DNA from: Phoronis australis
Lineage: Eukaryota > Animalia > Phoronida
DNA length: 64,000 bases
NCBI GenBank assembly: GCA_002633005.1
Contig: NMRA01000277.1
Location: 429,152-493,151 of the forward strand
Direction: 5' to 3'
Part shown: positions 1 to 64,000 of the stretch, piece by piece
How the letters are laid out: each line of letters starts with the position of its first letter
Position numbering within the stretch: position 1 is the first letter of the stretch
Position numbers and translations under genes: made by a program
The notes under the pieces: model-generated
The model's database searches: none
Seen by the model: the letters and a program-made list of their open reading frames with translations, nothing else
Told to the model about the DNA's origin: nothing

Positions 1-46
1 AACATACATGTACAAGGTCTCAACTTCCATGGTTTGTCTCTTGCAG

Positions 47-130
47 CTTATCAAGTCGAGATTCTTAGTATCGCAATTGAAAGTGGATACAATATCATTA
101 AAGGTCAAGTTCTGTACGTCTTGAAACAAG
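47..130 (+). CDS. Internal exon of C345C/NTR-domain protein (complement C3-like C terminus)
   Basis: ttgcag acceptor at 41-46 and gtatgg donor at 131; phase 1-1; translates AYQVEILSIAIESGYNIIKGQVLYVLKQ, joining in frame to the 1426 exon; resembles the start of the C3 C345C domain. Confidence 0.75.
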
Positions 131-708
131 GTATGGTAACTCCTATGTTGAACAAATAGATTCGTTAGAGAAACAGCAGGTGTCGTTAACCATATGAAGC
201 TGTGTCTACCGGGCTTCATATAAGTCGAAATGGCTGAGCCTGAGTTCGGGGAATAGCGTGGCTGAAATTCAATACAACTGGGTGTTTGTGTATTTTATGC
301 ACCGAAACGAACCCTTCATAAGAAATACCCAAAGTCACGAATCAGATCTTTCATGGGAGCCCGATTTATTTTTGGTATTTGATAAAGAATGCTTTTAACG
401 TTTTGTCAACCACAAAAAATCGCGTTTCGATAAGCAACGACAATTTAGGTTTCATTTGAGATTTAGCCTTCTTATTCGACTAGCTCGGCCGGGTCACCAG
501 CTTTAAAACTACATGTACCGTTGTACATCGCGACAACTTTTTGTGCAGGATCTCAAAATCGTGTCATATCTCAGCCTGGCTTATCACACGCACAATGTAC
601 GACACTCAGGTCGTTTAGACACCCCAATGTTGGTAGTTCCATAAAATTGCCAATGTGCTGTAATGTGTGTTACTAAAACCCGATGTTAAGTTGGAATGCA
701 GGCACTCA

Positions 709-772
709 CGCGCGCACACACACACACACACACGCACGCACGCACGCACACACGCACGCACGCACACACACA
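709..772. repeat. (CA)n/(CACG)n microsatellite in intron
   Basis: Direct inspection of cacacaca...cgcacgca run. Confidence 0.95.
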
Positions 773-1425
773 TACAGGTGACTAGGTAACTCTGTCCAAT
801 CAGCTGTGATTCGCAGTAGAACCTTGTACTGTCAGGTTTCATCTGGGCTAATTTCGATAGAGGCAAGAATATGTCAAAGGAAACGAGCGTGATCACGAGC
901 TTAATTGCTTGTAGTATCTCGCACGACCATGCATTTTTGCCTAGTCCCGTGTTTACGGTACCCACACCTGGTAACCGTCTGGTAGCTGTGTACTCAGTTA
1001 TTGAACTGCATTTTTATATAAAGATCTGATCAGAAGATTCATTTCAACCTGACAACTATACATGAGCTCTACACATGTAGATTTGGTCGTGTTTATTTTA
1101 GAATTACCTGGTTATTGGATTTAGAGCATAGGGTATGTGGAACCCCACACTTTTTTTTGTTTTATGAACTCAATTGTGGGTGTATGTTGATAGATTTCTT
1201 GCATGTTTTTCTTGGTGAACGTCACCAGCCTTGGTGTTCAAGAATCTGCTGCCCCAGCACCGAGTAACTATTTGAAATTTGTTACCGCTACCGGTCACAT
1301 AAATTTTGGTTTTGCGTTGTTATCAAAAAAATTCCACACTACATGTATATTCTATCCCCAAAACGCAGAAACAGAGTCTCATGATTACTGGGTTACATTT
1401 CATTGGCGCTTACGTTTCCACATAG

Positions 1426-1579
1426 GTTATCGCGACACTCCCGACGGCTCGTTGGTTACGTTCTGGCAGAGGGGATCGTGCCAGTGCAATAGTTTAAGAC
1501 CGTTGTTCGAAGTGGGAAAGAAGTACTTGGTCGCGGGCCCGGAAGGAATGCACTTTTCGGACATCACAAACGCTCACAG
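1426..1579 (+). CDS. Internal exon of C345C/NTR-domain protein
   Basis: catag acceptor, gtaaga donor, phase 1-2; GYRDTPDGSLVTFWQRGSCQCNSLRPLFEVGKKYLVAGPEG matches the NTR module pattern F-x-x-R-x-x-C-x-C...G-x-x-YL-x-x-G. Confidence 0.85.
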
Positions 1580-2371
1580 GTAAGAAACAGTTGTGAACAA
1601 CAAAGGTCATTGTTGACCAATGGATCGTGAGATTGGAAGTCGTTCGGTTGCAGGAGCCGAATCGCTATTCCCTGCCACCAGATGGAAAGAACGAAGGACA
1701 TCCGGAAGTCTCTACTTAAGCATGCGCGATTGCGCTTTCCATGAAAAGAGCAGCGATAAGTCTCGAAACACTGAAGGGAATCAAACCTGGCACCAGCTAG
1801 TCTATACGTAATTAGCAGTAACAAAGTCGATTCCTAAGTTTCCATGATTTCGAGTTTGTTTTTTTTTTTTTTCTTTTAAAACTTCAGTCCACTCGTAGCG
1901 CAGACTCAAGTATTTAAGCGAACGTAACTGTTAGAGTCACCAGCTTTCATAAAAACAGCAGATGTTATTGCTTTAAAGCTCTGGTCAATGAAAGCTCATA
2001 ACTTCAGGAAATCGTCCCTATCAAACAATGAATTTATAGACGCGATTTCCTGTCGTAAAAACGGCGATGTTTCTATAAGTTTGTGGTGGTACTACATTTG
2101 TGGTAGCACTACATTGTAATACTTACAAGAGAAAGTTGGTTCCACAGGCATTACTTTTCCAAAGACTTCCAGAATTCAAAGGGAGCATCCCCTGGCGTAT
2201 CTAATATGTTACAAGGGCGCCCAACATCAATTTTCTGCTCGACTTAGTTGGTTATTTCTGGAATGATGGAGCCGGGAAACTGGGTCTCCGAAGCTCCCTA
2301 ACATCCACCTGGATAGCCCTAGTTGTTTTCGAAAATACAGATTCATGAAAAATCTTTTTATTTTCCATTAG

Positions 2372-2621
2372 CATTACCAGCAGTATAACAGACGCAAGCT
2401 ACGTCGTGGAGTGGAATGATAGAGCGAGCGCCACCAACCGGAAGGAACGTCGCCACGCTGCAAAACTGGCTTACGTCAAGAGAACAGGCTGCAGTAGCCA
2501 CTCTTTCACATCAAGGTTTGGTCGTTTTCCCACGCCAAGGGTTGGTCGCTTCCCCTCGCCAAGGATTGGTCGCTTCTACACGTCAAGATATGGGCGCTTC
2601 CCGTCGTCAAGGGTCCCTTAA
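2372..2621 (+). CDS. Terminal exon of C345C/NTR-domain protein with 8-aa repeat tail
   Basis: ttttccattag acceptor, phase 2 compatible with 1579; SITSSITDASYVVEWND...KRTGC ends the C345C domain (compare C3 TWVEHW...GC), then SRFGRFPTPRVGRFPSPRIGRFYTSRYGRFPSSRVP-stop; AATAAA at about 3358 and 3413. Confidence 0.8.
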
Positions 2622-4809
2622 TTAGTGTTGGCTCTATTAGCCATACTGGCCGGCAATTAACATGAGGGGAAAGCTGTGGAATCTCGTCGCCATTGTTTTC
2701 AAACCTTGACATCTGAGTCACTCTTTGACCAAACGCGTGCGATTATATGGCGGAACATACATGCTGCTGTGTCTTCGTAAACTGATTACTGACGTTTGAG
2801 TGCACTTTAATTGAGCATCAGGGCATTCATAATAACTCGTGAGCAGATTTCCTTCAGTGAGTGCTCTTCAGCCCTCAACAGATTTACCTCCTAGGTCCCA
2901 AGGACCATTAATCCGGCAATGATGTGAACATTCAGATATATACAGGTGAGACTACGAGCGCCGCGAATGATCTGTCTCTTGCTACACTCTCATTTGCCAC
3001 AGAAGTAAATTTTACATCGAACTTAGTTAGCAGAGTTTCTCGTTCGAGAGGTTTTAGAAATACTCTAGAAATTCCCAGCAAGCATGTTGCAAATACCGAT
3101 AGATACCATTTCGTTTCCATTATCTGTTCAATATTTAATTCATGTGCTTTAATTTACATTTAAAAGGAAAACAAGGTATATACAGTGTACATGTATGACA
3201 CTGTTGAATCGATCTATTTTTAATTTAAAAATTTTGTCTCTGCAACTTCACGTTGTGTTATTGGAGAAGTGTGCATGTTCTGGTAACGGTTGTGACGTAA
3301 TTACAAATCTGCTTTCGATGAACAGGTTTGTTTTCTGATTGATATGTTACTATGTTAAATAAATATTTATACAATTAACTTCGCTGTTGTCACCGTCTGC
3401 AATGGGTTTCAAAATAAACTGCTGGACAGCTTTCGGTAGACCTTTGTATAGGTCTTCCAAACCGTGGTCAATCCATAATTACTGCGCCATTTCGTAGTTG
3501 AGCTGTGGCGGCAATAGAAAATTATTTTGTTGAATTTTAGCCAGAATTATCGCGCTTACTCGCTATTTGTTAATTTCTGAATGAAGTTCTAAAGCAACAG
3601 AGTGCCTGCCGAGATTTTGTCAACATTTAAAAATATGTGCTCAGTTGAAAACAACTGGATATGTAGTCGAAATCTTTTGGGTCGAATTTCAACGACAGTG
3701 TCGTGTTCACTTAATTTTTTTTCGGAGTAACCCAGGTTTCGTGCTCTTGCGTTGCCTTGTGTGAATCAAACTTTGGTCTACCGAACCGGCGCAAACCTGA
3801 GTGCAAACATCGGTTGGGGATCTGACGCTACCTAAGGAATTTTATGTTCATCAATTCCAAAAGAAGACGATATATCTAAATATGTAAATCTTAAACCGAC
3901 TCAGAAATATAGATCACAAACTTTTCAAATCTAGTGCGCACGCCACCTGGGTTCCAACTACCTGTCTGGGTCAAAAATCTTCAGTCTCACATGATGTTGT
4001 CAACAGGTTACGTGCGAAGGCGATATATTGGAAAGGAATATTTTTAGGAGGCACTGAACTGTTCTCACAGGGGTTTGCCTCTCAGAACACACGTCAATAG
4101 ACTCTTCACTCTTTCTTCACTCTGTCAAAAACTGCATGCAATTAAAGAAAAGTTTTGAGTCATTTCACATCACAAGCCCTACAAATGAGCACAGAAACTT
4201 TATTCTCTCTTGTATTTTTAACCCTTTCACTCCCAGTGGAAACCAAGTCAGACTAGAAAAATAAGGGCAAAAAATGCAAAATCGGCACTTTTCACCCACA
4301 ATTCAGCTCTTCCCTGCCGATGCTCGATTAAAGCCAACATAAGATTCCGAAAGCAAATTCCCTACCAATTCCAAAAATGTGGTCCAAAGCACTGTCAACC
4401 AACTAGTTTTTTTTTACAAATCTGACTTGTTTGAGGGCTACCTGAAATCGCGGCCAGTTTCTCAGTTGCTAGGCCTACACAGCTATGCAAAATTGCAACA
4501 GGGGGCCACCATCTTGAAGAAGAGTGCAGCTACAGCCGAGTAAGTGGGCCAGGCCTTTTTCATTCTCAACATGTTAACAAATACAAACAAACCATGTTTG
4601 CTGAGCCTACATACAATGCCTACCTACAAAATGCCCCCAAACTTGGCCTATCTCAAAATTTTAATATTTTGGAAGTGCAGATAGGCCGCGACCGCACCCT
4701 AACAGTTCAGTGCCACCTAATTTAGACTTGTGCTCTGTACCACGCCCTTGACAAAGAGCTCATCGCTCAATACGTGGGGTTATTTTAATATATTTTAGCA
4801 CTTTGCCAC

Positions 4810-6719
4810 CACAGTTGGCAGAATTTACTCAGCGAGTTCACGTGATATCGAGCTGTTTTGCTTAAGACTGTTGCTGCTCATGCATGTACGTGGGCCAACT
4901 TCTTTTGAAGACCTTAGAAAAGTTGGAAATGTTACTTCTGCTTCATTCAAAGAAGCCTGCTTCAGTTATGAAACACCTTTTGACGGACCAAACAGAGTGG
5001 GACAATGGTCTAGCAGAAGCCAGTGAATTTCAAATGCCAGCTCAACTTCGAGTGCTCTTCGCAACAATATGTATATATTGCGAGCCATGTGATCCCATGG
5101 CACTTTGGGAGAGGTACAAACTTCTCATGTCAGAAGACTTCGTTACACGCCCAAACGTCAGTAAGCGGCAAGATTCCTGCAACATGCCGTTGCAGCATAT
5201 TACATCCATCTTGCAAAAAAACGGCATGACTGCTTCCCAGCTGGGACTTTCTGAACCGCAAGAAATTTTGAATGTTAATGATGTATTTGACACAGCTACT
5301 GAACTTCAACATGCAACAACACACTGCTGAATATTGAGCATTGTCTGTTGGTGGACAACATTGTCAAACTGGATCTGCACTCTCGGCCGAATCCAGATGA
5401 GAAAACTGCATACTTCCTTGATGGTCCAGGCGGCAGTGGCAAACAATGGTCTACAATACCCTCATTTCGCATTGCAGAAGCCAAGGAATAAATGTTGTCT
5501 CATGTGCTTGGACTGGGATAGCTGCAACACTATTGAAAGGAGGCAGAACAGTACACAACCTATTCAAGTTGCATGTGCCTATCCTTGATACCAGTTCTTG
5601 CAATGTGTCATCCACGTAGCCTACGTCCCAACATGCAGAGTACCTAAGGTCTGCGCAGCTGTTAATAATAGATGAAGCGTCAACGGTGCCAGACGAGGCT
5701 GCGAGCCATTGACAAAATGATAGCGCACGACATCACTGCCGACAACGCCATCTTTGGTGGTAAAGTAATTTTGTTGGGTGGTGACTTTCGGCAAGTTCTG
5801 CCAGTTGTACCCCGTTCTTCAAGAACTGTGATTATGGAAAACTGCCTGAAAAGCAGCCAATTGTGGAAGCATTTCAAGTTCATGCACTTAACGAAGAACA
5901 TGCGTGCAGAAAAAGATCAGCAAGAGTATGCAACATGGCTTTTGAAGTTGAGCAATAGCGACCTTTGCACATCATGCCCTGAAATATATGCCACTTGACA
6001 GAGTTGACCTTCCCGATCAATGCTAAGTTGTCGGACATGGTGAAGAAGTCTTTAGAAATCTTGGAGATCCAGAGAGCATCATTTTAGCCTCCACAAATGA
6101 TACCACTTTTCAGATAAACAATTAAGTACTGGCAGAGTCACCTAGCTGGAGAGTCAACTGTTTACCTGAGCTCAGAGAGAGCCATCTGCGATGATGAGGA
6201 AGAGGCACACAATTATCCAGCGGAATTTTTAAATTCATTCACTCCTTCTGGCATGCCCCCTCATAGTTTTACAGCTCAAACCTGGTGCTATCATCATGCT
6301 ACTGAGAAATATTAACATTCGGGAAGGTCTCTGCAATGGAACTCGCCTATCTGTATGCCGACTCCACAATAGCACCATAGACGCCAAAGTAATTACTGGA
6401 GCTGGACTGGCCAACGAGTTCTAATACCAAGAATAAAACTGGCACCATCAGACAGTACGTGCTTTGCCCTTCATCCGAAGAACGCATCCAGTTTCGTGTC
6501 CGGTCTCGCATACTCCATCACCATCAATAAGGCTCAAGGTCAAACATTGAATTTAGGCATCTTTTTCCAGCCCCAGTATTTGCTCACTATGGTCACGTGG
6601 CATTCTCTAGAGCAAAGTCCCTAAAGAATGTCACTGTACATATTTGTTGACCATGTGGGGCAAGGAAAGGTGAACGGCAAAATTGTAACCAAAACATTGT
6701 GTACACAGAAGTTTTATAA
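4810..6719 (+). mobile_element. Decayed Helitron Rep/Hel, PIF1-family helicase region (multiple frameshifts and stops)
   Basis: Ordered motifs across frames: LRLLL..HVRGPTSFEDLR, FLDGPGGSGK, WTGIAATLLKGGRT, IIDEAS, FGGKVILLGGDFRQVLPVV, LTKNMRA, YPAEFLNSFTPSGMPPH, IMLLRNI..EGLCNGTRL, ITINKAQGQTL, VAFSR, terminal IVYTEVL-stop; no introns. Confidence 0.93.
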
Positions 6720-7709
6720 TCTTTACAATTTTTTCACAAAATCTGTCCTTAGTACTATAATGTCACAGTGGTGTGTGATATGGTCTCCATAGTCTCATGT
6801 TCTTCATTGGTGAGAATTGCTTGCAGGTCTTGGCCTAATTAACAGTCTTTGGTTTGCACTTTTATGATCACGACTGTTTTAACGTTTTCCAGATGTTCCA
6901 CCGTTAATGAGTGTTTTTATTACTGCGCATGCTCATATGTCGCGTGAGAGTTAGTTGCCGAATTATAGAGTCGATATCGTTAAAGTAAAAGAAGGGCGTC
7001 AGTTGTTATTATTTTGTTATCGTGTTTCATCGTAAATCGTTTTTAAAAATAAGAATTTAGTTGAGCATCATCGGCACAATTAGACTTGTGTAATACCCTG
7101 AATTTTTTGTGTACAAATGCTTCTTAAAACAGATTTTGTATTTGTATTTGTATAAGCTCTCTATATTTTGGTAATGATTACAAAATGGTTTTTTATTAGG
7201 TCAGTCTTGACCCAGTCATCCTTAGTTTGTACAATTATTATAGACTTTTGTAAATACTCTGAAACTGTTTTGTGTGCAGAACAGTATTTTAATACTTACT
7301 TAAGTTTTCAATTCAAGAATATCTGATTATCGTACATTATATTATGACAGGGTCAAAAGTTTTGGAAAAAAGTACTTGTACTGCCTTGGGAAAGCATCCC
7401 GCAGCCGCACACCCTGTCTAAATCTGAAAGAAATTCTGAATCCTTGAAATAAAACGGTCTCTTCAAGAAATTTTCCTTTTTTCTTGCGACGAACACTAAT
7501 GTTCACTTGGAGGTAGCTGTTTCCCGCCGGCATTTTTCACATACACTAGCTTTTACCCGTGCTTTGGCTGTATATAGTTGGTTTTAAAAGCATCCCGTTA
7601 CCTTCACCAATCAGCCATACGGGTCTTGACTCCGTGTGCAGACAACACTGTTGCGCTCCATAAATGACAACTTCTACGCAGAATACAGGGATACCTTTTA
7701 CGCTTCGTA

Positions 7710-7795
7710 GGGCAGAAAAGATGCCCACAAAAATTGTCTTTTCTCTAATAAATGAGCTTACTTAGAATCAGCAAGAATTAGTCATCGCGGAAATT
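7710..7795 (-). ncRNA. Novel Sm-class snRNA-like gene, copy 1
   Basis: Predicted RNA AAUUUCCGCG...AAUUUUUG-UGGGCA-UCUUUUC-UGCCC; PSE-like TTACCTGTATAACGTAATATTT at about 7831-7852 and distal AGATGGCGCTG at 8025-8035; TATA degenerate. Confidence 0.65.
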
Positions 7796-8414
7796 CCACA
7801 CCATGAGTCAACACAGAACTAATGAACTGAAAATATTACGTTATACAGGTAACTATAATTTTCCGTATTTAAAACATTTTAAGACTTTTACTTCCGACAA
7901 ATTTTCGGTAATTTGGTTTACTTATAATAACTGACAATTAGCTGTGTCACATTGGTTGTGTCTAGTTCTACTGCGCGTGAAACCGTTGGTTTTTATGAAC
8001 CCAGTCTGTAGAAACTTTTGCAAACAGCGCCATCTTTTGCCTAATTCACAAACTGGCTATAACAATGTACTGTAGCTTCTTACCAGCACTTGAATGTCTA
8101 CACGTTTCCCTTTTACTAGCGCTTTACTGACGGTCTTTGATTTTTTGTGATTCAGTTCACCACGGGAGCAGTTTAGCATGTTAAATTTTACAAAATTGAA
8201 TGCTATCTGGACTAATCGGTTTGCACCGGCAACAGTTGCACCCGACCAACGTATACTCCCAAGGCACTTTGAGTAGGCCACATCGATCACTAGCCCAAAA
8301 GCCAGGTAAACATATTTGAAGAACTGCCATAATTGCCTCTAATATTGTAATTTTATTTGACTAGGTCCAAATAATCCAAATGCGGTCAAACTGAACAAGC
8401 GATATAGACCCAAT

Positions 8415-8688
8415 GGGGCTATTCGGAGAATTCTCCTCGCGGTGTCGCTGCTGTACTAGTGGTGATTAAATTGCGCATGCGTGGCTGTCTGCATGTAAAC
8501 AACTGGTAAAAGATGGAATTGTTATCAAAATACGTCGTCGCGCTAAGCCTTATTACTGCTAATTTCCTTGGTGCAAGTCTTCGACAGATGGCCACAAATT
8601 CCCAAAAGACCTAAGGTTACTATATTCGTGTGCAATTGTGGTCAACAGGGTCAACTAACTGACAAAAAGTGTGTGGATGCTGAAGCCC
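8415..8688 (+). mobile_element. 5' end of a THAP-bearing DNA transposon (possibly ISL2EU-like), truncated at the N
   Basis: Present after caat in duplication copy 1 but absent from copy 2; decayed THAP-like peptide YC*FPWCKSSTDGHKFPKD at about 8561-8610. Confidence 0.5.
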
Positions 8689-8689
8689 N

Positions 8690-8999
8690 GGTCCGACGTC
8701 GGTAAACAATCGCTTGCAGGGTGGCGGGACGTTGATAAGTGGTCGGAATTGAATTGGCGCGACGTCGGTAAAGGGTCGTATTTCCGCCGTCGGGCCCAGG
8801 TCGTACCGTCGTCGGTTATTAGTCGGCAGTCGGACCAACGTCGGGTCATCGGCGGCCCGACTGCGACGTTCTTACGACGTTGTTACAACGTTCATCCGAT
8901 GGACAAAATCACGTTGGTCCGACGTCAGACACCAACGTTGGCCCGACGTAACGTGAGTCGTCGGACCGACGTTGGACCACCGACAGCATGCTATCTGGG
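8690..8999. mobile_element. GC-rich MITE right arm with CCGACGTCGG-type subterminal repeats
   Basis: Many ccgacgt/acgtcgg repeats ending gctatctggg, inserted at an AT that is unoccupied in duplication copy 1 (6653). Confidence 0.7.
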
Positions 9000-10040
9000 A
9001 TGTGGGGCAAGGAAAGGTGAACGGTAAAACTGCAACCAAAACATTGTGTACAAAGAAGTTTTACAATCTTTACAATTTTTTCACAAAATCTGTCCTTAGT
9101 ACTATAATGTCACAGTGGTGTGTGATATGGTCTCATAGTCTCATGCTCTTCATTGGTGAGAATTTCTTGCAGGTCTTGGCCTAATTAACAGCCTTTGGTT
9201 TGCACTTTTATGATCACGACTGTTTTAACGTTTTGCAGATGTTCCACCGTTAATGAGTGTTTTTACTACTGCGCATGCTCATATGTCGCGTGAGAGTTAG
9301 TTGCCGAATTATAGAGTCGATATCGTTAAAGTAAAAGAAGGGCGTCAGTTGTTATTATTTTGTTATGGCGTGTTTCATCGTAAATCGTTTTTAAAAATAA
9401 GAATTTAGTTGAGCATCATCGGCACAATTAGACTTGTGTAATACCCTGAATTTTTTGTGTACAAATGCTTCTTAAAACAGATTTTGTATTTGTATAAGCT
9501 CTCTATATTTTGGTAATGATTACAAAATGGTTTTTTTATTAGGTCAGTCTTGACCCAGTCATCCGTAGTTTGTACAATTATTCTAGACTTTTTTAAATAC
9601 TCTGAAACTGTTTTGTGTGCAGAACAGTATTTTAATACTTGCTTAAGTTTTCAATTCAAGAATATCTGATTATCGTACATTATATTATGACAGGGTCAAA
9701 AGTTTTGGAAAAAAGTACTTGTACTGCCTTGGGAAAGCATCCCGCAGCCGCACACCCTGTCTAAATTTGAAAGCAATTCTGAATCCTTGAAATAAAACGG
9801 TCTCTTCAAGAAATTTTCCTTTTTTCTTGAGACGAACACTAATGTTCACTTGGAGGTAGCTGTTTCCCGCCGGCATTTTTCACATACACTAGCTTTTACC
9901 CGTGCTTTGGCTGTATATAGTTGGTTTTAAAAGCATCCCGTTACCTTCACCAATCAGCCATACGGGTCTTGACTCCGTGTGCAGACAACACTAAATGGCA
10001 ACTTCTACGCAGAATACAGGGATACCTTTTACGCTTCGCA

Positions 10041-10126
10041 GGGCAGAAAAGTTGCCCACAAAAATTTTCTTTTCTCTAATAAATGAGCTTACTTAGAATC
10101 AGCAAGAATTAGTCATCGCGGAAATT
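10041..10126 (-). ncRNA. Novel Sm-class snRNA-like gene, copy 2 (probable allele of copy 1)
   Basis: Two substitutions relative to copy 1 within the RNA (one in the 3' hairpin loop, one just 5' of the Sm-like site); same promoter spacing (60 and 239 bp). Confidence 0.6.
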
Positions 10127-12351
10127 CCACACCATCAGTCAACACAGAACTAATGAACTGAAAATATTACGTTATACAGGTAACTATAATTTTCCGTATT
10201 TAAAACATTTTAAGACTTTTACTTCCAACAAATTTTCGGTAATTTGGTTTGCTTATAATAAGTGACATCTAGCTGTGGCACATTGGTTGTGTCTAGTTCT
10301 ACTGCGCGTGAAACCTTTGGTTTTTATGAACCCAGTCTGTAGAAACTTTTGCAAACAGCGCCATCTTTTGCCTAATTCACAAACTGGCTATAACAATGTA
10401 CTGTAGCTTCTTACCAGCACTTGAATGTCTACGTTTCCCTTTTACTAGCGCTTTACTGACGGTCTTTGATTTTTTGTGATTCAGTTCACCACGGGAGCAG
10501 TTTAGCATGTTAAATTTTACAAAATTGAATGCTATCTGGACTAATCGGTTTGCACCGGCAACAGTTGCACCCGACCCAACGTATACTCCCAAGGCACTTT
10601 GAGTAGGCCACATCGATCACTAGCCCAAAAACCAGGTAAACACACTTGAAGAACTGCCCTAATTGCCTCTAATATTGTAATTTTATTTGACTAGGTCCAA
10701 ATAATCCAAATGCGGTCAAACTGAACAAGCGATATAGACCCAATTCACGCGGCGGACATTAAAATCCAAAGTGAGGCTCACTGCGATAAACAAAGCGGAA
10801 GTTGACATTGCATGAGTTAAATAGCCGGTCTTTCGATTCCAACCTGGATATTGAATTTCAATAATGTGTCGACAATTAACCACAGAGACGTAGAAATTAC
10901 ATCAGAGAACAAAAAGTTAAGGCGTCAAAGAGGTCTGACGAAAGGGTTTAATTTTTTCGGAAAACTATGTTCGAAACATGAAAAGTAAATATAACCAAAT
11001 TGCGACGATCGTAGTGTTACGGATTATGCTGATTGCAGGGTTACGTTTTTCTTGTAAATTGTTGATCAAAATACTTTCTACGCGAACCAGGTCATCTGCT
11101 CGTATTGTTGACGAGTTGAAGACATATTCTACAGTGGTGGCTGTCATGTGCAATTAATTTGATGATCAAGAATGTTAACATCAAGCATAGCCTGATCCTA
11201 TGCACTCACTGGGACTAACAGTTGACTTGCCATTGATCTGAAAGAATAATTGATGTTATTAAATATATTTTTATGAAAATAAAAAACCAGGCTCGTAATT
11301 GAAAAGAAAAATTATTTGACCATCAATTCTGCTTTCTTGGCTTATAATTCTTACGTCTATTTCATGTGTTAGGTTTCAAATATCAATCTGGACCAAGTTG
11401 AATTTTAAAATTAAAACACCTAATTTGTTCGTCCAAAGCATAACCTCGTTTAAGAACTCAATTTCAGTTAACTGGACAAATCAATCATAGTTATCATGTT
11501 TCTCCAGGAGCCTCTTTCATCCGAGGGGAAAGGTGCCAGTGCCTACTGAGAGGCGATTTTTTCGCCGGCAAGTGAGGGCGGGAACAATCACCTCCCGATC
11601 ACCATCAATAGCACCCCTGCCCTGTTGCAAGCTCTTTTATTAGGCTCTGTCTCAATTTAAAGTAGCCTTTTATGCTCTGTGGTTACAGGTGATGTGAACT
11701 CAGAGAGATTTTTCACTGGGGGAATTTTTATGCCATTCATGCTCGATGGGGGGATTTCGCGTGATATTTCAATACTTTTGAGAGGGGAATAGGGCCGATA
11801 TTGGGCCCCAAATTCGAGGGATTGAGAGCCTTGTCCTTTTTGGAAAGAAAAATTATAATGTTTCAACCCGTAATCATGAAAACACAGCCTGGCTGTATTC
11901 TCCGGTCGTTACTATTATGCTTGGCAACCGAGATGCGACAAAATATTATCTCGAAAACATTTACAAATTTTACACCGGCGGACATATTTTGCTTCGTCGC
12001 GGCGTATGGAAACGACCCAACGCTTCCGAATCTCAATGTCTTTAGGGATTGTAAAGCAGACAGTTGAGTATCCGTATTTTTTCTAGCCGTTCGCGGAGCA
12101 ACGCGAACTGAAATACACAACTATCGGATAAGCTAACAGAGCTATCGTAGTGAACCTCATTTTGGAACGCGTCTCCTGTCGGCGTGAATTGGGCCTATAG
12201 ACTGCCGCCTGATACTAGTAACACTTAATACACTACACGCGTAATATTGTAAAACTTTTACTGCCGCCAATTCCTATGTCGTAATGAGAATGTTTTCACT
12301 GTTAAACCTAAAACAAATACATGTACTAGTAGCAGAAAGATTGTATCTGCT

Positions 12352-12447
12352 GAGGGTTAGTGGTTTATAGCGGGGTTAGGTTTAGAGTTAGGGAAAGATT
12401 TAGGGTCAGGGTTTGGGTTAGGGTTAGTGTTAGGGCAACAGTTAGGC
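12352..12447 (+). repeat. Degenerate (TTAGGG)n-like interstitial repeat; paralogous tract at about 16904-16983
   Basis: gggttag/ttaggg units preceded in both places by the same tactag..agcaga..gattgta..tctg.tgagggtt flank. Confidence 0.75.
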
Positions 12448-13535
12448 AAATGCGACTTCAGGCTGACACATGTGTTTTAGTGGGAAAATTGAAAATTTAT
12501 CGCTTAGTGGTACAGTACCTGTGTACAACTTTGTGACCAAATTAGCATCGGCATGCACTTGCCCATTGCTTATGACAAACAGTCAAAAATGAAGAACCTT
12601 CTTGTTTTTGCCACAAGACAAACACTGCATTGGAATTTTAGGATGACGCTGAGAAAATTTAGTGTTGAATTTCTCATCAAAAGTAAACCTCGAAACAAAT
12701 GCGCATCCCTACCACCGCTGTACAACTGTCATCAAGTAACGCACTTTACCGCTGTAGTTCAGCTTCTTGAAAAATAGAGTCTTGATTTTGAGGGTTAACT
12801 GGAAGAATAAACATGTTTCCAGTCTACGCTAAAAGGGGTAAATCCCAATCAGGGTCCTCATTCGGTGCCGGCGGCCATTTTGGTGAAAATTGAAGGATGC
12901 CATACATGTATAACTGCTGGTGGGTTATTTTTAAGCACCACCATTCCTGGTTTGTAATCTACTGTAAAATATTTTTCACAAGAACCACTGAATAAAATGT
13001 TATGGCCTGATACATCACAGTTGTATAAAAGGGAACGTACAATACAACTTGTGGTCACAGCCCGCTTCTATCATGAAAAAACTCATAAGGTAGCTGTCAA
13101 TTAAATAACTTCTTGATCAAATTGATGAAGTATCTCAACTAAAGTAAGAAAAAAAATAATATTACTGTTTTTTCTAGATGATGATGCATTACATATCTCA
13201 AACACATTGTAATGAGCCCTTTTTCTCTTGCAATACGATTCTTACAAAAACAGAAAGTCAAGTACTGTAAATATATTTTCAAAAACTGTATTGGCGATTT
13301 TGTTACTGCAATTCCTGAAACTATGCAAGAGCTAGTGCATAAGTTGGGTACGCGAATCACCAGCACACAACTATATCCTCTTAAAAGAGACAGAGTCGAC
13401 GCAATATTTTTAAAAAACAAATATTACAATGATACTACACCTTTTCGGATGCAACATTTTAATACTCATTTCTTCACCGGGGACTGCGTCTATTTTGCCA
13501 AATAAAACTTTTGCATTTAAATCTACGCATGAAAT

Positions 13536-13616
13536 GGCAGAAAAATTGCCCCAGAAATTTTCATAATCGTTTGATTTAGTAATTACCCAAAATGCTATAA
13601 AGGAATCGCGGAAATT
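13536..13616 (-). ncRNA. Novel Sm-class snRNA-like gene, copy 3
   Basis: AAUUUCCGCG...AAUC-AAAC-GAUU stem, AAUUUCUGG Sm-like site, GGCA-AUUUUUC-UGCC hairpin; PSE-like TCACCTGTGTAGTGTAATATTT; distal element degenerate with an adjacent TACATGTA insertion. Confidence 0.65.
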
Positions 13617-14601
13617 GCATTACGTAGAACCGACACAGTATTTATTGTTCCAAATATTACACTACACAGGTGAAGCTTAAATCTTGCTGTCGGTAACATT
13701 TTAAAACTTTCATTGCAACCAATTCTTATGTCGTAAGAATTTGCCCATTCCTAGCAAGACCTCGGTTTGGAGAATTGGCTATGTGTACCGATCAATGCGC
13801 GTGGAAGTGTTTGTTCTTTTAAACCCAGTCCGTGGTCATTCAGTGTTGCGAACAATGCTATACATGTAATTTACCGCGTAGACTGGCTGAACGATAAATA
13901 GCTTTCACCAACACTTTGCTCGTAGCAAAACATGCGAATGGTTAATTCAAGCGTCGCTTTTACTAGCGCCATTTTGCTGGCAGTTGTTGGTTTTTACGAC
14001 TCTGTTAACTATAAGGGCAATTTAGCACGGATTTTGAAATTTTACAAAATTGAATATTATTAGGATTAATCAGTGTGCTCCGACAACAGTTGCAACCATA
14101 CGTTGTACAGTATGTTCTCACTGGTCGAAAGCTTAAATCAAACTTAAGATCACTTTCTTGGAACGGACTTATGACAAATTGAAGTTTTATCTTAAAATTG
14201 AATTAAAATAAAGTCTTCTCTTAACTAAGTCAGTCTTCTTGGAACGGGCCTCAGAATTAAAAAATTCAGTAGCCAAATAGGGGAATAAACGTGGGTATGG
14301 GTGACCCACTAGGCGGTCTCAATTGGCCAATTTGGAGGACGTTGCAGTCATGTTGTTCTTTCTTTCTCGTTTCTCATTTTGTTGTGGTTTTCGGCCCGAG
14401 TTGAGCAATCGCAGTGTATCAACGAAATTATTTTGCGCCAATTACGCGGGGTGTGGTTCTAAATTACTCCTACAAATTGGTCGCAGAATTAGTTTATTTA
14501 TCTCCCGTTACCTTAGTCAATCGCTGGTATACTACACGGGTTGGCTCTATTCATGATAACCCTCACGCATAGGAGGAGAACACCTTTTCATTGGCTTTGA
14601 A

Positions 14602-14668
14602 GGGCAGCTTTGCCCGATAAAAATTTTTTTAATCTTCAGATTAAGCAAGTACATAGATCGCGGAAATT
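14602..14668 (-). ncRNA. Novel Sm-class snRNA-like gene, copy 4
   Basis: AAUUUCCGCG, UUAAUC-UGAA-GAUUAA stem, AAUUUUUA, GGGCA-AAGC-UGCCC; PSE-like TTGCCTGTGTAACGTAATTTTT; distal AGGTGGCGCTG at 14898-14908. Confidence 0.65.
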
Positions 14669-15487
14669 AAAGATCTAGAGCCGACACAATATTAATAAAC
14701 TAAAAAAATTACGTTACACAGGCAACTTTATTTCTTCGTGATTAAAACATTTCAAACTTAAAACTCCATCAAGTCTTCCACCGTTTGAGTTGAACAATAT
14801 GTTTTGACATCAAAATATGGCAAATTATTTGTGTCCAGTTCTACTGCACGTGAAATCGTTTGCTTTTACTAACCCAATATGTAGTAACCTTTACAAACAG
14901 CGCCACCTTTTATCTTGTTCACAAACTGGCTATATTGATTTTCCAGAACTTGAACGGTCACAAGTGTCCCTTTTACTGTTTGCATTGCTGGGGTTTTCTG
15001 TAATTCAATTAACCACGGGGGCAGTTAAACATTTGAAATTTTACAAAAGTGAATGTGAGTTGGTTTAATTGGTGTACTCCGACAACAGTTTGCACCAATT
15101 GTATACTCCTGCGAAATTAGGCAGGCCAGATCGACCAGCCCAGCCAGATAAATTCTTGAAGAGCTAACGCCACGTTAAATAGTCTGCCTAATTATTAATT
15201 TTTATTTCGAATATTACAATTTCATTTGACTGGGTCCAAAATGTCCATTAATGACCCCGTACTGAACAGGCGATAAGGACCACCAACTGTGTATTTTGAA
15301 TACATAAGGAAATCGCTGAACAAGTCTCCATCGATTGCAATGCGACGCCACTTTATACTCGCCTCAGTCATGCTTGCAAGCACGAGACATTTATCGTTAT
15401 TTAGAACAGGACGGTTCTTTGTCATGAGCATTCGTTACACTACGGCTGGTTTGTCGTAGGTCTTTTGCACTTCATTCTACTCTTTAA

Positions 15488-15570
15488 GGGCAGCAAATGT
15501 GCCCCAAAAAATTTCTTAATCAGTTTGATTAAGTAATTACCCATAATGCTGTAGAAGATACGCGGAAATT
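15488..15570 (-). ncRNA. Novel Sm-class snRNA-like gene, copy 5
   Basis: AAUUUCCGCG, perfect CUUAAUCA-AAC-UGAUUAAG stem, AAUUUUUUGG Sm site, GGGCA..UGCCC hairpin; TATATAAA at -30, PSE-like TTACCTGTATAG, distal AGAGGGCGCTG. Confidence 0.75.
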
Positions 15571-15813
15571 GTTTGACGAAGAACGCGGACAATTTATATA
15601 ATATTTAATTGTAATACTATACAGGTAATCTTTACTTATTTGTGTTGACAATAATTTAAATCTTATATTGTAGCCAGATTTCATGTTTTAAGATTTTCTT
15701 AGTATTTACTACACTCTTACTTAAGGGGAATTAACTGTGCTTTATTTAATGCGCGTAAAGTTGTGTGTTCTTTGAATCCCGTCCGTGGTCATTGTTACAA
15801 ACAGCGCCCTCTT
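15571..15813 (-). promoter_or_regulatory. snRNA-type promoter of copy 5 (TATA-like, PSE-like, distal element)
   Basis: Minus-strand TATATAAA 15600-15593, TTACCTG 15628-15622, AGAGGGCGCTG 15812-15802. Confidence 0.65.
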
Positions 15814-16426
15814 TTACCGCGTACACAAACTGGCTGAAACGATAAGCTTTCACCATCACTCAGTCGCTCGTAGCAAAACATGTGAACGGTTACAAACGTC
15901 ATTTTTACCAGCGTTTTGCTGACAATCTTCGATTTTTGCAACTCAATTAAAATTTAATTACCATTTGAAATTTTACGAAATTGAATGTTATTTGAATTAA
16001 TCAGTGCGCTCCGACAACAGTTGCACCTATTGTATGCTCTCAGGGCTTTGAGTAGACGTGCCTGAGTGATCGACCAGGCCTGTAGCCAGGTAATAATATT
16101 TGAAGAGATAACACGACGTTAATCTGACTAATTTTTAAAATCGTTTTTGATATTGACAGGGTCCAAAACGTTCAAATGACGTCATACCAAAAGGTGATAT
16201 GGATGGCTGATTGTGTATCTGTTGAATGCGCAAGGTACAGTGTAATCACTGAACTTCAGCACAAGTCGCATCAAACACGTTCATGATTGAACTGAACAGA
16301 CACGATACTTAAAACTTATAACACTACATGTATACACACGTAATTGTAAAACTTTTAATGCCACCAATTCCAATGTCGCATTGAGAAGTTTCCCATTTAG
16401 CATGGGCGCACGCGGGGGTGAGCTCG

Positions 16427-16579
16427 CAGGGGCGGATCCAGGATTTTGAGTTAGGGGGGCCAGGTTGAGTATTATCCAGAATTTTGCCCGTCAGACATTC
16501 GCACCCCAAAGCTGCCAAATGGAATTTGGGAGAATTTTAGGGGGACCATGACCCCTTGCCCCCTCTAAATCCGCCACTG
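16427..16579. mobile_element. Short hAT-like MITE (CAGGGGCGGAT...ATCCGCCACTG); relatives near 20025-20190, 23020-23165, 24923-26268 and 50150-50298
   Basis: Terminal inverted repeats and shared internal sequence among dispersed copies. Confidence 0.65.
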
Positions 16580-17816
16580 GCACAGGGGGGCTCGAAGGAG
16601 CCTCCCCGAATTTGACGAATTGGGCAAACGGCCGGGTCCGTCTCAGTGAAACAAAAACTGAGTCCGGTTAAACGAGACAAAAGTCCACAAAATCCAGGGG
16701 ACTGAAATCGGTGCGGATGCACAATTCGTGAGCCTGAACCTAGTGGCTAGTTAGGTTTTTTTTTTAATCCTCGTTGATTTCTTTCAGTAAAAGCTCCGCA
16801 TACCGAACGATTCGATCCCCCCTATACTGTAGTCTTAGACTGGGTGCGCGCATGTTTACTAGCGACACAGTACTAGCAGAAGCCGATTGTACATGTATCT
16901 GTTGAGGGTTGGTGGGTTATACATTTCCAAATCTTCTACACGTAGGGTTGCAGGGTAGGGTTAGAGTTGGGGTAAGAGTTAGCCTACCCGACTAGAACGG
17001 TTCTTTGTCTTAGCACAAATACTGGAAAGCTTGGTGTCGCATTAGGGTTTATATGAAAGTGACCGACAAATACACAAATGTGCGGTCTGAAAATACTGAA
17101 ATTCAGATACTACCACATGGGCGACGCACCATAGGAGGCTGGGGGGGCTACAGCCCTCCCCACTTTTTCAGTGCTGCGGGCGCCGCCCATGGTCTACTGG
17201 CGGTGCACCCGCGGGCCACAGGGGGGCTCGGAGGGACATTCGTCCCACTTCTTCCACAGTGCGCCGCCCATTTACGAAGCCTGCATGAATTAGGGGTCAC
17301 GGACATTTTTGTATATTATACTTTCAAGGGCATGCAGTCTTGTACATCCCCAAGTTATTATTTTCAGTTTCCTCTTGCGAGCAGCCAGTATAACTTTTCA
17401 CAATGAAACGTACCTCCACTGAATCAGTTCCCGTGTTACCATTGGCCGAGTTTTGGTGTTGCCGTTTTTGCTTACATTGGTGATGAACCTATCACGTGTT
17501 ATCAAAATTATTCGGGAAAGGTTCTCTTTGAAGCACAATCTGCAGTAGAAAATGTAGTCAAAGACGGCTCATTCCGCATCAAGAAATTCTCATTTTGCTC
17601 CCCAGAAGACCACCCTAGTATCTCCAAATTCACCAAACTTTGTGGTGTCATACTTTACAAAAATTCTCTCATCCCTAATGTGATTCATAAGACTGAACAT
17701 ACATGTAGCTCTGATACTAACTCCCAACTTGCCAGTTGTTGACTACTGTGGTCGTTGTAACCGTGGACTAACACTTAACTTACGGAGGCGCACAACATTC
17801 CTAGAACTTTAAATTG

Positions 17817-17902
17817 AGGCACGTAATTCCGTGCCCTATAAAAATTCATAAAGTTCAAAAAGTTATTAACTCTGCAAGGCGATAGCCTTTGCCGCGGAAA
17901 TT
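17817..17902 (-). ncRNA. Novel Sm-class snRNA-like gene, copy 6
   Basis: AAUUUCCGCG, GCAAAGGC-UAUC-GCCUUGC and AGAGUU..AACUUU stems, AAUUUUUA, GGGCACG-GAAUUA-CGUGCCU; TATAAA at -25, ACACCTGCACGG PSE-like, TAGGTGGCGCTG distal element at 18133-18144. Confidence 0.72.
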
Positions 17903-18847
17903 AAAGCTCACGCGAGAGACGTTTATACATAATAAATTGTTTGTTATTCCGTGCAGGTGTTATACCATTCTACTCTATCTGAGATTGAAACACTAGAATT
18001 TGAGAAATTTGTGACACAGTCAGATACAAAATTGAACACCACGTTTCGAGATTTAATGGATTGACAGTGCACGGTTTTACTTAGTCACAAAATTGGTTAA
18101 CTTTTACTCGACCTTGGCCATATTATTGTTCACAGCGCCACCTAGCATGAATCACAGCAACACTGAAGCCCGATCGAGTTTCTGATTCGGTGAATGCGTT
18201 CAAACAAAGCATTCAAATGTGATTGTTGCTCTTTAGCAGTCTAATTACTATATTTTGCAACTTTTTGTTTCTCATTATTGCAGTAAAAATCGAACATATT
18301 TTGAACTCCTACTTGAAAGTCTCTCACTACTCGGATGGTGCTACATTTGTAGCCTGAACGTAGGCAGTGTGTCTGCAAGATGTTGGTTACTTTGAAAGCA
18401 TCTATCGTGTTGAGAACTTTGTATTTCTTCTTTGTTGCTCTCTGGCATCTACCTATACGTACGTCGAATTAGAGGTCAGGATATTGCGACTTTTAACGGC
18501 ATTATATAGTCGAAGAAGGCAGAGCAAGAATGGAATGTTAACGTATGTACGTGGTGCTCCTGCCCTCGGATTCCGAAATCCGACGCAAAGATTGCTCCTC
18601 AACTTTGACAGCAGAGTAAACGTTACTACGTCAACTTTCGGAACACCTGTTAATAATTTAGCTTACTCAAGAGTGTACTTTTTAATGACACTAGTTTTGT
18701 GTCAGACTTTAGGTGACATTTTTACTCAAATAGGCGCGGCAAACCTGTAAGTCAACCTCGTACCAAGACAGGGAGAAGGGGTGACTCGTGAACATGCACC
18801 GTTAATTATTGACGTGCGTGACATGCACTGCACTGAATTAAAAACCC

Positions 18848-18925
18848 GGCAGCAAAACTGCCTCCCAAAAATATCGAAAAAAAGACTTAATAATACTTAA
18901 TAATTATTGCCTAAACGCGGAAATT
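18848..18925 (-). ncRNA. Novel Sm-class snRNA-like gene, copy 7
   Basis: AAUUUCCGCG...AUAUUUUUGG, GGCAG-UUUUG-CUGCC; TATATATT at -30, TTACCTGCATGGTGTAATATT PSE-like, AGGTGTCGCTG distal element. Confidence 0.72.
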
Positions 18926-20462
18926 GTGAATGTAATCACCTGGCGTTAATATATAAAGCTTTTAATATTACACCATGCAGGTAAATTCATTCTTTCGTCT
19001 TTCTAGGATTAAAAAAAATAAAAATGGTGAACTTCATAAAGCTATTAGTACAAACATTAAAGCGGTGTTTTATACAAGCGTAGAATTGACGGTGTCTTGT
19101 GGTAATATGTGTGAAAGTCTATATTGTTTACCAAGCATCTAGTTATCGTTTGCAAGCAGCGACACCTATAGTCAGCAAAGAAAATGAGTGGCAAGCGACG
19201 AGCTTTTTCCGAATTGTAATACGAGAAAGGGGAATGATCTAAAATGAACAAAACGGAACTATAGATCAGTCTATCAACCTACACCATATACATGAATACA
19301 TAGGCAATCGTCTGAAAAGAAAGCTCACAATGATTATACAACTTTGTCGGCATATTATTTGTTGTGTAGCCTAGGAACACATGCATGACATCGTGTTTGT
19401 GTTTAATTTTGAGTCAACATGAGGTGTTTGCAAATGTAAAAGTTCTCAGTAAGGCCCTTCGCACTTCCCAACTTCTTGCGACGAGAGGAGGCCATCTCAA
19501 TAAAAAGTCAAATTGGATGTTTTCAAAACTCTTCGAAATGGTCAAAATTCTGATCAAATTCACTGTTTGATGTAGATCATCACCAAAAGAATGAATTTCT
19601 ATATGCCCAAAACGCTGGGAAATGCTTACTAGACAACACGGTCCGCCTACAAGGGTAACGTGCATTTTGAGAACCAGGGTTTTCCAATACATGTACAGTG
19701 TACATGTAACAGGAGTCAAACTGGTTCGTAAAATGCGGAATGCCTTTGAGAGACCCAACTTCTATCATGCAAATAAATTCATAGAGGTACACTGTAGCAC
19801 TTAATTACTTGACTGAATTGAAGAAGTATGACACCAAGAAAATTTATTAGCGCACGGTGATCAAGTTGTTCCAGAGGGCATACGTGTCAACCAATACGGG
19901 AACTATACGCAATGTTAAACGGTTGTCCGTCACCAGTTGGTCAAAGTAGTTGATCGTTAATTATTTCAGTAACACGTACTGGAGGACTACACACAAGTGT
20001 TCTGTGAAATTGGGGAAATGAATTCAGTAGCGGATTTAGAGGAAGGCAATAGTACCATAACCCACGCCCCCCTAGAATTCTCACAGATTCTATTTGGCAG
20101 TTCGGGGGTGCGAATATCTGAGGCCGGACAAAATCCTGGCTAAAACTTTTCGCTGGCCATCCTAACGCAAAATTCCGGATCCGCCCTGGAATTCAACTGC
20201 CCTCGTGGTGTTCTCAACAGTATTATGACGGTTCTCTTTTGTTCTCGTTCTCTGGGGCCATGTAGGGAGGACCATATACGAAAACCGCGATTTCACTTCA
20301 AAGTTATTCCGCATAAGATAATATTGAATATCAGGTCACCACTTAGATTTCCATGAAAACATATCAGGCTCGGCGGTACCCAATCGATGGATCTGCGGGG
20401 AACTCAAAAATTAATGTCCTCTGTAAACGAAAACCTAACATTACCTGTATGGCAGAGAAGCG

Positions 20463-20525
20463 GGCAGTCAAACTGCCTTCAAAAAATGAACTGAAATGTA
20501 ATATTACGCATTTAACGCGGAAATT
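20463..20525 (-). ncRNA. Novel Sm-class snRNA-like gene, copy 8
   Basis: AAUUUCCGCG, AAAUG..CAUUU stem, AUUUUUUGA Sm site, GGCAG-UUUGA-CUGCC hairpin. Confidence 0.72.
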
Positions 20526-20767
20526 ACTCTTATGTGTGGATGTCGTTTATATATCAGCTAAAAATATTATTCTGTACAGGTGATTAAAGACAAAGGTTAT
20601 TATAACATTTTGAAACTCTTAAAAAGATTTTTTGTTAGGTTTTGGGGACTAAAATTGCAGCTGTTAGGATCCACGTGAATAGGATTGACTGTATCTGGTT
20701 TTACTACGCGTGAAAGTCTTAATTTTTTAAGCGGTGTTAGGTCGTCGTTTGCAAGCAGCGCCACCTA
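20526..20767 (-). promoter_or_regulatory. snRNA-type promoter of copy 8
   Basis: Minus-strand TATATAAA 20553-20546 (-28), TCACCTGTACAGAATAATATTT from 20583 (-58), TTTCACGCG near 20710, AGGTGGCGCTGCTTGCAAAC 20766-20747. Confidence 0.7.
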
Positions 20768-21199
20768 TCAATTGAGCAGAAAAGTGCGCAGCAAGCGACG
20801 AGCCGTTTTGTAATTGACTTATCGCAAGCTCCGCCCCCTTGCGTGATGTCGACCAACAAACAATAAGTTTTCTCCGGCAACGTGTTGTTTGTTGGGTAAA
20901 ATGGCGGTTTGGAAACGAAGCTGTGTCAATAATGCTGCGTTCTAAATGGTCAGTTTAGCGTCACTCAAAATCCTGGCGATAGGTCAATTGCTATCGAGAC
21001 AGATTCAACTTACAACCATTGAAAAGTCGATGTGGCTGTCATTAGAATTCAGTTTTCTGTTTATGCAAAGCACACTGATATACGCACACCGCACGACTCT
21101 CGACGTTGTCGATTTATGTTAGATATATTTGATTTATTCCTGCACCAGTTGCAGGTGCTCAGACCGTAGTTACAAACTTCATGTACGGTACCTCGCACA

Positions 21200-21440
21200 C
21201 TGACCGTGACCATTATCTCCATTATAAACTGTGCGCTGTTCGAACGAGAACCGCGCTCTGATGTCCCCTTGAGGATGATACTGAGCGTCACAGAACAGGC
21301 AAACACTATGCCTACTCGCTGTTGGCGGGATTGCGGATATCCTACATGGGCATTGAAAAAGGTACCTAAATGCCATCAGCTTTCTGAGGAAAGTCGTGAC
21401 CGTAAGAATATGGTTGCGATTCCTTTCGGGTATACAGTCC
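21200..21440 (+). mobile_element. Penelope-like retroelement remnant (region C-terminal to RT)
   Basis: LFER...RDCGYPTWALKKV...MVAIP resembles the GYP-x-W and IPY motifs between RT and GIY-YIG in Penelope-like elements. Confidence 0.55.
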
Positions 21441-23782
21441 CTTAATTGTATAGTGATATGCCTGTTCAATTAAACTTATTTCTACTCTTTATACGTAACT
21501 TATTGGCGTGTCCGAAGGCGCGTGCTCTTAGATATGCTCTTTGGTTCCGTGGAGGATGGTAGCGGCATCGTTCATAACATTATCTTGAAGTTCGTGTAAC
21601 TATACAGAGGTGTTTATATGCGTCATTGGCATATGATTGACAGTGGTTCGGGTTGTAGCGACTTAAAAGGATTCACTTATAGATAAGGAACTTCAAAAGG
21701 TTTACTTTTTCAACACAACGCAGATTTTTTGTTGTTTGCCCCAGGGTATGTAAAGCCTTTTTAGTTAAACAGATTCTAGCCCAGTCTTTTGTATGTTTTA
21801 AAACCCTAAAAACGGATGGTCCGGGAATACAGATTTACACAAAAATGATTTTTATAGAATCTTTTAACAATTGTGTATCTTTGGCTAATTAATGGGCCAC
21901 GTCTTAAAAGTTCCATTTTGAGGTTTGCATAGCTCAATCTACTTTCAATCGACGAGATTTTCAAATACTTCAGTTTTGTGGCCAGTGTTTGGAAATCTGA
22001 TTAAATTACACCGAAGCAAACAAAAATGCAAGTATTTTTGTAGAAGTGCTCGACAAATTTATTTCAAAGCTTTAGAATAATTGTCAAGATACATTCGAAA
22101 CAGTTGAACCATACACTTATATCGATAGGCATTATCTTGGCAATGGTCTAATCTTTTTATTCCATATCGAACGCTAAATTGTTTCTCTCACTTCCATTCG
22201 TTTTTTCGAGTTCACGTTCTTGGTGTGACCACTAGATTGGAGCTAAAAATTTAAGTCAAATAAAAACCCAAGGTCTCCAGTAAAAGCTCGAAATTCCGAC
22301 TTCCGAATCGAACATTTAGCCGTAAATTTGGCATCATTAAGTGCCAGTTGTTATCATGGGCGGCACACCACACGGGGCTTGGGAGGAGGGGCTAAAGCAC
22401 TCACTTTTTTCAGTACTATGCCGCTCATGGTCTATAGGCGGTGCACCACTGGTGGGGGGTTTTCGCCCCCGCCCCCCACCCCCACTTTTTTCAGTGCTGC
22501 GCCTCCCATGGTTATGTACTTGAGTTCATACAACAGTAGAATAGACAATGACCCCTCCACCATCCTAAATTCGCCCGCGACATTCCGTGGCCGCTTGTGG
22601 TGAAAATAAATGATTTCATATAACTATATGTATGAAAGCTGGGTTACTTTAAAGTACTGCCATTCCAGGCTTGCGTCATACTATATCTTGCAAAAGAACA
22701 ACCGATTAAAATTTTATGGTCTGATGCAACACAGTTTCATAAAATGATACGTACACAACTGACTTAAATTCAACAGACAGCTATTAATCTATTAATCTCT
22801 TGGTTAAATTTAAGAACTATGTCAAACTAAACTAAGATAAATTATTAGCGTGGTGATCAGGAAAATTTTCTGTTATTTTCTCTAAATATCAAGCATTTTC
22901 CTTGATTCCCGAAGTATATCCAAGAATAAAAGGCAAACACGGAGAAAATGTCAAACAGGTAAAATTGCGAGTACTACAGACTCGAACTCACGACATGAAC
23001 CATAGTACACTCGAAGACAGGGCAGGAGCGGATTCAGCACTTTGAGTTGCTGGGGCAGGGCAAAGTATTAAGCCAGGATTTTCCCCGTAAGACGTTCGCA
23101 ACTGCGAAATGAAATTAGGGATAAGTTAAGGGGGTCATGGCCCCCTTCCCCCGAATTCACCACTGTAGATTGAAAGAAACCTAACTCGAATTCGCACAAA
23201 CGTAGGATTGAACATGTCGATAATTATTGAGTATTAATTTTGAGTACAAAAAGTACTCAACGTGTCCACATATTTATTTCGGTTATCAAGGTCTTATTGG
23301 TTTCAAATAAAATCTGAAAATGAGATTAAATTTCAAGTTCAAACTCGACTACACCAACATTGGAAAATAGTCATTTGTACATACTGGAGCCGATTTGAAT
23401 TAATGACGTAAGACGAAATCCGGAATACGACATCATACACGCGCCAAGCACGAGCTTGAACTAATGTCGAGCAGAACAGGAATCTTTGTGAGTTCGGAGT
23501 TAACCTCGGTTGTTTTGTGCGTGCCTGACGCGTGTTTCAAGCAGGTCTTCATCGTCAAACATTGGCTGACGATTGGTGACAGGTACTGTCAGTAACTAAT
23601 ATCCTTCTTGAATATTAACTCTGAAGCTTTAGCATTAATGAGCATAAATAGACACTTTATTGCGATATAATTGACATTAAAGATGCTGTCTCATTAAAGT
23701 GTGAATTTGCAAATGAAAAATTACTTTGCAAACAACCACGGTTCTTCCAGTAAGCCGGAAACCATTCGAGCACCATTCTTTA

Positions 23783-24172
23783 ACAGTGCTACGAAAGGTA
23801 GCTCATTATGGCTTCTTATTGGTTAAAGTAATGATACAGACGTCATTACACTCAATCATTCCCATTGGTTGAAATCTGGGAAACCCCTTTCAGTTTACTG
23901 TATTGTAATATGCCGGTGACAGGCTTTGACTTGGATAGTTGCAATTGATTAAAACGGTCAGTAATCGAAGTAAACAAAATCATGAAGGAAACCCCGATCC
24001 AGTGGCTTAAGCAAAAACCAGTACACCGCATAGAAGGTATGTGAACTGGTGGCGATGTGATTGGTACAAACTTCCGGCCAAGTATGCGCACTGATGCCAA
24101 AATATGGATTTCCATAGGTCGACCATCATGTTTCTACAGGGGCACTTTTCAATATAGGTGGCGCTGTGTCAG
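23783..24172 (+). repeat. Dispersed repeat with a homologous copy at about 43860-44133
   Basis: Shared agtgctacgaaaggtag, atcgaagtaaa, ggtggcgatgtgattggta and cacttttca...taggtggc.ctgtgtcaga blocks. Confidence 0.75.
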
Positions 24173-25157
24173 AAGGTGGAACCACTTACCATTACAATCT
24201 CGCAAAAGTTTTGTTTTGAGAGACTATTTTTATGTAAATGAGTATGGTAATATTTCATCGTTGCCCTAATGTAACAGATAAAGTCTCCAGTGAACATTAA
24301 AAATGTGTATTTCACCTCGTCACGCATACGTTTCAGTTCAGTTACACACGATAAGGCTCAATTTCATATAGGCAAAGGAAGAAAACACCCTTCTCCTAAG
24401 CCTGTCGCTAGCGAAGTGCCCGACACATACTGTCACGCCCGCATGTCCACGTAACAAAGGCGCACTTAGACGCAACAAAAACATTAGCATAAGAATAAAT
24501 GAACAACAACTAAATAAGCATAAAAATAAATGTACCGTTGCTAACGTCCCGTCACACTAATAAAACAAGGCATAGTTTTTTTGTTTGTTTTTTTATTTTT
24601 CACCAACAAATAGCGATTGCGTAATATTTGTATTTACGGTGGTTTTCTATTAGTTCACATTTGTTTTAAGTGTATCAGTTGTGGTGTTTTCTTTAATGCC
24701 CATTTAGTTATTTTATTTTATGTACAGATCTTTTGTTTTTCTGATTATATTTGTAAACAGAGTTCTCCAGGGTGTCACAACGTTAAATATTAACGATTTA
24801 ACGAGACATAGCAACTTTAAATAAGGCCGAAAATGATAACTGGTTTGGGTCCGCGTCTTACTTATCTCTAAGCATGCGTCTGAGACCTGACATCAGGTTG
24901 CATTAATGTATGGTTTCAGTTGCAGGAGCGGATCCAGGATTTTGAGTTAGGGGTGCAGGGTAAAGGAACAACCAGAATTTGGCCTCATGCGCTCGTCCAA
25001 CCTAAAATGTAGGGATGTAGGGGTCTCGAATTTTTGGGTTTGCGGACCTTAATACTAAAAAAACGGTAAATGTTCGAGGCCTATGCATCGTGCATTCGCC
25101 CCCCGAGCCCCCTTGGGTGCGCGCATATGCTAGTCAGCAATTCGCACCCCGAACTGC

Positions 25158-26190
25158 AGGACTGTCTCTCGTCATCTGAATTCTACACATTTAGAACTTT
25201 TGTTCAAATCCTTTATACTTCCACACATCGATTATTGTGATATTGTATACAAGTCGGCCAATACTGGTGCACTCCAGCATTTGGAGAAGTTACAGTATCA
25301 AGCTACCTTACTCATAACCGAAGCTACAAGGGATCCAATAGTGTTAAGGTTTTGAATAGTCTCAAGTGGCCCAAACTGTCTACTCGACGCAATCTTCACA
25401 TGAACACATTTACTTCAAAGTAATAAACAATGTCAACAACGTCTCTGTCAAAAAAGCATTTGATCTATACACTAGACAAGACCATAGTAGTAATTTGAGA
25501 TCCTCCACCCCATATGTAATTCCTCCGTCATTTAGTCAGGCATTCAGAAGGTCTACAGTCATGATGTGCATCAACAACTGGAATTCTCTTCCAGTCTCTT
25601 TTATGGAAAGCAACTCATTTATGAGTATAAAAAATAATTTTAGAACTGTTTTTCATAATTTTGATAACTCAACACCCTTAACTCAATTCACCCTTCCCCG
25701 CGATAACAAAATAGCATTGTACAGATCAAGATGTGGTCTTTTCCTCAACTCTTCAAATGTCCCCTCATCGAATACATGTACCTGAGAGACTCACTCTTTC
25801 ATGCACTCAATGAAAACCAATCAATTGTTAACGCTCTCAATTATTGTAACAATATCCCTACTAGACTTACGATATTATTGAATGGTAGTCCTAACCTTGA
25901 CCTTGTTCTCAATGAATTCCTCCTAAGCAACGCAAGTAAATTTCTATGTACCGTTTATCAATATTGTTGCTTCTGATTTCCATAATGGCTATGTACATAT
26001 TGTTGTTTTTATATATTCGTAATAGCATGTCTAAGTATTGGAATACTTACATGCATATTAGATACGACTTAATTACCTCTATGTATAGTAGTTTCATATA
26101 TGATATAGTGCTTCGCGTTTTCTGGGTTTGTCATTATTTCTTTGTATGTTCTGTGTATTCTTCAATAAATATATATCACTTTAAAAAAAA
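25158..26190 (+). mobile_element. 5'-truncated CR1/L2-group LINE with poly(A), inserted into a MITE
   Basis: LFKSFILPHIDYCDIVY..LEKLQ, LKW..LSTRR and NNWNSLP post-RT motifs; AATAAA then A-run near 26164-26191; aactgc duplicated on both sides; flanks rejoin to the 16427-type MITE. Confidence 0.85.
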
Positions 26191-26731
26191 ACTGCCAACT
26201 GGTATCTGGGAGTATTTAGGGGGTGCATGGCCCCTTGCCTCCCCCCCCTCCCCCTAAATCCGCCACTGAGTTGGAACAATGGGTACAGTACACTGTACAT
26301 CATGTCAGGTGTGGTTGTCTGACAAGGGGCAAGGAGGATTCAGACCCATTAAGTTGACCTCAGGTTACCTGGTTTGCTTTTTGAAAAGTGGACAACAAAA
26401 ATATAAAATGCCGCACAGTTTTGTCTATGAGAGCATCAAATTTCAAAAAGTAACACAGACCAAAAGCAATTGTGCTATCACTGCATTATTGGAGCGCGGC
26501 TTCAAAATCTCTGGTGAGCTTCACCTATCCTTGTATTTGCAGAACATTCCGATTACCTCGTAACAGTCGCACTCGCACTGACAGGGCCGCCGGGTCAGAA
26601 TAGAATGGTTGATGCACTTGTCGTTTAAAGAATTGGGCACTGTGGAAGTGCAAGACCAGTTCACATGCAGTTGGTATAACCAAACGAGAATAAGAACAAA
26701 AACTCACGTCGTACACTGAACCAACGGCTTA

Positions 26732-27698
26732 ATGAGCTCACCCCAGCTGTCAGAGAGGCGGCGGTCGTCGGGTGTGTGCAAGACTGTCTGCCGCACATTG
26801 CACACAGATAAGATTCAACGAGAAGTCATCACCACCGTGGTGCAAGTATCTAACAAAAATAAGCAAACTGACAGCGGTACTCCCAACGCCTTACGGCATG
26901 GAAACGTAGCCCTGAAGAAGCCACCTGCTGTGAAGGCCGTCAAGCGGGAGAAGAAAATCTCGAGTACATACGGGTTGTTCACTCAGGACGTGGGCAGCAG
27001 TCTCATCGCGTCCGGTGCCATAATGTCGTTGCACGCGCTCGATCAAATTATGGGGAAAATTTCGAGAGACTTGTGCAAGGGAAATACTCAAGCTCCACAA
27101 CAAGCCCCTCTTCATATACGTTTCCCAAAGCTTCCGAATAGGAAAAGACAGGGAGGAGACATGCATACAGCTTTGAGAGCCGAGAGGAGAAGAGAGCGGA
27201 AAAGGCAATCCAATTTTGTGAGGGATAACCGAGAATTCATGTTTCCAAAAACGTCTGTTAGTAATAAACGGCCGTCTCCTCCAAGAGAAACTTATCTTGT
27301 GTACCCAAGGAAACAGCGGCGTAGGGAGCTACCCCCAGGGACTGTCTTGATTACCGGAACTTCGTCAAGTAAACATCAACGTGAGACACGTTGCTTCCCA
27401 GATTTAACACCTCCTGAGCCTCAATCGCCGAAAATTGGCCCACGAAGTCCTGATTCGTGGTGGAATAAGTACGAGTCAACGTTAACGACACCGTCAGAAG
27501 GTGGAAATTCAATGGTCGTCGGTTCGATGCATACGATGGCGACCAGCTTGCTTGAGGAGAACCTCGTGTTACCCGCCAGTCCAATCGACCACCGGAGGGC
27601 CTCCATGTCTTACATGGAGACGTACTGGGAGAGAAAGCGACGCAGTTCGAGAGCGGTGCCCAGCCGACAGGTGACATTTGGCGCATCGCTTTATTCAC
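26732..27698 (+). CDS. Large Ser/Pro/Arg-rich coding exon, probably the first exon of the TOG-domain gene
   Basis: About 1 kb open frame with raised GC in an AT-rich background; donor candidates gtgaca at 27671 and gtgagt at 27699; no recognisable domain; connection to the 31949 exon not resolved. Confidence 0.55.
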
Positions 27699-29100
27699 GT
27701 GAGTATACATGTACATTGTATTGTTACTTCAAATGGCCAAGACCCAAAACTAACAACATCTTTGTTAATTCGTGGCTTATAATCGCCTGTTAAAGCGAAG
27801 TGGCTTTATCGTCGTTTTTTGACACCTGCAGATAAGCGGAATAGTTCCCTTAATCTCAGCAATCTCAATGCAACGCTCTAAATGGCGGAACAACGGGCAT
27901 TTGCTAAATAATAGAGTAGTTATGGCATCGTCCTTTATTTTAGCAAAGGGCTGGCAGGCAACGGCTAGAGTTAGCGATGTGTAATAGAATAGAACACAGT
28001 CGGCATTGCATTATAGCTCTGTTCAAAGCTAATTCATCCAAGAAGTGTATCCCATCCACCACTCTCAGAATAACATGTTAGTTTTCCGTACAACCGACAA
28101 GCTTTATTTCACATTTGGCAAAATGTCGCTGCTCAAATTCTTGTGACGTGGCTAACAAAGAAACACAGCTATTTTGACGAAGACAATTAGACATGTTCAA
28201 CATATAATGGCGGTAATAATTCAAATAATATTGGGTCAGCAGTTTTTAAACGAAGAAACTGGGACCAGCAGTACAGTACTTGACACAGTTATACATCGTA
28301 AAATTATCTAAAAATGTATTGAATGAAAACGGCTGCGTTTTAAAGTGGTTGTGCATTCTGTGAAGGGAATCAGGGATGCAAAACTGAGCAGCGAAGGGAA
28401 ATAGAACTGTTTCATGAGAATCATGTGCGCATGTCTTGGCACGCCGCCGCAGCCGTAGTGAAGAATTTTTGTGTCAAATGCATAGTCGTCTACAATACTC
28501 AAGACGATTTTAACCCGGACCAAGTACATGTAGTCCAACAGGCGCGTGCCAGTTCCACAGGGGTGGATTACAGTCATTACTTGCCACGTGAGGAATAGAC
28601 TGTTGAAATGTCTGTTCCACAGCCGTTGAACAAATGATTAAGGAGAGTGCCCCTCCGGACATTGTTCAACCTGTGTTCATGTGCTTATAGTGGAAGTGCG
28701 ACTGGAGAAACTGGACAGGCTCTACTGCAAAGAGAAAAACCCGGAGATCATTAAATTGTTTGACGTGGGAAAAGAAATGATCGGCTGGGCAGACCCAAGA
28801 CTACCCGACATTGAATTGTGCCACTGTCCGGAGTCATATGATAAAGGTACGGCTAAACCAGAGCCTGTGGGTGGTTTATTGTGGTTCCTCGAAAACATTA
28901 CGCTTTTTTAAGATATCATTTTGTCTTTATGTTAAGCAACTTTAAAGCGTTTTCGTGAAAATCAAAAAAGTCCTGGCCCTCCTCGTGCAAATGGAGAACA
29001 CTGGCAGGGGTGATCAGGTACAGTACTCAACCGGAAGTACATGTATCTCTCAAAGGAAGCTAGCGTGATCACGTGCATTCACGTAGTTTAGTGACACCTG

Positions 29101-29250
29101 CTTCCCGTTCAGTAACGTTAGGACCTCACTAAAAAGCAAGATTTCGCGAGATTACGCGAGATATTTCCTTATATTTTCAATGAGAGCACTTGATTTGGGC
29201 TAGATTTTAGCTAGGTCCTGGCGTAGGTCCTAGCGTTACTGAACGCACGC
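29101..29250. mobile_element. PIF/Harbinger-type MITE; second copy at 49461-49589
   Basis: TIR cgttcagtaacg.taggacct...aggtcctagcgttactgaacg, flanked by CWG triplets. Confidence 0.75.
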
Positions 29251-29545
29251 CAGAATCCCGGATGACTTTTATTAAATATCTTTATGACTGCAAGAGGGTA
29301 TTGTCGGCTAAAAATGTTATTATTTGTTTGAAACGATCCGCAGAGCGGGTTCGAACCTATACTGCGAACTTCTTAAAGGAGAATGCCATCCTATTTAATT
29401 AGTCTTTTTGCCGTCTTAATTGGTTTATGTCCACATCGCCTCGCATACGGTCGACATACCTTGCGAGAGGTGTTGCGTTAACCTGTGAGGAAGGTGAGAA
29501 ACGGTGCAGCCACATCAGTGGTTCATTTGCAGAGTGAATCCCGCT

Positions 29546-29740
29546 ATGTTGCGGTGCATCGTTCCCGCTTGTCCGAACTATGCAGCTGCGAGGAAAGCGG
29601 GTATTTCGTTTTTTCGACTTCCTCGAGAGTTCGAAATGCTTAGGAAGTGGCTCGCAGTAGTGAAGAATGGAAATTTCGATGTAAATAGCAAGTATGAGGT
29701 CGTGTAACATCTCCGTGTCTGTGCCCTGGAGTTGTCGACA
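29546..29740 (+). pseudogene. Decayed THAP-domain coding sequence (transposon-derived)
   Basis: MLRCIVPACPN...ISFFRLP...LRKW...*HLRVC: THAP C-x4-C, F-x-x-P, W and C signature with an internal stop and no terminal His. Confidence 0.75.
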
Positions 29741-31948
29741 GTGCGTGACGAATGCCGGCTTACCAAATAATTATCCATACTTTCCGTTGTCTGAGCTAAT
29801 TGTTCACGGCGCCTCTCTAGTATTTCACTGTATTCCGGTTCGAACTAATAGCCTGTGAAACCTAACAATCCACCTGCGAAGTCTTTGTCCGGTTGAGCTC
29901 TCGTCTAGGGATTGCGAGTTGCCATGTTCATGTTTATTACTGAGCGTTCTGTTTCAAAATGAGTTATTCTCACTCTAACCAATACTTATATAAAACTGAA
30001 ACAAAGTCTGTCTCATTAGATGCAATTTGTAATGTCTTTGTTGTGCTCGTGAATGCAAATGATTTGAGAAGCCAGCAATGAATAAATCACTGCGTTACCG
30101 GCTTTAGGTGCAATAAACTAATTGACGGCGCACCGAGGCCGTGTGAGCGCAAGGTAATTCAGTGTTTGCTGATAGAAACTGTTGTGAAACCATATTTCGA
30201 TTTTCTATACCACGGCCAGGTGTTAGGTGAAACTTTATTTACAATTGCATTATTCAAATAATGATTGTCACTGTACAACTTCTGCCCTGACGGTTCTGTT
30301 ACCTGAATTCGCGGCCCCCGACGTAGATTTGCAGTTTGGTGGCTAATTCAATCAACAACATAATCAAGTGCACATTACTTCTTTGGCTCACTAGTATAGC
30401 ATTTTCTTGACTGGAAGTTTAGTTTCCAACTTTGGCTGGTTTACGTTCGTGATGTCTTCAGTGCGGGCCTGATCGATTTCCGAGCCGCTGGCCGGGATAA
30501 CGAGTCAGTCCGGCCGCGACGGGCCTGATCGGGCTCCGAGCTACGTTGGCCAGGATAACAAGCGTTTTGTGTGTTTAGAAATCAAAAAATCACAAGTCTA
30601 AACAACACAGATCTAGGTTCTCCTGTATGTTCTTCACGGAAAAATACAGACCCCAAACTCCTGCTACGGAACTTATTAGCCTGTCGAACTTTGTAGGCTA
30701 CGGTGTGTCCAAATACCAATAAATCCGTAACAGCGAAATAAAACAACACGTTTTTATAAGAACTCGGTGTATTTTTAAGGGTTTTAAATCGAAGTTCGAC
30801 GATTTATTGCTGTTAAACGATGAATTCAAGCGATAAGCTGACACCAGTAACCCGTGTTGTGAACTGCTGAACAGACTGCGTGTGAAACCAATTACGTCAT
30901 TAGATAATGTCAACACCTCCGTCTGCCGTCAGGTGTCAGGTAACGCAACCGTACGTGCTATTATCGAGTAGAACAACTCGATCTAAATTGATACAAAATA
31001 GGTTGTTTTTTGGGTGACATGCCCTTTAAGGTTGCGTAGGACCTTAAAGACAGAGATCTACATGTATGTATTTCGCCAAAAATTTCCAACACTATAAATT
31101 TTAACTCATTAAAAATATACTTTTTTCTGAACGAAGAAAGCTACCATTTTTAAATCGTGTGTTCGCTTCTTGCCAGGGCAATTGGTGGCAGATTGGCCTC
31201 TTTGGAAATGCGCTGGCACATACCGTAAACGTTCGGGTTAGCGCCCATGCCCACTTAATTGCCCATCCTCTACATTAGTGGTTTTTTCGATTTAACCTCC
31301 CACTGCTCGGTTAACAGCCCTTGTGCGATTTTTGAAAATTTCCACTTAAACGCCCACCTCTCGGTTATGCGCCCATCCCCGATTTTTGATGATTACCCGA
31401 GATCTTGACAAGCGTCTAGCAATTCGATATTTGAGCTAACCCGACCATCATTGGCGTACAGCACGTGGAGTGAGCACTGAGCATAAAATTAAGAATGCAA
31501 AATAACTCCATCATCATGGCCAGTATGCTGATTTCTAAGGCCATTCAGTACGACACGCGGCACGCTGTATGTTAGCTAGGCATGAATTATGAGGGGTTTC
31601 CATTTCAGATTCCGCCATCAATACTAACATAAAGTCCGTACTTGTCCCTGTGGTTCAAAAAGAGCACCTCGTGAAGTGAGTTACGTGTTTGCCTTTTTCA
31701 CGAATACATGTAGCGAGTGTATTTGCCTGCAGAACCTGTGCAAAGTCAGTCTTTGCTGTTACGTGCGGCATACATGTACGTGTTCATGTACATCTTTGAT
31801 TAATCTGATCAAAATGCTTCTCCGGCAAATGAAAATAACGCCTTGCAAACTTTCAGTACAGAACACTGTAAAGACCAGTTGCCTCAAACGTACAATGTTC
31901 GTTTTACCGGTCGGCTACAGCGTGGATATTTTAATTGCTCCCTTTCAG

Positions 31949-32071
31949 ACTAGAATGTCCCAAAAGGGACGAAGCTCACAAGGCCAATCATGACAGCAGG
32001 AAGTTGCTGCCGTTCAAACGACCTCGTCAAGAATTTAAAAAGCTCGTCAAGAAGCTACAGATCAAAAGCAG
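31949..32071 (+). CDS. TOGARAM/FAM179-like TOG-domain gene, exon A
   Basis: ctttcag acceptor, gtatat donor, phase 2-2; LLPFKRPRQEFKKLVKKLQ matches the PF-x-x-P start of crescerin-family TOG domains. Confidence 0.65.
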
Positions 32072-33373
32072 GTATATTTTGGTTGATTCGTTAGCGGGCA
32101 CTCTTTACGTTCACAAACTTGGAAGAAAGGGTGATTTTCGTCGTGTCGCTAAATTATAAACAGCTCGTAATCTTCAGCCATGTTTGTAATAACCGTATTT
32201 TATTTTCAGTTTTAAAAGCTGTTTTTAAAAAGTGGGCTGATTTTTCACAGAAATCTCAGTACACATGGCGGCAGTTAAGTGGGGTTCACATAATGGAAGA
32301 ATCTGCAGTCACTAACTGTGGTGGCCATTTTAGGTAGCGACGCATCACCCAAAACATTATATTAAAGTTGATAAAATTTGAACATATTTATAGTCGACTG
32401 CCGCGAAAAGTACAGTACGTGCACGTCCTAGACTGGCTAATTCGCTGTCCATAATTTAATCAACTTCGATATAATCAAGAAATATCATCGCCGTGTAGAG
32501 TAATTTATACATGTATTCCACGAATTCTGTCTGCAGATTTAGACGCATACATGTACACATGCGTTCACGTCGAGAGATCCCTACTCGGCTAGAGCACGAT
32601 ATAGCCATGAAAGTTCTTGAAGTCGAAACTATGCCTGTTATCATAAACAAATATTGTACCAAACCGAAACAAGGAAATAGAGTGTAATGACAGACAGTAA
32701 TTACGCACTACATGATTATTTCCTGTGTGCTTCGCTAGGTTGAATGACTGTTTTGCTGCAAGTCCAACTAGCTTGACTACAGGTGTACATTTCAAGATAG
32801 GCGTACATGTACACTCGGTCCCAGCAACATATTCTGATGCAACCTCATCTGTGGCTCCCTCTCGGTTCTAGCCCACCGTGTCAATATTTTGAGAATGTAC
32901 ATGTACACGTAGTGAGTGATATGTCAGTGTGACTGATAGGATTCCGTTATTACAGTTAAGCTACATGTACATGTACGAGATCAACTGTGTAAGGTTTTTC
33001 GCTGCATGCAAGCTATCAGTGTGTGTAAAACGTAATCAGTTGCTCGTGTGTGTCTCTGCATATATGGATGTTCATGTCAATGTGAGTAACCCTTGAAAAT
33101 GCCAATAGTTCGCCAAATTCAGAGCTTCGTAACTCAAGTGGTTAATTGGAAACTAGTGTCACTTTCGTATACTTTGACTTGTGCGCTGGCTCCATAACAA
33201 TCTTAAGAATCAATTAATTGTATTGTTGCGTTGATAATGTATTTACGTGATAGCTATTAGTTTGCATAGGCGCCACGTGTTGGTCATATCACCTGACCGA
33301 TAATTTAAGTCTGAAAAGACCCCGGTTGGACAGAGAACTCTGTGACCAGCATGTGGCGTTTATGGTGACTTAA

Positions 33374-34621
33374 AGGCGAAATCAACCTTTTTTCATGTCA
33401 TTTTTAGCAATAATAGGATTCGTTGATTATCCCAGAAATATTTTTCACTTATTTACAGATTTTCGTAAATTAATTAATTCTTTGTCGTCTACTCCGGAAG
33501 TGACGTTTTGGGAGGCAAGAATTTCGCGCCAATTTCTTTTCATACAGTCTGATTGTGAGAGCAGTCGAGTCAGTCATTGTTCTACCTCGGTTGTGATAAG
33601 TTCGAAGGTCGTTTGCTTTTGTTTACGAATCAGTCAACATGACACGCTGTTGCTGCCTACCGAGATGTACTCTTCATCGTTTCAAGTACAGAGGAAGAAC
33701 TGTCCCACTTGCCCGAGTGTCCCGCGACACACTCCCGATGATGACTTGAGTACCCAAACTGCTTACATCCCGCCGTGCGACTCCCTCGTCACACATGTGG
33801 CACCTTCTAAATAGCTCCAATACAAGTCCACAATAAACCTATCAAACTTAGGTTCACCGATCTGTTCACTGGGTGTCAAACTTGGCTTGTATTCACTCCC
33901 ACTACTCAACATTGCTGCAGGGCTGCTTACAGGCTCTGTCCTAGAGACAACAGCACACGGGGAATCACAGCTAGTTCCTGGAATTGCAGGCAATGGGGGT
34001 ACGTTCGGAGGCATGGGTGACAGTAGATAAAGTGCCTCCAGTCACTGTTTATAGTGGCTACAGCTCGCGAGGCTTCTCGCTTCAAAAACGCACTTCTCGG
34101 GGTTGGCGATGGGGCACTGCCGGGAATCAACAGCGACGGTATGGAACCCTTCTTCAGGCGTTGTTTCGCAGGGACCTTCATCAATTCAGCGTACATACAT
34201 GTATCTCTGTCGTAATCTGACGGCTGAAAATGCTTGACACTGCTTTGTACGGTGCATGAACGGGTAGCGCTGCGTTCTTCACACGAACGAGCTAGCCAAG
34301 TACGGCCAAGCGTGTCATCCTTCGGAAAGCGATGCAAGGTACCCAAAGCGTGTGTGAGACGATAATGAGTACTGTACATCCTGGTACGCAGCAACAGCGT
34401 GGCATGTTGACTGACTCGTAAACAAAAGCAAACGACGACCGAACTTATAACATCCGAGGTAGAACAATGACTGACTTGACAGCTCTCACCGTCTGACTGT
34501 ATGAAAAAAATTGGCGCGAAATTCTTGTCTCCCAAAACGTCACTTCCGGAGTGGAGGACGAGAAATTAATTAAATTATGAAAAGCTGTAATTAAATGAAA
34601 AATATGTCTGGGATAATCAAC
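33374..34621 (-). mobile_element. Non-autonomous Kolobok-like element with about 250-bp TIRs and a decayed THAP domain
   Basis: 33422-33670 is the reverse complement of 34374-34621; left end TTAA|AG; minus strand LHRFPKD...W...KHF.PSDY...RLKKGSIPSL is THAP-like. Confidence 0.75.
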
Positions 34622-35013
34622 AGTATACATGAAAACGTAAATGAAATGAAAACGGAAAGATGAGTTAAAAGCTGTAACGACATTTTTGAGAGTTCTTTCG
34701 TAATAAAGACCTTTAATATATCGAGCAATTAAATTTCGTTATGTCATTGATATCTTGCTATGAATATGTCTTCTTTCTTACATGTTAGTAGAGATGATTA
34801 CGTGGTACACTCAACGGCACGGTGGTTTAACTTTGAATTTTGTATGCTTTATAAGATAATGTAATTTCCCATAGATAAATCTGATAGTTTGAGCTTATTT
34901 GGCTAAATCCGACGGGATGTCAACAAATATCTTCAAAATAGCGGCAGCAATGACAACTGTACATATAAATGAATCAACAGTTTCAAACCTGTTTCATATC
35001 TATACCGTATTAG

Positions 35014-35206
35014 GACTGGCAGACCACGCACAATCAATAAGACAAGACGTTTCATATACCACCACGAGCCCATCATCAGAGACAACCTCGATTTGGTCAT
35101 AAAGTTCTTAGCGCAGCAAGTCAAGGTCAAATGTTTGTCGACACAAGTGGACGCCCTGTGTACACTTGGAGAATTATTGCAGACAAAAATACGACTTCGT
35201 GATATT
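35014..35206 (+). CDS. TOGARAM-like gene, exon B
   Basis: attag acceptor, gtgagt donor, phase 2-0; RRFIYHHEPIIRDNLDLVIKFLAQQVK...ALCTLGELL resembles TOG HEAT repeats A-B. Confidence 0.7.
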
Positions 35207-35586
35207 GTGAGTTTTTGGTTCACAGTCAGGTTCCATTTGTGAAAACCGATTTTGATTTAGTAAAGGGATTCGGTGGGTTGAATTGAGCAATGCATCGTCA
35301 ATGACTTTGCTTGTTATTTCTCATGCACAAAACTAGCCAGGAAATCCGTAAGAAGGAGAGTCGGGCGGTGAGGTTGAAAATGCTGGCGGTCGAAATGCCT
35401 GTGACGAACAAAGAGCAGTGAGGACTAGTTATCATTTGATAAGGCCGCAAGAAGGCCAAACGAACCAAATACCAAATATCTTTAGTTTTTCATTTGATGC
35501 GCATGTGCACCAATGTCTTTGTCGTCGTACCTATTGAGAGTGACTTCACCGACGACTACATCGCACTCAAGATTACTTCTTTTCAG

Positions 35587-35741
35587 CATCTCAGGAAGAT
35601 TTGTCTGAGACTGGTTGAGCGTGCAGTCAGCCAGCACGCGGAGGTCAAAGCAGAGAGCAGCGGCGCCTTGGCAGTGTTGACGTCTGTGGTCGAGCCGTGT
35701 ATTATGGTTGAGCTTCTCGTGAACACTGGCAGGCAGTACAT
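35587..35741 (+). CDS. TOGARAM-like gene, exon C
   Basis: tttcag acceptor, gtatgt donor (alternative GC donor at 35733, same phase), phase 0-2; ICLRLVERA..HAEVKAESSGALAVL...P...ELLVNTG. Confidence 0.7.
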
Positions 35742-36212
35742 GTATGTTTCCCTGTTCAGGCGCAATCCATTTTCCTTCATTCATTTGACTAATAGAACTA
35801 TTTTGCTTTGACTAGGATGCTTACACTGTAACTTACATGTACAGTAATATATTGTGCTTCATTAACATGAATTCTTGCTCTTAAAGTCTCGACTAATTCT
35901 GTAAGATGGTTCCATTCTCTGCAGGCAAACATTTCTCACGGGAAATGGATCCACATTCGTAAGTTATGGCAAAACGCCAGCTTTCAGAGACTAAGGTCTC
36001 TTCATACGTCCAAATTTTGTCTCAGAACATGCAACTTGGAGATGCATTACCGAAAAGTGCCACGTGACCATCGTGTCTGGTAATGACGTCACGGGAAAGT
36101 CGAGAATGTTCAGCCAGAGAGCATATTGTCAGAAAGGTTCAAGCGTCCAACTTCCCTACTCATCATTTTATTACGTTCTTAACCAAGTTCTCATTCTTTT
36201 AACGATGGAATA

Positions 36213-36470
36213 CATGCGCTCACCCAGCCAAAAAATTGGGGGGGCTCTAATTTTTGAGAATGTGAACCATTTACTAAAAAATAAAAATATGGGATACGTT
36301 CAGTGCTATGAATTGTGCATTCTCCGAATTTTGATAGTTCGTGCCTTTTTAGTGGACTTTTGTCTCTTTATCTACCTTTTCAGACTTTTTGTTTCTCTGA
36401 GGCGGACCTTTTTGCCCACTTCGCCAAATGGGGGGCTCGTTCGAGCCCCACCCCCTCGGGTGCGCGCATG
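36213..36470. mobile_element. MITE with CATGCGC TIRs and 5-bp TSD (GAATA)
   Basis: catgcgctcaccc...gggtgcgcgcatg; gaata at 36208-36212 and 36471-36475. Confidence 0.8.
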
Positions 36471-36525
36471 GAATATAGGCGACTTTGTTTGTCTAGAAGT
36501 TATGTATATGTCTTCCATCTCACAG

Positions 36526-36681
36526 ACGCCGCAGGCCAAAAGCTATGTGTGAGCTGTCTCGTATCATGGAGCGAATTATCATTCAAATAAGACCAAGTAT
36601 CCTCTTCAAGCAGCCCCGACTCACGTACCTCACGCTGAGAACATTGGTGACTTTTTTGGAAGATGGCCCGGAGGACACCAG
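36526..36681 (+). CDS. TOGARAM-like gene, exon D
   Basis: cacag acceptor, gtacta donor, phase 2-2; ends FLEDGPEDTR (compare F-x-QD-x-x-x-ETR of TOGARAM/CLASP-type TOG domains). Confidence 0.75.
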
Positions 36682-36838
36682 GTACTATACACGTCACACG
36701 GAAAGTTGCAAACAGCTTTCAGCCGTAAACGATAGCAAACTATGTATTTGATCAACAAACTTCTGAATATTCACCAATTGTTATCAAGTTTGTTCATGGC
36801 CTGCGTTAACTTAACATCGTTGTGGTTTTTCCGTTTAG

Positions 36839-36974
36839 GACTCGCGCTGAGCAGGTACTCAGCTATTTCATGGGCAACCCAGACTTTTTTGAATTGCTTC
36901 GTCGACATCTTGCGGGAAACTTCCGGGACACGTTGTACAGGGCCTGCAAGTCGATACACCTGGCCATTAAGGAG
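36839..36974 (+). CDS. TOGARAM-like gene, exon E
   Basis: gtttag acceptor, gtgcgt donor, phase 2-0; VLSYFMGNPDFFELLRRHL matches the final TOG helices. Confidence 0.72.
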
Positions 36975-37892
36975 GTGCGTACTCACTGAAAATAGGCTAT
37001 GATATGTTTGTTCAGTAACGTATGCTGACAAATCTTGCTTATGGATGTGTACGCAGCACACTTATTGACAAACTTCCTGATAAGGCAAAAAAGCAAAGTT
37101 GAATCTTGTCCCAACCCCGCCAATTCATCATTTTGAGACCTAGTGCTCATCGACTAAAGAACGCTGTCGCGCATCACTTTCAGCCGAGGTAGGGTAATCA
37201 ATCTTTGAAATGTCAAGGTTTGTCAAGCGATGAGTAGAGAAAAAACAAATCCTGCGTCATGTTTCCTCGTCTAGGCGGGTTCCCTTATTAAAAATTTAGC
37301 AACTGGGCGACTAAAGAACACCAACCTCGCCACCAAAACGATTTTCAAAACAAAAAGAATACGAACCTGAACCAACTGTGCTTATATTATTTTCCGAAAT
37401 TGTAGGTAACAAATTTACTTACGTCTGCCGGCGTGTAATGTGAAAGATATCAACGAATATCTCGACCATTAGTTGTGGCATGCACCGTACAGGTATTCAA
37501 GCTGTTCCTCTGCGGTGTTCTTTGGTAATACCATTCCAATGCTGTTCCACACCTTGTGCTATTTGTTGGATAACAAAAAAAATGCAAAAAGTGTAAAATC
37601 ATCCGACCGAAACACAATGACTGGTCCTTACTCTTATAAATACTTGTACATGTACAGCGTCCCGACTTGCAATGCGATGCACGTCCGAGAGTTTTGTAGT
37701 AATAATATATTTATTTTTTCTCTCTTCGTTTGACGAACAATTCTTATTTTTGTAAATGCCCAGGTCTCGATTGGACTTTCAACGAGGCAGTCCTCCATAT
37801 TCAAGGTTATTGCATATTTTTGTTTGGGAATTTTCACCATTATCCAATCGCTAATTATCGAACACAGTATTCTGACGATGCGGTTTCCTTAG

Positions 37893-38108
37893 GGTAATCC
37901 GATGAGTCTCTACTACGACAAAGACCTCGAACAGCATAAGGAGGGACACCACAAATCGAAATCAACAAGTGACGAAGCGTTTTCGGATTGTGATAAAGAG
38001 TGTCGGAGGTACCGGGTTCACCAGGACAGTTCTTCGACGGGCACGAGCGGATCAAGTGTTGGCGTAGAGAAATCTTTAAGCAAGAGTTTATCTGTTTGGG
38101 AAGCATAG
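37893..38108 (+). CDS. TOGARAM-like gene, probable terminal exon
   Basis: tttccttag acceptor, phase 0; GNPMSLYYDKD...LSVWEA-stop; AATAAA at about 38394. Confidence 0.6.
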   Translation, partial: GNPMSLYYDKDLEQHKEGHHKSKSTSDEAFSDCDKECRRYRVHQDSSSTGTSGSSVGVEKSLSKSLSVWEA

Positions 38109-41100
38109 AATACTTTGCAACATACCACTGCAAGAATTTAAAGGTAGAACACAACCATTCGCGCATGCACGAGATCAAACATAGATCTCCGAGTCATTCG
38201 GAGTTATCACTGAATGCGAGCGCTCGAACCGCAACTTTTCACGAGTACGGCGATGACTCGTGGTTGGCGGGGATGCCTTGTTGCTCATATCTTATAAAAT
38301 GCAATTTACGGTTCTGGCGGATGATTTGGTGCTCGTGGGTTTGGTTGTGCGTTACCCTTGAACTTGTCGTTAGCTTCTTCAATTTCTAATAACAATAAAA
38401 ACGGTAAATAACATTTTAGACTACTAGAAATGTTTATGTAGACATTGCTCATTTCTTACAGTATTTTGTGCAGTGTTTTAGCTGCTTTTCATGGTACTGA
38501 TTGGGATATTTTGATATCATTCATATTGTTTTGTCCATATTGTACCATTTATGCAAAGCTATTTATTTTACAAATTTAAATTTGTATGAAACATTTCAAA
38601 ATTGTCTTATTGTATTTTGTTTTAAGTATTCAACCGTTTCTTGTTAGGCTAATAAACTGATACCAAAACAGAATCGAACAGTTAGATAATAAAAAGTAAG
38701 AGAACACGCAAAATTCTCTAAAACTGATGCAATCAACAGAAACAAAAGAAAAGCCCTGAACCATGCTGATTCCATCACTGCGGTAACGTACACTGTACTG
38801 ATTCTGAAACCGTGAGGTCACGGTGTTTATAACTTGTCATGTCGTGAACACATCCACTAGCACAAGAAAATGTAGGAACACCACATTTATCCACCTTCAC
38901 TCTTATCAGGCTTCTATTGTGAGTCAGCATGCGTGAATAATTGGCTGATAAGCCACCTCTAGAACTACTTTTGGCTGAATGGATGACCAGGCCATAAAAT
39001 GATAATTAGCCAAGACCAGTTACTAATGCAACAAAGAATGATGTGGTAGCATCACGTAGCCTTAGTGGAAAGTGGTATACTGTATTGGCTCTAATAAACG
39101 CTTAGAAAAATTCATTTCACGGGGAGGAGACGCTTATTGTAGCCTACGGCAGTTGAAACCCGGTTTCCCAAACGGGTGAAATCGGAAGCTAGAATTCATC
39201 AAATTTACGCTCTGTGACGTATTTGTAGCCTATGACAGTCTTTCTACAAAATTGTGGTGCATTGCCATCAACTTCCGTTGTTAAATTACGATAATTTTTC
39301 AAAAAGTTTTGCTCATCACAGGGCGAAAACTTGCCGACAGATGCGTCGCTGAATCGCGATCGTCAATAGTAAGACTTGAACTCTTGAATAAAAATATAGT
39401 TTCCACTCAACAAATTACCTGAAATCTCCCTTATGTTTTACAATTTTTGAAGTACATGTGGAGTCCAGATTAATTGCGATTAAGTCCAAATCTGCACTAC
39501 ATCGTACCCCACAACACGAGAAAATCTCTGGATGAACACACATGTTGTTGTCACGTGATGTTTGTTTTGAAGTTCATCTGCGTATGAGAGTGAGTGCCAG
39601 AGCGTGCGTGTGTGGGTCATCGACGATAGACTTTTTTGTTACAAAAGGCGGAGGATTATGCAAGAAAATGGCGTTTAGTAGATTGTTTTTTCATTTAAAC
39701 GGCTGCAACGTGTAAGGTGAGTGCTGGTTAACTCACAGGTTTTGTGTGCACAGGCCGACGGTCGTTAGCTCTACCGTGGAGTATTAATAGTGCAAGGCTC
39801 GATCTACATGTTGCGGACGAAGTGAACTACCCGGGCTGTGTGAAATTTCTGGGTCTAACGGAGACACTGACGCAGTGGTCAGTCAGCTTGCTGTATCAAG
39901 ACTATAGTCAAAATCCAAATTCGTTTTATCATGTCCCTGTCAATAATAACGGCATGCTAAAGTTTCTTAATTTTCGTACTTCAGGAACATAACAATCACG
40001 TGTTTTGTACACATGCGCGCACGCCGCAGATCACATCTCGGAAATTGCCGATTTGACGGATGACAATGAATGAGCACAATGAAATTATACAACTTCGTTT
40101 TACAGCTTGTAAGATTCATAATAAACGTATTTTGAAAATTGCAATGCATGTGTTCCAAAATCTAAATAACTTGGGTCCTATATTTTTGTATTCGTGCGCG
40201 CCGATTGAAAGTAATCGTGAGTGTTGCTGTGTTGCAAAATCTCTTATCCTGGGCCGATTTGAAAAATTCAAAGTTGTACTCATATTTGTTTTTGCTCCTC
40301 TTTTCAAATATTACAGTAAAAACTACTTGTAGCTCTCTGCATAAAAAGTACAGTCTGCTAGGTAGATTGTAATCAGCTGATCATATCCGCATGAGCGAAG
40401 CCAATTATCCTCTCTCGTGACTCGATGAATAGAGCAGCTTGGCGGCATCCTTCTGATTGTGAGCCGATCGCGACTCAGCCAAGGTGGATAAATACGGTCT
40501 AGTTCAAATTTCCATACCCCACCGTTTACCTTGTCGAGCGGGGTTAGGACCAATCTTATTTAGTGGGACTGTTCATAGCGTGCTGAAACTTTTTGATTGG
40601 TGTGGATGCTTATACAACTTTCAGTTCATACTGATGGACAACATTCGTTTTATATAAAAACAAACATACAAGCAAGCAGCAGTTAGCTAGTTGCGTTGTT
40701 CATAGACCTACAGCTGTACAGTGTCAGACGTATTTTGTGTAAACGTTGCACATCGTATTAGGACAGTTCCTCATGGCGTTTAAACAATACATGTACGCTA
40801 AATCATGCAGAAGTCAACGAAACGGCTGGAATTTGAATGAACTATGAACATGCAATATTCGTCTGAAATTCTCTGAACAGAAATGCGATTGTCTTCACGC
40901 AGTGTCAATATAAACACACTGAAAGCTACTTCAACAATTGGTTTGTTAGTCTTGGCGATTACGGTCATGCATCTGATGTAGGCCTACATGTAAGTACCTC
41001 AAAAATGAGTCACTGTTTTCCAACTAAAAACAAAATTGAGGATACATGTACCGTATGTCACACAGCACTAGGGATGCCTCGAAAGTCACGTGATACGTCT

Positions 41101-42063
41101 GCTGTATCTTAAAATGATAATAATAGGGGATCTTGACACGACGTCATCGTTGATCCCGGGCATGACCTCTTACTGATTTCCAAGAAATGACTCAAAAGCA
41201 AGATGCGTCGGTATGAAGTCTGACGTACAAGTGTGAGTCACCCAGACGGTATATCCTGCAGATTAATATACTGTTCGGTACTTCAGAGTTAAATTAGTAG
41301 AGTCATCTTCTTAATGATTGTCGAGTCAGCTCACTATAATTCCCGTTGCTCCTAATTATTTTCTTCCTAAATTCCCAGTTTAGATAACAACCAATGCAAT
41401 GCCTTCATTTCACAATTCTTCTCTTGAAACTGAAATTACACAAAAAGAATTGACAGGTCAAGGAAAACGCTATACAATAGTAGACTTACTACATTTCATT
41501 AGTGTGGTAACAAAATATCGCAGACATCATCTAGTGTAAAGAACACGCCAGATAATGAAATCGTTGGATCCGCTTCAAAAAAAACCACAATAAAATCCAG
41601 AGGAAGGCCGATACACAGTAAATTAAAGCCACTTTTGTGGCCACTTCAGACCTACTGATTAGCTCCACTGAGAAAGTAATAATTTGAAGCCGTGGCGTCG
41701 GCAATAGGTTGACCCGTCAAAGCGGATATGACTGGGCCCTTTTACCTGTCCACTATACATGTATCTACCAATGCTATTAAAACCCGTCGAGATTCACTTT
41801 CAAACTTCGCAACAGGAGTCACAGTTTTACACCAGCCTGTGTCAGCACCTGTTCACTGTATCTGTGTGTGTGATAATTTACATTATAGTACTTGGTGGGT
41901 GGTCTTTTCCCACAGTTTCCGTGTAATTTGCTGAAAGCATGCACTGTGTACATGTAGGTCATGCTTGCCCGTTAGTAGCAGACTTTGAAAGGGGTTTTCA
42001 ATTTTCTTTCAAACTTTTGAGGGTTGCGGAGGGTTACAAAAATTATTTTGGTTCAGAGAACTG

Positions 42064-42293
42064 GGGCCCGTTCCAACAAAACTGACTTAGCTAAGACAAA
42101 TCTTAAATTTTAGAAAATTTTACGATAAAACTTCAATTTGTCTCGAGACCGTTTCAAGAAAGAGATCTTAAGTTTGAATTAAGTTTTTGATAAAAGTTTT
42201 GTCTTAATTTTAACAATCTTACCGTATGTGGAAGTTTCAAAGCATGGAAGTTAAGACAAAAATGAACTTAAGTCAGTTTCTTGGAACGGGCCC
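42064..42293. mobile_element. PIF/Harbinger-type MITE; partial relative at about 14130-14250
   Basis: TIR gggcccgttccaa...ttggaacgggccc flanked by CTG/CAG. Confidence 0.8.
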
Positions 42294-42345
42294 CAGGACT
42301 GGAAAGTCGTTTTTAGTATCTGTTAGGCTAAAACCGGGTTTGGTA

Positions 42346-42507
42346 CAGTGCTGCAGTGGTAAAATTTGAGGTAAGTAGGCACCCAAAGCCCACCTTATCA
42401 CCTTGAGCACTGAACGTAACTTAAGGTGCATAGGAGCTACAGGTAAGTTCATGCACCAAACGGTGTTTGGCGGCATCTACGTGCGCCTACGCCCCACTAC
42501 AGCACTG
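42346..42507. mobile_element. hAT-type MITE with 8-bp TSD
   Basis: cagtgctg.agtgg...ccact.cagcactg TIRs; gtttggta at 42338-42345 and 42508-42515. Confidence 0.88.
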
Positions 42508-42720
42508 GTTTGGTATCCTTTCAAGCAGGAACAGTGGTAGAGTGAAACCATGACTTCACGGATCACCGCAGTCAAGCGAATTCTTGCACTGAGGGGTTGT
42601 TTTGACAGTAGGTGGACTTAGGAATATCGATCTGGAAACTATCGCGTATGTTGTAGACTTAGTCGTCACTCGTGCAAGAACACGTTCTCAGTACCGAATG
42701 CCCTAGCATCGTCACAGTCC

Positions 42721-43575
42721 TTACCTGATGTCCCTTGATTGGTCATGAAAATAGCATGTATGAGTGAGCCAAGACCCGGGAAAGTCAAGAACAACAATTC
42801 CCAGACGTCCATGTGAGCTCCTTTGTTTCTTTGCGTACCGATGAACATGGCCATTGATCCTATGAGCAACCGCATTTGGATAAGCGCCACTACTGACACC
42901 GCTGCAGAAAGTGACGAACCATTGGCCCCGGGATGCTCCTCTAGCTCTATTGAGATGGTCCGTGATACCACTGAGTTTGTTTTCGATATCACCAGGCAGG
43001 ATAGTGTTAACAGTGTAGTCATCCTTCACTTCCAAATTTTGCCAATGTATGCCCGCACCTCTTCCCCACCGATTTATGATTACAATCTTCCCCCTGACTT
43101 GACCTAAAGTAGGAGTGTGAGCGGATAACCAAAACCGATGGGAGCCATGTCGCGACACGTAACCTTTAAAGGTGCTCTCAAAACTCTCGGTGTTACCTTC
43201 GGAATCATGCTCTGGTTTTACGCTCATCAAAATAGTTTCTGTTGGATTTTTCTCCAAAAAGTTTATCGCCGACGTCAGAACATCATAAAAACTTGCATGC
43301 TGGTACTTCACGCCGTGATGGATTTCAAAACGGTCATAAAAGTGGCGACAACGGATGTCAACAAAACGGATGCCTGCCACAAACTGCAGGAACAGACTCA
43401 TTGTTTGGCAAGCTATTAGACTCCCTCCATGGAAAGACATAGACTGGTGTGTCCCTGGAATGGACATGTCCGCTAGACTTCTGGAGTCGGGAATTCCACT
43501 CATCCAGTTGGACCAGTCTTCATCTATTCGTTCGCCCGTAAAGTAAGACTCCGGACCGCTGAGTTCGGCTCCCAT
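42721..43575 (-). CDS. Bacterial-type phosphatidylinositol-specific phospholipase C (PI-PLC X domain), single coding exon, 284 aa
   Basis: ATG at 43575 (MGAELS); WMSGIPD, SIPGTH, CQ, GIRFVDIRCR, IHHG, FL..NPTETILM, PTLGQVRGKIV and GIVVLDFPG are hallmarks of Bacillus-like PI-PLC; 4-bp insertion near the C terminus. Confidence 0.9.
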   Translation of the reverse strand: MGAELSGPESYFTGERIDEDWSNWMSGIPDSRSLADMSIPGTHQSMSFHGGSLIACQTMSLFLQFVAGIRFVDIRCRHFYDRFEIHHGVKYQHASFYDVLTSAINFLEKNPTETILMSVKPEHDSEGNTESFESTFKGYVSRHGSHRFWLSAHTPTLGQVRGKIVIINRWGRGAGIHWQNLEVKDDYTVNTILPGDIENKLSGITDHLNRARGASRGQWFVTFCSGVSSGAYPNAVAHRINGHVHRYAKKQRSSHGRLGIVVLDFPGSWLTHTCYFHDQSRDIR

Positions 43576-46500
43576 GTTCTTTCTCAGGAAGAAACAAAGT
43601 CGCTTGTGTTGCAAATTCTGTGCTGTCTCCTCAATTTAAAGTTGGCCTCGATAGAGTTTCAGCACCAGTTTCGAATCGTGCGGAAAACTGTGTCTAACGA
43701 TTTATAACCACAGATTAAAGTAGGCCTTTACCCTTCGTAAAATAGAAGTGATGTTCTACCGAGAGTTGAGTTTAAACCTTATGACCTTAGGTGTTATTTT
43801 TTCAGAAGTAAGTACATGTAGGAGGTAATAAGGGGGAGGGGTGAATCATTACACTCTTTCATAGTGCTACGAAAGGTAGTATGGCGACCAAATTTGATTT
43901 GAGCAGTTGCAATTTATTAAAACAAGCAGTGATCGAAGTAAAGAAAATCAAGGGAACCCAGAGGCTTAAGCTCAAACAAGCTAGTGCATAAAGGTGTGTG
44001 CAAGTGGTGGCGATGTGATTGGTATACTTCCAACCACGGCATGCGCATTGATGCCCACACACGGAACTCGTCTGCTGTCGTTCATCAGGCTTCCACAGGG
44101 CCACTTTTCACTGTAGGTGGCTCTGTGTCAGATGACAGATTTTTTTCGCATAAACATTAGCCACATTAGCGCTTCTCTGATGTCCAGCGAGGAAATGAAA
44201 CTTAGGTACAGCGTGCTTAAAGAATGAGCGAATTTTCACGAACACCAATAACGCAACGCCTCGATTGCCAAATTTATAAGACCATAATGGAGGAGGACTG
44301 ATGTTGTGATTAGTTGTCCCAATGCTGTGCTGTACAGGTGTGGACATGTATCGACCAATAAATACTCGAATTTTAGATCAGCTAATTATCATTTCGTAAA
44401 ATAGTGTTTACGGTTGTTCTACATGTAATTTGATCAATGTTTTTGATGTTTTAATAAGCATTTTAAGATACCACCGAAACTGCTGTCAAATCGTTGTTTG
44501 TGAATTAGTGGATCGGCTTTTGTTATCTTATCTCCATGTACTTGAACGTGTACCTGTAGGTCTCTTTCTTTATGCACGGGGGTCTATCTACACTTATCTC
44601 GATGACCTGTTTGAGAGCACAAACTCACACCCACTGATTGACTCATATCGCACACTTTGATGAATATTTGAGAGTACTGGTATGGCAAACGGGCAAATTT
44701 CCCAATGAGTCATCAAATATACATACATGTACCGCCGTACGGGAATTCCACTTTCAAGGTGACTAGACGTATCGCGCAATAGCAAAATCCCAGCAAACGG
44801 GATTTCCCTGTCCGTGGCGACAGACCCAGTTTCAGACAACAGTGTGCGCTCCCTGTGCGGTTGAAGACACGAATTGCGCAACCTAAGTCGGAACCCCCTA
44901 GCAGTGTCATAATCGTCGCAAACACGTCACTTTTGAAGCTTTTTCGGTTTTCAGCGAATTCACAAAGTAATTTGCCACTATAAAATGAACACGCTCCTTA
45001 GAAAAACTTACATGTAGCTACATGTAGCCATTTCTTAATGTCCAAAAGGTACAGCAGTTATTCCAGTCTGTTGTCAGAAGAGGTAAGTTATAGTCAGCAC
45101 TTTTAAGATTTGGTTCTAGCACGCTACGTTTTTGTCGTCTGCATACACTTTTACTTCTTGCAATCTGTTATGATTACGATTATCAATTAACCCTGAAACG
45201 TCTGTTAACTATCGGTGGTAATTGTCAATATTCGTAAAATTATTATTCAAAAATGCAATATTCTCACATCGTACTTTTTATTGCTGCAGTATACCCAAAA
45301 TAATTCTTTTACGGTCAGAGCTGCTGGTATGCTGGTTCTTAGGGATGATTCTCACAAACTTTTAAACCCTTATTTTGTAGTGTATGGCTGAAGAAAAGGT
45401 TCCATTGTTTGTGTATCTTGCAACGGAAAATATCGACCCTAATCCTCAAATAAAAAGCAAATTAGCACCATTTTGCATAAATGACAGGAAAAAAACCAAC
45501 GGCACTAGCAATGGGCTTTGACCATACGCCGGTAGAACTCTTGTCTGCTGCAGAACACAACTGGTGCTCGTTTAAGTCTTAACTCGGGAGCTCCTTGCGA
45601 CGAAACTGGTAGTGAGCCTGGTCAACTGTTCCCGTGACAGTGTAAGCATTCAGCGTGGTCAGAGTGACGCTATTGAAGCTACATGTACGTGGGACCAATT
45701 TTTGCCAACGTAGAAACATCGCATCTCAGAAATGGCTAAATCAGTGGAGTCACATGAAACTTCCCGATACCATGCGATATACACTGTTCTACAAAACTTT
45801 TCTAGGAATACGGTTTCTAAAATATCTCCCTTTTGCATGAGACCTATCAAAAATTATATAATGATGTGATTTTCCGAGAAAGGCGCAGTTGCATAGAACA
45901 ACAACGAAACGATTATTTAGAAAACTGTGACAACGCTTTTAGATTTGATGTATATCATACGACATTTGGTAATGTGTTTTATCATGTCGCTTTGCTATAA
46001 AAATGTGCCTAAAATTATAAGTACTTTTTCTTAGAGAGTGATTTACATGTAAAAAGTGGTAGATACATGTAGCATGGACGGCGCAGCACTAAAATAAGTG
46101 GGGGCTACATGTGTAGCACCTCAGCCCCCGTGGATAGATATAAAGACAAAGGCAGATTTCTGCGAATTTTTCTACTTTCATAAAATAGAATTTTTTTTTT
46201 CAATTCTATGGATTTTGGATATTTTTATAAATGTACAACCTCGTCAATAGCGTTCTACACAATCTTGATGTAGAGATTAAATTCTCATGCGATACCATTC
46301 AATGCTGAGTCTTAGTAGTACGCTCAGATGAAACACTTAAAGTAAGGTACACTCTCGGAGAGAAAAAGTAATTTAACAAAAAATATTCGAAACCACAGGC
46401 TCCGCAAAAACAGCCCAGCAGCCTGCCAAATGCCAACAAAGCGTAAAACAGTATTTTCAGAATATTTTTAAAATGTTAACGATGGCCTTGATATGAGCGA

Positions 46501-47804
46501 ATGTGTAGCAGACACCATGGAGAATTGCCGATTTCTAATAAAATCACAAAAACACAACGACTGTTTCTTGCATCATACTGTAGCGCTAGTCTAAGCTAAT
46601 AATTCACCGTCTTGGGCGCTAATGAATTTCAAAACGGCGTGTACATGTGTAGATTTCGAAACTCAGCTATCGGTGTTGGAGTTGGCAGCTGTCCACGTGG
46701 TATTGATATCAGTTTTGTTCACTATGTATCTTACGGTTTTTTTCCTAAAAATTTAATGTTTCATTTTCTATTTAGGCTCAAATTTCGAAAAATGATCTTT
46801 CAACTGCTCGGCAAGGCACGTATCCGTGTTTGGTATCGCAAGCCACAGTCAGTCAGCATTGCGCGCAAATGGCTGTAAATTTGCATTGGTATGAAGGAGT
46901 TTTTATTGCGTTTATGAATTTGACGGTTTTTTTCTAGAAATTTTCGCAAAATGCGAAGTGCTTAACTCTCACGATAGCATGCCCAAGAAGTAGATTCATC
47001 ATGATCTTTTAAAAGGGTGTTGTTTTTATGAGTATTTTCGAGTTCTATTTCTCTAAAAGTTATGAACGGTCAGTAATGATCTTTGTTGTTTTGAAACATC
47101 GCTGTATCCACCATTTTAACTCTATATTGTTATCACATTTGCTCAGTCCTCGGTTTCCATGGAGAGTGCGTGGTAAGGATACTGAAGCCGGTGCAGGCCT
47201 GTTTTAAAACAGATATCAAGAAGGACTTTAACCTCCTTTTCGAGGAAACGAAATAATGTTCTGTGACCCTTATCAACCCTCAACAATTTGGAGCAACTTT
47301 TGAGAAAACTTCTTTCAAAATCAAGCGTCACATACATGTAGTACTTATTAGGACTGAGTAACTTGGCAACTACATGTACATGTATAGGGAAATGGACCTA
47401 CAGGAACTAGGAGCCACAATATCCAATCTGTAACGCAAGGTATACATGCAATTTTATTTAAACCAAGCTAATATCAGTAAAGCGGAAACTGGAGAATGGT
47501 GCATTAGCTAGAACGTTGTGTTCGGTTGAAAACACAAAAACGAATTAATGTCGATTTTAACTGTCAAAACTCGTGTTTACGCCTGTATTCAGGATGCCTG
47601 CTAGTGGGTCACTAACGCAAGTCAAATTAGAACAAATTCATGGTGAAATATGTTAAATTTGCAATATTTAGTTTTCGAAAACAGAAAGAATCGGACAACA
47701 TTAAGATTAGAATGTGGGAGAGCCCTCAGTGCTGCCATGGAATGAATCTGTTATACATTAAATTGTTTAGTGTTACTTCTATTAAATGATGAAGTGTGTG
47801 AATG

Positions 47805-47872
47805 AGTGTGTGCGTGTGTGCGTGTGCGTGTGTGTGTGTGTGCGTGTGTGTGTGTGTGTGCGTGTGCGTGTG
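47805..47872. repeat. (GT)n/(GCGT) microsatellite
   Basis: Direct inspection. Confidence 0.95.
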
Positions 47873-49041
47873 GGAGTGAAAGCCCTGCCCCCTATTGCTT
47901 GTTCATCCTTTAATTAAATGACGTGTTATAAGTGTATATTGTTGAAGAACGAATTTTGAAAAATACAACAAATCTGTAAAGCTTATTTTCTAATTTTAAC
48001 TTTGAAGTAGCAACAGGTGTGTGCCCTTAAAAGTAAACCTGAAGCCACTGTTTTGAAACAGTGGACCACTGAGTGACAAGTAAGCTGTGATTAAAACCGG
48101 CGTTCTTTCTCAAAATCGATATAATTTGATTGAGATTCTTAACCGTTATAAAAATTCCCTTAATTCAATTGTTCCTTACTCGGATAATAAGTGATTTCTG
48201 GGTTTGTAAACAACAAGTGATGACGTTATGACCCTCAAGGGTATGCTCCCCGACACCACACCCGGTGACTACTCAACTTGTCCCTGAATTTCTTTTGAAG
48301 CTTTGTTACTTTCACCAATTTGTAAATGAGGAACGGTTTTTTACTAATTTAGCAACGGTAAAGTGCTAAAATCGAGAGTTTTTTTGTGATGGAAGGGGTT
48401 CATATCCGCTTAAAAGATCACGTGACTCGTTTTTACTAACTGCCAGCTAATTTCCAAGTGATGTAAAAGCTTCCAATGTAAGACTTGTACCAAAGTTTCT
48501 CGCTAGAATGTATTACGATAAACACGAGCATGTTATGCAGGCAGACTGTGTTTAATTTTTTGATTTCATGAAATTTAGGAACGAAAGAAAAAGGTGTACT
48601 AGTGCACACGAGTGCCCCACGAGGAAAAGAGTTTATAATTCAGTGATGGCCGGATATATATATATATATATGTGTATATATATACATGCACACGTAGTCT
48701 TCAGTGATAGCCTCGGGTTCCCTATCAACTTGATATTGCTCAAACCCAGCCCGCAATCCCCCTCCCTCAAAGATAGATCCCGACTCGACACCGTTTCACT
48801 AGCGTTAATTTCTTTACAGTCGAGTACATGTATTTGTGTAGTACATGTACACACATGTACATGTACTGTACAGCGGTAGAAAATTTCTTTGTCAAACTGA
48901 CGTACAATGCAGAGGAAGTACTGAACTTATATTGGAATGAAACTTCGGGGGTTACGGGAACGTTTTGCGCCTTCGAGATTTTGCTTTTCATTTGTGGTAT
49001 CTCATTAAGATGGTATTCGTTTTTCCAGAAATTGACCTACA

Positions 49042-50027
49042 ATGGGATCGGAACCGAGTGGCCCTGGTTCATACTTCACCGGCAGCAGTATTTGTGAAGA
49101 CTGGTCCGACTGGATGACCTGTCTTCCCGATTCAACAAGTTTCAGTCCATACCCGGTACACACGACTCCATGGCGTTTTATGGCGGGTATCTTTTTGCTT
49201 GTCAAACCATGAGTCTCATGATGCAACTGGTGGCCGGCATTTGTTTTCTCGACATTCGTTGTCGACACATTTCAAACAGCTTCGCGATCCACCATGGAGT
49301 GAAATATCAAGGGACTAACTTTCACAAGGTTCTGCAGACGTCGTTCGATTTCTTAAATAGAAATCCGTCAGGGGGACTATTCTGATGAGTTTAAACAAGA
49401 ATACATTCCAGCGTCAAACACACAGAGCTTCCAGAAATCCTTTGAGTGGTATATATCCTGCCTCCCGTTCAGTAACGCTAGGACCTCGCTAAAAAGCTCG
49501 CGAGATTACGTGAGATACATATATTACCGTGCATTTGAGAACACGTGACTTTGTCCTAGCGTAGGTCCTAGCGTCTACTGAACGCACGCCTGGTTTGGCT
49601 CGGATAGGTTCTGGTTAAAATCAAGTACTCCAACGCTTGGTTACGTGAGGGAAAAATTGTCATCGTCGACCGTGCAAAAATGAATTACGGTATACCTTGG
49701 TACCACTTATATGTTAAAGATGACTATAAGGTTAAGTCAATACTTCGTCGTGACATTAACAAGAAACGAAATGGTATTCTACGCCATCTCGACAAGGCTC
49801 GCGGTACAGCAGGCTACAAATTCTTCGTCACTTTTTTTAGCGGTTCCAGTGGCGGTACCTATTCATATAGTGTTGCAAAAAGAATCAATGTTCACGTGTA
49901 TCGCTACTCAAAGAAGCAAAGGTAATCTCACGGCCGCCTGGGAATTGTCGTCATCGACTTTCCAGGTTCTTGGATCACTTACGCAATTTTCATGACAAAC
50001 CGCGGTGCTACAAAGGATAGGCCTTAG
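49042..50027 (+). pseudogene. PI-PLC paralog pseudogene with several frameshifts and a MITE insertion
   Basis: MGSEPSGPGSYFTG...SIPGTHDS...FLDIRCRH...IHHG...DFPGSWITYAIFMTN is colinear with the 43575 gene; frameshifts near 49145, 49375, 49650 and 49920; Harbinger MITE 49461-49589 with CTG TSD. Confidence 0.92.
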
Positions 50028-50483
50028 CGATTTCCATCTGCTCAGACATGTTTACTTGCAGTATTTCAGGACGAGACGGGACATCTATGATAGAAGTCAC
50101 AATGAGCTACTTCGGGATTAAATGGTTTACTTTTTCAATTCGGTTGTGCCTTAGGCGGATCTAGGGGGGTCAAGGGGGTTCCGACCCCATTTCCCTTGAA
50201 TTTAGTGATATCAAATCTAGAAATTTCAAATTGTTGACTTGGACCTCATTTTGAAAAATCCTTGATATGACCCCCTTTAAAAATGCTTGATCCGCCCTTG
50301 TGTGCTAACGTTATCATATGGATAACAAGAACACCACCAAGGCGGTGCTAACAATCCTAGGCGTCAGCATCAGGAGAGAGGCAAGCTGGTATTTACTCAT
50401 CCCCCGTTTGGCAGTTCGTTTTGACAGCATCATCAAACCTTCTTTTATAGCAGTGCATATCTCAATTGTGAATTCACGTCTTC

Positions 50484-50921
50484 NNNNNNNNNNNNNNNNN
50501 NNNNNNNNNNNNNNNNNNNNNNNNNNNNNNNNNNNNNNNNNNNNNNNNNNNNNNNNNNNNNNNNNNNNNNNNNNNNNNNNNNNNNNNNNNNNNNNNNNNN
50601 NNNNNNNNNNNNNNNNNNNNNNNNNNNNNNNNNNNNNNNNNNNNNNNNNNNNNNNNNNNNNNNNNNNNNNNNNNNNNNNNNNNNNNNNNNNNNNNNNNNN
50701 NNNNNNNNNNNNNNNNNNNNNNNNNNNNNNNNNNNNNNNNNNNNNNNNNNNNNNNNNNNNNNNNNNNNNNNNNNNNNNNNNNNNNNNNNNNNNNNNNNNN
50801 NNNNNNNNNNNNNNNNNNNNNNNNNNNNNNNNNNNNNNNNNNNNNNNNNNNNNNNNNNNNNNNNNNNNNNNNNNNNNNNNNNNNNNNNNNNNNNNNNNNN
50901 NNNNNNNNNNNNNNNNNNNNN
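50484..50921. other. Assembly gap (N run)
   Basis: 438 Ns. Confidence 1.
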
Positions 50922-51282
50922 GCATATGTTAGTGACATCTGTTGGTTCAAAAAAGAGGCTCATGCCCGAGTACATGCCTGGGAAGAAGCATCTTTTGGAA
51001 GGGTAAACATGTCACGTTCAAAGCATCCCAGTGCCAGTAATATGCAGTCTTTGAGTACCAAAGTGGTGTCATTTTATAGCTAAAGAGTTAATCTTTCAAA
51101 AATAATGCTTGGATTCCAGATAACTTGAACATTTACTTTTGAAATCACGTTTGAAATCACGTTAAAATGCGCTAAAACAGTTGTCCCTTCCTGGTTATCT
51201 CTTCCTGTTATGACTAAGGTAATACAACTTCGTGATTTATTACGAGTAAATGTTTTAATAAAAATAATAATGGCAACGATAT

Positions 51283-51411
51283 AATTGTTATTATTGTTAT
51301 CATTGTCATCATTGTCACCATTATCACCATTACCATCATCATCATCATCATCATTATTATTATTATCATTATTATTATTAAAAGTAGTAGTAGCAGTAGC
51401 AGTGGCAGTAG
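51283..51411. repeat. Compound trinucleotide microsatellite (ATT/ATC/GTA/GCA)
   Basis: Direct inspection; explains the poly-D/N, poly-M/I and poly-S/L ORFs. Confidence 0.9.
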
Positions 51412-52581
51412 AAGGGTGTTCGCGCAATACGGCCGACACCAGCAGTGTGGATCTCGCTGGTCCCCTACGTGCCTAGCCAACACGCAGGTATCACGCAGCG
51501 GCATGCGCTTTAGCATTGGTTGATGTAACCTCAGCAGTCACTGGTTAGCTTTACAGCACCGTGAAAAAATTGCGGACTGCGAACGATTTTTAGCATTGTC
51601 ACGCAAGTGGCTTCGCAGCAACTATTTCGTTTCTGCGGTGATGTTTATAGCCGCGTGCTTGAAGCACGTACATGTACATGTACAATAAACACATATCTGG
51701 CCGATTTAACCGGTGTGTTATTCATACTGTATGAATACAAGACTCTATCGTAAAAAAGTCATCGACAGTAGAAAGATGCATTCCGAAGAGGCACAACCTC
51801 AATTTCTAGGATTCACATTTCCAGAACATAAATTTTCTGAAGCACCGATTTGCCACAGACCTAATTTACACTTCAGTCCATCAGTCATGCCAGCATAGAC
51901 TGTAGAATATCTATTTGTCGCGTAAACCGCTGCCTGTTGAGAATTAGACTAGCCAATCAAAAACGCCGGTGCAAAAAATTCCCAAGGAAAATTAAGTGAT
52001 ACCTGCGTGCTGGCTTCTGAACACCTAGCGGCACGCAGGGAACCAGCGAGCAATGTGGATTAGATTGTCAGAGGACGTCAAATAATTGAAGGTCGAAATT
52101 GAGGATTTCTTTTATTTTTTTTTTCAATACAACTTTAACACTAAACTCGTACGTGAAATATACCAGAATTCACATTTACCCCCCCCCCCCTAAATTTTGA
52201 AAATTTCTTTGCGGACCCAGGCCCAACCCCCGTGAAATACTTCGACTTCAAGGAGCTAAAGGCATCCCGAACCGTTTTTTGCGCATGCCTTCGGAATCAC
52301 CGAAAATTATTGAAAATACTTGAGATAAAAACATGTCAAGACCCGGTCATTAAATCATGACGAGTCTATGAAAACAGACTGCAAGTCCAAACCTTTTGCC
52401 GTAAATGATTTTTGCCATTTATAAACAGGTCATGCAAGAAATTTACTTTTCAATGAATTCGATGCAAGTTGAATTTCAATTTTACTCTTCTCCCCCGAGC
52501 TCCATCTATTGTCAACTGAACACTGGCGGGTTTTCTTAGCCAGGTGTCTCAATAGCGTTAACATGAAAACAACACATAGCC

Positions 52582-52777
52582 ATGAGCTACCAGGATAGCT
52601 ACAGCACTCCGATGGTGACGGGCGATTTACATGTACTCCGGAACGCCTCGGGCATTGAATTCTACGAACGCAATGGAAAATACCCGCGTTCAGAGGAAGA
52701 GCGGTTACGTTCGCTAAATGTTCGCTCTGTTCAGCTTGCACTCTCTAAACACTTGCTACAAAGACCGGGAATACAGG
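52582..52777 (+). CDS. Possible first exon of a small unknown gene
   Basis: ATG-led open frame MSYQDSYSTPMV...QRPGIQ ending at cag-g|gtaaaa; a phase-compatible short exon at about 53189-53261 (GVNGRLWERPSASKNLEK|gtaaca); no homology recognised. Confidence 0.25.
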
Positions 52778-53720
52778 GTAAAATAGTACTGCTTTATTGG
52801 AAAAGGCCTTACAATCACATGATTAAATAGGAATCCACTAACCTAATGAGATTCCCCAACCAATTTCTTGAGACACTCCGGAAATACACATTACCTAGAT
52901 TTCGGAACAAATTGAATGTAAAATTTAACTCAGTCTGCAGAATGGGTAACTACATGCATATCACTGAGATAAGATAAAATCTGGAATTAATTTCTCTAGT
53001 TATGGAATGGTACATCACCATTTAGTAAAATCCCATCTTAAGCCGATCAATTCAATACTACTAGGATATTGCTTAAAACATTTGAAGAAAACATAATACT
53101 CTAAATTTCGCGATCACAAAAGTTCGATAACTCTTTACGAGGTAAACTGCTACAGTAATCGATATCAATGAGTGACCAAAGCTTTAAGGAGTTAATGGAC
53201 GGCTGTGGGAAAGGCCATCAGCTTCGAAGAACCTGGAAAAGGTAACATACTAACCGACAAGTGCGTTTATCTGTCAGAAGAACTAAATGTACATAAGAAA
53301 AATGTGAGTTTTGGGTGAAGTCACCAACACCGAGTCTATTCAAAACTTTTGAATATAACATGCCCGCCAGACTGTCAGAGAAGCCCAAGCTATAGGACAA
53401 CCCTAGAAACTTACAATGGCAATGCAATCTTAGAGTGAGGCAACAGTGTGTGTAGCACACGTGTTCAGTCTCTTCAAATCGATTGGTCTGGCCAACACCC
53501 AAACAATGGACATACATATACTGTTCAGTTGAACTACATATCGTACATTCTGAAGCCGCCCTTAAGCTCTCGCGAGAATCCCACAGAACACAGGTTTAAT
53601 TCCTTTGATTACGAAAATTCCTGGATGGAGAAAGCTTTACATTTCAAGAATGAATAATGTAGACAAACGCTGTCTTCGTAGCCCGAAATGCACGCAAACT
53701 TACAAGGGTTTTGAAAAGTC

Positions 53721-53838
53721 GCATGCGCAGTCTGAATAACTACACTAGATTATGCATTGCTGTCTGTAATGTGATGGGCATGCGCAGTCTTAATAACGAC
53801 ACTAGATTATGCATTGCTGTCTGTAATGTGATGGGCAC
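53721..53838. repeat. Tandem duplication of about 57 bp
   Basis: gcatgcgcagtct.aataac.acactagattatgcattgctgtctgtaatgtgatgg occurs twice. Confidence 0.9.
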
Positions 53839-55539
53839 ACCCGAGCTAGTACAGATGTCACACTCGATATGTACATGTAAGTTCTATTAATATTTTATGG
53901 ATTTTATAGCTCTTCAGATGAAACGGTGAGTAGGGTTCATCATTTAGAATATAACAACTTCAGTGTCATTAATGTTTAAGGTTAAATATTATCATGTTTA
54001 ATACTTCATCACTAATGTACAGCTGTATAGTTTTCAAGAAGCATGACAATTTTTCTTAAATTTCGAAAATTGGAGAACGTTCAAAACAATACTTTGCCGC
54101 TGCTGTTCAAATGTTTTAGTTTTATTTTTCGTTTAATTCAATTTTCAGTTTTAGTCATAACGTTGACAAAGACATGCGACTCAATGGGATTTATTCACGT
54201 TTTGTTTCTGAAAACCACCCCACGACGTATAGTACAGTCTGCTTTTCCATATCCAGCTTATACCACAATACGTTACCACGACCCCTGTCGTGATAAACTT
54301 CTAATGTAAGTGTAAAAATCATAGCCACTTTGTTGCTGGCCATCCAACAGAAAATGAGAAACACCTCTAGAATTTTTTCGATGGCAGTTGGCCTGGCTGT
54401 CATCTCCCACAGTAGTGATTACCACTAGGTGGAGCTGTTGAACAGAGTACCTTGTATATAGGTCTAGTAGGAAAGCGACTACAATATGTACACAACAACC
54501 TGATGAAGTTATTTACTGGTAAGTGCAAAAAGAAATTGACAGAAACTAAAATTCTGTAAAATTACGTAAAAACAGGATTTGCTTGATGTAAAGTGACATA
54601 CAGTTACGCAGGACCTTGCCCTACAGTCTACTTCATTACCCCAGTACCTACAAAAGTATAATTTGAACACAGTTTAAGAGCATCTTCTGAAAGTACAAGC
54701 AGGAAACCTGAAGAATTTGATGTTGGACTTAATAACAATTTGTCAATAATTTAGTCACCTGACCATGTTTTTCAATAAAGTATTGAAAAGAGGAAGGAAC
54801 ATCTTTATCAAAGCACAACTATCAATAACATGACCAAATTCTGTTTGATAAAATCGTTCAAGATTAAATAACAAAAATGCTGTTACACTTTTCTAGATTA
54901 TCATTTCAGTTTCTCTTATAAAAATCATAGAAATGATATTTTTGATAACCCCTTTGCAAAAGCGACACATTTTAAAACAATTCCTTAAAACGTTTGTGAG
55001 AACAATGCATAAAGCACAGTTTACCTGAAAATTTCATATCGATGCGATCGTCCATTTCTGAGATATAATGTTACGAACTTTGCCAAACATGCCCTTTCTT
55101 TAGGGGTTCAACATAACCTAGAGACTGAAATCAGTAATTTGGTCTTACACTGTATGTAACATAAGTCCTTCTAAAAAATTATTAAATCTGACTTTTAGCA
55201 AATATACAAAGATTGTGAGAATGTACCCGTCATTGCTAATTACTGAGACAATTTGTGTAATTATTGTTTTCTAGGGTGTGTACATCAATAACCAAATGTC
55301 TAAACCTTGACACAGAACCTCAACTGGGATCTTAATACAAAATCCTAACCAGAGTCTTCAACAATTTAAATACAACAGACTCTAGTTGACGGAACTTTAC
55401 AGTTCACTGATAAATTGTCTGGTCATCTCCAACACATCATAGAAAGCAATAAGTTTGAGTAAGTAGCAGACAACTGCTATTCAAGGAAATAACATTTCTT
55501 ATATGGGCACAACCTACGACAATATTACCAGAGCTTACA

Positions 55540-56010
55540 CATGGGCAGCGCACCGTAGGGGGCTTGGGGTGTTAAAGGCCCTCCCCCCACTTATTTCAGT
55601 GTTGCGCTGCCCATCGGCATGGGCAGCGCACACCAAAGGGAGCTGGGGGACTACAACCCTCCCTCACACTTATTTTAGTATTGCGCTACCCATTGGCATG
55701 GGCAGCGCACACCAAAGGGAGCTGGGGGACTATAACCCTCCCTCACATTTATTTTAGTGTTGCACTACCCATTGGCATGGGCAGCGCACACCAAAGGGAG
55801 CTGGGGGACTATAACCCTCCCTCACACTTATTTTAGTGTTGCGCTACCCGTCGGTATGGGCGGCGTACACCAAAGGGAACTGGGGGACTACAGCCCTCCC
55901 TCACACTTATTTTTAGTTTTGCGCTACCCGTTGGCATGGGCGGCGTACACAAAAGGGGGCTGGGGGCTATAGCCCCCACATACATGTATTTCAGTGCTGC
56001 ACCACCCATG
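55540..56010. repeat. Six tandem units of about 78 bp derived from a CATGGGC...GCCCATG mini-MITE
   Basis: Units start catgggcagcgcac; monomer or dimer relatives at about 17116-17193 and 22356-22510. Confidence 0.88.
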
Positions 56011-57784
56011 TTACACAGCAGTGCATAAAAGACACTGAACGTACAGTAACACATCACAAATTTAGGACACAGGTGAAATCTTATTTTCCTCAGTTTTTAA
56101 AAAAATGATAATTACCACAAATTAAAGGCTTTATCAGTCTCGAGTCGTACACCATAGATATCATTAGCCAGTGTTTTGAGAAACTGCGAGCACTCCCAAA
56201 ATGTAACAGAAATGAAAATTGACAAATTTTGATCCTTCTTTTTGTCCAAAATTGATGAGCTATCACTGTAGTGTACGATACTGATAAATAAAATAAAAGG
56301 TGACCTGACTGTTACGGTAGATCAACTGCAACAAGTTGTCACAACACTCCACCCACTCAGTTAGAAGTAAGCATAACAATTTTCAAGAAAAACAAAACAC
56401 TATGGAATTCTATGTCGACACATCCTAGGTCAATATTACCAAAGGTTGGCGAGCAAAATACATCAGTACAATTCAAAATCATGATAGGTCAAAAGGTGAC
56501 TAGATTGCTAATGCTAATTCTGGCCAAATTCAGTTTGGTTCATCAATCTATCATCGATCAGCTGGACTTAATGCCAACTAGTAACTGATCTGGAGACTAG
56601 AGTTGCAAACTGACACATCGCGAGACATACTTCAAGTTACTTTAACACCAAGCAAACAGTCAATAGAGAGGTCGAATTTTGACAAAATTTTGCTGGTTTC
56701 AAGTGCAGACTGTTCTGAATCACTGCATGAAGTGGTGAACCATTTACAGAGAATTCAATGCATAGTAATGTCAACGCTTACATTCTGAACAGCACCCTAC
56801 CGGGCCAACCGTAAACATCCACTTATGTCACACACTCGCCTGACTTTGCACACCCAACATAATTTCTGAAATTTAATTTATTTTTTCACATTAGCCTAAG
56901 GTAACTTTGAGTGCTGCCTCTTTATGGAAATGAGCTGTAAGATGGTTTCCCCCTGTAGTAAAATTTTGTTACTAAAATTCACTGCGCAGTATAACAGATT
57001 GCTAAAATGTACATTAAACGTTTGGTACGAGAACCCAAAACCCTAAACAATTTTACTAAGATTATCTTGGAATTTTCTTCTCATATAATTCATTATAATT
57101 CAGAAGCAACCCTTCATTAACACAAACGTCGCTGAAAACATGACTAAACTTTCTGTGGGAAAGTTTCGTAGAGTCGCCTGTAGTGTCGAAACAATCTTCT
57201 TTCTTCAGGTGATCAGCTATGAGGCAAAACACCGTGAGACACGACAAAACACTAGCTATATTTCGAGACTACATGTCTCATCATCAGGCATCATTACACT
57301 TGTGCAGTCTCTTATAATAATTTGTTTGTTTGTTATGTCTTTTGTTTCGACACCATGAGCAACTGTATCAAGTTTTTAAACAAAAAGTATAGTGTCGTAT
57401 TTTCAACGACGTTTATGTAATTTGTTGACAAGATATATCACTTAGTCATTGATTTTTATCAACACAAATCAGAAAAAGACATCCACCGGTAGTTACCGAA
57501 TTTCCCTCAACCTAGCCACATACAGGCACAGCTTGATTTTTATATACTTCACAGCATCCATTACCTCGCCAAAAGTCCGTAGCTCATGTGAGACACTAGC
57601 TGTATGTTTTTTCCTAGTGGCAAGTCAGACTGTATCAGCATAGATCTGCTGCAGTTTCGTCTGAGACACAACTAGCAGTCCCATTGTACATGTACATGTA
57701 CAGCTCCCTCTATGGTGAATCGAGCACCACCAGCACATATCCACTGTGTTATCCAATCAAATTCTTGCTAGAGCAATCACGATA

Positions 57785-57931
57785 TCATGACAAAAGCGCT
57801 GGAAGTCTCGCCGACACAATCTCAGTCCGTCGGCGCGCCACCGCCATGATGTCATCTGACATTTGCTCCACCACCGTATACCTGACATGTTGAAAGCTGA
57901 AGATGTCCTGCAGGAAACCTAACACTTGATC
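57785..57931 (-). CDS. MIGA: Mitoguardin terminal exon
   Basis: DQVLGFLQDIFSFQHVRYTVVEQMSDDIMAVARRRTEIV...-stop matches the MIGA/FAM73 C terminus; ttcag acceptor, phase 0. Confidence 0.9.
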   Translation of the reverse strand, partial: DQVLGFLQDIFSFQHVRYTVVEQMSDDIMAVARRRTEIVSARLPALLS

Positions 57932-58453
57932 CTGAAATGGGCAAAAATGGAAGTGCAAACATGGTGGCCAAGGAAAGGATCATGTAAAACACGAGATAGA
58001 ATACGAATACTTTGAAAAATTGGCATTGAGTGAGAACAAATTTGTCGTTATTGCAAACCCCTTTATTCCTGATATACAGCATTTAGTCATTCTGTTCAAT
58101 TCCCCCCCCCCACATCCCCCGCTCCCCTTTACCAAGATGGCCAACACCTATTTCACAAATGAGAAATTTAAGAAAAATAAAGGGAAATTGACAAGAGGAA
58201 AAAACATTTAAGAAAATGATTATAAAATCAGCAGGGAATATTTTCTTCTGAATTATAAAGAGAAAACACTGAATCAATATATGTGAATTACTTCAAAATA
58301 AACGTGAATGTCTGCAAAGAAAGCCAAATTCAATCACACGTACATGACTTTCTATAACCAGGTTACACAATAATTTCTTTACTAGGGACTCCTTCAATTG
58401 AGCACAAAACATTATTTTCAAAATGCCAAAGCACAACATCCTACTTCACCCAC

Positions 58454-58624
58454 CTTGAAAAACATACAGAGAGTCTTGAGGTCACTATCTGGGCCAAGAA
58501 ATCCCCAGGCCAGCACAGGGGTCACATGTTCCGAGACCGCATAGAAGTGGGCGTTGAAGCCCTCCTGCCATTTTAGCATGCGACGCTTGGCCTTTAGTAC
58601 AGACCAGGCAGCCGTTGACAGAGC
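58454..58624 (-). CDS. MIGA: Mitoguardin exon, one of two identical copies (probable assembly duplicate)
   Basis: ALSTAAWSVLKAKRR...GFNAHFYAVSEHVTPVLAWGFLGP...LCMFFK; identical to 58850-59020, separated by a single N at 58670. Confidence 0.6.
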
Positions 58625-58849
58625 CTGTTGATGGTGGAACGTCACAGTATTAATATTACTTTCCGACAGNAATCAATATATGTGAATTACTTCAAAATAA
58701 ACGTGACTGTCTGCAAAGAAAGTCAAATTCAATCACATGTACATGACATTCTATAACCAGGTTACACAATAATTTCTTTAGGGACCCCATCAATTGAGCA
58801 CAAAACATTATTTTCAAAATGCCAAAGCACAACATCCTACTTCACCCAC

Positions 58850-59020
58850 CTTGAAAAACATACAGAGAGTCTTGAGGTCACTATCTGGGCCAAGAAATCC
58901 CCAGGCCAGCACAGGGGTCACATGTTCCGAGACCGCATAGAAGTGGGCGTTGAAGCCCTCCTGCCATTTTAGCATGCGACGCTTGGCCTTTAGTACAGAC
59001 CAGGCAGCCGTTGACAGAGC
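58850..59020 (-). CDS. MIGA: Mitoguardin exon
   Basis: 57 codons, phase 0-0, with the WSVLK and PVLAWGFLGP signature of MIGA. Confidence 0.9.
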
Positions 59021-60206
59021 CTGTTGATGGTGGAACGTCACAGTATTAATATTACTTTCCGACAGACACGCTCTCCTGGATCCTATGCATTATTAATCTT
59101 AAAGATCCATGCAGCAATAATTACACGTAGGTCAGCTGAAATCCCACAATGGAAATTGAAATACAGCAAGTGGTAGAAATTATCAAATTTCCGATAGTCT
59201 CTAAATTTTGGGACTATAAATAAATTCAAGCCAAAATCGATTTTTTGACTCTGAAGATTTTGGTGTTCATCATATTTCTTAAATATGAGACACTGTCTTT
59301 AGTGAATGTAATATCAGAACCTGAAAATAGACTTGGCAGTCCTTAACATCATAAAGATAACTGCCGAAGCAATGTTTTCACGCGTCCCCATAGTATGTAC
59401 AATCGACGTGAATGTTCAGTCAAGGATAGTGATTTTTGAATTTGGAACAGCCAATTACTTATCTCTAAAATTTGGTAAAAGCTCTGACCATGAGCAAAAC
59501 ATTTTTCAATGTCCCAAATGGAAGAATATTTACCATGATTATACTGACAATGAACTTTCCAGCTGAATCAATAATGAAATTTCATTTGGACCATAATGTT
59601 AGCCTGTGATATTTGGGACACTAAGTCACTAAAAACAAAAAATCAATCCACCACAAAACTACGGTTCTCAACAAAGACACTGCATAAGGCTTTAAAGCCA
59701 GCCTTTGTGGTATAGTGCTAAACAGTTTGAAGTTGGCAATTCTTTTAGCCTATTATCAAATAATTGTCTGATCATTTTACAAATCTCAAAGTAAGGAATC
59801 TGTCTGAAAAGTCTATACCCAAGCGAGACTGACATTGCTGTGGGAAAAGATTTTTTTAAAACACAGGATACATAGCGAGGAAGGATTTTAGATACGCAAT
59901 GCTTTAATCAGAGCCAACTTCTGGTGAAATCAACAAACCAGGGTTTTGTCTCCTATTAGTTACATGTATCACTACATGGAACACACGTCTGGACATTTTG
60001 CCGGCAATCAAATAAACTGTAGTTTTCCTACACTACAATGTACATGTATGAGTCGAGTTTTTGAGAATTACACTTACCCTATAATTTACTATAGAATGAC
60101 AATTTGCAATGTAGCTTAAAACCATCAAATGAAGTGTTCATTCATATGTACAGAATCCATCTCACTTTATGGGTTGATGACAGTCTATGTACTATGGTCC
60201 ACTCAC

Positions 60207-60341
60207 CGTTTCCTTGAACCTGTCAGATAGCCACCTATTCTGAACCACAGCCGTGACTGACGAGGGTGGGTTGGCCAGGTCATCGAAGGCGTCCATTAGA
60301 ATGAAGTCAAGAACGATATCATAAAACGTTAACGCTTTCAC
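60207..60341 (-). CDS. MIGA: Mitoguardin exon
   Basis: VKALTFYDIVLDFILMDAFDDLANPPSSVTAVVQNRWLSDRFKET; ccag acceptor, gtgagt donor. Confidence 0.95.
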
Positions 60342-61426
60342 CTGGTGAGGAAAATAATCATTAAAAGCAATTCCATTTAAGGGGGTAAAGGTAGCATTAA
60401 GTCAAATGACTTTAAGAATTTTAGAGAAAGTGAAAAATGAGGATCATGCATGTTAAGTGTAAACCCCAGGCTTATTTATTTGCGCTGCCATCTTATGTCA
60501 GTTTCAACTCACAACAGATGGCAGCACTTAGTCGTAAACTCTCGTGTATTGAAAGGTTTTTTCTTTTTGTTTAGTCTTTAGTCTCTATAAAATCACAAGT
60601 TTAAGCAAAAGAATGTCTTCATCTCAATAACGTATTTTGCATTTTGCTTTCATTCCCAACCACAATCAACAGGGGCCCTTGATGTCTAATTCTGAGGCCG
60701 TATGATGCACAATTCCCCTCAATAAGCCCAAACATTTGTAAAATAATCAAAGACAAAATTAGAACCAACTATGCTGTTGCGGCCTTACCACTGAGACTGA
60801 AGTACAACATTGTTAGAATTCTGCTTGTTGATGACTGTGTTTCAGCTTATTTCATAATAAGGGTCACTTAAGCGTGGTGACCGCTTCGTGGTGAGTGGCA
60901 AGGTCTTAACTCAAACGAGAATAAGGTTTTATTTGAAATAGTATCAGAATTTCTTTATAACATTAAATCTCTTTGTGTGAGTGGATAGAATTTTATACAT
61001 CTGAATGAAAATGAATTATTTTCATTCGTTGTCATATCTCATTGTATTCTTAACATTAGTTTTTTTTTTTATTTATGCATTTTTCGTATATAATCATTGT
61101 ATATAGACTTCTTTGTATTTTATACCCATGCCTCTTGGCGCTTTCTGGGTTATGTATATTCATTGTATTCTGAAGATTTCGTAATAAACATTAAAAAAAG
61201 TGGAAAGGTTCTCAATGAGAATGTCATAATAAGGGTCACTTGCGTGTGGTGACTGCTTGGTGGTGAGTAGCAGGGTTCCCAATGGGAATGACTTGTGTGT
61301 GGTGACCGCTTGGTGGTGAGTGGCAAGGTTCCCAAGGGAAATGCTGTCCTTGGTAAGAATCCGATTACCACCTGTCAGTGAACAAAGCGTGGTTCACATG
61401 TGTCAGTATCAGCAACCAGAAACGCA

Positions 61427-61611
61427 ATCTGTCTGACAACAAGCCTTACCCCTCTGCCACTCAATCTGTCTGACAACAAGCCTTACCCCTCTGCCACTCA
61501 ATCTGTCTGACAACCAGCATTACCCCTCCGCCACTCAATCTGTCTGACTACCAGCCTTACCCTTCTGCCGACAATCTGTCTGACAAACAGCCTTACCCCT
61601 CTGCCACTCAA
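61427..61611. repeat. Five 36-37 bp tandem repeats spanning a MIGA exon/intron junction
   Basis: Unit caatctgtctgacaacaagccttacccctctgccact; each unit carries a minus-strand GTAAG/GTAAT donor. Confidence 0.92.
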
Positions 61612-61695
61612 TTCATCTTCAATCATGCCCCAGCTTTCTTCTTTTTCAGCAAATTTTATCATGTCGTCGAAAGTACTGTAAAACTCCACCGGGTC
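61597..61695 (-). CDS. MIGA: Mitoguardin exon
   Basis: DPVEFYSTFDDMIKFAEKEESWGMIEDELSGRG; catag acceptor, gtaagg donor, 33 codons. Confidence 0.92.
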
Positions 61696-62020
61696 CTATG
61701 AATGAAATGAAATAAACAATGTATTACAACAGTCCCTCAACAAACTTTTGTCCCATACGTAGAAAACGTGTTGTATCAAAAGTGTTTTTTTGGAAAGATT
61801 GGGATAATTCTGGTTATACCGCCAGAAAACGCACGCATTCATGGATACTTCGCAAGATTATCTAACTTTTTAACATCAGAGTTGTAGCTCACAGCACATC
61901 AGTGAAATCTTCAGTCAGACAAAAGCACAAGCTAGACTCCATCAAATAACACGAAAAATTCAAATGATGTGGAAACAAGACTTAAAATGCTTGGCGGAGA
62001 TCACAAAACAATGGGTAAAT

Positions 62021-62467
62021 CAGGGCTTGGAACTACCAATGACAAAAAACGCGGAAACTTTTACGGCCCAAAACATGCGCGCTACCCAGCCTTGAAATAG
62101 TCGATGTGAACCTTTCGCCGACAAAAATCGGTAGGACTTAAAAAAAAACGTTACCCCCACACATTTTTGGCTGCAAAGCCGTAGTATTTGTCACCGTGGT
62201 TTACAATCACACGAGACGCCATTGAAAATCCCACCACGCTATCCCAGATGCCCCGGCAATGTTGGCAATTTACGTTCCTCCGAAACATAAAGAGCAACTT
62301 CTGCTTTTCGAGGTGAACGTCGTCGGCAACGCCGCGGTAAGAAATGAATTTGCCGCGGAAATTTTATATCAAATCCGATATTTTTACGCGGAAATATAAT
62401 AAAATGCGCGGACAGAACATTTGAAAAAAGCAGAAATCTGCTTTTCCGCGGAAAATTCCAAGCCCTG
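62021..62467. mobile_element. hAT-like non-autonomous element with 6-bp TSD in MIGA intron
   Basis: TIR cagggcttggaa...ttccaagccctg; gtaaat at 62015-62020 and 62468-62473; subterminal CGCGGAAA repeats. Confidence 0.85.
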
Positions 62468-63070
62468 GTAAATAGCATAAAATTCAAGAGTCGTTGTGTA
62501 ATTCTGAACGATTGCATTAAACCACAAAACAATATGAAATCAGAGTTCCCCCTGGTTGCCAAGTAAAATAAAAGGATGTGGGTGAAGTGCAATTGTTGGA
62601 TTCACGCAATTCACATCATAACAACATGGGAGATAATAACTTACAGGGGTCCCGCATTTTGAGAACAAGTTTGACGCTCATTATTCAGTGAAGAAAAATG
62701 GCCAGGGAGACTTCCTGTGCACTGTATTAATTGATATATAATGGATAGACAAACTGAGCTAAATAATCAAAATAACATCTCGTTACCAGGCACGTGAAGT
62801 CATACCACTCCAAGTATCATTTTTTAAGAGTTCAATACATCTCCTGTCATCAGTTGTGTAAAATTCACACGTTAAAAGGTAGTCACGATAATAGTGGGCC
62901 CATCCCTGGTGAACAATGACAGTTTCAAGATATGGCACAGCGACAAACAAACTACAACTTTGCGATGGTACAGTGCCTTCAGCTATTCAGTCAGCAAGTA
63001 TATTGATGTAACAGCTGCAGAGATATTCTGAACTTGATATCCTGTCCAACATTTTACAGGTTAGTCATAC

Positions 63071-63157
63071 CTTCTCTGCATGCACCAAGAGACCTGCGAT
63101 CATTTGGCGACCGCTATCACAGAAGTAGCTCCTGATTGTTTCATCTTTGAACATCTC
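63071..63157 (-). CDS. MIGA: Mitoguardin exon
   Basis: EMFKDETIRSYFCDSGRQMIAGLLVHAEK; ttgcag acceptor, gtatga donor, 29 codons. Confidence 0.9.
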
Positions 63158-63716
63158 CTGCAAAACAAGAAGACAAGCTCAATATGAAGTAATAAGCAAG
63201 GGGTAAATGGTCATCAAACTCCTTCTGCCCGTGGGAAGCGAACTGTTGCCTGTGGCAAGTGAACGCCTGCTACCCTGTGGCCCTTGAATGTTTGCTGCTC
63301 ACAAATAACCTAGCCTAGAAAACACTGGTTCTCAATATCACCAACCATTCATTTTGCGTATCACCTCAAATTTGGCGAACGTGCTCTTCCAAAGTTGGAA
63401 ACTTGCCATACATTCCATATCCAATGTGGATTTCACCTCCTGTATGCATAGTGTCTGGGACAAGACAAAGTCATCTGTTCTTTCAGATGTTTTTATGAAC
63501 CATATAAATGATTACCCACACAGTGTGCACTGGACCCAGTTCCCATCACCTACATGCATCTACTTCATCAACAAAGTCATGCCTTATCATCATTTATGTT
63601 CAACATTTGTCCCTGAAATTGAACACTATCCTCGGTCAAACTGTCCCCATGCATAGTGTCCAGAACTACACTTTATTTATCGTATACTGTACTAACATAC
63701 TTTATATATTACTTAC

Positions 63717-63902
63717 ATTGAACGTGATCCTCAAACAATGCAGTTTGGCCAGGAACTCCGTATCGGATGAACATCCCACCATCTGAGTGCGTAGAGTACG
63801 GCACGGCACAGAGCCATGTTTCAATTCCAGAACGCCCGCCTCGTAGAATGCTAAATGCTGATAGGCTTGCTGCTGTTCATCAATGTCTGAGAGGTCGGGT
63901 AC
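63717..63902 (-). CDS. MIGA: Mitoguardin exon (gene continues beyond the window)
   Basis: VPDL...FYEAG...GSVPCRTLRTQMVGCSSDTEFLAKLHCLRITFN; ttgcag acceptor, gtaagt donor, 62 codons. Confidence 0.93.
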
Positions 63903-63918
63903 CTGCAAGTAACACAGT

Positions 63919-64000
63919 TAGCTACAGTATGACCTAATTAGCTACAGTATGACCTAATTAGCTACAGTATGACCTAATTAGCTACAGTATGACTTAATTA
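63919..64000. repeat. 20-bp minisatellite (gctacagtatgacctaatta)n
   Basis: Four copies up to the window end. Confidence 0.95.

Follow-up and report, generated by a model that had tools for sequence, protein, structure and literature searches.

A cluster of eight candidate Sm-class small nuclear RNA genes sharing an invariant 5' decamer in Phoronis australis

Background

A 64-kb stretch of Phoronis australis DNA, which as a whole is referred to here as the window, carries eight short minus-strand units that begin with the same ten bases, and the question raised by this locus is to what class of RNA gene, if any, such units belong. To our knowledge, the Sm-bound small RNAs of animals are few, comprising the spliceosomal set, U7, the spliced leader (SL) RNAs and the nematode SmY RNAs. 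Seven long-diverged genes that keep a promoter, ten cap-proximal bases, an Sm module and little else point to either a further kind of Sm RNA or SL trans-splicing with unusually loose donors, and either outcome would matter to specialists in RNA processing. In this study, we report the analysis of the cluster and propose, from features of its sequence, that the units likely encode a previously uncatalogued snRNA family.

Methods

The units were named by their 5' ends (7795, 10126, 13616, 14668, 15570, 17902, 18925 and 20525, corresponding to units 1-8). The RNA-seq search covered three runs (18-19% of each) at 80% likeness; for 14668 and 20525, the leader length is below what read placement can detect.

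Results

The presence of eight minus-strand units, as described in the first-pass annotation of this DNA, was confirmed, and the exact decamer AATTTCCGCG was located at the start of each (Table 1). A common layout was found in 8/8 units, consisting of an upstream box, the decamer, a U-tract and a GGCA/TGCC hairpin at the end. As units 7795 and 10126 lie inside a near-identical duplication, the number of independent genes is seven. Homology over the upstream 500-600 nt is common to five units. A covariance model built from the eight units scored them at 50-82 bits, high by construction, and the next-best site in the window reached at most 14.9 bits.

Table 1 Positions of the units, promoter-like boxes and duplication in the window
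Feature	Positions	Strand	Details
Unit 1, predicted RNA 86 nt	7710..7795	-	decamer 7786-7795; GT 7761; Sm-like site 7728-7734; 3' hairpin
Unit 2, predicted RNA 86 nt, recent duplicate of unit 1	10041..10126	-	GT 10092; Sm-like site 10059-10065
Unit 3, predicted RNA 81 nt	13536..13616	-	GT 13586; variant tract AUUUCUG 13552-13558
Unit 4, predicted RNA 67 nt	14602..14668	-	GT 14652; tract AUUUUUA 14618-14624
Unit 5, predicted RNA 83 nt	15488..15570	-	GT 15540; Sm-like site 15505-15512
Unit 6, predicted RNA 86 nt	17817..17902	-	GT 17870; tract AUUUUUA 17839-17845; 7-bp 3' stem
Unit 7, predicted RNA 78 nt	18848..18925	-	GT 18896; Sm-like site 18866-18872
Unit 8, predicted RNA 63-64 nt	20462..20525	-	GT 20507; Sm-like site 20480-20487
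PSE-like box, unit 1	7834..7852	-	25.4 bits
PSE-like box, unit 2	10165..10183	-	25.4 bits
PSE-like box, unit 3	13655..13673	-	26.5 bits
PSE-like box, unit 4	14707..14725	-	20.5 bits
PSE-like box, unit 5	15610..15628	-	23.2 bits
PSE-like box, unit 6	17942..17960	-	20.6 bits
PSE-like box, unit 7	18966..18984	-	25.7 bits
PSE-like box, unit 8	20565..20583	-	25.1 bits
Distal boxes, unit 1 (near -187, -236)	7970..8034	-	
Distal boxes, unit 2	10301..10365	-	
Distal boxes, unit 8 (near -190, -237)	20703..20765	-	
Distal boxes, units 3-7	equal distances upstream as in unit 8	-	
2.33-kb duplication behind units 1 and 2	6653..10744 (~6653-8414 and 9000-10744)	.	repeat families D2, D3, D6, D9, D13, D14; identity 96-100%

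The upstream box is PSE-like, with CCTG beginning at -54 to -56 in all eight units. When a profile of this box from seven units was applied to the 64 kb, the eight sites ranked at the top with 20.5-26.5 bits, versus 13.8 bits for the next site, and with leave-one-out profiles each unit's box was still placed within the top 5-11 sites of the window. Two distal boxes were also identified, one at -236 to -243 in every unit and the other at -187 to -191 in 7/8 units by the pattern used. We infer from the sequence that the PSE-like box is the animal's own PSE. Its profile would allow the listing of all snRNA-type genes of the animal, including U7, which according to PMC2655684 was missed by homology search in most invertebrates.

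Nine exact matches to the decamer were found in the window, namely the eight units and positions 62354-62363. Allowing up to one mismatch, the 64-kb window held 13 matches versus 3.17 expected, a number reached in none of 100 shuffles. The decamer was unchanged in all seven independent units, the branches between units amounting to 0.26-0.91 changes per site, and alignment of the units by their starts revealed no invariant position at -70 to -1 or at +11 to +15. Outside the listed decamer sites, no sense-strand target in the form of the decamer's complement was present in the window. A cluster of TTTCCGCG motifs, accompanied by neither PSE nor hairpin, is located inside an intron at 62050-62456, so that the motif may act at the DNA level. 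The decamer is also similar to an upstream TTTCACGCG box and to this 62-kb motif cluster.

At the 3' end, a U-tract and the GGCA/TGCC stem were retained in all units. The strict Sm-site form AU4-6G occurs in only 5/8 units, the exceptions being 13616, 14668 and 17902 (Table 1). A stem of 4-7 bp follows the Sm-like site in 8/8 units, and its four core pairs are constant throughout. No pair was altered on both sides among the eight units, and the covariation claimed for this stem was thus not borne out.

The middle region (28-51 nt) yielded no shared fold, with folding z values of -1.8 to +1.3 over the eight units and a consensus fold made up of the 3' stem alone. Its likeness in the pair 13616/15570 was 0.80 versus 0.53-0.64 for the flanks, and in the pair 7795/14668 it was 0.54 versus 0.68 for the upstream flank, the middle being the less alike here. 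Selection on the 5' end, Sm site and fold had been suggested; selection on the fold as a whole is not supported, because the middle lacks a common structure. Within the 3' stem, an inner C-G/G-C swap between 17902 and both 18925 and 20525 was seen by eye only.

Searches against Rfam gave no match at gathering score in the 64 kb, and at E up to 10 gave seven weak matches in the window, none of which was over a unit. No relatives turned up elsewhere. At 80% likeness, the RNA part of unit 10126, the one unit of eight for which this was determined, was covered by a single DNA contig of depth 39, versus summed contig depths of 190-2065 at the adjoining repeat. The proposal of a paralogous Sm-class snRNA-type family outside Rfam is thus supported, and it is made stronger by the PSE-like and distal boxes, the Rfam blanks and the low copy number of the unit tested. 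In RNA-seq libraries of unspecified selection, 0/55 reads placed from ~35.1 million records covered any part of unit 10126 (10041-10126), a weak negative given that the placement included no expressed control gene.

Discussion

Taken together, the eight units are very probably Pol II Sm-class snRNA-type genes, as read from their sequence. The PSE-like box would set the start of RNA polymerase II at the decamer, and the product would be a capped RNA of 63-86 nt in which an Sm ring would form on the tract and hairpin and the 28-51-nt middle would serve as a freely drifting spacer. Pol III is a less likely polymerase, since three units contain internal T4-T7 runs and the U-tract is followed by a conserved hairpin. 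Base-pairing with target RNAs is the role of the 5' ends in U1, U11 and U7, and we tentatively favour a guide mechanism for the units as well, operating through the invariant 5' decamer. In its most speculative step, the cap-adjacent decamer would pair with target RNAs bearing its complement, and the particle would so be brought to a processing site. As described in PMC5054213, U7 has the same arrangement, in which a PSE and DSE precede a 5' guide, an Sm site and a hairpin at the 3' end. It is possible, if doubtful, that the units form a hitherto unknown animal Sm snRNP class, neither spliceosomal, SL, SmY nor U7, in which the invariant cap-proximal 10-mer guides an undescribed RNA-processing step; such a step could, for example, recognise non-canonical splice sites or 3'-end signals in a group of transcripts, and the variable spacers would tune the particles. 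The "new snRNP system" of the first-pass annotation is accordingly plausible but goes further than what is established, as a GT placed like that of an SL RNA, 20-28 nt ahead of the Sm-like site and overlooked in that annotation, would also suit a known class.

That class would be divergent SL RNA genes, a rather unlikely identity under which the first 16-34 nt of each unit would be donated to mRNAs at the GT, the remainder with Sm site and hairpin would be the SL intron, and the decamer would be the stretch next to the cap that all leaders have in common, in keeping with the arrangement of leader, donor and Sm-bearing intron given in PMC12582326. Counting back from the Sm-like site, the first GT past the decamer lies at 27, 27, 28, 28, 28, 25, 24 and 20 nt in units 1-8, and 6/8 units contain no further GT up to that site; PMC7986045 gives 20-60 nt as the default donor-to-Sm spacing. 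Its placement had a shuffle product of 0.0017 for seven units, a value that is qualified by the post hoc choice of the range of distances and by the non-independence of the paralogs. The guide model leaves unexplained why 8/8 units carry a GT at the distance expected of SL RNAs. In SL RNAs, hairpins stand on both sides of the Sm motif and the first contains the donor; in the units, the G of the GT was predicted to be paired in 6/8, with 5' folds that differ between units and are not above shuffles. In addition, the spacing, sizes, Sm motif, clustered paralogs, downstream hairpin and variable 5' part are compatible with the SL RNAs of Trichinella (SL1-15), Hydra (SL-A to SL-G) and flatworms, and diverse repertoires do exist, 15 SLs being reported for Trichinella (PMC7668243). 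The donor context of the units is weak, however, as the GT sites fit only 2-4/7 consensus positions, include no AG|GT and are barely above random GTs (p 0.046), whereas the best GT at coding-exon ends in the window fits 5-6/7. The would-be leaders end in five different trinucleotides before the GT (TAA, TGG, TAT, AGA and TGC), whereas in flatworm SL RNAs, as described in PMC12582326, leader end and donor form a conserved block; a shared first hairpin is likewise absent from the units. Leader reads were also not detected at the units tested: the 34-nt leader of unit 10126 was in no read at 80% likeness, although pieces of ~34-38 nt were placed nearby and partial leaders under ~30 nt would escape, and at 90% likeness the bins with the leaders of 13616, 15570, 17902 and 18925 had zero depth, where short partial leaders would again escape.

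An SmY-like helper, unlikely in our view, would be an Sm-bound scaffold with interchangeable paralogs, in which the decamer would serve not as a guide but as a tag for protein binding or as an initiator acting at the DNA level. The SmY RNAs are described in PMC11229312 as twelve small, mostly interchangeable Sm-binding RNAs with one conserved 5' motif required for protein binding, and the units resemble them in forming a small family of several genes that have an Sm-like site, a 3' stem-loop and one conserved 5' motif in otherwise divergent sequence. The freely drifting middle suits a scaffold, and the resemblance of the decamer to the TTTCACGCG box and the 62-kb cluster suits a DNA-level role. 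The SmY motif is, however, a stem-loop and its family nematode-specific according to the same source, whereas the conserved part of the units is a linear cap-proximal decamer without a shared fold; no match to the units was obtained from Rfam, and the host, which for SmY would be a nematode with SNA-3/SUT-1 partners, does not seem nematode-like, no nematode being present among the named rows of the 120 mitoguardin relatives listed. A divergent U7 cluster acting in histone mRNA 3' processing would be compatible in size and layout, U7 being 57-70 nt long, sometimes clustered and missed by homology search outside four clades (PMC5054213 and PMC2655684), with a conserved 5' stretch, an Sm-type site, a 3' hairpin, and a PSE and distal element. 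This is extremely unlikely, since the U7 Sm motif RUUUNUCYNG, as given in PMC5054213, was found in 0/8 units, which carry a canonical-type U-tract instead, the UCUUU box, through which U7 pairs with the histone downstream element, was found in only 1/8, no unit matched the Rfam U7 model and the paralogs are far more divergent. The spliceosomal Sm snRNAs (U1, U2, U4, U5, U11, U12 and U4atac) share with the units the PSE-type promoter layout and a 3' stem-loop placed after the Sm site; the units differ in being at most half as long and in having no Rfam match and none of their conserved internal domains. Finally, the units could be duplicates without function, or could represent a transposon or SINE end that carries an snRNA-derived promoter, in a region where dispersed repeats are abundant, where five units share upstream homology and where expression was not seen in the reads searched at 10126 and at the leader bins. 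Many copies and terminal inverted repeats had been named as marks of a transposon end; copy number is low at unit 10126, unlike at the adjoining repeat, and the 20 inverted repeats of at least 40 nt that were listed include none flanking a unit. Such readings are very unlikely, as all copies are clustered together with the same orientation and carry invariant islands at fixed spacing within otherwise saturated sequence.

Results and discussion

Organisation of the snRNA-like units

The eight minus-strand units proposed in the first-pass annotation were confirmed at their coordinates (Table). Each unit opens with the decamer AATTTCCGCG; 28-51 nt of middle sequence then lead to a U-rich tract, and behind the tract stands a hairpin whose core is GGCA/TGCC. 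Decamer, U-tract and stem core are invariant, and what lies between them drifts in both length and sequence. The covariation previously claimed for the stem was not borne out, as four pairs are invariant and none is changed on both sides. The proposed AU4-6G Sm site stood in its strict form in five units but not in the remaining three, and the fuller RAU4-6GR form is present in one of the eight.

The window holds nine exact copies of the decamer; allowing one mismatch raises the count to 13, where 3.17 would be expected. Searching the window with a covariance model of the eight units revealed no further member, the next score being 14.9 bits; the ninth exact decamer, without PSE-like promoter box, tract or hairpin, scored 14.9 bits with this model. 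It belongs to a cluster of TTTCCGCG motifs, equally without these three elements, in a mitoguardin intron.

Units 7795 and 10126 are products of one 2.33-kb duplication (96-100% identity). In a tree built from each unit plus 300 nt upstream, 14668 grouped with these two, 13616 paired with 15570 (support 87/86), and 17902, 18925 and 20525 were placed on long branches. No shared fold of the middle was found in the eight units (z-scores -1.8 to +1.3). Likeness between 13616 and 15570 was 0.80 in the middle and 0.53-0.64 in the flanks, and between 7795 and 14668 it was 0.54 in the middle and 0.68 upstream; the picture of possible selection on the middle is mixed.

Positions of the units and of other features in the window
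Feature	Position	Strand	Remarks
Unit 7795	7795 (decamer start)	-	first GT past decamer to tract, 27 nt
Unit 10126	10126 (decamer start)	-	GT to tract, 27 nt
Unit 13616	13616 (decamer start)	-	GT to tract, 28 nt
Unit 14668	14668 (decamer start)	-	GT to tract, 28 nt
Unit 15570	15570 (decamer start)	-	GT to tract, 28 nt
Unit 17902	17902 (decamer start)	-	GT to tract, 25 nt
Unit 18925	18925 (decamer start)	-	GT to tract, 24 nt
Unit 20525	20525 (decamer start)	-	GT to tract, 20 nt
Ninth exact decamer	62354
TTTCCGCG motif cluster	62050-62456		includes ninth exact decamer
U7-like weak match	15117-15172	-	19.4 bits vs 34, E 2.2
Stretches paralogous to U7-like match	near 8260-8340, 10590-10660, 16040-16110
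TAGGTGGCGCTG box	24156-24170	+	like the -237 box; no unit behind
Dispersed repeats between units	9646-9865, 10768-12150, 16426-16760, 20814-20989		take nearly all RNA-seq reads in the region
Mitoguardin (Miga, PF10265) gene	57797-63896	-	multi-exon; continues past window end
Mitoguardin exon present twice	58454-58630, 58850-59026		within 396-bp tandem duplicate
PI-PLC-X gene (PF00388)	42721-43569	-	single-frame
PI-PLC-X-like fragments	49608-49995	+	near 49.6-50.0 kb
PIF1-like helicase frames	4866-6600	+	broken; PF05970 at 5672-5995
Inverted arms with THAP-domain frame	33422-34621		arms ~250 nt, 88-89% complementary
357-codon open frame	26720-27793	+
Exon, weak NTR/C345C match (PF01759)	1194-1580	+	strong donor at end
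Tandem arrays of 79, 37 and 20 nt	55579-55975, 61425-61612, 63918-64000
Assembly gap	from 50484		~440 N

Promoter-like elements

A box of the form YACCTGYRYRRNRTWAYW precedes all eight units, with G replacing A in one, and its CCTG starts at -54 to -56 from the decamer in every case. With a profile built from seven units, the top eight sites of the window were the boxes of the eight units (20.5-26.5 bits; next 13.8), and in leave-one-out tests each unit's box ranked within the top 5-11 sites. Of two further boxes, one lies between -236 and -243 and the other between -187 and -191. The PSE-like box presumably resembles the vertebrate PSE in sequence and position, and the -237 box resembles the core of CTCF sites; the TAGGTGGCGCTG box elsewhere in the window presumably has a CTCF-like core as well. 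Excerpts of PMC5054213 and PMC2655684 describe snRNA genes as having one proximal and one distal element, each at a set distance, an arrangement that the units appear to share. Because T4-T7 runs stand ahead of the tract in units 13616, 17902 and 18925, and a conserved hairpin lies past the tract, transcription by Pol III was judged unlikely and Pol II is probably the polymerase used.

Catalogued families, copy number and relatives

A search of the window against Rfam gave nothing at gathering score. At E up to 10 there were seven weak matches, all of which fall off the units. The U7-like one was taken as chance, and no PSE-like site precedes it among the 15 sites listed above 11 bits. It lies within the upstream flanking sequence that is homologous among the units.

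Copy number was assessed for unit 10126 only, using a DNA run (X1, possibly the window's own source) against 9560-10570 at 80% likeness. Over the RNA part of this unit lies one X1 contig (depth 39); the repeat 200-400 nt downstream reached summed depths of 190-2065. The units lie outside Rfam, and unit 10126 does not behave as a common repeat.

A pattern scan of metagenomes (47 of 64 parts) gave at least 119 loci, with CCTG upstream in 8, a hairpin in 4 and both in none of the 119. Applied to 83 of 122 retrieved loci, the RNA model returned one match (L007, 29.1 bits), which was rejected as a relative, being pattern-preselected and resembling a bacterial terminator hairpin. The promoter-plus-decamer pattern had three bacterial matches, none with a tract or a hairpin, and no viral match. 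All metagenome, prokaryote and viral matches are regarded as chance only, and nothing was learned on related species since the scanned collections are poor in animal DNA. The decamer string is present in 29 open-licence papers; among the 27 listed, no title concerned small nuclear or leader RNAs. It was absent from the 25 listed of 275 matches in such papers, and no description of this family was found in that literature.

RNA-seq at the cluster

Reads from three RNA-seq runs that carry the same species label (X5-X7; 35.1 million records in all, amounting to 18-19% of each) and a contig set (X8) were compared with 7400-21000 at 90% likeness. Depth was zero in the bins with units 13616, 15570 and 18925 and the 5' part of 17902; depth in the bins with 14668 and 20525 was at least partly repeat-derived. 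At 80% likeness, 9560-10570 received 28, 24 and 3 reads from X5-X7, located on the downstream repeat save a few X6 reads at 10444-10511, and none fell on unit 10126 (10041-10126), with library selection unspecified and no expressed-gene control. Pieces of about 34-38 nt were placed in this interval, so full leaders of 34 nt would probably be visible and partial ones would escape. Given the unspecified selection and the missing control, the result is only mild evidence against a major spliced leader (SL), and it is no evidence either way on expression of a short non-polyadenylated RNA.

Candidate readings of the units

By anatomy the units very probably are Sm-class snRNA genes, known from one cluster in one assembly. 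In U1, U11 and U7 the conserved stretch at the 5' end serves as the arm for base pairing; stability and nuclear import come from the Sm module. On this analogy, and because decamer, tract and stem are invariant, we tentatively adopt a predicted Sm-bound particle, which the cap-proximal decamer would guide to a putative target; that it forms a new class of guide snRNP is more doubtful. Three likenesses were set aside: a conserved 18S rRNA loop as decamer target (9/10 complement; by our own estimate about 0.2 expected by chance over rRNAs), a U1-like register reading GA donors (5/9 positions, not above chance) and an internal U5 segment (U5 loop missing upstream). U7 itself, given as a conserved 5' stretch followed by an Sm module in excerpts of PMC5054213, is extremely improbable, its motif being absent from all eight units. 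Non-functional or mobile copies are very unlikely. An SmY-like scaffold, or a decamer with a DNA-level role, is unlikely. As the units lack defining features tested for U7, for SmY (compared using excerpts of PMC11229312), for spliceosomal snRNAs and, in one instance, for SL RNA, they are filed under no known class.

A divergent SL RNA family with loose donors is somewhat unlikely. The first GT past the decamer (the decamer's last G plus T, in three units, being excluded) stands at a spacing from the tract that agrees with SL RNAs in excerpts of PMC7986045, PMC12582326 and PMC7346339, is the sole GT before the tract in six of eight units, and implies leaders of 16-34 nt. For seven units, shuffling of the middles yielded a product of 0.0017, with the 20-28 window chosen post hoc and the paralogs related. 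However, the GT sites agree with the textbook donor consensus at 2-4 of its 7 positions, with AG|GT in none, and as a set barely exceed random GTs (p 0.046). Local coding donors score 5-6, taking the GT that is best by five internal mitoguardin exon hits (one duplicated) and one NTR exon, a choice within 55 nt that favours them; the last coding exon (score 4) was excluded. The bases preceding GT also vary among units, whereas flatworm SL RNAs, in an excerpt of PMC12582326, keep leader end and donor as a conserved block.

Neighbouring genes and elements

The broken helicase frames adjoining the cluster are likely a Helitron remnant. Crustaceans, molluscs, insects and amphioxus supply the named relatives of the mitoguardin gene, with top values of 84-91% across one exon; the exon duplicate of this gene, with N at the junction, is possibly an assembly artefact. 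The host is an intron-bearing animal, and the mitoguardin and PI-PLC relatives indicate, at a level coarser than phylum, that it is invertebrate-like; a sponge, considered at first, gained no support. No Pfam family was assigned to the 357-codon open frame, and Atlas gave no usable match. The best relatives of the PI-PLC-X gene stand at 57%, followed by caecilian, gar and hemichordate proteins and, lower, by many bacterial ones.

Follow-up and report, generated by a model that had tools for sequence, protein, structure and literature searches.

Eight related units on the minus strand of the 64-kb stretch of DNA analysed here (the window) carry the same 10-nt sequence at their predicted transcription start, which raises the question of whether this decamer is a guide sequence at the 5′ tip of a small RNA, the beginning of a spliced leader (SL), or a DNA element. 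The units (copies 1–8) are paralogues that resemble snRNA genes and share an invariant tip, outside known families. We put at about even odds (roughly 0.5) the reading that they encode a lineage-specific family of Sm-class snRNAs, in which the 5′ decamer would serve as a base-pairing guide.

Eight snRNA-like gene units with an invariant 5′ tip

The window contains nine exact matches to AATTTCCGCG, all on the minus strand, against 0.12 expected under a second-order model, and 13 matches at no more than one mismatch (shuffle mean 3.17, maximum 7). Eight of the nine exact decamers fall in homologous minus-strand units that span 7711–20525, with the 5′ A of the decamer at 7795, 10126, 13616, 14668, 15570, 17902, 18925, and 20525; the range 13536–15570 considered in the earlier note holds copies 3–5 only. 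The parts follow one order throughout: a distal 11-mer (7/8 copies) and a PSE-like element lie upstream, AAUUUCCGCG occupies +1, and a middle that varies between copies leads to a loose Sm-like U-run and then a GGCA/UGCC hairpin. The ninth exact decamer (62354–62363, minus strand) is without any other part of the unit and was ruled out as a gene; it sits inside a MITE-like element (62021–62467) that has terminal inverted repeats of 12 bp and is flanked by a direct repeat of 6 bp.

The predicted RNAs of the eight copies, measured to the end of the hairpin core, are 63–85 nt long, and all lie on the minus strand. Copy 1 (85 nt, 7711–7795) has its decamer at 7786–7795, U-run at 7727–7735, and hairpin at 7711–7725, and copy 2 (10042–10126) is a recent duplicate of it (unit 6653–8414 vs. 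9000–10744, 96.7% identity). Copy 3 (81 nt, 13536–13616; decamer 13607–13616, hairpin 13536–13550) has a variant U-run at 13553–13559, and copy 4 (66 nt, 14603–14668) has its decamer at 14659–14668, U-run at 14617–14625, and hairpin at 14603–14614. In copy 5 (82 nt, 15489–15570; decamer 15561–15570) the U-run at 15504–15513 is the sole strict RAU3-6GR Sm site of the family, next to the hairpin at 15489–15503. The remaining RNAs are those of copy 6 (85 nt, 17818–17902), in which the hairpin is two pairs longer, copy 7 (78 nt, 18848–18925), and copy 8 (20463–20525), the shortest at 63 nt.

Copy 2, being 97% identical to copy 1, was omitted from the comparison; among the seven independent copies that remain, mean pairwise identity is 1.00 in the decamer, 0.38 in +11 to +38, and 0.41 in −32 to −1. 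Invariance begins exactly at the predicted +1, which is preceded by a pyrimidine in 6/8 copies, and all ten decamer columns are invariant, compared with 6/28 and 3/28 columns in the promoter DNA elements of the same genes. The two claims from which the earlier note set out, that the decamer is identical in all eight copies and that conservation drops immediately after it, are thus borne out (8/8 exact; identity 1.00 to 0.38). Its further observation that the decamer appears unpaired holds for nt 1–5 (predicted unpaired probability 0.65–0.99) and fails for nt 6–10, for which the value is 0.22–0.50 in 7/8 copies and 0.95 in copy 6, the copy in which the decamer is predicted to be wholly unpaired. 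The weak predicted pairing partner of nt 6–10 differs between copies.

Rfam gave no match in the window at gathering score, the level at which alone copies 1 and 2 were scanned; with the threshold relaxed to E up to 10 in 13300–16000, 17700–20800, and 15880–16200, a single weak match overlapped a gene body (Bacilli-1, E 4.5). No tRNA was identified in the window. A metagenome scan (8/64 parts) yielded 117 loci, none of which matched the promoter, distal, or far-upstream profile; CCTG was in place in four of them, and one locus (L037) was flagged for its hairpin and failed the full pattern. Among viral contigs, none of 54 pattern matches had a U-run plus hairpin. In the literature, the string AATTTCCGCG was not tied to such an RNA by title or abstract start among the matches listed, and its RNA spelling returned no match; topic searches found no description of the family in a coverage that excludes subscription journals, and SL catalogues in supplements could bear on its novelty. 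As to the surroundings, the best named PI-PLC relatives (36–48%) are spread across vertebrates, hemichordates, molluscs, and echinoderms; these relatives, together with a neighboring spliced NTR-domain gene, for which an exon search returned no matches, identify the host as an animal.

Promoter-like elements and predicted RNA bodies

Upstream of every copy (8/8) is an element near −57 with a CCTG core starting at −54 to −56, which is assigned as PSE-like by its position. These elements are at 7832–7852 (copy 1, core at −54), 10163–10183 (copy 2), 13653–13673 (copy 3), 14705–14725 (copy 4), 15608–15628 (copy 5), 17940–17960 (copy 6, the most diverged), 18964–18984 (copy 7), and 20563–20583 (copy 8), all on the minus strand. 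The distal 11-mer, which we take to be unlike the octamer or an SPH site, is present at −240 to −242 in 7/8 copies (8025–8035 at −240 in copy 1, 10356–10366, 14898–14908, 15802–15812, 18133–18143, 19157–19167, and 20756–20766 in copies 2 and 4–8, respectively) and is degenerate in copy 3; its pattern has eight matches in the window, seven of them in these units. There is also a weaker conserved word near −188 (7/8 copies) and an A/T-rich patch near −30, with TATAWA at −25 to −30 in 4/8 copies. Purine-rich stretches downstream, which are candidates for a 3′ box, are poorly conserved. In published descriptions of animal snRNA genes, a PSE near −55 helps to set +1, the DSE lies near −220, and the Sm site (RAU3-6GR) has stem-loops on either side (PMC2582628, PMC1761439); the positions of the PSE-like and distal elements are close to these textbook values (PMC2582628).

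The family can be recovered with the decamer left aside. The eight highest scores of a promoter matrix (20–31) are the eight units, with the next site at 10.6, and in leave-one-out runs the held-out copy ranked within the family in 6/7 cases, copy 6 being found only within the top 31 positions. A pattern of U-run plus hairpin, with the decamer left out, occurs at exactly these eight places on both strands of the 64 kb. Because the promoter matrix and the U-run-plus-hairpin pattern each pick the same eight places, the family is no artefact of searching with the decamer. A covariance model, which was built from these copies, gave eight matches at 50–80 bits and the next at 18.9. The spacer between the promoter elements is ~50% identical across copies; the motifs and the distances between them have thus outlasted extensive divergence, and the genes are therefore probably active. 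DNA depth in the bins of copies 3–8 (31–53) is similar to that of unique background, and the units are therefore neither a collapsed array nor a high-copy transposon.

In the RNA body, an A followed by U3-6 is present in 8/8 copies, beginning at +39 to +62 and ending 2–4 nt before a GGCA-loop-TGCC hairpin; it takes the form AT4-6G in 5/8 copies and the strict form RAU3-6GR in copy 5 (1/8). The 3′ stem is predicted in every copy with a paired probability of 0.95–1.00. Four pairs of the hairpin core never vary and no pair is altered on both sides (covariation 0.026, a value that was as high in 471/500 shuffles); the core could therefore be a palindrome in the DNA, and the extra inner pairs of copies 6–8 are the only structural hints. 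Folding of the middle region is barely above that of shuffles (combined z −1.7; controls +1.1), stems on the 5′ side are not conserved, and the folds differ from copy to copy, with a middle identity of 0.38. The distance from the tip to the U-run differs by up to 23 nt among copies.

From this organization we infer transcription by Pol II from the first A, Sm binding, and a guide function. SNAPc, bound to the PSE-like element, would direct Pol II to initiate at the decamer's first A; an Sm ring would assemble on the U-run beside the hairpin of the 63–85-nt RNA; and the middle region would act as a spacer that is free to drift. The 5′ tip would then pair with one fixed RNA target, as do the 5′ ends of U1 and U7. 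The target may be 18S rRNA, which is the least certain step and, on present evidence, a doubtful one.

Readings of the decamer and known RNA families

The units may instead be real snRNA-type genes in which the decamer is not a guide and acts at the start either in the DNA, as an initiator or a binding site for a transcription factor, or in the RNA, as a cap-proximal protein-binding signal, which we consider somewhat unlikely and nevertheless a serious alternative. The decamer is at a fixed distance from the PSE-like element, the GGCA/TGCC core is likewise invariant and free of covariation, and the 8-mer core of the decamer occurs 13 times in the window against 1.3 expected, eight times in the genes and five times in the one MITE-like element. 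Repeated words in DNA transposons usually bind protein, and a factor site or initiator at +1 is therefore a live alternative; the plus-strand reading of the decamer may resemble ETS/Rel-type sites. However, the decamer tolerates no change at all, unlike the other DNA elements of these promoters, in which only 6/28 and 3/28 columns are invariant, and the edge of conservation is sharp and lies exactly at the predicted +1. A promoter with a PSE plus TATA raises the further possibility of Pol III genes, in which RNAs of 25–63 nt would end at the first T-run and the hairpin would be downstream DNA. TATAWA at −25 to −30 in 4/8 copies and the looseness of the Sm sites are compatible with this, given that a TATA box selects Pol III in vertebrates (PMC1761439), but copies 1–4 are without TATAWA, the first T4 run has no common position (+25 to +63), and copies 6 and 7 retain a second U-run by the hairpin, which Pol III would not reach because of an earlier T5/T7 run. 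We judge Pol III transcription of these units to be decidedly improbable.

A diversified family of SL RNAs, the 5′ part of which would be trans-spliced onto mRNAs, is matched by the multiple copies, the size (63–85 nt), the Sm-like site, and the 3′ hairpin; the SL-A RNA of Hydra, for instance, is 80 nt long (PMC7986045). SLIDR is described as expecting a GT followed by an AT4-6G site 20–60 nt downstream (PMC7986045), an arrangement found in copy 5 (G|GTA at +31 and AT6G 28 nt further), the donor of which is shared by copy 3 (G|GTA at +31); G|GTA plus a canonical Sm site 20–60 nt downstream is present in copy 5 only. SL exons, by contrast, are reported to end at the G of a conserved GGTA and to be conserved in length (PMC3795323), whereas here G|GTA occurs in 2/8 copies (3 and 5), no donor is conserved at a common leader length, and conservation sits at the 5′ end and not at the donor end. 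The GT positions are scattered from +10 to +40: +35 (copies 1 and 2), +31 (3 and 5), +30 (7), +33 (6), +17 only (4), and +10, +19, and +35 (8). For copies 1–3, 5, and 7, these positions agree with the earlier note, which had described GU sites 30–35 nt in, none of them AG|GU, at a position not kept in copies 4 and 8. We searched three stranded RNA-seq runs under the same species label (35,106,444 records, 18–19% of each run) at a read likeness of 90% for copies 3–8 and 85% for copy 1, to which reads of copy 2 (97% alike) would map. None of the 35.1 million reads fell in the bins that hold the 5′ ends of copies 1 (bin 7586–7846) and 3–8, whereas exon bins of the neighboring NTR gene, as a positive control, had a depth of 29–187, with a GT..AG joint in 37, 43, and 93 reads. 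The mapping placed repeat pieces of ~32 nt, and the RNA individuals differ from the window at several bases in the control exons; the test is near its limit for the 29–34-nt leaders proposed earlier. The result argues against leaders of at least ~30 nt in these samples, is blind to shorter ones, and could miss polymorphic ones. The libraries look mRNA-type, and zero reads are therefore uninformative on the expression of non-polyadenylated RNAs. The preference of that note for a guide over an SL is upheld by the donor count (2/8) and the zero reads, the guide function itself being conjectural, and we regard an SL family as improbable. Equally, the order of 5′ recognition sequence, Sm site, and hairpin is U7-like, and U7 is said to evolve fast and to occur in clusters in sea urchin, frog, and zebrafish (PMC5054213), which would allow the units to be diverged U7 genes that act in the 3′ processing of histone mRNAs. 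Of the motifs by which U7 is defined, RUUUNUCYNG and UCUUU (PMC5054213), the former, the U7 Sm consensus, is present in 0/8 copies and the latter in 1/8 within the first 45 nt. No U7 match was found on copies 3–8 at E up to 10, the tip-to-U-run spacing varies by 23 nt, unlike that of U7, and a U7 identity thus appears very improbable. No histone domain was detected among the 111 open frames scanned.

Returning to the reading as Sm-class snRNAs with a guide at the tip, the closest likenesses are to non-spliceosomal RNAs. U7 snRNA (RF00066) is similarly a very short Pol II RNA with a 5′ antisense region, an Sm site, and a terminal hairpin, clustered in some animals. Drosophila snRNA:LU (Like-U) is a lineage-restricted non-spliceosomal Sm-class snRNA with a PSE promoter, an Sm site, a 3′ stem-loop, and a nearly invariant single-stranded stretch that has been proposed to base-pair with another RNA (PMC4053861). 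As described there, LU is single-copy, intronic, and 116 nt long, has complementarity to U6 in an invariant stretch within the RNA, and was shown to be TMG-capped and Sm-bound (PMC4053861); the window family, which is known from DNA alone and likened to LU by description only, has eight clustered paralogues of 63–85 nt in which the invariant stretch forms the 5′ tip. The HSURs 1–7 of Herpesvirus saimiri also form a set of Sm-class RNAs with snRNA promoters, and base-pair with miRNAs and mRNAs (PMC4378190), but they are viral, and a shared invariant 5′ decamer is not reported for them in the consulted sections of that paper. Nematode SmY RNAs are multi-copy, diverged, short Sm RNAs, the mechanism of which is described as unclear; they are nematode-specific and have a conserved first stem-loop needed for protein binding (PMC11229312), which the window family does not have. 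Since the same source reports data against pairing of SmY with SL RNAs (PMC11229312), the SmY-style model entertained earlier loses ground on both counts. Taken together, the family would appear to work most like LU, the HSURs, or U7, and is by these comparisons a member of none.

18S rRNA as a candidate target

We take the decamer to resemble a universal SSU primer, and its complement was sought in 47 eukaryotic rDNA loci, six of them confirmed as SSU by Rfam; these sequences are not the host's own 18S. The complement of the decamer is found at 9/10 positions in two conserved SSU rRNA sites, 433–442 and 575–584 of RF01960, and at no more than one mismatch both sites are present in 4/6 SSU genes and at least one in 6/6. 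The helix-18 site (575–584) has one mismatch in 45/47 loci, which were chosen by a primer that covers that site, and site 433–442 has one mismatch in 34/39 readable loci; a perfect complement at 433–442 was found in 0/39 sequences. The mismatched base at 433–442 is variable: C, T, or A, and in a single locus, which has other differences, G. Pairing of decamer base 5 is confined to 433–442 and that of base 6 to 575–584, so that a two-site model would explain the invariance of both. The predicted duplexes have energies of −7.1 and −9.0 kcal/mol, compared with −13.1 for a perfect one, with a central mismatch at both sites, and pairing past nt 10–12 is inconsistent.

Among random 10-mers, 5.6% have at least one such site in SSU rRNA (14–16% in whole rDNA) and 0.2% have at least two (1.6–2.1% in whole rDNA), with 0.4% doing so in both of two loci. 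Under an untuned null, 104 of the remaining 5,327 10-mers in the gene regions pass too, most of these 104 being A/T-rich, whereas a tuned criterion is passed by 8 of 1,048,576 10-mers; we prefer the untuned figures because the tuned thresholds were chosen after the result was known. A control in the sense orientation gave 0 sites. The rRNA match is post hoc, and several target classes were considered. 18S rRNA is the best candidate target found, a lead that we hold to be unlikely to prove correct; it was not among the target classes named in the earlier note.

U3, U8, and U13 have snRNA-type promoters and 5′ regions that pair with pre-rRNA. Unlike these and the C/D guides, the window family has a U-run and hairpin and no C/D boxes. 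Assignment as a C/D box snoRNA was accordingly rejected, with a C box in 0/8 copies and, at +10 to +14, where a D/D′ box would follow the guide, CTGA likewise in none. The yeast 2′-O-methylations listed in PMC5199042 include Cm414, Am420, Am436, Am541, Gm562, and Um578, and with an offset of 2 all six of these positions agree with the Rfam consensus, so that Am436 and Um578 come to face decamer base 5 at the two sites. These two residues are guided by snR87 and snR77, respectively (PMC5199042), C/D guides that thus target the two sites that the decamer nearly complements. It is conceivable, if rather unlikely, that the decamer is a compromise: Sm-class snRNAs with a 5′ tip that complements two look-alike conserved 18S sites, at both of which it covers a normally 2′-O-methylated residue, would lack C/D boxes and yet work on pre-rRNA, either by chaperoning its folding or by competing with methylation guides. 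Work of this kind on rRNA is known from snoRNPs.

The retention of promoters and of a perfect 10-nt tip, while the remainder drifted to ~40% identity, suggests that one recognition event has been under strong selection, and with one oligonucleotide directed at the decamer all members could be captured or blocked. Non-spliceosomal Sm-class RNAs are rare (U7, SL, SmY, LU, and the viral HSURs), and each of them opened new biology. Even if the decamer is only an initiator, the units would still constitute an unannotated snRNA family that is missed by poly(A) RNA-seq and by Rfam. If the target is 18S rRNA, the family would represent an Sm snRNP doing snoRNP-type work, which would link both systems and provide a route to ribosome heterogeneity.

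Sequences upstream of the snRNA-like copies

The distal 11-mer, a conserved word about 240 nt upstream of seven of the eight minus-strand snRNA-like copies (8025-8035, 10356-10366, 14898-14908, 15802-15812, 18133-18143, 19157-19167, and 20756-20766), appears to be more like the right half of a CTCF site, and in copies 1 and 2 also like a YY1 site, than like an octamer/SPH enhancer. Copies 1-5 have an upstream block in common (15960-16110, minus strand; homologues at 8180-8330, 10510-10660, 14030-14100, and 15030-15170), which is in part 79-90% alike (repeat family D10). This block is somewhat reminiscent of a decayed U1, but cmscan returned no U1 match at E ≤10 across 13300-16000 and 15880-16200.

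Approximately 500 nt upstream of copy 4, a minus-strand stretch (15117-15172) gave a weak Rfam match to U7 (19.4 bits, E 0.42); it conforms to the U7 Sm consensus RUUUNUCYNG, which is followed by a hairpin, and no proximal sequence element (PSE) of the cluster's type was identified upstream of it. Homologues upstream of copies 1, 2, and 5 also fold into a hairpin but do not contain the U7 Sm consensus. The stretch may be a chance match or a decayed snRNA gene. Two short dispersed segments (12219-12295 and 16319-16402) that lack the decamer, the invariant 5' word of the copies, are 77-84% alike to the DNA immediately upstream of the PSE-like element of copy 3; they may be promoter copies that have decayed, or else a small repeat.

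Protein-coding genes and frames

An expressed and spliced gene for an NTR/C345C-domain protein is encoded on the plus strand (1426-1579 and 2372 to ~3300; the preceding exon ends near 131), an exon of which gave no named relative in the search. A 304-codon PI-PLC X-domain open frame (42724-43635, minus strand) has closest relatives at 57%, and there is a second, weak PI-PLC fragment at 49098-49382 (plus strand). The THAP-domain open frame (33930-34565, minus strand) is probably transposon-derived.

Mobile elements and the decamer

Copy 1 is directly adjoined by a broken, Helitron-like PIF1-helicase remnant (4866-6760, plus strand), the end of which is included in the duplicated unit 6653-8414/9000-10744 from which copy 2 arose. 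A MITE-like element (62021-62467), which has terminal inverted repeats of 12 bp and is flanked by a 6-bp direct repeat, contains five copies of the decamer's 8-mer core, among them the ninth exact decamer; outside the eight snRNA-like copies, it is the only place in the window where the core is found.
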